A stretch of 64,000 nucleotides of DNA from Macrostomum hystrix (lineage: Eukaryota > Animalia > Platyhelminthes): positions 13,764,001 to 13,828,000 of the forward strand of contig CATNEN010000039.1 of NCBI GenBank assembly GCA_950097015.1, given 5' to 3'. A program made the translations under genes and the position numbers. Under the pieces are notes generated by a model that worked only from the letters and a program-made list of their open reading frames with translations, had not been told where the DNA came from and made no database searches. This document shows, in pieces, positions 1 through 64,000 of the stretch. Each line of letters starts with the position of its first letter. Position 1 is the stretch's first letter.

Positions 1-274
1 AACGCGTCGGCCTCCTCAATTTTTAAGTCCCTGAGCCCGCTTTCACAATGACCACTATATTTCTGCATTTATTTTGGACAAGCCGCGGAGAGGCTCACTC
101 CCTTGAAGGCCGACCACAAAGGCACGGGCAGAGTCTACACCGCCTGACGATGAGAAGGTCAGGGCAGATGTACGAAACGGGAGAATTGCTTTTGTGGGTC
201 ACTGTCCCCTCGCCGCACTATATTACTGGCGTTTTTAACGTCTTACAATCAGAAGCATTGATTCGGTCTTTCAG

Positions 275-3200
275 AAAACAGCGCTGCACTTGGCTGCCCA
301 AGCAGGTCAGTCCGATGTGGTCTCCTATCTGTTAACTCGCGGCGCAAGCCTGCTGAAGGATTCCAACGGCCTGTTGTTTATCAACTACGCCACCAGAGCC
401 AAGGAGAAGGAGGTCGTGATGGCTGTCATCGAGCACGAACGTTGGACAGAAATTCTTCTCTCCGTGTCCATCGGTTGCTGTCCCGTATTCGAGTGCATCC
501 AGTACCTGCCTGAGTGTGCCGCAGTGAGTTCCTTACACACGGGTGTACCTCATTTGTACAGTGTAGTGTACACACTCACTCGGGGGTGTGACCTCTAATC
601 TCTTGTCCTCATTTCAGATGGCTCTAGACCGCAGCATCACCGACAAGGGCTACAAGGTGAGCTTTATGCGCCTATTCTAATTTTCTGCCACTGTTTTAAC
701 TCAATCCATATTGAACTTCGATCTGTTGTGATTTACTAAGCAACTAAGAATTTCATTCGCCATTCAGACCGTCTACGACTTCAAGCTGCTGCAATTTCCA
801 GTGGATAAGATCGCCGCCTTCGAGGAGAAGATGGGCACGAAGTACCAGTTCCTGCCGATTCTACGCGTGAGTTCGAGATGAACTTGTAAATGAGCCCAGC
901 TCACAGTTCCAGCAGCAACAATCTGAAGCCTGTCTGGCTGTAGGATAGAGCCAGAATTTGGAGGGATTTGTAGCATTTGGAGAATCACTTCACACATTAA
1001 GGAACAGTTTCCAAAAATAGAAAGTGACGTCATATAAACAAAGGTCAGACAGATAAGCAGGTCTGTTGCTAAAAATAGCTACTGACTTCACACATATGTA
1101 CTATACAAACCTAGGAGGGAAGTTTTAATGGAAGGAGCGCTAACGTGAGTTTCTTAAATAGCAGCAAAAAGTACATCTCCAAACTGTTAGCCTATTCTAA
1201 TTATTTTTCAATACTTTAGCACATGGTCAGCCTCAATCGCGTCAGCCTGCTAACTCATCCACTTTGCGAGGCCTATCTCTCCATGAAGTGGTGAGTGATT
1301 TTAATAGTCTTTCGACAATATTAAATACTTTGTGTTTTCAACAATGAGTTCAGTTCGGTGTAATTCTACAAAATTCGCATAGGAACCGATACGGCCGCTG
1401 GGTGCACAACATCAACATCTTCATCTACGTGATCTTCTTGGCTTCGCTGACCTTCTTCATTGTCACCTATCCATCCATCAAGCACGTCGACGACCCGGCC
1501 CTGTTAGATAAGTGCTCGCTGAAGGTGAGATTTCATTTTGCTTGCACTACTACTCAGTAGGTAGTAGCAGACAACCGATAATTTTAGAAGAAAAAAATAT
1601 AATTATAAAAATAGCAGTTTTCAGTCCATGGACTGTTGTTCCGTCCATGGACTGGGGGGCCATCAATTTTACTGCATGACGGTGAACTAAAGCATGAAGT
1701 TTCCGAACCTTTCCCGACCTCTAGGTCAAAATTCAAACAGTCAGATTATCGCTTCGATTAATATACTCGTAGATGGCAACAATAAATTTTAATTTGCAGA
1801 ACTTTAGTAAGGTCAGGCCCATGGACTACTATGCCATGGTGTTAATACCGGTCATTCTGCTATCCGCGTTCTCGTTTATCAACATCTGCAAGGAAGTAAT
1901 GCAGATGGTGCAACAGGTGGGTACATTCAATCGGTGTTACATAGAAATTCAAAGTAATTATTGATTAAACACGGACACTATAGTTGGCAAGCAATGCCTT
2001 TGTCTAACAGAAACTTCGCTACTTCATGGATGGCATCAACTACCTGGAGCTGACCCTGTATGCCAGCACAGCCGCCTTTGTGATGCCATTTTTCCTCGGC
2101 TATTCGATGGAATTCCAGTGGAACTTCGGTGCCATCGCTACCCTGCTGGCCTGGATGAACTTCCTGCTGTTCTTCCAGCGGTAGGTTTGGCTTCTCCTGC
2201 AAATTGAGCCGTTTTTGATGTCTGTGCTCGAGGTGTCGAGTGGTCCACTAATCATGGCGACTTTCACCCCGACATATTTTTTGCAGTAGAAAAGAACTTC
2301 AAAAATACCTGCAGGATAGCTGCAGGCGATGGCAAAACATTTGGGGACATGCTTTGTTGTAAACAAAACAACTCAGTGGGTCAGTGGGTCAGTGGACCCA
2401 CAGCCAGCGAGGAGGCAATTCTGCCCCATTCTGGTGACTCCTGAACACGTTCTCATCGTCAGGCAGTGTACATTCTCACTGTGCCTTGGAGGTTGGACCT
2501 TAAAGGCGTAGATTGCATGACAAGCCCCTAAAGCTTTCTCTCCGCGGCTGCGCCCCAAATTAACGTAGCATCGCCGCGGAATCGAACTCAGGGACTAGTT
2601 CGATTACAACTTTACAACTAAAGTTAGTAATTTAGTACGTTAGTACTTTAGTACGTTAGTACTTTAGTACGTTAGTACTTTAGTACGTTAGTACTTTAGT
2701 ACGTTAGTACTTAATCAAAACGCAAAAGCTCAGCCAGTCACCCCCTGGGAGGAACCCAGATAATGGCAAATGAGCAATTTTCTTGAAAGTCCATCAGAAT
2801 TACAGCCCTTTACGATGAATTAAATTTTAAAGCTGTCCGAGTCACCATCGTCGAGATATTCAGCGATTCTTGTCGAAGACCCTCGGTACAAGGACAGCTC
2901 TGTTGAAAGCAGAAAAATTATGCCTACATTGGTGGTTTTTGCCACAAGACACCCCGACGTTGCTCGTAGAATATCTCGACGGTGTTTTGTGATTCTGGAA
3001 GTTGTTTCATCAGACCGAGTGAAAATTTGAGCTTATGAACAAAATGATGCGTATTTGAATTATTATTCGTGCTCTTTTTATTTTGTTAATAACGACCGTT
3101 CATAAACAGCCAGCATTTATAAAGTCAGTGGGAGTATTTACCCACACGTGTTAGCACTGCCCCTTGACGTCGACAAATCTGGACCAATCACGGCTGGGTG

Positions 3201-6200
3201 ATTAATTTCAGCTACGAGCAGACGGGCATCTACGTGATCATGTTCCTGCGCATCGCCAAAACTCTGTTCCGCGTCATCAGCCTGTTCTCCATCCTGATCT
3301 TCGGCTTTGGGCTGTCATTCTACATTGTGCTGCAGTATAAGCCTGGCAAGGCTGGACAGGATGAGAGCTATGTAAGTCCTAATTTGGTGTGTGAAATGTT
3401 TCCATTGTTGCAAACGAAACTAAAATCTTCTGAATCTAAGGATGCTTTCATTCCGATCTTTTTTATTTCAGAGCGGCACTGACGAGCATGAGCTACGCGT
3501 TCAGTTCTACTCAGTAAGTACTTTGATTAGAGCAAAGAGCCGCTCCAGCCAATGTTTCACAATGACTGACAACTAGTTTTTGAAAGTCCTCCTCGACTTT
3601 CGGTCTCCTCAGATTGCCAACGACGTCGAGGTGAAAAACTACACAGCGGCTTGGCCCAACGCCTCAGACTTTGTCGCCAGCTGCTTCCCGGCGATGTACA
3701 GCTATTCGAAGTCTCTGGAACCGGATCCGAACCTCGACGCTTGGAACAATCCAGCGCTGGCCATCCTTAAGACCCTCATGATGATGCTGGGAGAATTCGA
3801 CTACGTCAGCACCTTCACTAGCAAACTCTTGGACAACGATCAGAGGACCAATCACTTCTACATCACTTCCTTTGCGTTGCTAATACTGTTCGTCATCCTG
3901 ATGCCAATCCTGCTGATGAACCTGTTGGTGAGCACTGAGTAGTTTTTATAAGCCCCATTGCTTCTAAGCCATTCTTCAACAGTTCAACTTGGATCAGCTA
4001 TACAATTAGACGTTAACTTAATCCAGATTTTATCCTTCAAAGTTTCTTTATAATATCAACCAAGTCACTAAAGTACATATAACTTCTCCTAGGACATATT
4101 TTCGCCTACTGTCGTGTGCTTTAAAACAAAGACTACTAAATTATCGTGTATATACTACTCTTTCTACTTTACTAACTTTATCTACTTTAGTAGTACTTTA
4201 GTACGGTAGTACGCAAGTACGTTGGTACTTTAGTACGTTGGTACTTTAGTACGTTGGTACTTTAGTACGTTGGTACTTTAGTACGTTGGTACTTTAGTAC
4301 GTTGGTACTTTAGTACTTTGGTACTTTAATACGTTGGTACTTTAGTACGTTGGTACTTTAGCACGTTGGTACTTTAGTACGTTGGTATTTTAGTACGTTG
4401 GTACTTTAGTACGTTGGTACTTTAGCACGTTGGTACTTTAGTACGTTGGTATTTTAGTACGTTGGTACTTTAGTACGTTGGTACTTTAGTACGTTAGTAC
4501 TTTAGTACGTTAGTACTTTAGTACGTTAGTACTTTAGTACGTTAGTACTTTAGTACGTTAGTACTTTAGTACGTTAGTACTTTAGTACGTTAGTACTTTA
4601 GTACGTTAGTACTTTAGTAAGTCTCTAATTAATCAACTTTAGTAGTCCTTGCTTAAAATTGAAAGAACTTCCAAAAAAAATAGCGTGCTTTTAAAGCACA
4701 AAATTTCTAAAATCTCGACGCCCCTTAGATTGGTCTGGCCGTCGGAGACATCGAGACCGTGCAGAGCGACGCCACTCTGCAGCGCATCCAACTCCAGGTG
4801 GAATGGTTCGCCGAGTTGGAGAGCAAATTTCCCCTAAGCGTTCTGGCCTTCTTGGATCGCAACGTTTGGGAGGTTTACGACAGCCCGTGCCGACAGTCCT
4901 GCTTCGGACAATTTGTTCTTGTAATTGGAATAACAAAAAAACGTTTCTATTTTTGGGGAGCTCTCTTCACTGAGGCATCGCTTGGTGACAGTCGCACAGC
5001 AGCCAGTGAGAACACACACGCGCACGGATACACATGTAGGCACATACTCAGAATTCGAGCTGCTCAGAGCTCGAGCTCTGGAAATTTGATGGAGATTCGG
5101 ACGTGTTCACCGTCAAAAGTCTCTTGCGTATAATCAATATATACTACTCACACACAGTGACTGCAGGTTTAACAGTAGAAATACGACACTATTTTTCCCC
5201 TGGGGAAAGACCATTGGGTATTTCAAATATCCACTGCCGTCCGAGTCAGCATCGTCGAGATATTCAGCCATTTTTGTCGAAGACCCTGGCGACAAGAACA
5301 AGTAACACTGCTCTGTATAAACTTCCATAAAAAATTGTGAGCAGAAAATGTTTGCCTATATTTGTGGTTTCTTGCCACCAGACACTCCGACGAGAATCGT
5401 TGAATATCTCGACGATGCCGATGCTTTGAGCATGGATTGAGCAGAAAATTTTAGCCCGAATATTTTAGGAGATATTCAATCCGATACGACACCCAAACTG
5501 GGCTTCGGTAACTCTTTTTTAGCACAACCCGAATTAATCGCTTCATTCGCAGTGGGTTCGTCGCCGACTGTACAAGCGAGGCGATCCCGAGTCCGAATAT
5601 TCAGCCCTGGACGAGGAGCACGGAGGTAATCCCTCCCAGTTGAATGGCGGTAAGCCGACGGAGATGTTTCAGCAGCAGCAGCCGCAGCATCGCAGAGGTC
5701 ACGGTGACGTCATGGAATTGCTGGCCAGACAGGTTGAGGACACCCAGCTGAAGTGAGTATTTTATTACGCTTTCTGAATGGCTTTCCAGATGCGTCATTA
5801 AAATCTTGTCTCTGCTTTTTAAATTCAGAATAAAAAAGCTGGAAGCCGAGAACGCTGCTCAGACACAATTTCTAAAGATGATCCTGGCCAAGATGGAGAT
5901 TGAAGTTGAACAGGAGACTGATGAAGGTGTCGATCCGAAGGTCAGTAATTGGTTGAGCGTTTTGGACCTTGAGACTCTGACATTTTGACACCAACACCGA
6001 GAAAACGCGAAATACCTCCACCTTGCCAGGAGCTGGAGATGACCATCGAGAACTTCTGCACCAAGCGTGAAAAGTGGCGTCGCAGCGCCGCCATTCTCAG
6101 CTCGCTCGTCGCGACAGGAGGCCCTTTCACTGGAGGCAACTCAACCTGCGAGAAGCAGCAGCAGCTGAGCAGCCGCTCGCAGCTTTCATCAGCCACGCTC

Positions 6201-6290
6201 AGCTCGGCCCGCTCTCGTCGTGTCTCAGCCGCTCTCGAGAAGCTGCAATTGGTTCAGCAGCAGCAGCAGCAGCAGAAGCAGCATCACTAG
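275..6290 (+). CDS. TRPA1: TRPA1-like ankyrin-repeat TRP channel; multi-exon, 5' end outside the window
   Basis: Spliced exons give an ankyrin repeat (KTALHLAAQAGQSDVVSYLLTRGA), LLTHPLCEAYLSMKW, S5 FGFGLSFYIVL, pore helix LKTLMMMLGEFDY, S6 LMPILLMNLL and IGLAVGDIETVQSDATLQRIQLQVEWFAELESKFP, which matches the TRPA1 TRP-like helix. GT-AG introns. Stop at 6288-6290. Confidence 0.9.
2837..2984. repeat. Dispersed palindromic (MITE-like) repeat; second copy at 5241-5417, fragments near 14218 and 59495
   Basis: Inverted arms catcgtcgagatattc / gaatatctcgacg(g/a)tg surround a shared internal sequence. Confidence 0.7.
4190..4620. repeat. 16-bp minisatellite tttagtacgtt(a/g)gtac; a shorter copy lies at 2631-2712
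   Basis: Tandem units read directly. Confidence 0.95.
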
Positions 6291-7654
6291 TGTCTGCCAC
6301 CAATACAAAAATAATAGATGAGAACAGTGATAAAATATTTTGAAACTAATTTTACTAACAAAGACTTCGCAGCAGATTTTTCCTCTCTCCTTTGTTTACC
6401 ACTATATTATCCACAAGTATAGTAATTCTTAGTGAGACTTGCGTCTATCAAAATGACTTATTCAGACAAGTAATCCAAGGTGTGGCTGCCATTTGTTTTA
6501 ACTTTTGTACAAATTGTAGCTCAAGTTGGACTCCGAATTTCGAACCTGTATTTCACGGCAAGTCTAAAAGCATCCTTCCAGAGCGCATACAATCCTCTGG
6601 ATTACTCTTAGAAGGTTAAAATAAAAACTTCACATTTTTTCAAAATAAGAAATTTAAATCTCAGATAGTCAGTCAATGAAAGCAGATGGCATCTACACAG
6701 TCGATTTTCTTTGTATGTACTTTTACTTTTCCGGGCCGTTATTATGTCCGACCTATTATTATAAATATATATTTTATTACCACTATCAAATTAGGATTCT
6801 TAATAGTCAAAACGTGTGCAAAATCTTACATGCGAACAACGCATTCCGCTGGAACTCCTCCTCCGGATAACTTTCACTCGCGCGGATGGACGGTAGAAAA
6901 ATGTTTGCACCCTTTGATCTCGCTATTAATCTATACTATATACCAGCTTAATATTCATTCGTTCGCTTTACCGCCATTGCTTAAGGAGAGAAATTACAAT
7001 AAGTTTTCTGTCTGGCACTTATTCGCACCATTTTGAGAACTCTATTTTTTCCCGACAGAATCGAGCCATGATAGACCCGGTCTGTTTTTTATATCATATT
7101 TTGCAAGCCTCTGGTCACTGGACTGTACGCTGACAACACTTTACGCCGTAAATCAGAAAAAAATATTACATTTTTAGTTCTTTTAGAATTCTTAATCTGA
7201 GGAGTTTTTTTCGATTTAAAAAGTCGACCAATGCGTCACACTTCCTAATTGGGAAATCGTGGATGAAAATGAAGATTAATTTCTTTTAATTTTAATTGAA
7301 AAGTAAATTAATTGAAATCTTGCCTATGGCAAATATTTTAGCTGCTATCCAAAAATTAATCATTGATTGATTAAAGAAATCAATTTTCCGAAGCTAGCTC
7401 GTCTTTTCTTGAGATTTAAAATCATTTAATCAAAATGAAGACTTTTCTTTAATTGTTCAAGAATAAAAATGCTTAAAAATGTAGTCAGAAAAAATATTTA
7501 ATTCTTATTTACGGACCTCAGCTCACTTCGTTAGGCTAATCGACCCAATCGAGGTCACATTGATTAAATTAATTAATTAAAATGAGGAACGTCCGTCATT
7601 ATCGACTGCTCTATGTTTGTTCCCATGCCAGCTTAAGCTGTTTCTACGATTCCA

Positions 7655-8350
7655 TCTTGCTTCGATTCTAGCTCTGATAGTTGCTTCGATTCTAGCTCTG
7701 ATAGTTGCTTCGATTCTAGCTCTGATAGTTGCTTCGATTCTAGCTCTGATAACTGCTTCGATTCTAGCTTCGATACTAGCTCTGATAACTGCTTCGATTC
7801 TAGCTCTGATAGTTGCTTCGATTCTAGCTCTGATAACTGCTTCGATTCTAGCTCTGATAGTTGCTTCGATTCTAGCTCTGATAGTTGCTTCGATTCTAGC
7901 TCTGATAACTGCTTCGATTCTAGCTTCGATACTAGCTTCGATTCTAGCTCTGGTACTTGCTTCGATTCCAGCTCTGATAACTACTTCGATTCTAGCTTTG
8001 AAACTTGCTTCGATTCTAGCTCTGATAACTGCTTCGATTCTAGCTTCGATACTAGCTTCGATTCCAGCTCTGATACTTGCTGCGATTCTAGCTGCGATTC
8101 TAGCTCTGATACCTGCTTCGATTCTAGCTCTGATAACTGCTTCGATTCTAGCTTTGAAACTTGCTGCGATTCTAGCTCTGATAACTGCTTCGATTCTAGC
8201 TTTGGTACTTGCTGCGATTCTAGCTCTGATAGATGCTTCGATTCTAGCTTTGGTACTTGCTTCGATTCTAGCTTCGATTCTAGCTATGAAACTTGCTTTG
8301 ATTTTGGCCCTTATTCTTGCTTCGATTCCAGCTCTTACACTCCAGCTTTA
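7655..8350. repeat. 24/12-bp minisatellite ttgcttcgattctagctctgatag
   Basis: Tandem units read directly; source of the spurious SILALI ORF. Confidence 0.95.
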
Positions 8351-8965
8351 GCTCGGCGTCTAGCTAATATTGATCCAATAAAAACGAAATAGAAAAGCTA
8401 GTCCAGTTTTATCCAGAGGTCGCTGCAGCTATAGTTGTCTATCCTTTATAGTTTTTTTCTCAGACAGTCTGGATAGTGGAGTCAGATGGTGGGCAGTTCA
8501 TGCACGCCCCCCGGATAAGCCAGAAAGAGTGGGAAGAGGATGAGGGATGTGAGGGAGGCTGCGCGCTATTCCGCAGCTCCTCCGCAGCATTAAGCCTCTC
8601 TTTCTCTTCTCCAAGCCTTCACTTACCCACCACCCCCCGGCCCGGATGCAGAAAGGACATTGGCACACGGTAACACGGCTCTCCCCTCTCCCCTCTCTTC
8701 CCTACCTCTCGCACTCTCCGAGCAGAAATCCATCCCACCAGGCCATGCTTGAAGCCGGGGCGCCCCATCTTCTTCATCCCTTTCGTATAAGAAGAGAAAC
8801 ACAAATCGATTGACTTTTTTAACCCTTCGCCCTTCCGTCGCGGCCTCCGTGAGCATCCATCTCACTCCCGCCTACTCATCTACTACGGGCCCGGCACCGC
8901 TGCTAGAAGACCTGATTGAAGCAGCCAGCAACAGCAGCGAAGGATCAGGTCCAGAAGTTCCAGAC

Positions 8966-11240
8966 ATGACCGGCGCAGAGAAGCTGCCAACAGGCGGCGA
9001 GTCGTCGCTGCGCCAGAAGCTCGGCTGTCTGCTGTCACGCAATACGGGGCCAGGCTGGAAGCGTTACGGCGTCGCCTGGCTCAGCTGCCTCGGCCTCATG
9101 ATCATCCTGGCCATGCGCTCCGAGATGGGCATCGCCATCATCCGGATGACCAGGAAGACGACGCCGGCTGGTAGCACAAATCACACCGGCTTACCCGAGG
9201 TGGCCTGGTCCCACCTGGACATTGGCATCATCGAGGCCTCGTTTTTCATTGGCTACGCCTTGTTCAGCATTCCAGGCGGCTACATGGCCTCCTACCTGCC
9301 GCCGAACTTGTTGCTAGGCGGCGCCGTGCTAGTCACCTGCGTCCTGAACGTCCTGGTGCCCTCGATGGCTCACGTGACTCCCGCCTCGGCTGCCTTCGGC
9401 CTGACGCTGACTGTCCGGCTAGTGCAGGGCATGGCCGAGGGCTGCCTGTACCCGGCTGTGCACGGCATCTGGCGCTACTGGGCACCGGACTCCGAGCGGT
9501 CCCGCTTGGCAACCATCAGCTTCTTCGGCATGGCACTCGGCCCAATCATCGGCCTGCCACTGTCCGGTCTGGTGACATCCACCCTGAGCTGGCAGGTGAA
9601 CTTCTACCTCTATGGCACCGTTGGCTGCGCCTGGGCCATCCTCTGGTTCCTGCTTGTACACGACCAGCCCTCCAGAGATCCGTACATCAGCAGGGCCGAG
9701 GCCGCCTACATTGAGGCGCACAGCGCGCCGGCTTCGAACTCGGACAGTCTGCCAATCAGCGCCATGGCCGCATCTCTGCCTGTCTGGGCCATTGTGGTAG
9801 CCAATGTTGGACGCAACTGGAGCTTCCAGTTCAGTATGATTGGCCTGCCGGCCTACTATGCCAAGGTGTTCGGCCTGAATTCGGAACAGATCGGATTGCA
9901 CCTCATGATGCCGTTCCTACTCATGGCCGCCTTGACACCAGTTGGTGAGCGTGCGCCTTGGGCCTGTAACTGCTAGAAGTTTATGTTAGACATTGATTTC
10001 TTATTCTAGACATGTGTTAGGTACAGATTCCTTGTTATAATAATAATAATAATCATAATTTCACGAGGGCTGTGGGTAACGGCACATCATTTGGTGACAC
10101 TAGACCCGCAGCCAGCGAGGAGGCAATTCTGCCCATATCGCTGACTCCTGAGCACACATGCACACGCGTGTGTACATCTGCCCTGACTTTCTCATCGTCA
10201 GGCAGTGTACACTGTCACTGTGCATTGGAGGTTGGCCCTCAATGGCGTGAATTGCATGACAAGCCCCCAAAGCCTTCTCTCCGCGGCTGCGACCCAAAAT
10301 GAAGAATGCGGTCTCGCCGCGGAATCGAGCTCAGGGGCCTTCGTTCGAGAAGAGAACGCGTTTACTCTCTGCCACCGACCCCCCTTTATTCCTTGTAAAG
10401 CGTCTGTTACTTGTTAGACATCTGTTTGATACCCATTGCCTGTTAGACGTTCATTACTTGTTAGACAGCGGCAGAATCTGTTAGACTTCACAACCAACCC
10501 GCCCCGCGCCCGCAACAGGCGGTTTCCTGGCTGACAGTCTGCGCGGTCGCTACCTGACAACCACCGTCACCCGCCGTCTGTTTAACACAATCGGCTTCGG
10601 CACAATGGCCGGCTGCCTGGTGATTGTTGGCATGTCTCGCAATCTGTACCTGTCAACCGCCTTTCTAACTATTGGCCTCGGCTTCACTGGCATCGGTATG
10701 TCTGGCTATGCTGTCAATCATCTGGACATTGTGCCCAGATTTGCCGGCTTTCTAATGGGCGTGTCCAACGGAATCGGAACCATTTCCGGTAAGTCGCTTC
10801 TAAATGTCTGCCAGAGCGGTCTAACGCGGCGAGGCCACATTCTTCATTTTGGGGCGCAGCCGCGGAGAGAAGGCTTGGGGGCTGGTCCTAAATTCACGCC
10901 CTTAACGATCGTCCTGAAATCTTTCGCAGGCGTCTTGTCGCCGATCATCGCCAGCAGAGTAGCTCGCCACGGAACCCCGGACGAATGGCAGGCTGTCTTC
11001 ACCATCGCCTCCGTCGTGCACGTCGCCACACTGGTGTTCTACCTGTTCTGCTCATCGGGCGAACAGCAGCCGTGGGCTAGCACCGGCGAGACTGAGCGCC
11101 TTATCGACAGTGGCGGAGGTGGCGGCGTTGGCAGCAGCGGCCTCGATGCAATGCGGATGCGCGCCAAAACGGAATCGCCACGCGGTTCGATTGAACCAGT
11201 TGGACCAAATGCAACTGACGAGGAGCCGCTAGCCTATTAG
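8966..11240 (+). CDS. SLC17-family transporter, vesicular glutamate transporter (VGLUT/eat-4)-like; exons ~8966-9944, 10519-10788, 10930-11240
   Basis: Motifs RLVQGMAEGCLYPAVHGIWRYWAPDSERSRLAT, PVWAIVVANVGRNW, GGFLADSLR, SGYAVNHLDIVPRFAGFLMGVSNGIGTISG and SGEQQPWA align with VGLUTs. The start Met at 8966 is inferred. Confidence 0.85.
10036..10387 (-). mobile_element. SINE family 1 copy in intron 1 of the VGLUT-like gene
   Basis: Reverse complement of the 60589 element, with a (TAA)n tail and TSD attccttgt (10027-10035 and 10388-10396). Confidence 0.9.
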
Positions 11241-11319
11241 GTCTCAGAGCAGCTGCTTGAGTTGAGTCGATTCTCAACTGGCAAGGGAGAGAAGGCTGAG
11301 GGGTAGGTTTAGTGTGTGA

Positions 11320-12682
11320 GAAGACACTGGTGTAGTTTTTGGGAGGGAAGAAGACACTGGTGAAGTTTTTGGGATGAAGAAGACACTGGTGTAGTTTTTG
11401 GGAGGGAAGAAGACACTGGTGAAGTTTTTGGGATGAAGAAGACACTGGTGTAGTTTTTTGGGGGGGGAAGAAGACACTGGTGTAGTTTTTTGGGGGGGGG
11501 AAGAAGACACTGGTGTAGTTTTTGGATGGAAGAAGACACTGTTGTAGTTTTTGGGGGGAAGAAGACACCATGGTTGTATATGGGGGGAGAAGACACTAGG
11601 GTTGTATTTGGGTGGAGAAGGCACTAGGGTTGTATTTGGGGGGAGAAGACACTAGGGTCGTATTTGGGGGAAAAAGACACCACGGTAGTATTTGGCGGGA
11701 GAAGACACTAGGGTCGTATTTGGGGGAAAAAGACACCACGGTAGTATTTGGCGGGAGAAGACACTAGGGTTGTATTTGGGGGGAGAAGACACTAGGGTTG
11801 TATTTGGGGGAAGAAGACACCATGGTAGTACTTGGCGGGAGAAGACACTAGGGTTGTATTTGAGGGGAGAAGACACTAGGGTTGTATTTGGGGGAAGAAG
11901 ACACCATGGTAGTAATTGGCGGGAGAAGACACTAGGGTTGTATTTGGGGGGAGAAGACACTAGGGTTGTATTTGGGGGAAGAAGACACCACGGTAGTATA
12001 TGGGGGGGGAGAAGACACCACGGTAGTATATGGGGGGGAGAAGACACCACGGTAGTATATGGGGGGAGAAGACACCACGGTAGTATATGGGGGGGAGAAG
12101 ACACCACGGTAGTATATGGGGGGAGAAGACACCACGGTAGTATATGGGGGGAGAAGACACCACGGTAGTATATGGGGGGGAGAAGACACTAGGGTTGTAT
12201 TTGGGGGGAGAAGACACTAGGGTTGTATTTGGGGGAAGAAGACACCACGGTAGTATATGGGGGGGAGAAGACACCACGGTAGTATATGGGGGGGAGAAGA
12301 CACCACGGTAGTATATGGGGGGGAGAAGACACCACGGTAGTATATGGGGGGGGAGAAGACACCACGGTAGTATATGGGGGGGAGAAGACACCACGGTAGT
12401 ATATGGGGGAGAAGACACCACGGTAGTATATGGGGGGGAGAAGACACCACGGTAGTATATGGGGGGAGAAGACACCACGGTAGTATATGGGGGGAGAAGA
12501 CACCACGGTAGTATATGGGGGGGAGAAGACACCACGGTAGTATATGGGGGGGGAGAAGACACCACGGTAGTATATGGGGGGGAGAAGACACCACGGTAGT
12601 ATATGGGGGAGAAGACACCACGGTAGTATATGGGGGGGAGAAGACACCACGGTAGTATATGGGGGGAGAAGACACTAGGGTT
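11320..12682. repeat. ~28-30-bp G-run minisatellite (gaagacac...gggggga), three variant blocks
   Basis: Tandem units read directly. Confidence 0.95.
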
Positions 12683-12954
12683 GAATAGAGTGCAACACCG
12701 TGCATTCGTTATTGCGGTTTGTGCTGCCATCTTTTGCAAGAATTGTTAGCAAAAGATTGCAAGCAGTTTTTAGGAACGGAATATATATTAGCAGATGACA
12801 AGTCGAATAGTTATTTTTAGTGTTGTTTAGTGTTTAAGTTTTTTAGTTTGACTTTTCTTTTTAGTCCTGGCTGGGTAAGCACAGTTCTAAGTCAGTATTG
12901 CTTTTAATGTCTGCAGTTAATTCTATAAAATTACATCATTGGAATATACTTGGT

Positions 12955-13470
12955 CTAGAAGAATAGTTGCTGGAATCGAACTAAGAAAAGTAGCTAGAAT
13001 CGAACCAAGAACCGTAGCTAGAATCGAACCAAGAATCGTAGCTAGAATCGAACCAAGCATCGTAGCTGGCTGGAATCGAACGAAGAAAAGTAGTTTGAAT
13101 CGAACCACGAATAGTAGCTGGAATCGAAAAAGAATCGTAGCTGGAATCGAACCAAGCATCGTAGCTGGCTGGAATCGAACGAAGAAAAGTAGTTTGAATC
13201 GAACCAAAAATAGTAGCTGGAATCGAACAAAGAATCATCGTAGCTGGAATCGAACTAAGAAATGAAACTGGAATCGAACCAAGAATAGTAGCTGGAATCG
13301 AACAAAGAATCATCGTAGCTGGAATCGAACTAAGAAATGAAACTGGAATCGAACCAAGAATAGTAGCTTGAATCGAACAAAGAATCGTCGTAGCTGGAAT
13401 CGAACCAAGATAGCAGCTGGAACTAAACCAAGAATTGTAGCTGGAATCGAACCAAGAATCGTACCTAGAG
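12955..13470. repeat. ~24-bp minisatellite gct(a/g)gaatcgaaccaagaatcgta
   Basis: Tandem units whose core is reverse-complementary to the 7655 array. Confidence 0.93.
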
Positions 13471-14954
13471 TCGCATCAAGAAAATTTAGCAGTAACAGCT
13501 AATTAGTCGGTTCGGTTAAAAAGGGAAATAGTTTTTTCAACTATATTCTGAAATAATAAATCTTTTAGACTAGAGTTTCGTCCATCGAATCAAAAATTAC
13601 TGCTATATTCTCTATTTTTATCTGTGTTTTGCTTTTTAACTGTTTTCTAGATACCTATTTATTCCAACGCTGTTCTGTGTTCAGATTTTTTTGTTTAAAT
13701 GTGTCGTCCAAAATCAAATTATTGTTCTGTCCTCGGTAAAAATGTTTTATCACACTACGAATACAAATTATTTTATTTATTTGGTACACAAATATTATTT
13801 AACTGCTTTGATTCCGTTTAGTCGTACGTACCTCATATGGTCCTTGTGAAAATGTGTGTCAAACCGCAGATTAAAAAAAAGAAAAACTTAAATACATGTC
13901 TACAAGCTATTTGATGTTTATTGTCTGTCCTGCATCGAAAAAAAACTATTTTTTAACTTGTCTTTGCCTCTTCTGTAATTTAATTAGCGAAGATATTCAT
14001 TTTTATTATTAGTAGTATAGATAAATTGTAGTAGCAGTAGTAGAGAAGCACAATTAATAGAAATTAACAGTAGAACTACCAAGGGAGGGAATCCCCCCCC
14101 TGACAATTTGTTTTGCTGCACCCGAAAGGAACAATGCAAGCACACGAAACTCAAGAACACGGGCCAACTTTTTGTTGCGCATCTTCTGAAATAAGAAACA
14201 AGTCGCCAGCTCTTCAAACCGTCGAGATATTCAATGTTTCTGGCCGAAGGTCCGATTTTTCTTATAAGAGCTAGTGTATTTCATACACCCCTATAAACGA
14301 ATTTGCACTGCGCCTCAGTGCGGCCTTTCCAGACCTTCAAACTTCATCAGCATGTCACCCGAATGTGCCTGCATCATCTCCGACTTCGGCGGTCACCGGC
14401 CTTTATCTATATCTATCTCTCTTATCTATCTAGACCTTCAAGAGCTACAACAGGTGGAACTAGGCCACTTATGGACACCCTGACGCGAATTTCTCCAATT
14501 TCACTGTTCAAGCCTAACTATTAGGCGGAGCTCAACCACAGGACACCCTCAACTAGTCTGTCAACCAATCAGTCACCCCAAAGCATTTTCAGGGGGGTAT
14601 AAAAACGGGGGGCAAAATAGTAGGTAGTCCTACTGTTAATAATTAGCCTGTTTATTAAAAAGTTTATCTCGCACGTTTCTGCACTGAGCCTTCTCTTTCG
14701 TAATTAAAAAAAGCAGAGTGAGAGTGTACAATTAGTGAAGATGAGAAAGTCAGGGCAGATGTACACACCTGTGTGAGCGAGCACCTGCTTACAGTCTATG
14801 TGTGCTTGCGTGCTCAGGAGTCAGCGGAATGGACTGAATGGCCTTCTCGCTGGCTGCGGTTCTACTGTCACCATATGATGTGGCATTGCCCGCAGCCCTC
14901 CTGCAAGTTTTATTACTGTTATATAGAATACGTATAGGCGCTGCTAGGGTTAAA

Positions 14955-15180
14955 GGGGTTTTAGCCTAGTGGTCAGAGCGTCGGACTCACGACTTGTAGG
15001 TCAGGGGTTCGATTCCTGACCTCACTAGAAAAGCTTGTGTTATTTAGCAAATCACAAAACTCCGCATTGCTTCAGGTCACCCAGCTGCTAAATGGGTAGG
15101 GAATTAAGTGCCTTGCTCAAGAAGAGATTCCCCTCAAGAACGAAAATTCGAACTCCTGACCTCTCGTTCCGAATTCAGAA
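14955..15180. mobile_element. Second tRNA-SINE type with a CORE/Meta-like central motif: a forward copy and a reverse fragment, tail to tail
   Basis: Forward copy: tagcctagtgg, ggttcgattcc and cacccagctgctaaatgggta. Reverse strand: aggtcaggagttcgaat and cttgagcaaggcacttaa. Confidence 0.6.
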
Positions 15181-15731
15181 GCCAAATCTTATAAAATTTC
15201 TGTGTGCATTCCGTAAAAACTCTGTACAGAGAGGAGCGATTTCGTACGATTTTGTACGTACCAAAAAACTGCTTAAATAAAAATCAGGCACTTAAGCAGA
15301 TTGATTGGAAGGAATAAAGAAGCTAAAAAATTATTAAATATGCTTTAATCAAAGAGAATGCAACTCAATACAAGAATAAGAGTTAGGACAAAAAACAAAA
15401 ATGAAGTTTCATTATTGTGGAAAAAAATTAAAAGTCAGCAAAAATGAGCGAAAATTTTGGCCTATTGCGCAACTCTGAGGATTGTGATTTTCATATTCTT
15501 GGATATGATAAATATAACAGCACGAGAAAAAAAACAAAAAACGCGTTTAGACTACTGTTTATTGTAAGTAAGCATGCGCATTAAAATAAAAATAGTTACT
15601 TTTTAAAAATAAGTTGTAAATCGATGATACTCTTAGAGAGGGTGATTAAAATTTAACGATAAAAATTATTTCCTCCTTTTAACAAATATCGACAAATTAA
15701 AGTGACAGTAACAGCCTAGTTAGAGGCGATT

Positions 15732-18700
15732 TTACAGGTTACGAGAGAACACCTTGTGTAGACCGTGGACCAGAACAGTTGGCGGCAGGTTTCTGGTTAG
15801 AATGTCCAACTGACCCAGATATTGCTGGTGCATGCTGAAAAATAAAGCAAACAAAACAGAATGTTCAAACTGCACTACTCATTCGGCGGGTAAGTAGGCA
15901 TGTAAGAAAATACCAGGAAAAATGCTTTTGCTTATAAAAATGATCACCTGGTATCACCAGGCGGCTTGGGCAGGTAGAGAAAAGTGGCACTGGTCTCCGG
16001 GCTCTGTAGCCTGATGCACTGATTCACGGCGGTCAGATAGTCCTCACTGACAGTGCCGTCGATGCTTGGCACTGAGTCGCCAAGCACGTGGTGCCAGTCA
16101 AGCACGTGAGTCTGGGCCTGCGTTTGGAGGGCAGATTTCTCTGTTACTTATGGGGATCATTAATTAGGGCGTCTCAAGGTACTGAGGCCACAGTGGGAGG
16201 TCATTGTTTCATGAGGTCACTATACAGGGAGGTCACTATACAGGGAGGTCACTATACAGGGAGGTCACTATACAGGGAGGTCACTATACAGGGAGGTCAC
16301 TATACAGGGAGGTCACTATACAGGGAGGTCACTATACAGGGAGGTCACTATACAGGGAGGTCACTACACAGGGAGGTCACAGGGAGGTCACTATACAGGG
16401 AGGTCACTATACAGGGAGGTCACTACACAGGGAGGTCACAGGGAGGTCACTAAACAGGGAGGTCACTATACAGGGAGGTCACTATACATGCAGTGATTTT
16501 ACATAAAGCAATTTGTAGAATACAGCTCAATTAGCGACAGTTTCGCACCTGAATCCGTAGATCATTGAGCAGCAGATCCAGCTGATTGGTCAGCTCGTGC
16601 AAGTTGCTGCCGGCGTCAACGCACAGGAAGACTCGGATTCTAGACCTCCGGCGCCACCTTGGCGACGAATTGAGAATGCAAGCGAATTGCAGCTGCATCA
16701 GGCAGGTGGTGTCCATATAGCCTGACAGGCCTGGCTGGAAGAAGTTCATTGGCCAGACGTCGATTTGGCGCCTGGCGGAGGCACCGAGAACCCCCGGATC
16801 AAGGGAGTGCATATTGCGAGTTACTAGAAGCTCCTTGCCCATGCGAAGCACGTCGCAAAGCAGTCGAGTGTAGTCGCTGGGATTGGCCAGATCTCGAGTT
16901 GGCAAGGCTTCAGTTTGACGATGTCGCCGCCGGTAAGAAGAAGCCGCTATGTTGACGATACCGCGCGAGTAGGACTGTTCGGTTGACGAGTCCTCTGGAT
17001 GTTCGGAGAAGGAGAGTTAGTAGATAAGGATTCACTTATCACTAGATTATAGAGTAGTCACGATTGGTCAGGAAAGACGCAGTGGATGCAGCGTGTTTTT
17101 ATTGGCCAGGATGAGTTGGAGGGGTAAGTGAGAGTTTTCATTGGCCAAGATGAACTGGGGGGGGGTAAAGAAGATTGTTAATTCGTCAGGATGAGCTGGT
17201 GGGGTAAAGGAGAGTTTTCATTGGTCAGGATTGAGCTGGTGGGTTAAAGGAGAGTTTTCATTGGTCAGGATTTAGCTGGTGGGTTATAGGAGAGTTTTTA
17301 TTGGCCGGGTGGGAGGTAGAGTTATTTCGACGGGCAGTTTAAAAACCAGGGTCAGACTTCATATAACAGGAGTCATAAAAACGTCAAACTTATTTGCAAC
17401 GAAGTGACATTCGAAGTTAAATTCACACCCTCTTTTATCTCACCGACAGCCATTAAAATAAAACACCCTAAACTATGAAATTCCCTTTGATCTTACCGGC
17501 AACAGGCGCCTGTCTGTTCGCCTCGGTCTCGTAGAAGCCCACACAGACAGTGTTGGGCTTCATGCCTCCAAGCCCGGAGATTCTAATCAACTGCTGGGCA
17601 CCGGAGCGGACGTCAGCAGCCACAGTCAGTTCAACAAAGGCCTTCACGTGCAGCTCATCAACCACAGACAGCCAGTCGGGGAGTTCCGTCTCAGCCGGGT
17701 CTGTTTCCATCTCGTCCAGACTGCAACTGGACGGAAACACGTGACCCAGAACGTACAGGCCGCCCTTCTTTAAATCGTTGACAAATCGAATCATCTGAGC
17801 GTTGGCACGCGGACGCGACACTAGCAGAAGAATCTGCGGTCGCCAGTACTTCACGTGGTACTTGCGCGGATCTAACATCAGTAGGTATTTGCGCACCTGA
17901 ATAATTGGAAAATTAATAAGTAGCACAGTACTTTGAGCTTTGGACTTTACCATGGAAGGTCCGAAGTTCGAATCTTTGTGGACTATTGACTGAATAGTTT
18001 TTGCAGCTACTATGTCACTAGCTGTATGTCTGGCATATATGTACATTGAACTAAGTGTCATTTCTTGCTGTTAACAGTAAAAAGACCATGGGGTCTTTTT
18101 TTCTGCATCTCTCAAAATATTCAACCAATCGCCATGAAAATCCAAAACACTGACAACAATTTTCCGTTGTAACCGATAAAACAATGTGGGACTTTCACGA
18201 AAATCGGTCATTCAGTTTGGGGGCTATCGTGAGGGGGATAGTTGGTACTCTAAATACCCTCGTGGTCTTTCACTCTTAAGGATTGCATCTTATGCGCATG
18301 CCTGTAGCGCGTGATTCGCTTTCTCTGACCTTGAGTGTGTCAGTTTCTATTTTTAGATACGAATGGCTAACGTTGTACGTATTATATGCTATTTTAGCAG
18401 CCTTTGTGCTTGTGTTTTTTTATCTGACGTCAGTTTCAATTTTTAGAAGCTCGTGTGAAATTCATAGATTCATTTTTCATACCTGATGAAAGATTAGCGC
18501 CTGCGATATGGAGCCCCAGTTGACCGGCACTGAGCGCAGGTGTAATGCAATCATGAGGCCTAGCATGATCATGATGCTAACTGGAGTATAGATGTAGCTA
18601 ACTAGAAATCCCATGACTAGCGATCCGACTAGACCGGCTAGGGAAGCGCCCCAGTGGAATAGTTTGAAAGTTGGTCGAAAATTAGGCGCCGAAGCCAGGT

Positions 18701-21700
18701 CCAATGCGGCGCAGGCCAGGTTGGTGCTGGCGTAGGCCAACAGGAAGAAGCACGTCACGATTGGCGCGATGGTGTTCAGGCTGCCGATAAGCAGGACCAG
18801 CTGGAGGTGGGGCGGAGTGGGTGGAGGGGTCAATCATTGGCTAGAAAGGGGCGGAGTGGGATGGAGGGGTCTATCATTGGCTAGAAAGGGGCGGAGTGGG
18901 ATGGAGGGGTCTATCATTGGCTAGAAAGTGGCGGAGTGGGGTGGAGGGGTCTATCATTGGCTAGAAAGGGGCGGAGTGGGATGGAGGGGTCTATCATTGG
19001 CTAGAAAGGGGCGGAGTGGGGTGGAGGGGTCTATCATTGGCTAGGAAGAGGCGGAAAGAGGTGGAGGGTTGTTGACTAGCTAGGGAGTGGTGGTGGGGTG
19101 TACGGCTTTATAGTGAGTTAGAACTAATCAGGGAACACGCGCACCATGACCAGTACAAACGAGATGGCCACAGCCGGGATCGGGTTCCCGGAGGCCGTAG
19201 TGATGGCAGCCGGCCGCAGCGGCAGGCCAAACAGGCCGTCCTTGGCCAGGGCGTGCAAGATTCTGGACGCGCCAATCAGATTCCCCAGCGCGGCTGACAG
19301 AGTGGCAGCTGAGAATCCGATGACCACGAAGTACGGCCAGTAGTTGATGTTAATCAGGAAACTGTAGTCGTTGACCAACAGTTCGTACTGGCAGCTGGAC
19401 CCAATGGCCAGGCCAAGCAGAATGTAGCAGAGAAAAGTGAACATGGTGGCTAGCAATGTGCCTCGGGGAATAGACTCGGATGGCTTGCGCAACTCACCTG
19501 TCAATCAGGTATATTAATGGACATGTGATTGATGATTTACATAAATGTAGGTGGGGCCCACCCCGATATAGATTAATGCCAGCTCACCGGACATATTGGC
19601 GCCGTTCATGATGCCCGTAACACTAGAAAATAGAATAGCGAAAACCCGCGCAAAGTTCATGCTGGATGTATCGGCAATGGTATAGTCTGGTCCGTAATGT
19701 GGCAAACTGTTTTCTTGGAAAATCATCCGGTTTGGCCCAGTAAAATTGAATTTGACCGCTTCTGAGGTGCTACTGTTTGGATAGATGTATTTGTTGCGAC
19801 GCGGGATTGCAACCGATACAGGCGAATGAAAAAATAGCGACACCAGCACGGTAATGTAGCAAACAATCAGAACCTGCGGATTTTTTATTATAAGACAATT
19901 TTAATCTCCATTTAACTTTTAAAGAAGCGTTAAGTTTTTTAGGAAACGTTTGCAAACAGCATGGTAGCACTTTAGCCATAGAAAGAAGCTGATAGAGCCC
20001 GAAGGATAGTGGGATTGAGCCATAGACAGTAGCTGATAGAACCTGAAGGATAGTGGGATTGAGCCATAGACAGTAGCTGATAGAACCTGAAGGATAGTGG
20101 AATTGAGCCAACAGACAGTAGCTGATAGAACCTGAAGGATAGTGGAATTGAGCCAACAGACAGTAGCTGATAGAACCTGAAGGATAGTGGAATTGAGCCA
20201 ACAGACAGTAGCTGATAGAACCTGAAGGATAGTGGAATTGAGCCAACAGACAGTAGCTGATAGAACCTGAAGGATAGTGGGATTGAGCCATAGACAGTTG
20301 TTGATAGAACCCGAAGGATAGTGAAAATGAGCCTGTAGGAGTGGCTAATAGACCTGAAAGTAGAAACAAAAATATTGTGCGACAAAACATAAGTTACATT
20401 AATCACATTTTCTAGTAAATGTTGATGGAAAATATAGCAGAAGGGTGACCATAACTGACTTGCATTCCGTACAGTTAACGCTGAACGTAATTATCTAGGT
20501 ATTTTTATCTATTGCGTATTTCACATTTTAATCAAACTAGCTATAAACACATTTTGTGGCCTTAGCTCTTGAATATTCTTCTAAAGTAAGTAAAATAGCG
20601 AACATAATTCACTAGAAAAACAAAAAATGACGAATTGGTTATTCGCAGTTAAGAATAACATAGTTAGATTAGAGTTAGCCCTGTTTTCATCTTTAAAGCT
20701 AATCGCATTAACAGACCAATACAGACCAATTGGAACTAGCAGTATGACCAGCAGTTTCCATTGGATCTTGTACAAACACAGGTCACAGCCACACACTCAC
20801 ACTCAGGTGTGCGTGTGTTCTAATCCACACCTGTTCTAATCCGCATTGACAGTGATGCATACACCCCCGGAGGGGTCGAGTGGGTCAGCGGCTAGCGTCG
20901 CTGCCTCGCACTCCAATGGACGCTAGTTTAATTCACCCTTCAAGTCACGATTAATTTCGGGACTTGTTGGAGGGTTTGGACAGTAGCGACCGGCGGAGGT
21001 GCACCATATTTCGTGCAATCAAAGCTTGAAATAATAGCTTCGCTCCTACCTTCTGTGTGCCTGTTCTGCGTTGTGTGAGTTGTGTGCGTTGGCGCTGGGG
21101 CGTGAGGCCCTGCGGGGGGTGGGTGTACAACGTCGCGCGCTTTCTGGATTTCCATCAGCGCGATTGGATAAGTGTACACTCATCACCCGGCCCCCCCTGA
21201 GGACTGATTTCTTATCAGCCTTCAGCCCCGGCTTGGTCTGCTCTATGCGTGTGGGGCTGGGGTGGGGGGGCACTGCTGCCTATTCTGGGTGCCTCCTGCC
21301 CTCCCCGGCTGGTCTGTGCTGCTGTGTGTGGTGCCTGCTCAGGGGAGGCGGTGCGATGGGAGCTAAGCGCCGGTCTGGGGGCGTGCCGCCCCGTCGCTTG
21401 TGCGACAAGTGCCCCGGGCCCCCCTGCAAATAGATAGAGATAGATGTATACATCCGTGAGAGTGTGTGCCTTGCGTACGGTATCTGTGTGCGTGTGTGCT
21501 CAGGAGTCAGCGAAATCGGAATCAACAAATGACGAACTCACCAGCAGAATAAAGGCGGATGTTCTGGCAAAGAGCGAGCCGCCAACCAGACAGATGGCTA
21601 GGCAGGCAGACAGGATAACGAATGAGTACAGGTAGCGCCAGTAGTTACTATCGCCAGGTAGCCAGCTGCCAAGTATACCTGAATATTATTAAATAATTTG

Positions 21701-23662
21701 AATATAACAATTTCACAATTTCGGCATATTTTGTTGTTGATTTATCGTAAAACTGCAATTTCGCAATCAGTCTCACCATTGTTTCCAAAATTGTCGAGAA
21801 AGCCTTCAATGAAAGCAGATACGTACAGTCCGCAGGAGAAAATGTTGGCAATGAAGAACAATAGGCCCATAGCGCCACCGAACTCTGGGCCGAGTGTCCG
21901 ACTAATCATGACTTATCAGGCGTTTGACATTTGGTTAGGAGGAGTTAAGGAAATTTTTGGCTACAAGAAATGGCTCATTCGGCTCGTACTATTAATTAAT
22001 TAAATTAAATCCATTATCTTCAAGTTAAGGATCCACAAGAATCTACGGTTTTAGGATTAAGGATTTAGGAATGACGGCGGCTCACATCAAAGCATATTGC
22101 GAGGGCGGCGGTTCACATCAAAAGGATTTTGGTAGGGCGGCGGCTCACATCAAAGGATTTAGGAATCTCAATTGTTCATATCAAAAGGATTTAGGGTCAG
22201 GGAGGTTGGTGGTACACATCAATTGAGATTGCAAATGCGGCGGTTGACATCAAAGGGATGTCAAAAGGATTGTGGAGGCTCACTACATAGGATTTTTTAT
22301 CGAAGCGGTGGACATTTAAGGGTTTTTGGGGTGGTTTACCATGCACAACAAATGACAGTACGAGCCATAAAACAATGGTGGGTTTACATGAAAGGAACTT
22401 CGGGTTGTTAATACGAAGTTTAGGAATATTTAGATAATGAGAACATGCTAAATCATGTTTCATTTAGCTATAAAAAACTATCTGTGTTTACAAATGAGTA
22501 AAAAGGATACAGTAGACTCCACCGCCTTGGATCTCTCCATTGGTGCTGATGGCACAGATTGATAGCACAGTTAGCAGTAGAATTAGATAGGCTAACGAGA
22601 GCTCAATTGAGAAGTGAATAATACCAGACTGTCCAATGACGAATCCTACAAAGATAAAAGTAAAATATATTTCTTAGCACTAATGCATAAAAACACCATA
22701 CAAGCATATTTAGGTTCCGAATAAGTTTATCTATCTGTAGCTGAAAAACAAAATGCATAGCTATAAACTAGCTATAGCTAAAACTTATTAGTTAAACTAA
22801 TCACAACTAGATAAGTGCGTTAGACTTAGTCAAAACTTTTGAGGCAATTTTTTTAAACTTAAATATCATACCTTACCTATTTATGAAAATGAGTAAAATG
22901 TAACTCAACAATTTGCCAATGCTTATAGTTTTATATGTAACAGCTATATAATATACTAAAATGAAAATTTTTACTAACTCGATCTCCCAAATTGCTAAAC
23001 TGATTTTTTACTATTTGGGTTGCTAAAGATATAAAATACTCATAGGTCATAACTTTTATTTGTAGTCAAGGCTAGTTAAAAAAATTAGCACGTGACATTC
23101 TAATTTTCAATTTTACATCTGAATTCAGATAAAAACAAAATTTGACTATGAACATTTCATCAGTTAATAATAAAAAGTTTAAATATAAAAAAATTATTTA
23201 TTTATAATGTAATTTAAGAATTATTTATTGATATATATAGTGTATTATGAATTTATAATAAAGTAGCTGACTCTAAGATTTAGTTAGTGACTTCTTTGTG
23301 TGACTAATTTCCTAATTACTGAATATGCAATGAAAAAGCTAGGTTAAAAAATAAAAAGCAAGCTACCAGGCAAGCTACAAAAGAAAAGTTTACTTACCCA
23401 TTCTAAGGAATATAAGGGTGCTAAATTGAGACAGTGCTACTGGACAAAAGACTCCTGAGAATGTTGTCAAGGTTCGCATGCTTGACTGCTCAGAGTCTTG
23501 CATAGAATTCGGATCATAATTCAAGCTGGCATTAGGATCCCTCTCTCGGTATCCAACACCACGACCACTACTTGTAGCTTGGGAATTGCGATCAGTATTT
23601 GTAGATAGAACGCCCTGGAGCTCTTCTGATGCTAAATTTCTAGACTTCAAAAGAGAGGCCAT
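15732..23662 (-). CDS. SLC12A9: Solute carrier family 12 member 9 (CIP1)-like; about 11 coding exons
   Basis: [121 protein letters not shown] (SLC12A9-diagnostic), [13 protein letters not shown] and C-terminal [14 protein letters not shown]. Confidence 0.93.
16205..16487. repeat. 16-bp minisatellite acagggaggtcactat
   Basis: Tandem units in an SLC12A9 intron. Confidence 0.95.
18830..19070. repeat. 40-bp minisatellite ctatcattggctagaaaggggcggagtgggatggaggggt
   Basis: Tandem units. A degenerate ATTGG-containing array also lies at 17095-17310. Confidence 0.95.
19975..20355. repeat. ~45-bp minisatellite gccaacagacagtagctgatagaacctgaaggatagtggaattga
   Basis: Tandem units read directly. Confidence 0.95.
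20869..21442 (+). mobile_element. Third, long GC-rich SINE-like element
   Basis: The head resembles the family-1 tRNA head. The end cccctgcaa is followed by an (ATAG)n tail. Imperfect TSD gatgcatacaccc / gatgtatacatcc. Confidence 0.65.
21912..22510 (-). other. U12-type (minor spliceosome) GT-AG intron of SLC12A9
   Basis: Sense donor GTATCCTTT (+ strand aaaggatac at 22502-22510) and branch site TTCCTTAAC (+ strand gttaaggaa at 21944-21952). Splicing restores [14 protein letters not shown]. Confidence 0.9.
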
Positions 23663-25504
23663 AACTTTCGTCGTCCTATAGTTAGATATCAGAATAATAA
23701 GATTGTGTCACAATAGCCTTAGTCTTACTCTAAAGTATTAGCCCGTTAGACGGAGAGACGGAGGAAGCAGTGGCTTGTTCAACAGACTTATTTATTTTGA
23801 CTTTTTCTGAACACTTCAAAGGCTAGCTACCTTAAACAGGATTAAAAACAAAAGCAGAATGCTATACTGTCACTGAAGTACAATTAAAGCACTCATGTTC
23901 ACGATGAACAAAATTGCGCTGTAGTTATTTTTAGTTTTAGAGGACGTCGCCTGTCTTGTAGTTATAAAAACTTCTAAGAATAATTGGACTTTAAATTCGT
24001 GCTTCTGTTGCAAGTATGACAACTTGTTTAATAAGTTGAAATGGAACAGTAATAGATAATTATTTTTTGTCCTTTATTAAATTTACTAATTAAAAATTGA
24101 CGCAATTATTGTACTTTATAAAACTAAAAAACGAAACATTTCAAAGCTTTCTTTTTTTCTTGCACAGCGCGTGCACGTGGTGGCACTGGCAGTATGCCAA
24201 TAGGCAATATTGGCTGCTAATAGTGACTATCAATAAGTTTGGCAAAAACGTTTAATTGCTTGACTAGCTCAATAATGTCAATTTATTACATTTTGCACTT
24301 TGACTATATTATATAGCGAGTATAGTGAGTGATGCCGTAACTGTACTACTTTGTGAGAAATGAAGCTGTAGATCTACATTAGTTGTTAAGCAGCTTCAGC
24401 TATAATAGGTTTTTTAAGACCCTAGTGTTTTGTGTTATCGTCCAGTTGGTACTGAACAACTAAAAAGGCTATTGGCTAATTATAAAAAATTGAATTTATT
24501 GAGGACCTAGGCTATACATACATTCTATTTCTAAAAAAATGTAGGCCTACCGCCGCCTACTGAACCTATTGGAATAAATGTTGAAAATGTAGATTTCTGA
24601 ACGATTGAGAAAGGTGCGATTTAGCCATGTCTCTTTCTGCTGGCTGCTCAAGTCTTTTCAAGTAGCAGTTAAGTAGGAAAAGTGAGCGCAGGCACTGCAC
24701 TTTATAAAGCTAGGTGTAGGGTCAGTGTAAAGATCTAAAAAGACCACAGTGGACTGCAACAGACTAGGGCCTATGCCCTACACTGCAGGTGTGGCAGTAG
24801 GCCTAGTTCCTAATTTAATTTTACTATATGGCCTTAAGAGCTGCTGATGAACTAAAGATAAAGGGACACCCCACATTGACTGTGGAATATAATAGTAATA
24901 CTTACAAGTTAAGGCAAGGGAGAGAAAATGCAAGGATAAAGTGAGATGGTCCCATGGCAAGATAAGTGAGATCAATATTCAATCTTCATATTTCAATTCA
25001 ATATTCAAGATTCAAGATTCAATATTCAATCAATATGAGTTCATGTTATATGAATCAAGTACATACACAGCACTCACTTGTTTAATGTCAATCCTATGAC
25101 TGCAAAGCTACAAAGAAGCAGAGAAAGCATACTTTAATGAACATATCAAAAAAAGTACTTAACTAATTTGTGTGTATAAGCCTATAAGGTGTAATTTTTT
25201 AGTAGTGACATGCGTCAAGCAGTTTTAGCAGTAGGCCTATATGGTGAAATATTTGACCCATGCCTTTAGGTGAGGCAGAAATAGGATCATAAGAAGCATC
25301 CAAAAAACCATCAAAACACACTTTAAAAGTTTCTACAGTAGCAAAACATTGGCAAAACTATTTGTCCTACACATTTTTTAAAGTATACTTTGGCATCAAC
25401 ATCATACACACACTCTGGCTCAAGAGTTTGGGTCTTTGATTTAATTTTTGCTTAAAGTAAAAAATGTTTGTCTGAAAAAGTTAGGGGCTTCAAGGGCTTG
25501 TTGA

Positions 25505-25893
25505 AGTCTATGAACAAGGAGTCAGTGGCAGAGCCCTTACCATGTTTGCCTCTTGCACCATGGTCTCCAAGTTTTATTCTAGGACAAGGCCACATTTAAT
25601 TGGGATGTAGCTACTGAGAGAAGGCTTTGGAGAATTGTTGTTCAATTTGTGCTATTGAGGGCCAACCTCCAAGGCATAGGGAAATATGAAACATCTGCCC
25701 TGACAATGAGAAAGTCAAGGCAGATGTAAACAGCTGTGTGAGAGTACAATATCTATGTACTCCAGCCTGGCCTGTCTACAGTATCTATGTGTTGTTCAGG
25801 AGTCAGCAAAATGGGCAGAATTGCCTCATTGCTGGCTGTAGGTCTATTGACATTGTCACCAAATGATGTACTATTGCATGTAGCCCTCCTGCA

Positions 25894-25923
<30 letters not shown>
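25505..25923 (+). mobile_element. SINE family 1 copy, diverged
   Basis: Colinear with the 60589 element, including gagggccaacctccaaggca, caggagtcagc and the (TTA)n tail. Confidence 0.85.
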
Positions 25924-25924
<1 letters not shown>

Positions 25925-27098
25925 GTTGTAGTGGTAAGCCTATCATTGCTTAGTCTTGTGTGCTTAAAATCTCAATTAAAAGATCAAATAACAGCCTTAA
26001 TTTTGAATGTTGCTGCTGCTTTTGAGTAGGTAGATTTTTTGTCTTTTAAAGTTTTATATCATCAAGAAAACCTTGAAGAAAAGAAACCACAATAGAAACT
26101 AGCAAGAGATAAAAGCCAAGATCTAAAAAGGGAAAACTTGAAATGATGTACAAGGCAATAGTAAATACAAATAGAAACTGTTAAAAACTAGAGTCTGCTC
26201 ATTTGTAAAAAAACAAATAATTCATTGGTGATAAATTGGTGTTGATTGGTAAAACATCATTGGGTTCCTAGTTTTAATAGCTTTCTGTTTAAAGTACTAG
26301 AAGATTGCTTTTTAGCTAACTTGCCAGAAAGTCTGAGGCTTGCTCAAGAACTGACCATAGAACTATTCTTGGAAAAAAGTTCTTAATTGTCCTTGGTAAG
26401 AGATTAAATATGATAGATATAAAACATGGGAAGTAAAAGGTGTGGCCATGCCACCTCCAGGCTGATAAGTGTGCACCATCTGTGACAATGGCCCTTGGCT
26501 GCAAACAGGCATTTAAGTATATAATATTTTTACTTGTACCTGTAAATTGTACTTTCTACTCATGTTAGATATTTTCTTACTTATAAGGTAATGAAAAACT
26601 ATAAGTAAACATAAAGCTTTTTGTAATTTAAAATTAGATACACTTTAATATTAACTGCCTACATACATGTGCAACCCCCCAAAGCCAGCCATGCGACTTA
26701 GTTTGCTCTCATTTGCTCTCTTTTTCTCTCCCCTTTTTCCTTTTCTTCATGCCTTCCTTTTTTGTCCCTTGGTCCCCTCTCTGATTTTTTTGTGCTTGGT
26801 CGATTGGTTTTTGTGACTTACCTTGCTTGGCCCTCGTATCACCCGGCTGTGTCGGCCATGTGTTGTGCATGTATGACTGCTTATATATATCATTATGTTC
26901 TAGTAGCCTTAGTTATACTAGTAAACAAACTTTTTTGAACGATGTTGTACTTTAGTTCTAATGAATATAATAAATCATTTTAGAAAATAAATAATTAGTT
27001 TTTAGATAATAGAATATTAATTCTCAAAATGAAGACAATGCATTTATAGTGTGTACAATTCAATTTAATCTTTCAGTACATTTGGATTTAAGAAGTCA

Positions 27099-30000
27099 AT
27101 GAATAGACATGAATTACGATCAAATCGTCAACAGAGGTTGCTTAAAAAGACTAAAGAAGAAATCCAACAGGTAAGTCTTAATGAAAATTAAGTACTTAGA
27201 AAGATATGCTAAAGATGTAGTTTTGAATGTTTCCTTTGTATTTTACTGTTAGTAGTTAAGTTCAGCATCGGCACTATTATTATGTTTCGCAGGCTTACAC
27301 CCTGGGCCGACAATTAGGCGAAGGTGGCTTTGGCAAGGTTTACCAGGCGGTGGACAATAAAACTGGATTAGATGTTGCTATTAAGATTGTAAGTCAATTA
27401 TTATTTGTCTTTTCTGCTTCATATTCTCCTTTTACTACTTCGTAGTATTTTTTTAAGGAAATTGTGTACTATTTTTTCTTGCACAGCTGGATAAACAGCA
27501 AGTCACGCAGCGCAATATGGGCAGCCGGGTCATCAGCGAGATCAACATTCACCAGCGACTGCGTCACCCCTTTGTTCTGAGGGTAACTATGGCACTTTAG
27601 TTTCAACTTCCCTAACTGAGATTTTTGTTGTTTATTGATTCATCAAAATCTGCTTTTTCCTGATTTAGTTAATTAGCACATAAAATGTGCTTTTCCAAGT
27701 TTTCAAGACTTCCCTTATTAACAATTGTCTAGCTTAGGGATTCTGTAATTCACATTTCTCCTGTTTTAGTTGGGATTATTCTAGTTGCCTCCCTAATTGG
27801 GATTATTCTAGTTGTCTACCTAATTGGAATTATTCAGTTTGCCTCCCTAATTGGGATTATTCTAGTTGCCTCCCTAATTGGGATTATTCTATTTGCCTCC
27901 CTAATTGGGATTATTCTAGTTGTCTCCCAAATTGGGATTATACTAGTTGCCTCCCTAATTGGGATTATTCTAGTTGTCTCCCTAATTGGGATTATTCTAG
28001 TTGTCTACCTAATTGGGATTATTCTATTTGCCTCCCTAAATGGGATTATTCTATTTGCCTCCCTAATTGGGATTATTCTATTTGCCTCCCTAAATGGGAT
28101 TATTCTATTTGCCTCCCTAATTGGGATTATTCTATTTGCCTCCCAAATTGGGATTATTCTAGTTGCCTCCCTAATTGGGATTATTCTAGTTGCCTCCCTA
28201 ATTGGGATTATTCTAGTTGCCTCCTTAAATAGGATTATTATATTTGCCTCCCTAAATGGGATTATTAAAGTTGCCTCCCTAAATGGGATTATTATATTTG
28301 TCTTCCAAATTGGGATTATTCTAGTTGCCTCCCTAAATGGGATTATTCTATTTGCCTCCCTTAATGGGATTATTATATTTGTCTCCCAAATTAGGATTAT
28401 TCTAGTTGACTCTAATTGTTATTATTCCAGCTGCTATATTGACAGAAGCCTAATAGAAAATCACAACAAATCCCGACCCATTAAACCAGCTGCACTCATA
28501 CTTCGAAGATGCTAACAGTGTCTATCTGGTGCTAGAACTGTGCCATCGCGGCAGTCTTCACGACTATGTGCGCCAGCACGGTGGGCTGTGCGAGGATCAA
28601 GGTAATAACGGTACTGTTTATACTGTAAGCACAAGCTCTACTGCATCCATGCCACCAATAGGTTTGTTGTTACCCTCATTTCTATTCCTAGTTCGCTACT
28701 TTCTCAGGCAGATAGTAACCGGGCTGCGTTATCTGCACCAGAATCGCATTATTCATCGAGACCTGACACTGGCCAATCTGCTGCTTACTAACGACAATAA
28801 AGTGGTAAGATTTGAGAACTATAATTTTTTTCCTTTTATAGTTCTAGCTCGTAAAAGTACTTTAAGTGTGTCAAAACATTCTTAGAAAATATCCGACTTT
28901 GGCTTGGCCACCGAACTATCGGACGGGCGAACTAATAAAACCATGTGCGGCACACCAAACTATATTTCACCGTGAGCTTCTTTAGTGAAATGTGATATTT
29001 TGTCTTTTGTGAAAGCTATTTAACAATTCTTGCTTGCAAAAAACAACCAATAAAGACACAATTTTTCAACTCACAAAAGTTCATCATGTTACACATCTTC
29101 AGGTTTAATTAGATTGATTCTTCAGGTTTAATTAGATTGATACTCCAGGTTTAATTAGATTGATTCTTCAGGTTTAATTAGATTGATTCTTCAGGTTTAA
29201 TTAGATTGATTCTTCAGGTTTAATTAGATTGATACTCCAGGTTTAATTAGATTGATTCTTCAGGTTTAATTAGATTGATACTTCAGGTTTAATTAGATTG
29301 ACACTTCAGGTTTAATTAGATTGATACTCCAGGTTTAATTAGATTAATTCTTCAGGTTTAATTAGATTGATACTTCAGGTTTAATTAGATTGATGCTTCA
29401 GGTTTAATTAGATTGATACTCCAGGTTTAATTAGATTGATTCTTCAGGTTTAATTAGATTGATGCTTCAGGTTTAATTAGATTGATACTCCAGGTTTAAT
29501 TAGATTGATTCTTCAGGTTTAATTAGATTGATTCTTCAGGTTTAATTAGATTGATACTCCAGGTTTAATTAGATTGATTCTTCAGGTTTAATAAGATTGA
29601 TTCTTCAGGTTTAATTAGATTGATTCTTCAGGTTTAATTAGATTGATTCTTCAGGTTTAATTAGATTGATACTCCAGGTTTAACTAGATTGATACTCCAG
29701 GTTTAACTAGATTGATACTCCAGGTTTAATTAGATTGATAATCCAGGTTTAACTAGATTGATACTCCAGGTTTAATTAGATTAATTCTTCAGGTTTAATT
29801 AGATTGATTCTTCAGGTTTAATTAGATTGATTCTTCAGGTTTAATAAGATTGATTCTTCAGGTTTAATTAGATTGATTCTTCAGGTTTAATTAGATTGAT
29901 TCTTCAGGTTTAATTAGATTGATACTCCAGGTTTAACTAGATTGATACTCCAGGTTTAACTAGATTGATACTCCAGGTTTAATTAGATTGATAATCCAGG

Positions 30001-33000
30001 TTTAACTAGATTGATACTCCAGGTTTAATTAGATTAATTCTTCAGGTTTAATTAGATTGATTCTTCAGGTTTAATTAGATTGATGCTTCAGGTTTAATTA
30101 GATTGATACTTCAGGTTTAATTAGATTGATTCTTCAGGTTTAATTAGATTGATTCTTCAGGCTTAATTAGATTGATTTTTTAGGTTCAGTTGTGACCTCA
30201 GTAACAACCCCATTCTCCCTGAGCACAGAGAGGTGAGCAGTCGCGGAGTTCAAGGCGTTGAAGTCGATGTTTGGTCGCTAGGCGTGATGCTGTACACTAT
30301 GTTAGTTGGCAAGGCGCCGTTCGACACGAAGGATCCCAAATCAACCATAGACAATGCCAGGCGACTACGCTACGACATTCCGGGTCATTTGGACGCAGAC
30401 GCAATTGATTTGATTGCTAAATTGTTGCGCGAGAGGCCGCAAGATCGATTGAAACTGGCCGACATACTTGAGCACCCGTTTTTAAAGAAAGGCGGCAACT
30501 TTGACGCTGTGGTAAGCTTTTGACGGGGTTTTTTTTAAGTGGCCTCTCGGACTAAGGTCCCTGAGCTCGATTCTACATTCATTTAGGGCGCAGCCGCGGA
30601 GAGAAGGCTTGGTGGCTTGTCGTGCAATTTACGCTATTGAGGGCCAACCTCCAAGGCACAGTACAGTGAAAGTATCAGCGAAATAATGTTCCATTGCTGC
30701 GGCCCTCCTGCAATTATTATTATTATTATTATCATTAAGCTTTAGTTGTTTGTAAATTATCTGGTAATAAAAAGTACTTTTGTATAAAGTACGCAGTGAA
30801 TAAAACAAAAGTACATTTAAGTTTAGGTAAAGTAAATGTTAAAGTACATAGCTTTTTTACCTAAATTCATAACAAATTCTGCAGGATCGAAGTCGCGATT
30901 CTGGCACGGACAGCACACAGAGTTGGCAGTCATCTCAGCATCAGCAGCAGCAGCATCAGTCGCCGTCGCCCGTAATTCGTCGGCACGCTTCGGCCGGGCA
31001 ACTACGTCCGCCACCATCGAAGCAGTCGCAGCAGCAGGTGCAAAGTCAAGAATATCATCATCAGCAGCAGCAGCAGCAGCAGGCAACATCCTCTAGCTCT
31101 GCAGCTGTGATTGGCGAACATAGCAGAAATCGTAGCTCTTCACAATCGTGCCAATTAAACAAGCAGCAGCAGCAGCAGCAGCAGCATCCGCATTGGCATC
31201 ACAACAGCGATAGTCAGGGCTATGTAACACAGTCTGACCGTAGTCCGCTAGTGTGCGCCAGAAGCACTGGCGACCCTGCCAGACAGCGTCAATTGTGGCC
31301 AGCATCTAAATCTTCGTGTTCGGCTAGCGCGACCGCTGCCAAACAGCAACAGCAGCAGCAGCAGAATTCTCAGCATCAAAAATCACTGGTGTCTGGGGTA
31401 GCGGTTGATCAGAACCAGTCGCAGCCTTTGGATACCAGCCGCCTGGAAGGTTGTCGAATAACCAAGGGCAGTCTGCTATTCACCCTGACTCAACCTGACG
31501 GCTGTCTCACTGTTGAACAGTTGCGGCGTCGCGGAGATGTCGAAAAAGTTGTCAGAGCATTGCGCATCACTCCAGACGGTCGATCAGTTGATTATGCGGC
31601 TAGTTTAAATCTGGCGTTACTACCAGACGCCCCAGTTGCTATGCGACCTAGCGATTGCGAATCCTACACTTATCCTGAATTGCCAGATGCCGCCTGCGCT
31701 AAATTGTACAGTCAGGCTGCGGCATTTGTTCGTCTGCTGCGTTCCAATACTCCCCGCCTCACGCTGTACACTAGCCAGGCTAAGTGTGTACTGTATGAGA
31801 ACCTGCCGGAACCGGATTTCTGCGTCAACTTCTACGACGGCCGGCGCGCTAGAAGAACAGCAGCTTGCGCTCTGGCCATTGATGGCAAATCCGTGCTGCT
31901 GCACAGTTTGTCGCGAGCAGAGGCGCAGGTGCTTCACTTTGTTAACGAGGTGAGAAATGCAATCTCTGTCAGCCTTTTGGTGATTGAGATGGAACTTGAG
32001 GTTAGCTTCAGTGATTCCTCAGGATAGCTTCAGCGATTCCTCAGGGTAGCTTCAGCGATTCTTCAGGATAGCTTCAGCGATTTCTCAGGATAGCTTCAGC
32101 GATTCTTCAGGATAGCTTCAGCGATTTCTCAGGATAGCTTCAGCGATTCCTCAGGATAGCTTCAGCGATTCTTCAGGATAGCTTCAGCGATTCTTCAGGA
32201 TAGCTTCAGCGATTCTTCAGGATAGCTTCAGCGATTCTTCAGGATAGCTTCAGCGATTCTTCAGGATAGCTTCAGCGATTCTTCAGGATAGCTTCAGCGA
32301 TTCTTCAGGATAGCTTCAGCGATTCTTCAGGATAGCTTCAGCGATTCCTCAGGGTAGCTTCAGAGATTCTTCAGGATAGCTTCAGTGATTCTTCAGGATC
32401 GCTTCAGTGATTCTTCAGGGTAGCTTCAGTGATTCTTCATGGTAGCTTCAGTGATTCTTCAGGGTAGCTTGAGCGATTCTTCAGGGTAGCTTCAGTGATT
32501 CTTCAGGGTAGCTTCAGTGATTCTTCAGGGTAGCTTCAGTGATTCTTCATGGTAGCTTGAGCGATTCTTCAGGGTAGCTTCAGCGATTCTTCAGGGTAGC
32601 TTCAGCGATTCTTCAGGGTAGCTTCAGCGATTCTTCAGGATAGCTTCAGTGATTCCTCAGGGTAGCTTCAGCGATTCCTCAGGATAGCTTCAGCGATTCT
32701 TCAGGATAGCTTCAGCGATTCTTCAGGATAGCTTCAGCGATTCTTCAGGATCGCTTCAGAGATTCCTCAGGATAGCTTCAGTGATTCTTCAGGGTAGCTT
32801 CAGTGATTCTTCATGGTAGCTTCAGTGACTCTTCAGGATAGCTTCGGCGATTTCTCTGGGTAGCTTCAGCGATTCTTCAGGATAGCTTCGGCGATTCTTC
32901 AGGATAGCTTCAGCGATTCCTCAGGATAGCTTCAGCGATTCTTCAGGATAGCTTCAGCGATTCCTCAGGATAGCTTCAGCGATTCTTCAGGATAGCTTCA

Positions 33001-34430
33001 GCGATTCCTCAGGATAGCTTCAGCGATTCTTCAGGATAGCTTCAGCGATTCCTCAGGATAGCTTCAGCGATTCTTCAGGATAGCTTCAGCGATTCTTCAG
33101 GATCGCTTCAGAGATTCCTCAGGATAGCTTCAGTGATTCCTCAGGGTAGCTTCAGCGATTCCTCAGGATAGCTTCAGCGATTCTTCAGGATAGCTTCAGT
33201 GATTCCTCAGGGTAGCTTCAGCGATTCCTCAGGATAGCTTCAGCGATTCTTCAGGATAGCTTCAGCGATTCTTCAGGATCGCTTCAGAGATTCCTCAGGG
33301 TAGCTTCAGCGATTCCTCAGGATAGCTTCAGTGATTCTTCAGGGTAGCTTTAGTGATTCTTCATGGTAGCTTCAGTGATTCTTCAGGATAGCTTCGGCGA
33401 TTTCTCTGGGTAGCTTCAGCGATTCTTCAGGGTAGCTTCAGCGATTCTTCAGGGTAGCTTCAGAGATTCCTCAGACTAGCTTCAGCAATTCTTCAGGGTA
33501 GCTTTAGCGATTCTTCAGGGTAGCTTTAGAGATTCCTCAGGGTGGATTCAGATATTCCTCAGGGTAGCTTCAAGGATTCCTCAGACTAGCTTCAGCAATT
33601 CTTCAGGGTAGCTTTAGCGATTCTTCAGGGTAGCTTTAGCGATTCTTCAGGGTAGCTTCAGAGATTCCTCAGGGTAGCTTCAGCAATTCTTCAGGGTAGC
33701 TTTAGCGATTCTTCAGGGTAGCTTCAGCGATTCATTCTTCTCAGTTCAAGGTCATTCCCAGACTTGTATTTCAACTTCATTCCCTGTTAGTTAAAAGTTA
33801 TTCCCATATAATTTAATTCCGATTCTCAGTAAACTCAAGGTCACCAAGCAGATAAATAATGGCTGTTACCCGGCTGCCTTTATCTTCACTGATTTCCATC
33901 GTGGATATTTTTATCTCTCTTTATTTTTCCTCCCACCGCAGACCTACGATCAGATAAGGCGCATTGAGTCAGTCTTGATTGGCGTGTCTGGTCAGGGCGG
34001 TCTGTGCTGCTTCCCTGTTACAATTGGCAACCCGCCTGAGGCTGCGTTTGGTTCACAACCGACACCAACGCCGCAAGCAGCAGCAGCAGCAGCAGCAGCA
34101 GCCTCAGAGTCATCCACAGATCTGCTATGCAATGCGATTCTCGATCCGATGCCCGTTGCTGTTAATACTCCGCCCCAGCCAAGCAGTCTGGCTCTGACAA
34201 GAGTTCAACAACAGGACTCCGGCGACACGGTTGTCGAATTCAACGACGGCAGTCGGTTGGAGCTGGTGGGCGTCAGAGGCGGCGGCACTCTTGATCGGTT
34301 AGTCTACGTTGACAATTGCGGCTCGCGTCGACAGTTCGATTCTAGGCGTCTAACCGAACTGGGACAAAAACTGCCAGGCGCTGTTGCCACCAGGATGTCG
34401 CTGCTAGCCAGGGCTGGTCAGTTGGCGTAG
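27099..34430 (+). CDS. PLK4: Polo-like kinase 4; exons ~27099-27170, 27293-27388, 27487-27582, 28490-28601, 28691-28804, 28886-28972, 30229-30511, 30885-31949, 33942-34430
   Basis: LGEGGFGKVY, VAIK, YFEDANSVYLVLELC, HRDLTLANLLL (PLK4-typical), DFGLAT, CGTPNYISPE, a DSGTDS degron, cryptic polo box (FVRLLRSNTPRLTLYTSQAKCVLYENLPEPDFCVNFYDG), CFPVTIG and a PB3-like C-terminus. Confidence 0.95.
27770..28410. repeat. 27-bp minisatellite ttgggattattctagttgcctccctaa
   Basis: Tandem units in PLK4 intron 3. Confidence 0.95.
29095..30185. repeat. 23-bp minisatellite gtttaattagattgattcttcag
   Basis: Tandem units filling a PLK4 intron. Confidence 0.95.
32000..33732. repeat. 22-bp minisatellite gatagcttcagcgattcttcag
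   Basis: Tandem units filling the last PLK4 intron. Confidence 0.95.
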
Positions 34431-34599
34431 CGTCCGTTTGTACTTTTAGTTTCTTCTTTTAGCCTCTTTAATTTGTAGCGGAAATGAGGAACAAACGAGT
34501 TCAGATTTTTTAAGTACGCGTTAAAACATCCCATATGGGATCGGTTTTTTTCGAATTCTTACTTTAGCCCCAAAATCCTTAATTGCATCTGTAATCTTC

Positions 34600-35272
34600 T
34601 CAGATCCAAACCCATACCTGACATCCTTTCAGATCCCCAATCCATACCTGACATCCTCTAAAGTCCCCAATCAATACCTGACACCCTCTCAGATCCCCAA
34701 TCCATACCTGACATCCTCTAAAGTCCCCAATCAATACCTGATACCCTCTCAGATCCCCAAATCCCCAAATTCTCAACACCCTCTACGATCCCCAATCCAT
34801 ACCTGACACCCTCTCAGATCCCCAAATCCGTACCTGACACCCTCTCAGATCCCCAATCCATACCTGACACCCTCTCAGATCCCCAATCAATACCTGACAC
34901 CCTCTCAGATCCCCAATCCATACCTGACACCCTCTCAGATCCCCAATCCATACCTGACATCCTCTAAAGTCCCCAATCAATACCTGACACCCTCTCAGAT
35001 CCCCAATCCATACCTGACACCCTCTCAGATCCCCAATCCATACCTGACATCCTCTAAAGTCCCCAATCAATACCTGACACCCTCTATAGTCCCCAATCAA
35101 TACCTGACACCCTCTCAGATCCCCAATCCATATCTGACATCCTCTAAAGTCCCCAATCAATACCTGACACCCTCTCAGATCCCCAATCCATACCTGACAT
35201 CCTCTAAAGTCCCCAATCAATACCTGACACCCTCTCAGATCCCCAAATCCGTACCTGACATCCTCTCAGATC
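34600..35272. repeat. 30-bp minisatellite atacctgacaccctctcagatccccaatcc
   Basis: Tandem units downstream of the PLK4 stop. Confidence 0.95.
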
Positions 35273-36221
35273 CTCACTGCATACACCACAGTTATCTCAA
35301 ATAAAAAATCCAATTATAGTTCCATATCTTCTTCACTCCTTTTAACAATCGTTTCCACAGTGGGCTAGTTAACCTTGATTTTTATAGCTCTTTACTTGTA
35401 AAATGCTTATTAAGGTAATAAATAATGCTTTACTAATATCTTGCTCACAATGTCGCATATTTATCGAGCAAAAAACTCGATTTTATTTTCATTTCACGTT
35501 TAAATTTATAAATTATTTAAAATTCATACCTTAGGTTTTCTATTGTACTTGATTTATTGTAAAAAATTAAGCCTTGCCTAACGTTTGTTACTCATTAGTA
35601 ATCATTTTTGTCTCGTTTTGCTAGTGTCAATTTTTTCAATGCATTTGTTTTACTGTCACTTTAGTTTTATGCTTTGTGAATCAAATGCGCGCTGATAAAA
35701 ATTGTTGTAAATAAACCATTGTAAATGTTATAAAAATTATTTTTAAAAACTAATATTACTTAACGAAAATTATCTGGTTAAAAAAGTTCGACTTGCACTA
35801 CTTTTTTCAGTAGTAGTTTAAAAAGAAATTTAATCAAGATGCAACCATCATTCAACCATAACGTGCGAATAGTACTCTAGATTTAATTAAAAATAAATAC
35901 TTGCAGTCAAATAATTACACGTCAGTTTAATTACTTTTCGTCTCCTTATCATGAGTGATCTGATTGGCTGAAGATAAAATTATTCTTTTACCATCGGAGC
36001 TCTCTCATTGGTCGAAAAAATTTTGTCTTTTTGACGAGGATCTTTTATTGGTCAGCATAACACTTCTTCATTTAGGGATCCGGCTTTGCTATACTTGTTT
36101 ATATATACGAGTATATAGTGTTAATGTACATTATGACACAAAGCTTTCAAAAGACTGTGGACAACTGTTCAGTCCAGGGACTGGGCGACCGGAACAGCCG
36201 TTCTAACTCAGCATATGCTGG

Positions 36222-36485
36222 CTGCGGTCAGTGGCTGAGCGGTCTAACGCGTTTGCCTCTCGCGCCAAGGTCCCTAAGCTCGATTCCGTGGCGAGGCCAC
36301 ATTCATTTGGCGCTTGTCGCGCAATGTACGCCCTTGTGGGCCAACCTCCAAGGCACAGTGAGAGTGTACACTGCCTGACAATGAGAAAGTCAGGGCAGAT
36401 GTACACACCCCCTGTGTGAGTGTGTGCTCAGGAGTCAGCGGAATGAGCAGAATTGCCTCCTCGCTGACTTCGGGCCAAATGATGT
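36222..36485 (+). mobile_element. SINE family 1 copy, internally deleted
   Basis: tRNA head plus the gtgtacactgcctgac...gtcagggcagatgtacac hairpin. Further fragments at ~70-190 (+), 2400-2596 (-), 10820-10900 (+), 14715-14910 (+), 21444-21520 (+), 30535-30735 (+) and 38670-38800 (-). Confidence 0.85.
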
Positions 36486-36613
36486 GGCACCAGACTAAAA
36501 TCTAACCACTGGGTTATAATAGAGCAACGAGCTTTATTACACAGACATCGCGCGTGCGGCAACGAAGATGTCGCATTCGAATATCGTATTTTTTCCAAGG
36601 CCCGTTCGTCGAT

Positions 36614-39600
36614 TCACTTGCCCAATCGAATCACATTGTCCTTTGCTTCAATGCTGAGACTTTTTAGCATCGGTTTGAACAACAACAGCCAGGCGGTTGA
36701 CAGCAGCACAATGAGCATGAAGCAGAACAATAGCATGCGATCGACCACATAGGCAATGAGCTGCCACTCCCGGATGCAGGCAGCCTCCTCTTCAATGCGT
36801 TCCTGCTTGTTGGTCATCTGGCGCAGATGGCCCAGCAGGGTGGTCTGCGTCTCCGAGTTTGGCGTTGTCGTGTTGTGAGACGACGGATGTTGGGCGGAGG
36901 CTTCGCGAATGTACATTGCGCTGCGCGCGGCAGCCGTCGAACCGCGCTGATTGGCTAACGACGAAGAGCGAGCGTACGGATTGGCTAGCAGCCTGACTGC
37001 GGCTCCGTTGTTTCCGTTGTTGTTGCCAATGGTAACCAGTTCAGTGTCGCAAATTGTCACGCTCGGCTGTTGAGCTTCGGCGCAGGCTGTCGAACACGTC
37101 GGCTCCTGAGGATTATTTGGTGCGGCGCCTTCCACTAGAATGCTGGCCTTCCGCATAGTGCTGCGTCTCGAAGTGGGGAACACGGACACTGAGCCTCGAC
37201 TAAACAGCTCGGCGTTGCTGCGCGATACGCAGACAGCGCGACCGAGGTAGTCGGTGACGAAACGATACAGAATGGCCGGCGGGCGACGGTTGGTGACGCC
37301 GCGGTGGTGAAGATTCAGAACTAGAACGGCAAACACCACGGATAATGACGTCAGGCCCATCACAACAGTCAGGTAGACGCCTGTGATGGGGTTGAGTTGA
37401 GGTAAACACAATCAAGATTTTGATCATTTTAACATTTATGACCAATCAGAGTAGATATCTACCAGGAAATGATTTCTGATTGGTTAAAGAAGAACACTTT
37501 TCGTCTATTTCTGGTTTGGTGTGAAATAAAAAAAATCTACTTTATGCCCACAGGTTGGCTAAGAAATGACATCTTTCTATACTTTCTGACTAATTTGGAG
37601 AATTTATTTACATTGTAGACAATCGATCCTTTCTACGAGCTAGTTTGCTGGCGAATACTTATAAGACTGTCGATGCTTTCTGATTGGTTGGAGAAGATAA
37701 GAAGACAAATATTTAAAAAATGTCGATGTTTTCTGATTGGTTGGAGAAGACATCTACGCTGTATAAACAAACTGTCGATGCTTTCTGATTGGTTGGAGAA
37801 GACATCTACGCTGTATAAACTGTCGATGCTTTCTGATTGGTTGGAGAAGACATCTAAGCTGTATAAACTGTCGATGCTTTCTGATTGGTTGGAGAAGACA
37901 TCTACGCTGTATAAACTGTCGATGCTTTCTGATTGGTTGGAGAAGACATCTACGCTGTATAAACTGTCGATGCTTTCTGGTTGGTTAGAGAAGACATCTA
38001 CGCTGTATAAACTGTCGATGCTTTCTGGTTGGTTGGAGAAGACATCTACGCTGTATAAACTGTCGATGCTTTCTGGTTGGTTAGAGAAGACATCTACGCT
38101 GTATAAACTGTCGATGCTTTCTGGTTGGTTGGAGAAGACATCTACGCTGTATAAACTGTCGATGCTTTCTGGTTGGTTAGAGAAGACATCTACGCTGTAT
38201 AAACTGTCGATGCTTTCTGGTTGGTTAGAGAAGACATCTACGCTGTATAAACTGTCGATGCTTTCTGGTTGGTTGGAGAAGACATCTACGCTGTATAAAC
38301 TGTCGATGCTTTCTGGTTGGTTAGAGAAGACATCTACGCTGTATAAACTGTCGATGCTTTCAGATTGGCTGGATCAAATTATTCAAAATCCTATGTCTCA
38401 CCAATCAAGGGCGTGTACTCAGACGTTGGTGGCATATTCTCGGCAATGAGCAGCATAAACACCGAATAGGCTAGCAGTACAGTCAGTCCGAGAGTAACCT
38501 TCTCGCCGGAGTCTGGTGGCAAAGCGAACGAGCTAAGCGTCAGCATCGATAGAAACATGCAGGGAATGATGATGTTGAAAGTATAGTACAGATTCCTGCA
38601 AGGTTGAATATGTATAAATATGAGAATTTCATAACTCAGCTTTTTACAAGGTATATTTGGTGTCACTCGAACCAATTCTGCCCATTTCGCTGACTCCTGA
38701 GCACACACGCACACGGATACTATACTCAGGCACGCACTCACACAGGCCCGACAAGCCCCAAAGGTTTGTATTCGCGGAATCGAGCTCAGGACTGTCGGGT
38801 CGTCTTACCCTCACCTCCTTCACAACAGATCAATGAATATTTTACAAACAAAACGACACTCACCTCCTGCGAATGTGTATGTAGAATGAGATGTCAGGAA
38901 ATGGCTCCTGGCAGCAGGGATAGTACACCACATTCTTCACTACTCGAGTGTCGTGAACGTCCCACTCGCCATTGCTGACTAGATTGCCCAATTCGACGTT
39001 CGGCCTAAGTTTGAACACGTCCAACTGTAGGAATGAAAGCGAGATTGGAAAGAATTAAGTCCCTATTGTTTTAGCTAACTAAAACTAATAAACAAACGAA
39101 CGAACAAACAAACGAACTAACTAACTAACTAACTAACTAACTAAATAACTAACTAACTAACTAGCTAACTAACAAACAAACTAACTAACAAACTAACAAA
39201 CTAACTAGCTAACTAGCTAACTAACTAACTAACTAAATAACTAACTAACTAACTAACTAACTAACTAGCTAACTAGCTAACTAACTAACTAACTAAATAA
39301 CTAACTAACTAACTAGCTAACTAACAAACAAACAAACAAACAAACTAACAAACTAACTAGCTAACTAGCTAACTAACTAACTAACTAAATAACTAACGAA
39401 CTAACTAACTAACTAACTAACTAACTAGCTAACTAGCTAACTAACTAACTAACTAGCTAGCTAACTAACTAGCTAACTAACTAACTAACTAACTAACTAG
39501 CTAACTAACTAACTAACTAACTATCTGTCTATCTATCAATCTATACATCTAACTCACCTGCAAGCCATCGTAGGCCCATGAGCCGAGTTTCAGATAGCAA

Positions 39601-42600
39601 ATCTGATCATCAAACGGGAAGAACGTGATGTCCAGCTTACAGGAGCTCATGAAGCGAACAATTGGAGGCCAGAATACTTCGCCGCCGCTAGAGACCATGG
39701 CTAGAGACTTGTGATAGGTTCTGGACTGGTCCTCGACGCTGAGGATTAAGGTTTCAATGTTGGCTTTCTCTTATTGAAAAGATAAGATGGCAATCGGATT
39801 CTGGAATCGTCTCTAGCAATCGGATTCTGGAATCGCTCTAGCAATCGGATTCTGGAATCGTCTCAAGCAATCGGATTCTGGAATCGGCTCTAGCAATCGG
39901 ACTCTGGAATCTTCTCTAGCAATAGGACTCCGGAATCGTCTCAAGCAATCGGATTCTGGAATCGCTCTAGCAATAGTACTCTGGAATCGTCTCTAGCAAT
40001 AGTACTCTGGAATCGTCTCTAGCAATAGTACTCTGGAATCGTCTCTAGCAATAGGACTCTGGAATCGTCTTAAGCAATAGGACTCTGGAATCGTCTCAAG
40101 CAATAGGACTCTGGAATCGTCTCAAGCAATAGGACTCTGGAATCGTCTTAAGCAATAGGACTCTGGAATCGTCTCAAGCAATAGGACTCTGGAATCGTCT
40201 CAAGCAATAGGACTCTGGAATCGTCTCAAGCAATCGGATTCTGGAATCGTCTCAAGCAATCGGACTCTGGAATCGTCTCTAGCAATCGAATTCTGGAATC
40301 GTCTCTAGCAATCGGATTCTGGAATCGTCTCTAGCAATCGGACTCTGGAATCTTCTCTAGCAATAGGACTCCGGAATCGTCTCAAGCAATCGGATTCTGG
40401 AATCGCTCTAGCAATAGTACTCTGGAATCGTCTCTAGCAATAGTACTCTGGAATCGTCTCTAGCAATAGTACTCTGGAATCGTCTCTAGCAATAGGACTC
40501 TGGAATCGTCTCAAGCAATAGGACTCTGGAATCGTCTCAAGCAATAGGACTTTGGAATCGTCTCAACCAATCGGACTCTGGAATCGTCTCAAGCAATCGG
40601 ATTCTGGAATCGTCTCTAGCCATCGGACTCTGGAATCGTCTCAAGCAATAGGACTCTGGAATCGAACTTTTCCAGATTAATAATTTGAGCTCAGCTCTGG
40701 CTAATAAAATTATCCTTCAAATTCTTGTTCAGCTGGGCAAATTAAATGTCTGACTGCAATCTCTAAACCATTCCTTAGCCAGCACAGCGGAGTCCCAATG
40801 TAGATTATGACATTAATTTCCCCGGGAATGATGCGCGCCTATGAATTCGCAGTATCTTCTATGATTTCCTTTTCCCATTTTTATCCCACGACGAAAGATG
40901 GGAGGCTATAGGGGATTATATTGGACGCCTATCTCAATGAGAAACAGACAGTGTAATGCAAACTTAACGCGAGAATACTCCGTACTAGTACTACTCGAGA
41001 CCAAAAATGCAGCATGCTGGCACTAGCGAATTTCCTGCTCAAATTAATTATTAAGCTGTTCAAAACGAAAATTTCTTGAATTACACAGAGGGGCGTCTGA
41101 AGTCTGCATGTCTGCAAAAATATCATTGACCCACTCACTCTATCCTTGACCCACTCGCTCAATCCTTGACCCACTCACTCTATCCTTGACTCACTTACTC
41201 TATCCTTGCCCACACACTCTATCCTTGACCCACTCACTCTATTCTAGACCCACACACTCTATCCTTGACCCACTCACTCTATCCTTGACCCACACACTCT
41301 ATCCTTGATCCACTCACTCTATCCTTGACCCACTCACTCTATCCTTGACTCACTTACTCTATCCTTGCCCACACACTCTATCCTTGACCCACTCACTCTA
41401 TCCTTGACCCACTCACTCTATCCTTGATCCACTCACTCTATCCTTGACCCACACACTCTATCCTTGACCCACTCACTCTATCCTTGACCCACTCACTCTA
41501 TCCTTGACCCACACACTCTATCCTTGACCCACTCACTCTATCCTTGACCCACTCACTCTATCCTTGACCCACACACTCTATCCTTGACCCACACACTCCA
41601 TCCTTGACCTACTCACTCTATCCTTGACCCACTCACTCCATCCTTGACCCACTCGCTCTATCCTTGACTCACTCACTCTATCCTTGACCTACTCACTCCA
41701 TCCTTGACCCACACACTCTATCCTTGACCCACTCGCTCTATCCTTGACTCACTCACTCTATCCTTGACCCACTCACTCCATCCTTGACCCACACACTCTA
41801 TCCTTGACCCACTCACTCTATCCTTGACCCACTCACTCTATCCTTGACCGACTCACTCTATCCTTGACCCACACACTCCATCTTTGACCCACACACTCTA
41901 TCCATGACTCACCTATTGTACAGGACTATATCCGGCAGCCAGAGCAGATCGCACGGTATTCTCAGCTTTGAGAAGTTTGCATACTCGTCTGGTTGCCAAG
42001 CCAGCCTTGGATCCAGCCACGACTGCGGATTGAAGAAGGAGTTAATTAGGGCGAGAGTTTTAGCATTGTGTTGGGTCAAGTTACCGGCGTTGGTAGGAGT
42101 GGATAGTTGAGATGGTAGAGTGGATTGTAGAGTGCATGATAGAGTATATGGTAGATAGTATAGTAGAGTGGATGGTCTGTTTTCTAAGAAACCACACTGT
42201 AAGGTTTCTAAGAATCCATACTTTCTGGTTTCTAAGAATCCATACTTTCTGGTTTCTAAGAATCCATGCCGTCAGCTTTCTAAGAATCCATATTGTTAGA
42301 TTTCTAAGAATCTTTACTGAGAGGAAAAAAGATGAAAGCAAATCTTGCAAACTTGCCTGATCTAGCCAAACGTTGGTTGCCAGCACTTGGTTTCTCTCGT
42401 CCTGCAAGATGCAAGGATGCAAGGTGGGTCAAGGTTGGAGTGAGTGGGTCAAGGATGGAGTGAGTGGATCAAGGATAGAGTGAGTAGGTCAAGGATGGAG
42501 TGAGTGGATCAAGGATGGAGTGAGTAGGTCAAGGATGGAGTGAGTGGGTCAAGGATGGAGTGAGTAGGTCAAGGATAGAGTGAGTGGATCAAGGATGGAG

Positions 42601-45600
42601 TGAGTAGGTCAAGGATAGAGTGAGTGGATCAAGGATAGAGTGAGTAGGTCAAGGATAGAATGAGTGGATCAAGGATAGAGTGAGTGGGTCAAGGATAGAG
42701 TGTGTGGGTCAAGGATAGAGTGAGTGGGTCAAGGATCGAGTGAGTGGATCAAGGATGGAGTGAGTGGATCAAGGATAGAGTGAGTTGGTCAAGGATAGAG
42801 TTTGTGGGTCAAGGATGGAGTGAGTGGGTCAAGGATGGAGTGAGTAGGTCAAGGATAGAGTGAGTGGATCAAGGATGGAGTGAGTAGGTCAAGGATAGAG
42901 TGAGTGGGTCAAGGATAGAGTGAGTAGGTCAAGGATAGAATGAGTGGATCAAGGATAGAGTGAGTGGGTCAAGGATAGAGTGTGTGGGTCAAGGATAGAG
43001 TGAGTGGGTCAAGGATCGAGTGAGTGGATCAAGGATGGAGTGAGTGGATCAAGGATAGAGTGAGTGGGTCAAGGATAGAGTGTGTGGGTCAAGGATGGAG
43101 TGAGTGGGTCAAGGATGGAGTGAGTAGGTCAAGGATAGAGTGAGTAGGTCAAGGATGGAGTGAGTGGATCAAGGATGGAGTGAGTGGATCAAGGATAGAG
43201 TGAGTAGGTCAAGGATAGAGTGAGTAGGTCAAGGATGGAGTGAGTGGGTCAAGGATGGAGTGAGTAGGTCAAGGATAGAGTGAGTGGATCAAGGATGGAG
43301 TGAGTAGGTCAAGGATAGAGTGAGTGGGTCAAGGATAGAGTGAGTAGGTCAAGGATAGAATGAGTGGATCAAGGATAGAGTGAGTGGGTCAAGGATAGAG
43401 TGTGTGGGTCAAGGATAGAGTGAGTGGGTCAAGGATCGAGTGAGTGGATCAAGGATGGAGTGAGTGGATCAAGGATAGAGTGAGTTGGTCAAGGATAGAG
43501 TGTGTGGGTCAAGGATGGAGTGAGTGGGTCAAGGATGGAGTGAGTAGGTCAAGGATAGAGTGAGTGGATCAAGGATGGAGTGAGTGGATCAAGGATGGAG
43601 TGAGTGGGTCAAGGATAGAGTGAGTAGGTCAAGGATAGAATGAGTGGATCAAGGATAGAGTGAGTGGGTCAAGGATAGAGTGTGTGGGTCAAGGATAGAG
43701 TGAGTGGGTCAAGGATCGAGTGAGTGGGTTAAGGATAGAGCGAGTGGGTCAAGGATAGAGCGAGTGGGTCAAGGATAGAGTGTGTGGGTCAAGGAAGTAT
43801 GCGGGCATAAGAGATTTTTGGGATTTTATGGGATTCGGATTCTGGGATTTAGGGATTGGAGATTCGGGATTTCGAGAAGAGTGGCACTCAATGATAGCTA
43901 TAGGGCGTTCAAATCCCGATTTGGTGGCAAAAAGCTTTAAACTAGAAAATAAAACGCACGAGTTTAATTACTGGTAATTAATTTTTGGAGGGATTTGTGA
44001 AAGACGGACTAATTAATATAGCCTGAGGCGACTTTCCCGACCCCATCCATCCCAATCTTCAGCTCGAAATTCGGGACCCCATTAGTGATATGTTGCTGCG
44101 AATGGGGGATGTTGAAGACTAGTCCAATTTCTGTACCATCTGCTGTTAATAACCATGAATTTATGTGACGTCAATACATAAATATGTGCATGAACGGGGC
44201 CCAATTATACAGACTTATTCACTATTAGTCTAATAATTAAAAACGTGCCATTTGTGAGCCACTTTTACCTTCTGGAATATGTAAAGGCGAATACTATACT
44301 TTTAAACAGTTACTTAAAGTGCTTTTATTTCAATTTTAGTGTACTGTCTGACTGATTTTAAAAAATAGAACTGAAATTTAAAAGGCTACATTTACTGAGA
44401 ACCTTAAAAACTGTTAAAATAAAACTGAAATGTGTCTCTAAATTAAAAAAATTCTGATTGAATAAAAATATTGAAAGCCTAGTTCGGAGAGGGGCGAGAT
44501 GACATGGGGGAGATGGAGGACGAGACATGGGAGAGATGAGACATGGGAGAGATGAGACATGGGAGAGATGAGATATGGGAGAGATGAGACATGGGAGAGA
44601 TGAGATATGGGAGAGATGAGACATGGGAGAGATGAGACATGGGAGAGACGAGACATGGGAGAGATGAGACATGGGAGAGATGAGACACGGGAGAGATGAG
44701 ACATGGGAGAGATGAGACATGGGAGAGATGAGACATGGGAGAGACGAGACATGGGAGAGATGAGACACGCGAGAGATGAGACATGGGAGAGATGAGACAT
44801 GGGAGAGATGAGACATGGGAGAGATGAGACACGGGAGAGATGTGACATGGGAGAGATGAGACATGGGAGAGATGAGACATGGGAGAGATGAGACATGGGA
44901 GAGATGAGACACGGGAGAGATGAGACATGGGAGAGATGAGACATGGGAGAGATGAGACATGGGAGAGACGAGACATGGGAGAGATGAGACACGCGAGAGA
45001 TGAGACATGGGAGAGATGAGACATGGGAGAGATGAGACATGGGAGAGACGAGACATGGGAGAGATGAGACATGGGAGAGATGAGACACGGGAGAGATGAG
45101 ACATGGGAGAGATGAGACATGGGAGAGACGAGACATGGGAGAGATGAGACATGGGAGAGATGAGACATGGGAGAGATGAGACACGGGAGAGATGAGACAT
45201 GGGAGAGATAAGACATGGGAGAGACGAGACATGGGAGAGACGAGACATGGGAGAGATGAGACATGGGAGAGATGAGACACGGGAGAGATGAGACATGGGC
45301 GAGATGAGACATGGGAGAGATGAGACATGGGAGAGATGAGACATGGGAGAGATGAGACATGGGAGAGATGAGACATGGGAGAGATGAGACATGGGAGAGA
45401 TGAGACACGGGAGAGATGAGACATGGGAGAGATGAGACATGGGAGAGATGAGACACGGGAGAGATGAGACATGGGAGAGATGAGAGAATTAGACAGAGTG
45501 AATATGAGACAGAATATTTATCGTAAATTTTATCATTTCAATGAATCAAAAGTGTTTGAAAAAAAACACTTTAAATAACTGTTGCAATTAAAAGCAGTGC

Positions 45601-48104
45601 TGACTCACAATGTCACTGATCATGTTGAGGCTGATCCCCAGACTAATGTTTACAGGCTGTGCTGAGTCAAGTACTGGCCGAACCTTTCTGTCATAGTCTT
45701 TGAGCAGGACTCGAAATAGGCGCTGCTCCGTGGACTCGTGCCTTGTTACCGGCGTGGCTTGGCCATAGACTATGACTGAAAAAGAGACATTTTCTGAATC
45801 ACTCTTTTGTCAAGTATGAATTATTATTAAATCATAATGATGTCCATAGACTATCCATGTCCATAGACAATACGTACGTGGCCTTCTATTCTGCTTCTAC
45901 TTTATAAACATTAACGTGTCTAACAGGATCGTGTTTATCTAACAGGATTGCGTTTATATAACGGGATTGTGTTTATCCATCAGGATTGTGTATCTAACAG
46001 GATTGTGTTTGTCTAACAGGATTGTGTATCTAACAGGATTGTGTTTATCTAACAGGATTGTGTTTATCTAACAGGATTGTGTAACTAACAGGACTGTGTT
46101 TATCTAACAGGATTGTGTTTATCTAACAGGATTGTGTTTATTTAACAGAATTGTGTTTATCTAACAGGATTGTGTTTATCTAACAGGATTGTGTTTATCT
46201 AACAGGATTGTGTTTATCTAACAGGATTGTATTAATCTAACAGGATTGTGTTTATCTAACAGGATTGTGTATCTAACAGGATTGTGTTTATCTAACAGGA
46301 TTGTGTTTATCTAACAGGATTGTGTATCTAACAGGATTGTGTTTATCTAACAGGATTGTGTTTATCTAACAGGATTGTGTTTATCTAACAGGATTGTGTT
46401 GAATTAACAGGATTGTGTTTATCTAACAGGATTGTGTTTATCTAACAGGATTATGTTTATCTAACAGGATTGTATTTATCTAACAGGATTGTGTTTATCT
46501 AACAGGATTGTGTTTACCTAACAGGATTGTGTTTATATAACAGGATTGTGTTTATCTAACAGGATTGTGTTTACCTAACAGGATTGTGTTTATATAACAG
46601 GATTGTGTTTATCTAACAGGATTGTGTATCTAACAGGATTTTGTTTATCTAACAGGATTGTGTTTATCTAACAGGATCATGTTTATCTAACAGGATTGTA
46701 TATCGAACAGGATTGTGTATCGAACAAGATTGTGTTTATTAAACAGGATTGTGTATCTAACAAGATTGTGTTTATCAAACAGGATTGTGTATCGAACAAG
46801 ATTGTGTATATCAAAGAGAAATGTGTATCTAACAGGATTGTGTATCTAACAGGATTGTGTTTATCTTCTAGTATTTGACATAGTTATCTAATTATGACAA
46901 TTTAGATTGTGGTAATCTAAAAAATGTAACCAAGAGAATGTTTCCAAATACACTTTATATAAGAAGAAGAGGTTTAGGTACTTTCAAACGTCCTCCAGAT
47001 TAACATTTCTTGAGTAGGGTTACTTGATACAAGAAAAATCTGACTTCAGGTTGATTCTATTTTGAATTCTCGATCGTTTCGCTGATTGCCATGCAGGTTT
47101 TTTATGCCTGTTTGGCTGTCTGACATGATAGAACGGCAAATTGAGCTGGCTAAATCAATTTGCTAAGTATCGATTTCGATAGAAGAAAGATTTTGTCTTG
47201 CATCTAGAAATCAATACTATTGAATCTTTCCTTTGTAATCCGCTGTTTTAAATATACTATTTATTATCTTAAATATATGATCTTGTCTCTCAAATCTCTG
47301 ATCTCTTCTCTCAAACCCCCGATCTCTTCTCTCAAATCCCCGATCTCTTCTCTCAAACCCCCGATCTCTTCTCTCAAATCTCTGATCTCTTCTCTCAAAT
47401 CTCTGATCTCTTCTCTCAAACCCCCGATCTCTTCTCCCAAATCTCTGATCTCTTCTCTCAAATCTCTGATCTCTTCTCTCAAACCCCCGATCTCTTCTCC
47501 CAAATCTCTGATCTCTTCTCTCAAATCTCTGATCTCTTCTCTCAAATCTCTGATCTCTTCTCTCAAACCCCCGATCTCTTCTCCCAAATCTCTGATCTCT
47601 TCTCTCAAATCTCTGATCTCTTCTCTCAAACCCCCGATCTCTTCTCTCAAATCTCTGATCTCTTCTCTCAAATCTCTGATCTCTTCTCTCAAATCTCTGA
47701 TCTCTTCTCTCAAACCCCCGATCTCTTCTCCCAAATCTCTGATCTCTTCTCTCAAATCTCTGATCTCTTCTCTCAAACCCATCATCCTTGTAACTTTTCA
47801 TCAACTCAAAATTGAAGAGTTCAACTCTTCAAGTACAAAATCGCTGGCTGGTACAAAAAACAAACAGCATAATTCATTCCTTCACCAGCTCGAATAAAAA
47901 ATCTAATCTAGGCACGATTAACTAACCTCATAAAAATGAAGAGATTTTTGGTAAAATTCAAAAGAAATCGGAAATGGGATTCTCAAACCAAAATGGAAGC
48001 GAGATGAGTGACAGATAGATGCACTCACAGCGCGTGCAGAGCAGAACGGAAATTAACCAAATCATGGTTAAGCCGATGAAGCTTCTCTGACAGGCAGACG
48101 ACAT
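36614..48104 (-). CDS. Nicotinic acetylcholine receptor alpha subunit, cation-type (alpha9/10-like lineage uncertain); exons ~48104-48029, 45775-45609, 42401-42357, 42022-41913, 39738-39558, 39025-38864, 38596-38402, 37381-36614
   Basis: Signal peptide, YDRKVRPV, DERNQVLATNVWLDQ, WLPDIVLYN, Cys-loop [26 protein letters not shown], vicinal YPCC, PPDSGEKVTLGLTVLLAYSVF and TM4 EWQLIAYVVDR. Confidence 0.93.
37665..38370. repeat. 48-bp minisatellite ctttctg(a/g)ttggttggagaagacatctacgctgtataaactgtcgatg
   Basis: Tandem units in the last nAChR intron. Confidence 0.95.
39080..39530. repeat. (CTAA)n-type microsatellite
   Basis: Tandem units read directly. Confidence 0.95.
39790..40665. repeat. 26-bp minisatellite gcaatcggattctggaatcgtctcta
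   Basis: Tandem units read directly. Confidence 0.95.
41127..41905. repeat. 20-bp minisatellite ccttgacccactcactctat
   Basis: Tandem units abutting a splice donor. Confidence 0.95.
42023..42356 (-). other. Non-canonical GC-AG intron of the nAChR gene
   Basis: The 45-nt exon ends GATCAG followed by gcaagt (+ strand acttgc at 42351-42356). The acceptor ccgcag rejoins in frame to SWLDPRL. Confidence 0.85.
42420..43795. repeat. 20-bp minisatellite atagagtgagtgggtcaagg, the reverse complement of the 41127 array
   Basis: Tandem units abutting a splice acceptor. Confidence 0.95.
44500..45485. repeat. 16-bp minisatellite gagacatgggagagat
   Basis: Tandem units read directly. Confidence 0.95.
45920..46865. 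repeat. 19/17-bp minisatellite tctaacaggattgtgttta
   Basis: Tandem units read directly. Confidence 0.95.
47280..47780. repeat. 21-bp minisatellite ctcttctctcaaatctctgat
   Basis: Tandem units read directly. Confidence 0.95.
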
Positions 48105-49211
48105 GCTGACAGACAGCTAAGTATTTTTTCTTTTGTATCTAATTGCTCAAGATCTGCTCTCTTTTTTTCTAGAACAGTGAGCGCTGTTTTAATTACTTCC
48201 TTAAATTATTGCTTTCTAAAATTCTTCGGAGTTCTAGATGAGTTAGGAAACTTTCCTTCTATCTCTGATCGCCGGCTAAAATTGTCTTCATGTGGCTGCT
48301 CCGGTTGCAAGTCATATTTGATTGAAACGACAAAGCACCCCTTATTGGTTGGTTGATGCGAGCTTTTCAACCAATGGCAAATGATTTCAATGCAAAAGAG
48401 TCAGTCTGACGTTGTTTCTATTTTTAGAAATGCTTCGAAGAAACGTCACTTAACTCATCAATTAAAAAGCTATTTTTAGAAACTGACGTCACTTCACAGG
48501 CGACAAATCTGACTGGCGAGTTTCTTGCGCAACAACCCTAGAGTCTAAACGATCGAAAATATAAAATAAAACAGTGCAGACTTTTTTGCTCAGAATCCAC
48601 ACGTCAAGGACCGTTAGAAGAAGAAAGAAGGGACACTTCGTTTCGTGGAAAATATTTCAAAGGCTGATTTTCAGGAAAAAATGCACTAGCGAGATAGGAA
48701 CTTTTCTGCACGTTTTTTCCGATTAAAATCTTGATAACAGTTTATCGGAAGCAGATCTAATGCTGTTTTTTATTAAATCTCGCAAAACTTGTTGCTTCAA
48801 CGAATTTTAGAAAGCTTCATTCATGAATATTTAAACTTTAAATTTAAAATATTTAATATATAAAAATATTAAAAATATTTAAACAAGCTATGCCTTTTTG
48901 GTTGCTATTGTGATTAATATTAAATAAAAAGAAATTATGATGAAGATCAATTATTAGCTTTTTAAAATTCATTGAAGCAGTATTATTTGCAAGATATTTT
49001 AAAAGAACATATGGTTATCAACATTTTAATGCGAAAAGTGTGCATTTTCCGTGAAAACAAGCCTTTAATAAATTTTCCAAGAAATGAAGTACCCCGTGCA
49101 GAAATGTAAGTGGAAACAAATTTTTCGTCGAAATAAACATGCCGAACGTCCTCAGTTTTCTGTATTATAGATTATAAAAAGTCGAGTAAAACGGACATCC
49201 ACTCTGCTGTT

Positions 49212-50337
49212 TCACTTAAGCTGGGCAAAAAAATCTTTCATCTCGTCTTCGGACATGCTGGAATTAGCGAAAGCCAGAACTCTCAGGGTTCCGTTGAACA
49301 TCGAATTGGCCGATGGAGTTGAGACTCTCATCCCAACATAAGCGCACAACCTGTTTGGCGTGTTGACGTATCCTTGAGTAATTGTAAGCGATGATTTTGA
49401 CAGGAAAGCGTTGTCGAGAAACAGATCATAGGAGCTTCCATTGCTAGTGCTGGCTAGTCCGATATTGATCCAATGGTCTGGACTGGCGGACAACTGGTTT
49501 ACCGACGTCCTGATGCTAGGCAGCGAAATCCCCGTGACACTATCACACCGAACGTACAGCTGTCTGGGACTATTAAATTCCCACATATGGACACCGTAGG
49601 ACGCATTGCTGCCTAAAGTGCTGCATTCGATGAACTCGAAAAACGGCTGCACCTGCGGCTGCCGCTTGAGCCTCAGCAGCCAGGTGAGGCCGGTGGTGAA
49701 GCTGATGCTGGACTTGTTCAGCACTGCATAGGCTGCTGAGCCATCGAACACAGCGCCTTCGCTGCTCCACTGAACAGCCACTGGGTGCAGGCGGTTCGTG
49801 TCCTCATCGGCCTGGCACACCAGGTTCTCCAGTCTGCTCACCTCACCTGCCAGCCACAAATTGCTGAGCTTGGCGCTGATCAGCCGGTGATCGATTGGAA
49901 ATCGGAAGAGCACGGAGCAGCTGGGCCACTTTCCGGTCGTCAGACTGCGACACACCGACTGGAAGGTGAAGACGGAGCAGGTGCGGGCGAGATGGTCGAA
50001 CTGCGCCACCAGAGCTCCGGTCGGCAGCTTCTCGTCGGCCGTCATCACGCAGTGAGCCTCCGTGACGACAGCGAATCGATGGACGGTAGCAGCAGCCGAG
50101 CTCTGGGGAGCGCAGCCCACATCCGGCCGCCTCCAGACGGACACTCGGTTGACGATCAACGCGTCGCAATGGGCCAGCGCGATGGCGATGCTCAGGAATG
50201 CGACAATCACAAAACTACTGATTGGCACTGAAACAATTCAAAAAATACTTAAGGAATTCCAAGAAGAACTCTCAGAGTGTCAGATGTATTCAAGTCAAAG
50301 TATGGATATTGTGCCCGTCGGTTTTACCTTCGGTCAT
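49212..50337 (-). CDS. Secreted PAN/Apple-like plus LamG/concanavalin-A-like protein, paralog A; 10-nt first exon at 50328-50337
   Basis: ATGACCGAAG|gt...ag|TGCCA gives MTEVPISSF and a hydrophobic signal peptide. A Cys-rich segment is followed by GAVFDGSAAYAVL...W.NIG...FNGTLRVLAFANSSMSEDEM, a LamG_3-like pattern. The domain call is by eye. Confidence 0.7.
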
Positions 50338-51299
50338 TGTGCGAGCTAGCCGTTAACTGCAGGTTGGTTTCTAAGAGTCGAATCGTTTTTAGTGATGGAA
50401 CAGACGTTTATTATACTCCTCTGGCAGTTTTATGAACTGTCTGTTAGCTCGCTTTAAAATGTGAAGATAACGTTTCGAGTATTTGGCAAACAGCAAACAT
50501 TGCAGACGGACATCTTGACAGACCACTTCACACACGCAGTTTATGGCGATGCACTTGTCATGGCTAGTCGAAAGTATCGACTAGTTAATTTACATTTTGC
50601 GATATGAGTTTGAATTTACCGGAGCTGTTTGGTTGTTGTCAGTCAAGCGAAAATAAATTTATGGGACAAGCGCACCCAGGGTCCTTGTAGAGAGATGTTA
50701 TTTGGTGTCTCAATATTGTGGCAGGGTCTAGTATAGTACGAAAGAAAATTACTTACAAAAATTGTAATCGTGATGGAACTGGTTTTTGATACAGCCATAA
50801 ATACTTGCTGGTGCAAGCTATCTTCAGACTTTAACACAGTGCTTCAACGTTTGACAGAAATTCTTGCTCATCGCAGCTGGTTGACACATTTACAATGACG
50901 TCGCTGGAGCGTTTATGGGCTGTGATTGGACGATTCGCAACACGGCCGCACTTGGTCTGAAACGCGGCAAACCTAACTCATAGATACGAAATATAACTAC
51001 TCGTAGATATGTCACTCGCTTAAACAGCGCTTTTTCTACTCTTTTTCAGTAGCAACAAAGGCTTTTCTTCGTAAAAACATTTTTTGCTTTGCAGGTCTCT
51101 AAAAGCGAAAAAAACAAATCACCCAGCTTGCAAAATGCATAAAGGCTCAATTTTTATTCAGGTTGCTTTAAAATGAGACGACAAAAATATTTATAACTGA
51201 ATTATTGCTTGCAAATGTCAGCAAATATGAACAAAACTAAAGCTCAACAACAATGCAAAAACAGAAACCTTAAAGAAACACAAATTATACTAGTTAGAT

Positions 51300-53354
51300 T
51301 TAGTTAAATTTCTTGAATTTACGAACAGCACTCCGCCTGAGAGCTGCTCCGCATCTTATCACGACACGAGTGTTTGCAAAAAACAAACTTGTTCACAATC
51401 TCTGCAGCCACTTTTGGATGCAAAGCGCATGACTCAATCTGCGCCACAAATATATGCTTCCATTCTTGCAAACGCTTGGATGGCTGCGGCTGACGGCTTT
51501 GTCAATCCTTTGAGTGCGTGGCAAGCGACTTGTTGTTTAAGTGCACTCCTGAAGGCTCAGCCGCAGTCGGGGGCACTCGGGGCACTCCAAGACGCGACTA
51601 TTCATGAGTACGAAGCCTCCAACGTACTCAGTCGCCTCAGCAAGAACCGGATCAGGATAATTTAGGTGTGATGTTAATTTAGGCGGCAATGCTAGTAGTA
51701 GACTCGCCTAAAGATCTACTGCCGCTGATGTCTCCTCCAGCTAAATGCGAGAGAGTCATTGTCACTGCGGCAGAGCATTCGTCGTCTTCACAATTCCTTG
51801 TTGCGGAATCCGATCGATCAAGTTATCAATTAATGAAAACATTAATTGATAAATGACTGTTTTGTTGATTGCCAGGAAAAAAAGAACATAATTAGCATAA
51901 AAAATAACACATTATTGTATCTCTCTGTTCTCATTTTCAGATATTTAAATTATTTTAAAACTCACTTCCACGTGGTCCTGGGTCAGCCTGCGAGTGCAGA
52001 GAAAGTCGAGACCTTCATCGATCAGCGCAATCGACAGCTCACGTATAGCAGCGGCTGAGCGGCACCATCTTTAAACTACATTGTTGACCTTTCTGCCTTG
52101 CCAAGCAGACTGGTTGCTTGAAGCCTTTGTCGTGCATGTGGGCAGAGTTCAGCATATCGAAGATATCGTTCACGCGCTGTAGAAAATCTGCCATCTGCAG
52201 GGCGATGAGCTTCATTTCCTTATGGCTTGTCGGTTTCATAAAAGTCCACAACGTGCTGCCATTTTGCCAGCTTGTCATCATCAAAGGCAATATCGTTTTT
52301 CATAAGCGCATTGCGTAGGTTTTTCAGGCAATGTGGTACATCAACAATCACATAAACCGGCTTCTGACTCACAGGGTGATGAAAAAAGGGCATGGATGGC
52401 GAGACCTGTCAATTGCAAAAAATGCATTAAAAAACAAATGAGTAAAAGCCGTTAAGTAATTTGCTTAACACTGCAGATAATACTTACCAGTCTGGAGAGA
52501 TAAGCCCATTAGTGTTGTCTCCTGATCAGCAACAAGAGCGATTACTCGAATGCCGATTTCGTGACTCGCCTGAAGACACTTTTCGATTGCTGCAGCAAAG
52601 CCTAATTGCCCAAAAGTCCGATGAACTGGGTAATAGGCGATAGCTTGTTTCCAGTTGCCGGAGACACCTCGCAAAACAGCGACAATGGCCTCCTTGATCG
52701 GCTTCTGAAGTCGCTGGATATCTTCAACAGAGCTGTTAACACAAAATCCGATGATTTCGTCCTTATGCTGATCGTAGCGAACGCTGGGTGACAGACTCAT
52801 TCCATCGAAGCATAAAGTTGCAAGTCGCTGATCGTCCGGGCCCGTTGCAAGCTTTTGCTTGAGCAACGCCATTGTTGTTGAGCAGACTCCAGGCGAGTGG
52901 AAGAATTGGAATGTCCTGCGCTTCAGAGCAGACTCCGAGGGAAGAGGCAGCTGCCACTGCTTTCGCAGCATCTTATACGCGGCTGGGCTCTTATGATGGA
53001 GCCTTATTGAAGCAGTGAGGTCGTCCTTCGACCATCTCATGCCTCGGGCTGCAATGGCCTGAAGCTTCGTTGCATTGCACTGCTACGGAACTTTACATTC
53101 TTTGCTTTGATGATATACTTCTGTAGGCGCTTTATTGTCGCTTCTTGCCTGTACACGCACTGACGCGTTTTCCTTAACTGGCATGCCAGGTTGCTATCTC
53201 TTGATGTGATAGCCGAATGCGCAGCATTATGCGGCTTTTCAGACTTCGCAGCTGACGGCGAGAGATCATGAGGATACGTAACACCTGGTTCAGCGTCCCA
53301 ACGCTCCAGGTGACGCGGGTAGATGTTATCTGCTTCTTCGACTGTTCTAATCAC
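51300..53354 (-). pseudogene. Disrupted, intron-containing P-element-type transposase
   Basis: RWSKDDL...SPAAYKMLR...LPLPSESAL, LCFDGM, LRGVSGNWKQAIAY, VADQ, DVPHCLKNLRN, NDIFDMLNS and RLTQDHVE. Frameshifts (e.g. near 53040) and apparent deletions. The 3' boundary is approximate. Confidence 0.85.
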
Positions 53355-53520
53355 TAATGAAGCCGAATTGGCACTTCAGCCTCTGTCAGCGAAGTCAAAC
53401 TGCTTGTGCACTTAGCATAAGATTGCAGTAAATGTAAACGCAAAGTACGAGTACTGAACTTCGTTTGAAAGTACGACCAAATAGGTTGATTCGCAGGGGA
53501 GGGCCGGTGGATGATTAATA

Positions 53521-55205
53521 CAAGCATAATATAGGATTTTTCGTTAGATTTCATAAAATAGCCATTTGATTTCGTCCATAGAAGTTGGCAGCACGGCCAT
53601 AAAGTCTATAGCAATATAGTGCGCTGTTTTCCGATCGAATTCATAACTTTGCCACTTCGTTTCGACATACCCAGTAGAAAGGCAACAGAAAAGTCGCTGC
53701 GCTTGTCCAGTGTACAGAAAGAATTGTTAAAAACAGAAAGCTGTGTAATTAAGTCACATGAGGAAGTAGACAGTTGCAACAGTGAAATCAGTTATGTCCG
53801 CCACAGTTAATGCTCGTTCGCTGCAACAAGCTACAAATTTCACATTATCTGCTGCTCATTGATGCACAGGGGCAGAAACCGCATCACATGTCGTTCCCAG
53901 GCAAGGCACTTCGCGGCGGAAATTTCCTCTAGTGCAACGTAGCGGCAGCGGAAAAGCACCATGAGTCTCCACTGCGTTAGGTTGATGCCATCAGGCGGAT
54001 TGCTAAGTTCCTGTTGAAGCTCAGGTGTTGCTAGCTGGCGTATTAGCGATGCCTTGAGACAACTGTAAGCCTGCTCCGCGGTGTTAAGAAATGGAGAGTA
54101 CGGTGGCAGAGTTCGCAGTTGAATACGATTGGCCAGCTGTTGTGGAACCTGTGCATTGCCATGAGCCACTGGTCCCATCCATGATGACAACGCATTGCTG
54201 TCCCTGTTGCAAATTCGGTTCGATTGCTTCAAAAATTCGCACCACGAACTGCCGGAACGTCTGTGCATTCAGGGTTCTATCCAGAAAGTCGGAACAAACG
54301 ACTCCACGTGCAGAAGAGATCGCCAAAAGCACAGAGGCCATCGCTCCTCTCTGAGAATGAACGGGCCGTCGTACGCTTGTCCCTCTGCGGCTTCGTCCTT
54401 GTGATCGTCGGGTCAAGACGTGGAACCCTGACTCGTCCAGGAAAATAATCTCGGTTCCTTGGTCGAGATTTAGAAACCAGGTGGCAAACTCCCTTCTGCG
54501 TTGGATGTTTTCTGGTGTGTTACGAGACACCGTGACGTCCGCATCTTTGCACATTTGCTTCAGCGTGATCAATTGTGCATCCAAGTAGCGCGAGATGGTA
54601 CTGAGACCAATATCGACAGCATGCGTCGTGTGCAGTTTCGCCTTTATCTCCTTTAATGTCAACATTGGATTGTCTTCTATGTCAGAAACGAGTTCTTGTA
54701 CGATTGGATCGGCCAGCTTCTTAGGATTGTTTCCTCCTTTCGGCAGCTTGTCGATGCGCCCAGTCTCTTCGTACACCTTCACTATGGAATACACTGTCTG
54801 TTTGTTGATGTTGAGCCATCGCGCTATGTCCGTCACTTTCTCACCCCTGTTCATTGCTTCAATGACAAGATGCCTTCTGTCGTTTCCAATGGACGCGTAT
54901 GCAGCCATTTTTAGGCACACAAGGAATGTGACTGTTGCCCAGGAAGAGGACACGTTCATATAGGCTTTTCATTTCTATGAGAGGTTTGGCCATAGATATT
55001 CACCCACTGATATCCCAGCCCCCTCTGGCAGTGTTTGAGTCACTCCGCGCGTCAAGTCGAAATGAAGTGGCAAAGTTATGAATTCAATCGGAAAACAGCG
55101 CGCTTTATTGCCATAGACTTTGTGGCCGCGCTGCCGACTTCTATGGACGAAATCAAATGACCATTTTATAGAAATCAAACGAAAAATCCTATATTTGGAG
55201 TGCTG
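53521..55205 (-). mobile_element. Tc1/mariner (IS630-like) DNA transposon nested in the P element
   Basis: Imperfect TIRs of about 140 bp (53521-53666 and 55056-55205) flanked by TA on both sides (53519-53520 and 55206-55207), with an internal DDE transposase. Confidence 0.9.
53840..54908 (-). pseudogene. Tc1/IS630-type transposase with a single frameshift near 54175
   Basis: HTH motifs (VTDIARWLNINKQTVYSIV; LTLKEI...GLSTISRYL), FLDESG, VVIMDG / PVAH and LPPYSPFLNTAE. D-to-E spacing is about 33-34 residues. Confidence 0.88.
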
Positions 55206-56287
55206 TAAGCTCAAATTTTGCGGTTTTTTCCATAGACAATAAAAAATATCGAAAAAACAAGCTTCGAAAAAGACGACATTACCGAGTATGCTGACTGAGT
55301 GGTGTCGTCTTGCTTAAAAGTAGAAATATTTTGGCTGCCTTGACAAATTTAGGCATCATGCTCGCATAATAGCTAATGAAAAAAGAGTTGCCATAAAAAT
55401 TTTTGCGTGTTGATTGTGAGTGACATATCTAGTTATTTTAGTATCTAAGACCTAACTTTAGCGCACTTTGCACCACAGATTATATATCCTACAGACGTGT
55501 CAAGCAAAATTAATCCGCCCGCGAAAAACCAGAGGTTTGGCCTCTTCTGATAGACACTTCTGCTGCTGCTGAACTACGAGTATATTCACAACAGTTCAAG
55601 CTGACTCAACAGTTTTAAAGTTTACAAACACGATAGCTTGGGTAAACAGCTCGCAGACAATTAGTCTATGGCCAAAAGGGTGGGGTTTTCGTAGCAGCTA
55701 GAGCGGAAATTCCCGCAAACTAAAACGGGGTGAGTGACACACAAGAGTATATAACGTTTAAATCTGTGCTCTGCACAGCAGTGTCAATAATGTCTATGGC
55801 CGTTCTCAAAATTAGAGGGTACGTAGTTTGTTTCTTACAAACGGAGATATGTCAATGTGTCCAATCGGCGCTCGCTGATTGGGTGTAAACACCCACCCCA
55901 GGCACCCACCCCTCCGCTTTTAGCTGGGTTGTATTTCAGCCGGCACCCCCGTGCTGCCCAGCCTTGTCTCTTCGCGCTGCGTGGTGTGAAATTTTTTGGC
56001 CTGGGAGTGTGGTGTTTAGGCCCAATCACAATGGCCAAAGCAAAAACCATGGGGTCGTTTATTATCCAGGAAAAGCAAATGAAATTCAATAAACGAGTAA
56101 GACCACTTCCATCCGTTGACCTCTGACCGAGGCATAGCTTAGTAACAATAAGGCTTAACTACAAAAATAATTTAAGATGTGACAACGTTCTAAACAGAAG
56201 CGTAGCGAAAAAAGTGAAACCATGTGTCAAACAGAAGGTGCGGTCGATCGATGATCTGATAGTAAGTACTGCTTAATAGTCTAGCAG

Positions 56288-57412
56288 TCAGCCAATCAGA
56301 GCAAAGAAGTCGCGAATCTCGGCCTCGGTCATGCTGACGTTAGCTAAGGCAAGAGCTCGAATTGACCCTTTCAACATAAAGTTTCTAGGACTGTCAATGC
56401 GCATTCCGAGATACATGCAGGCTGTTGTGTCGATCACATTACAGGTCAATAAGTCAAGATTTTGTGTTATGCCAACTCTAGGTAGGAAGGATCCTGAAGC
56501 AAAGAAATCATAGACGCTCCCACTGATGGTGAAGCCGATGTTCAACCATTCGCTTGAGTTAGCCGACAGAGTTGACCCTGGTGTAAAAAGAAAGTTTACC
56601 TTGACTCCAGTGATTCTGTTCACTCTAGCATAGAGTACTCGAGGGACGTTGAACTCCCATAAATGAATCCCATATCCAGAAAATGCTCCCAGTGATTCGC
56701 AGCTCGTCATTTCGAAGAACGGCTGCACCTGCGGCTGCCGCTTGAGCCTCAGCAGCCAGGTGAGGCCGGTGGTGAAGCTGATGCTGGACTTGTTCAGCAC
56801 TGCATAGGCTGCTGAGCCATCGAACACAGCGCCTTCGCTGCTCCACTGAACAGCCACTGGGTGCAGGCGGTTCGTGTCCTCATCGGCCTGGCACACCAGG
56901 TTCTCCAGTCTGCTCACCTCACCTGCCAGCCACAAATTGCTGAGCTTGGCGCTGATTAGCCGGTGATCGATTGGAAATCGGAAGAGCACGGAGCAGCTGG
57001 GCCACTTTCCGGTCGTCAGACTGCGACACACCGACTGGAAGATGAAGACGGAGCAGGTGCGGGCGAGATGGTCGAACTGCGCCACCAGAGCTCCGGTCGG
57101 CAGCTTCTCGTCGGCCGTCATCACGCAGTGAGCCTCCGTGACGACAGCGAATCGATGGACGGCAGCAGCAGCCGAGCTCTGGGGAGCGCAGCCCACATCC
57201 GGCCGCCTCCAGACGGACACTCGGTTGACGATCAACGCGTCGCAATGGGCCAGCGCGACGGCGATGCTCAGGAATGCGACAGTCACAAAACTACTGATTG
57301 GCACTGAAACAATTCAACAATACTTATGGAATTCCAAGAAGAACTCTCAGAGTGTCAGATGTATTCAAGTCAAAGTATGGATATTGTGCCCGTCGGTTTT
57401 ACCTTCGGTCAT
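56288..57412 (-). CDS. Secreted PAN/LamG-like protein, paralog B; 10-nt first exon at 57403-57412
   Basis: Same exon structure and near-identical N-terminal ~200 aa as paralog A. The diverged C-terminus keeps YGIHLWEFN, WLNIG and GMR...GSIRALALAN. Confidence 0.7.
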
Positions 57413-58042
57413 TGTGCGAGCTAGCCGTTAACTGCAGGAGGTTGGTTTCTAAGAGTCGAATCGTTTTTTTGTGATGGAACAGCAGTAGCATTGTTTTTGA
57501 TACTCATATTTATCATATTTCTCTGCCACGTTTGCAATCGAAAAAATTGCCTCAAGAGGAGACAATTGCTATAGACTCGCAAACAACGCAGACAATTGTT
57601 TTGACTGACTGCATGCAGCTAGTTTATACAGTTTCAATGTGTAGCCCCTCGAAACAACGGTCGCAGGCGCAAAGCACCGGCTGAGTGTATTGACAGTTGT
57701 TGAGTTTTTTTACCATAGTTGGTTGGGTCCTTTTGGGTTCCTTATTGGGTGCTAATATCATGGCAGAGAACTCGATAAAAAAAATTGAAAACCCATTGTT
57801 TGTGAGAAAGCGTTACATTTTTTCTAGAAATTAGATAGGCACCTTTGTTTTAACTCACGACATTGCTTTTACAAGAAAGACTCGAAGCCCTCGAAAGTTG
57901 TTTAGTTTATTTTAGTATTTATATTAACATGTTAATTACTAAGGTATTATGGCCACCATTTCTGATCCTCATTTAGTTCGTCGGTTGTACGAATTTCTTG
58001 CACCATCTAGCTTCCACCACGAAGAGCTGGCAGAAGGCTTGG

Positions 58043-58860
58043 TCACTGCCCAGCCAATCGGAGTGCTTCAAGCTGCCACCGGGGACCCTCCTGGCCGTAG
58101 CGAGCGTGGGCGGCCAGAGTCACAGCTCTAGTTGGCAGTCCGCTGCCTAGCAACCAAACTTCCAGGCGGTCCGACGGTTGCAGCCCGGCTGCGTCAACAT
58201 CGGAGACCAAAACCTGCGAGCATGCACATTAATCCATTAAAGCTTTCGTTAATAAATTAGCTTTCGTTAATAAATGAACTTTCTTTAATAAATTAAATTT
58301 CTTTAATAAATTTACTTTCGTTAATAAATTAACTTTCGTTAAAAAATTAACTTTCGTTAAAAAATTAACTTTCGTTAATAAATAAACTTTCGTTAATAAA
58401 TAAACTTTCGTTAATAAATTAACTTTTGTTAATAAATTAGCTTTCGTTAATAAATGAACTTTCGTTAATAAATGAACTTTCGTTAATAAATGAACTTTCG
58501 TTAATAAATTAACTTTCGTTAATAAATGAACTTTCGTTAAATCGTTCCAAAGCCAACCTGTCGGTCATTCTTCACCAGTCGTCTGACACCGCCTCCTAGC
58601 TGTCTGCTCAGCGAGCGTTTCAGAGCTTCTAGGGCGCCTTCGCCGGCGTGGCCATAGAGGTCCACAGACAAGCGGTAGAAGTAGGGATGCGATTCGTCCA
58701 CTCGACGTACAAGCAAAGAAGAAAGCTTCGCCGAAGCAGGTGCAGGTGCCGCTGCAGACGGTAGGATATAGCAGCAGCAGCAGCAGCAGCAGCAGCAAAA
58801 GAAACCAAACGAACAGAGCGGTGACATGTGGCTGTCTTGTCTGGCGTTTCTCAGGCGCAT
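58043..58860 (-). CDS. Hypothetical small, probably secreted protein; 2 exons (~58860-58558, 58214-58043)
   Basis: The ORF ends DRQ|gttggc, and ctcgcag|VLVSDV continues in frame to LRLAGQ*. The N-terminus is hydrophobic and Cys-rich. No recognisable family; the start could be the Met at 58827. Confidence 0.55.
58238..58540. repeat. 18-bp minisatellite taaat(g/t)aactttcgttaa
   Basis: Tandem units filling the intron of the hypothetical gene. Confidence 0.95.
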
Positions 58861-59644
58861 ATTTTGAGCACATTAAGTACTTTATAAATAAGAGAATCGA
58901 CTCACACCAAGCATAGCCCAGGTGTATAAATTCTGCTATCTCTATTTGCAACTTATCGAAGCAAGATTAGGTCTGTGTGTTCCTTACTCGTTACCAGCCA
59001 GAAAAAGCTACATTTGTTGGTCAATGAATAACCAGTGATCGCTAAAAGCTTTTAGTCGTTGTAAATCTAACAAACACGAGAATATTTATTAGAAATCGAT
59101 CTAAAAACAATCAATCAAATATTGAATTCGCTCATCTCGAAACATACGCACTCTTAGATACATCAGTTTATTTTACAGAATCGTAGTGACATTCAAAGTT
59201 AATCAAGGATAGACCACGGGAGTTTATATCAAACACCTACATTATTTGTTTTAAAATATTCAACCAATCGGCACGGAAATCCAAAATCACTAGCTAAAAT
59301 TTTCAGCTCGATCCGACAAAACAACATTCAGAATCACAAAACATCTATATAGTCGAGTTATTCAACATCAGTCGCAGTGATCTCAGCATACCCGTCACAA
59401 GGGTCCCCTTCATCACCGTCTGGAGCATCGGCGGCGACCGTCGGGACTTTTATACTAACGTCTATGCAGAGCAATGTTAGTTTCCTTGTCAGCAGGGTCT
59501 TCGACAAGAATCGGTGAATATCTCCACGATGCAAACGGCTTTGAATGTTGATCCTTCTATCTTAGAGCTATTGGAATAAGTAAAAGTTTGATGCATTTCA
59601 AATGACCTTTATAACAACAGTCGCAAGATTTACACGAAAGAAAC

Positions 59645-61189
59645 TCAGGACGCTGTCGTTGGCGCCAAAGCAGGCTCGCCCTTGATTTCAGTGTTCAGCC
59701 TGGCCTGCTCCTTCTGAATGCTGGCGTGCAGGCGGCCAAGCCGCTCTTGTGCGTTCTGGATGATGTTGTTAACCAGCATCACCCGGCGCTTCGCGTTGTT
59801 CAACTTTTTCACGTAAGCCTCTAAATCTACTGGGGCCGATTTCTCGTCCGCGATGGCACAGAGCAGTTCGGCCACAGAATCGATCTGAGCTCGCAGCTCG
59901 ATTTGACTCAGGCGCACCTGAGCAATTTGAAAATGTACTCGTAACTTACACTTGTAAGGCATTCAATGCCGAATTGTCCAACTGCAGTTCTCATCCATTA
60001 TGATTAATCAACAGATCCCAATACTTAATTGCAAAATACTGTTTTCCTATTTCAGTGAGAAGGGGATGTTTTCCCATCCTTCAGTGAGAAGGGGATGTTT
60101 TCCCATCTTTCAGTGAGAAGGGGGATGCTTTCCCATCCTTCAGTGAGAAGGGGATGTTTTCCCATCTTTCAGTGAGAAGGGGATGCTTTCCCATCCTTCA
60201 GTGAGAAGGGGATGTTTTCTCATCCTTCAGTGAGAAGGGGATGTTTTCTCATCCTTCAGTGAGAAGGGGATGTTTTCTCATCCTTCAGTGAGAAGGGGAT
60301 GTTTTCTCATCCTTCAGTGAGAAGGGGATGTTTTCCCATCCTTCAGTGAGAAGGGGATGTTTTCTCATCCTTCAGTGAGAAGGGGATGTTTTCTCATCCT
60401 TTAGTGAGAAGGGGATGTTTTCTCATCCTTCAGTGAGAAGGGGATGTTTTCTCATCCTTCAGTGAGAAGGGGATGTTTTCTCATCCTTCAGTGAGAAGGG
60501 GATGTTTTCCCTTCCTTCAGTGAGAAGGGGTTTTCCCATCCTCCAGTGAGAAGGGGATGTTTTCCCATCGTTCAGTGACAAGGGGATGAGGGGGTCGGTG
60601 GCAGAGCGGTTAACGCGTTTGCCACTCGCACCACAGTCCCTAAGTTCGATTCCACGGCGAGGCCACATTTATTTGGGGCGCAGCCGCGGAGAGAAGGCTT
60701 GGGGGCTTGTCGTACAATTTACGCCCTTGAGGGCCAACCTCCAAGGCACAGTTCGAGTGTACACTGCCTGACGATGAGAAAGTCAGGGCAGATGTACACA
60801 CCTGTGTGAGCGTATGCCTGCGTACGGTATCTGTGTGCGTGTGTGCTCAGGAGTCAGCGAAATGGGCAGAATTGCCTCCTCGCTGGCTGCGGGTCTAGTG
60901 TCACCAAACTATGTGTCATTGCCCGCAGCCCTCCTGCAATTATTATTATTATTATTATTTGACAAGGGGATGTTGTCCTATCCTTCAGTGAGAAGGCGCT
61001 GTTGTCCCATCCCTACTGGCTGTTCACAATCACCTGCGTGACCCTGTCGTCAATCTGTCTGACGGTGGGCTCCAGAAGTGACAGTAGGCCGTGAGTGAAC
61101 TGCTGACGGACCTCCAACTCTGACAGCTCTCTTGACGGCGCCTGGACTGTCGCCGCAGCAGTCTGCGAGTCTGACGCACTGCTAGCCAT
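59645..61189 (-). CDS. SNAPIN: SNAPIN (BLOC-1/BORC subunit); exons 61189-61034 and 59917-59645
   Basis: GLLSLLEPTVRQIDDRVTQ|VRLSQIELRAQID...DLEAYVKKLNNAKRRVMLVNNIIQNAQERLGRL matches the SNAPIN signature. Confidence 0.95.
60050..60588. repeat. 29-bp minisatellite ttcagtgagaaggggatgtttt(c/t)catcc
   Basis: Tandem units in the SNAPIN intron. Confidence 0.95.
60589..60959 (+). mobile_element. Full-length tRNA-derived SINE (family 1)
   Basis: A box tggcagagcgg, B box gttcgattcc, (TTA)n tail and a 13-bp TSD tgacaaggggatg (60576-60588 and 60960-60972). Inserted into a 29-mer array. Confidence 0.92.
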
Positions 61190-61589
61190 GTTGATCTACA
61201 GCTGCTAATCTTTGTAGCTGTAAAACAAATGTGCAGAAGGCTCAGTGTACCGATATGTATAGAAAGCATTTATTCTAAAGTAGCTTGCATTTTTCGATTT
61301 ACCTAAGGCTAAATAGACAAATAAAGGTGAGCTGAACTTTAAAAGTAAAATTAGGGCGAAATGCACTATAAAAAATGGCAGATACACAATTGTATTTGTA
61401 TTTACAAAGTAGTTGTGCAACCAACATGCATGCAAGTTAATACCAACGCAACATCTGTGTGAATATGCTAAATAAAGATGTCCAACTACAAGAAAGCTAA
61501 GGGATTGTTTCAATAATGCCTCTAGATAAGCGCCTCATTATCAACAGTGGCTCATTGTGAGCAGTGCTTTATTATGAGCCGAGACGGAA

Positions 61590-62030
61590 CAGGAAGTGAG
61601 CAGAATAGGAAGTGAGCAGAGAAGGAAGTGAGCAGAGGAGGAAGTGAGCAGAGAAGGAAGTGAGCAGAATAGGAAGTGAGCAGAGAAGGAAGTGAGCAGA
61701 GGATGAAGTGAGCAGAGTAGGAAGTGAGCAGAGAAGGAAGTGAGCAGAGAAGGAAGTGAGCAGAGAAGGAAGTGAGCAGAGAAGGAAGTGAGCAGAGAAG
61801 GAAGTGAGCAGAGAAGGAAGTGAGCAGAGAAGGAAGTGAGCAGAGAAGGAAGTGAGCAGAGAAGGAAGTGAGCAGAGAAGGAAGTGAGCAGAGGAGGAAG
61901 TGAGCAGAGAAGGAAGTGAGCAGAGAAGGAAGTGAGCAGAGGAGGAAGTGAGCAGAGAAGGAAGTGAGCAGAGGAGGAAGTGAGCAGAGTAGGAAGTGAG
62001 CAGAGAAGAAGTGAGCACAGTAGGAAGCTC
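61590..62030. repeat. 16-bp minisatellite ggaagtgagcagagaa
   Basis: Tandem units starting right after the stop codon of the 62032 ORF. Confidence 0.95.
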
Positions 62031-62031
62031 A

Positions 62032-62493
62032 CTAGTTCCCAGCCTTCCCAGTCCTCAGTCCCATTTCGTGCAGCTGCGCAAGCTGCTTATCTCGCATCAT
62101 CTGGCGCATCTGCTCTCGCCTTTCGTCCATCTCGACCTGCCTGTTAGCCAGCCAGGCGGCGTGGGCGGCGTCAGCCTCGGCCAGTTCCGTGACGCCGTAG
62201 TAGCCGATACGGCAGCGCCGACGCAGCTGATCGAAGCTCCAAGCCGCGGAGCCGGCGAAGGCGGCGAAGCACACCGGCCAGATCCAGTTGGCGGTGATTC
62301 GCCTCTGCCAGGCTGTCAGGTGCAGCCGGTAGCCCGGCCATTCCGGCTTAGTCACCCGCCTGTAGACCCGTCTGGCCAGTAGGAACAGCGGCACGCCAGG
62401 CGTCAGGGTCGAGACGGCGACTGAGGCGGCAGTGCAGCGATGGAAGGCTGACAGGCGTGGATCCTCCGGCTCAAGATTGTCCAGATTCTGCAT
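62032..62493 (-). CDS. Hypothetical small membrane protein (Cys-TM-TM-Cys plus charged tail; TMEM141/COX20-like topology, unconfirmed)
   Basis: GC-rich 153-aa ORF preceded by the acceptor ttttcccttgacccgcag. An upstream donor lies near 63805, so the upstream exon is probably non-coding. Confidence 0.55.
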   Translation of the reverse strand: MQNLDNLEPEDPRLSAFHRCTAASVAVSTLTPGVPLFLLARRVYRRVTKPEWPGYRLHLTAWQRRITANWIWPVCFAAFAGSAAWSFDQLRRRCRIGYYGVTELAEADAAHAAWLANRQVEMDERREQMRQMMRDKQLAQLHEMGLRTGKAGN

Positions 62494-62549
62494 GACTCCG
62501 CAGTCCGATTCAATTGCTGCTGCGGGTCAAGGGAAAACGATAACTGTAT

Positions 62550-63500
62550 CATTGGGTCGGTGGATGGGTCAGCTGATTCTGATCTGGGTCGGTGGATGGG
62601 TCAGCTGATTCTGTTCTGGGTCGGTGGATGGGTCAGCTGATTCTGATCTGGGTCAGTGGATAGGCCAGCTGATTCTGATCTGAGTCAGCGGATGGGTCAG
62701 CTGATTCTAATTAGGGTCAGTGGATGGGTCACCCAATTCTGATTTGGGTCAGTGGATGGGTCAGCTGATTCTGATCTGGGTAAGTAGATGGGTCAGCTGA
62801 TTCTGATCTGGGTCAGTGGATGGGTCAGCTGATTCTGATCTGGGTCAGTGGATAGGCCAGCTGATTCTGATCTGAGTCAGCGGATGGGTCAGCTGATTCT
62901 AATTAGGGTCAGTGGATGGGTCAGCAGATTCTGATCTGGGTAAGTGGATGGGTCACCTAATTCTGATCTGGGTCAGTAAATCACCTAATTGTAATCTGGG
63001 TCAGCTGATTCTGATCTGGGTCAGTGGATTGGTCACCTAACTCTAATCTGGGTCAGTGGATGGGTCAGCTGATTCTGATCTGGATCAGTGGATGGGTCAG
63101 CAGATTCTGAACCGGGTCAACGGATGGGTCAGCTGATTCTAATTAGGGTCAGTGAATGGGTCACCTAATTCTGATTTGGGTCAGTGAATGGGTCAGCTGA
63201 TTCTGATCTGGGTCAGTGGATGGGTCAGCTGATTCTGATCTGGGTCAGTGAATGGGTCACCTAATTCTGATTTGGGTCAGTGAATGGGTCAGCTGATTCT
63301 GATCTGGGTCAGTGGATGGGTCAGCTGATTCTGATCTGGGTCAGTGGATGGGTCAGCTAATTCTGATTTGGGCCAGTGGATGGGTCAGCTAATTCTGATC
63401 TGGGTCAGTGGATGGGTCAGCTGATTCTGATTTGGGCCAGTGGATGGGTCAGCTGATTCTGATCTGGGTCAACGGATGGGCCAGCAGGTTCTGATCCCTG
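62550..63500. repeat. ~32-bp minisatellite tgggtcagtggatgggtcagctgattctgatc
   Basis: Tandem units read directly. Confidence 0.95.
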
Positions 63501-64000
63501 ACTCTGGGTCAATAGATAAGTCAAGTATTTCTCATGCTTGTCAAGGGCTATGTTAACTTGAGTGTCCCATAATTATAATAATATGAAAATTGGCAGCAGA
63601 AAAATAAAACAGCCTTTATAAAAATGAAGCTGAACAGATGTCCACTGTGTTTGTATTTCTGTTTCATAGTTAACTGCATTTTTGCGCTGAAATCGATATG
63701 GAAATAAAATCAAACTTTTAAGAGCTTTTTTAAAGAAAAAAAAAGTTACTATCCTTAATTTTCGCGAATATAGTTTCTAAGCTGACCAAAAAATGCCATA
63801 CTTACCTCTGATGAGTAAGAAAATTTCATTTTTAATTTTAACTTACATTAGCACGATATTAAAAAGGGAACAATAAATAATAATTGCAACACAAAAATTT
63901 AAACTGCAACACCGGATACAGCGATGTGAGCTAGATTAGCACAAATGTGTTTGTTAATTTGTTAAGACCACAGGGGGGTATTTTAAATACCTGCATTTTT

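What the first reader, a model, noticed from the sequence alone, without database searches (positions are those of the whole stretch)
41127..43795. Reverse-complementary minisatellite arrays clamp two nAChR exons: candidate dsRNA switch for back-splicing, skipping or editing
Seen: ~780 bp of (ccttgacccactcactctat)n and ~1370 bp of its reverse complement lie within about 20 nt of the outer splice sites of the 110-nt (41913-42022) and 45-nt (42357-42401) exons. These exons are joined by a weak GC-AG intron. The pre-mRNA could form a stem of up to ~780 bp, pairing in many registers and looping out both exons. Together they are 155 nt, so skipping shifts the frame, and they encode ligand-binding loops D and A. 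Known: flanking inverted repeats (Alu pairs) drive circRNA formation and ADAR editing. Inference: a minisatellite-based, copy-number-tunable version of that mechanism.
Basis: partly seen in the sequence, partly recalled or inferred. Interest (0 to 1): 0.78.

Follow-up and report, generated by a model that had tools for sequence, protein, structure and literature searches.

The report
Mirror repeats flank flatworm receptor exons
In a flatworm acetylcholine-receptor gene, two mirror-image arrays of one 20-base repeat sit on either side of two small exons and are predicted to zip together in the RNA and cover a splice site; this is likely an accident of local repeat copying, and no circular, skipped or edited RNA has been seen.

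Summary
A 40-unit array (41121-41912) and a 69-unit reverse-complement array (42424-43795) bracket exons 3-4 of an intact nAChR alpha gene in a Macrostomum-like flatworm. They share variants but have private internal blocks (longest exact match 68 bp), so a mirror misassembly is unlikely. A ~760-bp RNA stem is predicted.

The switch reading is not supported. The exon-4 donor is itself the first repeat unit and is buried in 188 of 200 sampled folds. The exon-3 acceptor is free in all 200, which is poor geometry for back-splicing. Variants show no sign of preserving pairing. All 3 related array pairs in the window lie under 5 kb apart (2 inverted, 1 direct), which points to local repeat seeding. 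The 155-nt frameshifting block is ancestral gene architecture.

Best reading: a by-product duplex, probably edited within the introns, with at most minor skipping or circle formation. No RNA run was listed, so nothing was tested at RNA level. The scan noted the same geometry before in an octopus, an insect nAChR gene and a ray (unchecked notes). Interest 0.3.

The parts
42424..43795 (-). Array A2 in intron 2 (5' arm on the pre-mRNA): ~69 x 20 bp, 74% pyrimidine, no AG dinucleotide on the sense strand, 127 branch-like YTNAY motifs; ends 22 nt before the exon-3 acceptor
42357..42401 (-). Exon 3, 45 nt, phase 0/0 (loop D region)
42023..42356 (-). Intron 3, 334 nt, GC-AG with a full-consensus GC donor; holds a 24-bp repeat (42181-42319) and a decayed stretch (about 42030-42176) weakly like A2 in the same orientation
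   Evidence: 8 of 500 shuffles reach the score; stretch chosen by eye
41913..42022 (-). Exon 4, 110 nt, phase 0/2 (loop A region, recalled label)
41121..41912 (-). Array A1 in intron 4 (3' arm): ~40 x 20 bp, purine-rich on the sense strand; its first unit spans the exon-4 donor and 28 GTRAGT pseudo-donors follow
36614..48065 (-). Host gene: nAChR alpha subunit (alpha9/10-like, acr-16-like by the names of its nearest hits), 8 coding exons with open frames, Cys-loop and vicinal Cys-Cys. Exons 48065-48029 (read by eye), 45775-45609, 42401-42357, 42022-41913, 39738-39558, 39024-38864, 38595-38402, 37380-36614

Best explanation
Two reverse-complementary arrays of one 20-bp unit bracket exons 3-4 of an intact nAChR gene; they likely arose by accident, when a few units were copied about 0.5 kb away in inverted orientation and each array then expanded alone, and they are predicted to form a long RNA stem whose likely effects are incidental intronic editing and at most minor mis-splicing. 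Shown: geometry, common ancestry of the arrays, separate later expansion, overlap of the 3' array with the exon-4 donor, and other locally related array pairs in the window. Inferred: the copy was made by a short template switch or templated insertion at a microhomology. The unit carries the donor hexamer on one strand and its complement on the other, so it either grew from the donor or landed on it. Each orientation is the one its position tolerates: AG-free and pyrimidine-rich before the acceptor, donor-like after the donor. Inferred: most transcripts splice normally, because intron 2 can be committed and U1 can take the first donor before the 3' array is fully made. In transcripts where both arms coexist the stem forms, is probably edited by ADAR (about 0.6 if the gene is expressed with ADAR), and favours loss of exons 3-4 to a stop-containing message over back-splicing, because it covers the donor.
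For: Local kinship: of 300 pairs among 25 arrays, blastn finds 3 related pairs, all under 5 kb apart; 52 of 300 pairs are that close, P=0.005. The 4 top unit-level similarities of 600 comparisons are also all under 5 kb apart. One pair is direct (2623/4193). One inverted pair (7656/12959, 67%) flanks the whole VGLUT coding region rather than internal exons. Common ancestry: 5 multi-copy variants are shared between 7 in A1 and 8 in A2 (P=2e-4 over 60 possible changes; 0.014 on transitions only). Separate expansion: private higher-order blocks, longest exact match 68 bp. No selection for pairing visible: 1 of 8 transition kinds in A1 and 4 of 6 in A2 keep a G-U pair, 5 of 14 together. Closeness to splice sites is common here: 6 of 28 arrays lie within 35 nt and 11 of 28 within 60 nt of a site read by eye (after dropping two false donors). 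An 81-nt SINE-like inverted pair also flanks VGLUT exon 2 (89%). A distant animal's homologue has the same outer boundaries as one 155-nt exon and no tandem repeats (L002). Donor-spanning VNTR pseudo-sites normally stay silent in human F7 (PMC1557585, abstract). Microhomology template switching makes short inverted insertions in yeast (PMC11724301, abstract).
Against: No RNA or population data were seen, so neutrality is inferred. Zebrafish largely avoids cross-exon pairing of complementary repeats (PMC4691745, section 5), so a 760-bp cross-exon stem should cost something; its persistence may mean tolerance or use. The local-kinship result rests on 3 pairs in one window. The splice-tolerance filter is clear at this locus (0 versus 18 AG per 100 nt) but is not significant across the window: 9 of 15 arrays near an acceptor have fewer AG on the sense strand, 11 of 15 are pyrimidine-rich. 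An unchecked scan note reports the same geometry around two small exons of an insect nAChR gene.
Confidence: 0.62

Rival explanations
1. Cis-antisense dosage dial. The 69-unit upstream array acts as a built-in antisense strand against the exon-4 donor; the stem covers the donor, exons 3-4 are skipped in a sizeable share of transcripts, and the frameshifted message is destroyed, so array length sets receptor level (selected or not).
For: Donor hexamer paired to A2 in 188 of 200 sampled folds. A2 is 1.7 times A1, so A1 can be covered in dozens of registers. The skip product stops 16 codons into exon 5. Looping-out by complementary introns is a described mechanism (PMC9198270, passages).
Against: Equilibrium folding ignores co-transcriptional splicing and U1 binding. 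The gene is intact and conserved, so linear splicing must dominate. No variant pattern favours pairing.
Confidence: 0.17
2. One reading: a selected, minisatellite-based equivalent of Alu pairs that yields a regulated circular RNA of exons 3-4 or directs editing of the receptor message.
For: Complementary arms in both flanking introns. Short or ~800-nt inverted repeats suffice for circles (PMC4201285, passages). Planarian ADARs are brain-enriched and edit mRNA (PMC8797187, passages). A similar unchecked note exists for an insect nAChR gene.
Against: Donor buried and acceptor up to ~280 nt from the stem base. The circle would be 155 nt, or 489 nt with intron 3 kept; ZKSCAN1 exons of 400 nt or less circularised poorly, and G-U wobbles or low complexity inhibited (PMC4201285, passages). 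A 538-nt tract carries 16-21 G-U pairs in the registers printed. The circle has no ATG-led open frame. The stem is intronic, so recoding of the exons is not expected.
Confidence: 0.1
3. Remnant of a foldback-type transposon whose inverted arms are made of tandem repeats.
For: Inverted arms built of tandem units resemble foldback elements (recalled).
Against: The outer flanks do not match and show no target-site duplication. The enclosed DNA is native exons in order and frame. No other copy of the unit occurs in 64 kb.
Confidence: 0.04
4. Local misassembly (a fold-back chimera) created the inverted copy.
For: Macrostomum genomes are repeat-rich and hard to assemble (PMC5730564, passages). No reads were seen.
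Against: Longest exact inverted match is 68 bp; each array has private variants and block structure. Unique flanks are not mirrored. Exons are in order.
Confidence: 0.03

Closest known systems
Inverted-repeat-flanked exonic circRNA loci (human ZKSCAN1, HIPK3, EPHB4; mouse Sry); Liang and Wilusz, PMC4201285 (passages)
   Same: Reverse-complementary sequence in both flanking introns; stem far longer than the 30-40 nt shown to suffice.
   Different: Arms are a tandem 20-mer found nowhere else in the window, not a dispersed SINE. They pair in many registers. One arm includes the donor. The enclosed exons are short. No circle has been shown.
Human F7 intron 7 37-bp VNTR spanning the exon-intron boundary; PMC1557585 (abstract)
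   Same: First repeat unit spans the authentic donor and is followed by many pseudo-donors.
   Different: F7 pseudo-sites are identical to the real site; here they are weaker (5-6 of 11 against 7 of 11). Here an inverted copy of the array sits two exons upstream.
Zebrafish (AC)m-(GT)n intron bridging; PMC4691745 (passages and section 5)
   Same: Complementary simple repeats next to splice sites that can pair in the pre-mRNA.
   Different: The fish repeats pair across one intron and promote splicing. This pair lies across exons, the arrangement zebrafish largely avoids.
nAChR exon-3 skipping in insect alpha6; PMC5111602 (passages)
   Same: The same 45-nt loop D exon.
   Different: There exon 3 alone is skipped in frame. 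Here the stem encloses exons 3 and 4, and their loss shifts the frame.

Membership tests
Inverted-repeat-driven circRNA locus | Reverse-complementary sequence in both flanking introns | tested here: met
   91.6% over 794 nt
Inverted-repeat-driven circRNA locus | Arms predicted to pair stably | tested here: met
   760 pairs, -1645 kcal/mol; each arm alone -115 and -23
Inverted-repeat-driven circRNA locus | Back-splice donor and acceptor free and brought together | tested here: inconclusive
   Donor paired in 188 of 200 folds, acceptor region paired to A1 in 0 of 200; equilibrium model only
Inverted-repeat-driven circRNA locus | Back-splice junction in RNA | not testable with these tools
   No RNA holder listed
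ADAR-edited intronic duplex | A-to-G mismatches in RNA over the arms | not testable with these tools
   No RNA holder listed
Donor-spanning VNTR (F7 intron 7 type) | First unit spans the exon-intron boundary | tested here: met
   Terminal unit V; distance 1 nt
Donor-spanning VNTR (F7 intron 7 type) | Run of pseudo-donors behind the real donor | tested here: met
   28 GTRAGT sites, weaker than the real site
Donor-spanning VNTR (F7 intron 7 type) | Length polymorphism among individuals; pseudo-sites silent | not testable with these tools
   No reads or second haplotype
Fish (AC)m-(GT)n intron bridging | Complementary repeats at the two ends of the same intron | tested here: not met
   Arms lie in introns 2 and 4
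Foldback transposon | Matching outer ends with a target-site duplication | tested here: not met
   Flanks printed; feature list recalled
Foldback transposon | Dispersed copies | tested here: inconclusive
   None in the 64-kb window; no genome held
nAChR alpha subunit (host gene) | PF02931 and PF02932, Cys-loop, vicinal Cys-Cys in loop C | tested here: met
   exons 6-7 by tblastn

The most novel reading that the evidence does not exclude
A minisatellite born at a splice donor seeded an inverted copy two exons upstream, and that copy works as a built-in antisense strand against its own donor. Repeat copy number then tunes skipping and decay of the receptor message. The same local seeding could create such dials at many genes in repeat-rich flatworm genomes.
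Probability: 0.15. Interest if true: 0.75.

Novelty: new member of a known kind. Interest (0 to 1): 0.3.

Why it matters
If it is a by-product, the locus is still a clean natural test of how a spliceosome copes with a 760-bp cross-exon stem and 28 decoy donors. It also hints that flatworm minisatellites spread by short-range copying in either orientation. If the stem does control skipping, a fast-mutating repeat would set receptor dose through RNA structure with no transposon involved, in a genus that has transgenics (PMC5730564, search listing).

Tried and rejected
No whole genome is held, so the genome-wide test of inverted versus direct pairs was not possible. The sequencing-run search on the last exon listed no RNA holder; this is no evidence on expression, and no reads could be laid. 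The last exon found no homologue at E<=0.001 among 2626 long candidates. No protein identical to this nAChR appeared among the 120 of 169 hits listed. The metagenome scan gave 3 distant loci, only one of which reaches exons 3-4. A window-wide rule that arrays avoid AG before acceptors was tested and is weak (9 of 15). Two putative donors next to arrays (11302, 62033) were dropped because they lie at or after stop codons. The pair 44522/47267 around exon 2 scores weakly as inverted (p=0.015 among 600 comparisons) and has no blastn hit; treated as compositional. Paper searches with no relevant hit: Macrostomum + minisatellite + intron, 0; minisatellite + inverted + back-splicing + flanking introns, 0; Macrostomum + minisatellites, 1 unrelated. 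The 2015 M. lignano genome paper is not held, so what it says on minisatellites was not seen. No supplements were read.
Full report
Setting. The window is animal DNA with many intronic minisatellites: TRF gives 58 rows, about 28 distinct arrays. A neighbouring transporter exon is 87% identical to a Macrostomum lignano protein, and the best non-Macrostomum or unnamed hit is 47%. The source is therefore likely a Macrostomum-like flatworm. In M. lignano simple and tandem repeats make up 15% of the genome (PMC5730564, passages). No whole genome is held.

The gene. The finding lies in a minus-strand nAChR alpha gene of 8 coding exons. Exons 2, 4 and 5 match PF02931 positions 1-40, 56-91 and 98-151, and exon 8 matches PF02932. 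The 15-residue gap is filled by the 45-nt exon 3, which is 80-87% identical to 4 of 4 homologues tried. All frames are open; the Cys-loop and vicinal cysteines are present. The nearest named hits are mollusc, annelid and nemertean proteins, mostly labelled alpha-10-like or acr-16-like.

The arrays. A1 (41121-41912) has 40 units and A2 (42424-43795) has 69. They are 91.6% reverse-complementary over 794 nt. All 105 matches to the unit in the window fall in them. Five multi-copy variants are shared (P=2e-4, or 0.014 counting transitions only), so several units were copied or exchanged. Each array also has private variants and private repeated blocks, and the longest exact match is 68 bp. The arrays have expanded separately, and a mirror-image assembly error is unlikely.

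Relation to splice sites. A1 begins at the exon-4 donor, which is a degenerate first unit. Behind it lie 28 pseudo-donors that match the U1 consensus at 5-6 of 11 positions, against 7 for the real site (consensus recalled). This is the layout of the human F7 intron 7 VNTR, whose pseudo-sites normally stay silent (PMC1557585, abstract). A2 ends 22 nt before the exon-3 acceptor. It has no AG on the sense strand, is 74% pyrimidine and holds 127 branch-like motifs; its other strand has 18 AG per 100 nt. Each orientation thus suits its position. Across the window this filter is weak: 9 of 15 arrays near acceptors have fewer AG on the sense strand. The GC donor of intron 3 matches the consensus at 9 of 11 positions, the best of 7 donors. 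That is typical of GC sites, which are slower but compensated (PMC3167603, passages).

The predicted RNA. Folding 2.8 kb gives 760 A2-A1 pairs at -1645 kcal/mol; a 538-nt tract of A1 pairs more than 85% in 42 of 835 offsets. In 200 sampled structures the donor hexamer is paired to A2 in 188. The last 40 nt before the exon-3 acceptor are paired to A1 in 0, and the preferred register leaves about 280 nt of A2 in the loop. The stem is therefore lopsided: it covers the donor needed for back-splicing. The circle would be 155 nt (489 with intron 3). Short exons, wobbles and low-complexity arms each hindered circularisation in human reporters (PMC4201285, passages). Skipping both exons, or exon 4 alone, stops 16 codons into exon 5. 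These are equilibrium predictions; splicing during transcription could pre-empt them.

Is it selected? Three checks give no sign of it. First, only 5 of 14 transition-type variant kinds keep a G-U pair. Second, related arrays are a local habit of this DNA: 3 related pairs among 300, all under 5 kb apart (P=0.005), two inverted and one direct. The other inverted pair flanks a whole coding region, and a SINE-like inverted pair flanks another exon. Third, closeness to splice sites is common (6 of 28 arrays within 35 nt, two false donors dropped), and the 155-nt block with these boundaries exists as a single repeat-free exon in a distant animal (L002). Against this reading: zebrafish largely avoids cross-exon complementary repeats (PMC4691745), so persistence here is not trivial; the sample is one window; and an unchecked scan note describes the same geometry in an insect nAChR gene.

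Mechanism. Most likely (0.62) a few units were copied across about 0.5 kb in inverted orientation by a microhomology-guided template switch, a process shown in yeast (PMC11724301, abstract), and then expanded. Whether A1 or A2 came first is not settled: the donor overlap suggests A1, and a decayed A2-like stretch in intron 3 (8 of 500 shuffles, chosen by eye) suggests an older pyrimidine-rich source. Planarian ADARs are brain-enriched and edit mRNA (PMC8797187, passages), so intronic editing of the stem is plausible. Rivals: a donor-masking dosage dial (0.17), the selected circRNA or editing switch (0.10), a foldback remnant (0.04), misassembly (0.03).

Limits. No RNA holder was listed, so circles, skipping and editing are untested. 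Searches for a published minisatellite case found none, within a library that lacks most subscription journals. Other papers seen: PMC9198270 (passages), PMC10078293 (passages), PMC5111602 (passages).

Verdict. A real and striking geometry, best filed as another inverted-repeat pair across exons with an F7-like donor-spanning arm. Function is unshown. Interest 0.3.

Noticed in passing
window 7656-8337 and 12959-13482: Older inverted minisatellite pair (67% over 536 nt) on either side of the VGLUT-like coding region (8966-11236).
   Followed up: partly
window 2623-2712 and 4193-4619: Same 16-bp array in direct orientation in two introns of a TRPA-like channel gene (name by eye), three exons apart.
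   Followed up: partly
window 10241-10321 and 10825-10903: Inverted fragments (89%, 81 nt) of a dispersed SINE-like repeat flank VGLUT exon 2; the family has about ten copies in the window in both orientations.
   Followed up: partly
window 53528-55195: Tc1/mariner-like element (label by eye): 140-nt inverted ends at 91%, transposase-like frame split in two (54084-54968, 53840-54268).
   Followed up: partly
window 49212-50237 and 56288-57313: Two single-exon 341-aa ORFs with a hydrophobic N-terminus, 98% identical over 772 nt and then abruptly divergent in the C-terminal domain; possible recent conversion or domain swap. They bracket the transposon remnants.
   Followed up: no
window 51300-53100: Decayed P-element/THAP9-like transposase fragments (label by eye).
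   Followed up: no
window 39075-39544: nAChR intron 5 is almost wholly a (TTAG)n tract on the sense strand: 20 AG per 100 nt, starting 14 nt after the donor.
   Followed up: no
window 61591-62027: A 16-bp array starts immediately after the stop codon of a small membrane-protein gene; the VGLUT stop is likewise followed by an array within about 80 nt.
   Followed up: partly
L002:566-720: In a distant animal's nAChR gene, exons 3 and 4 are a single 155-nt exon.
   Followed up: yes
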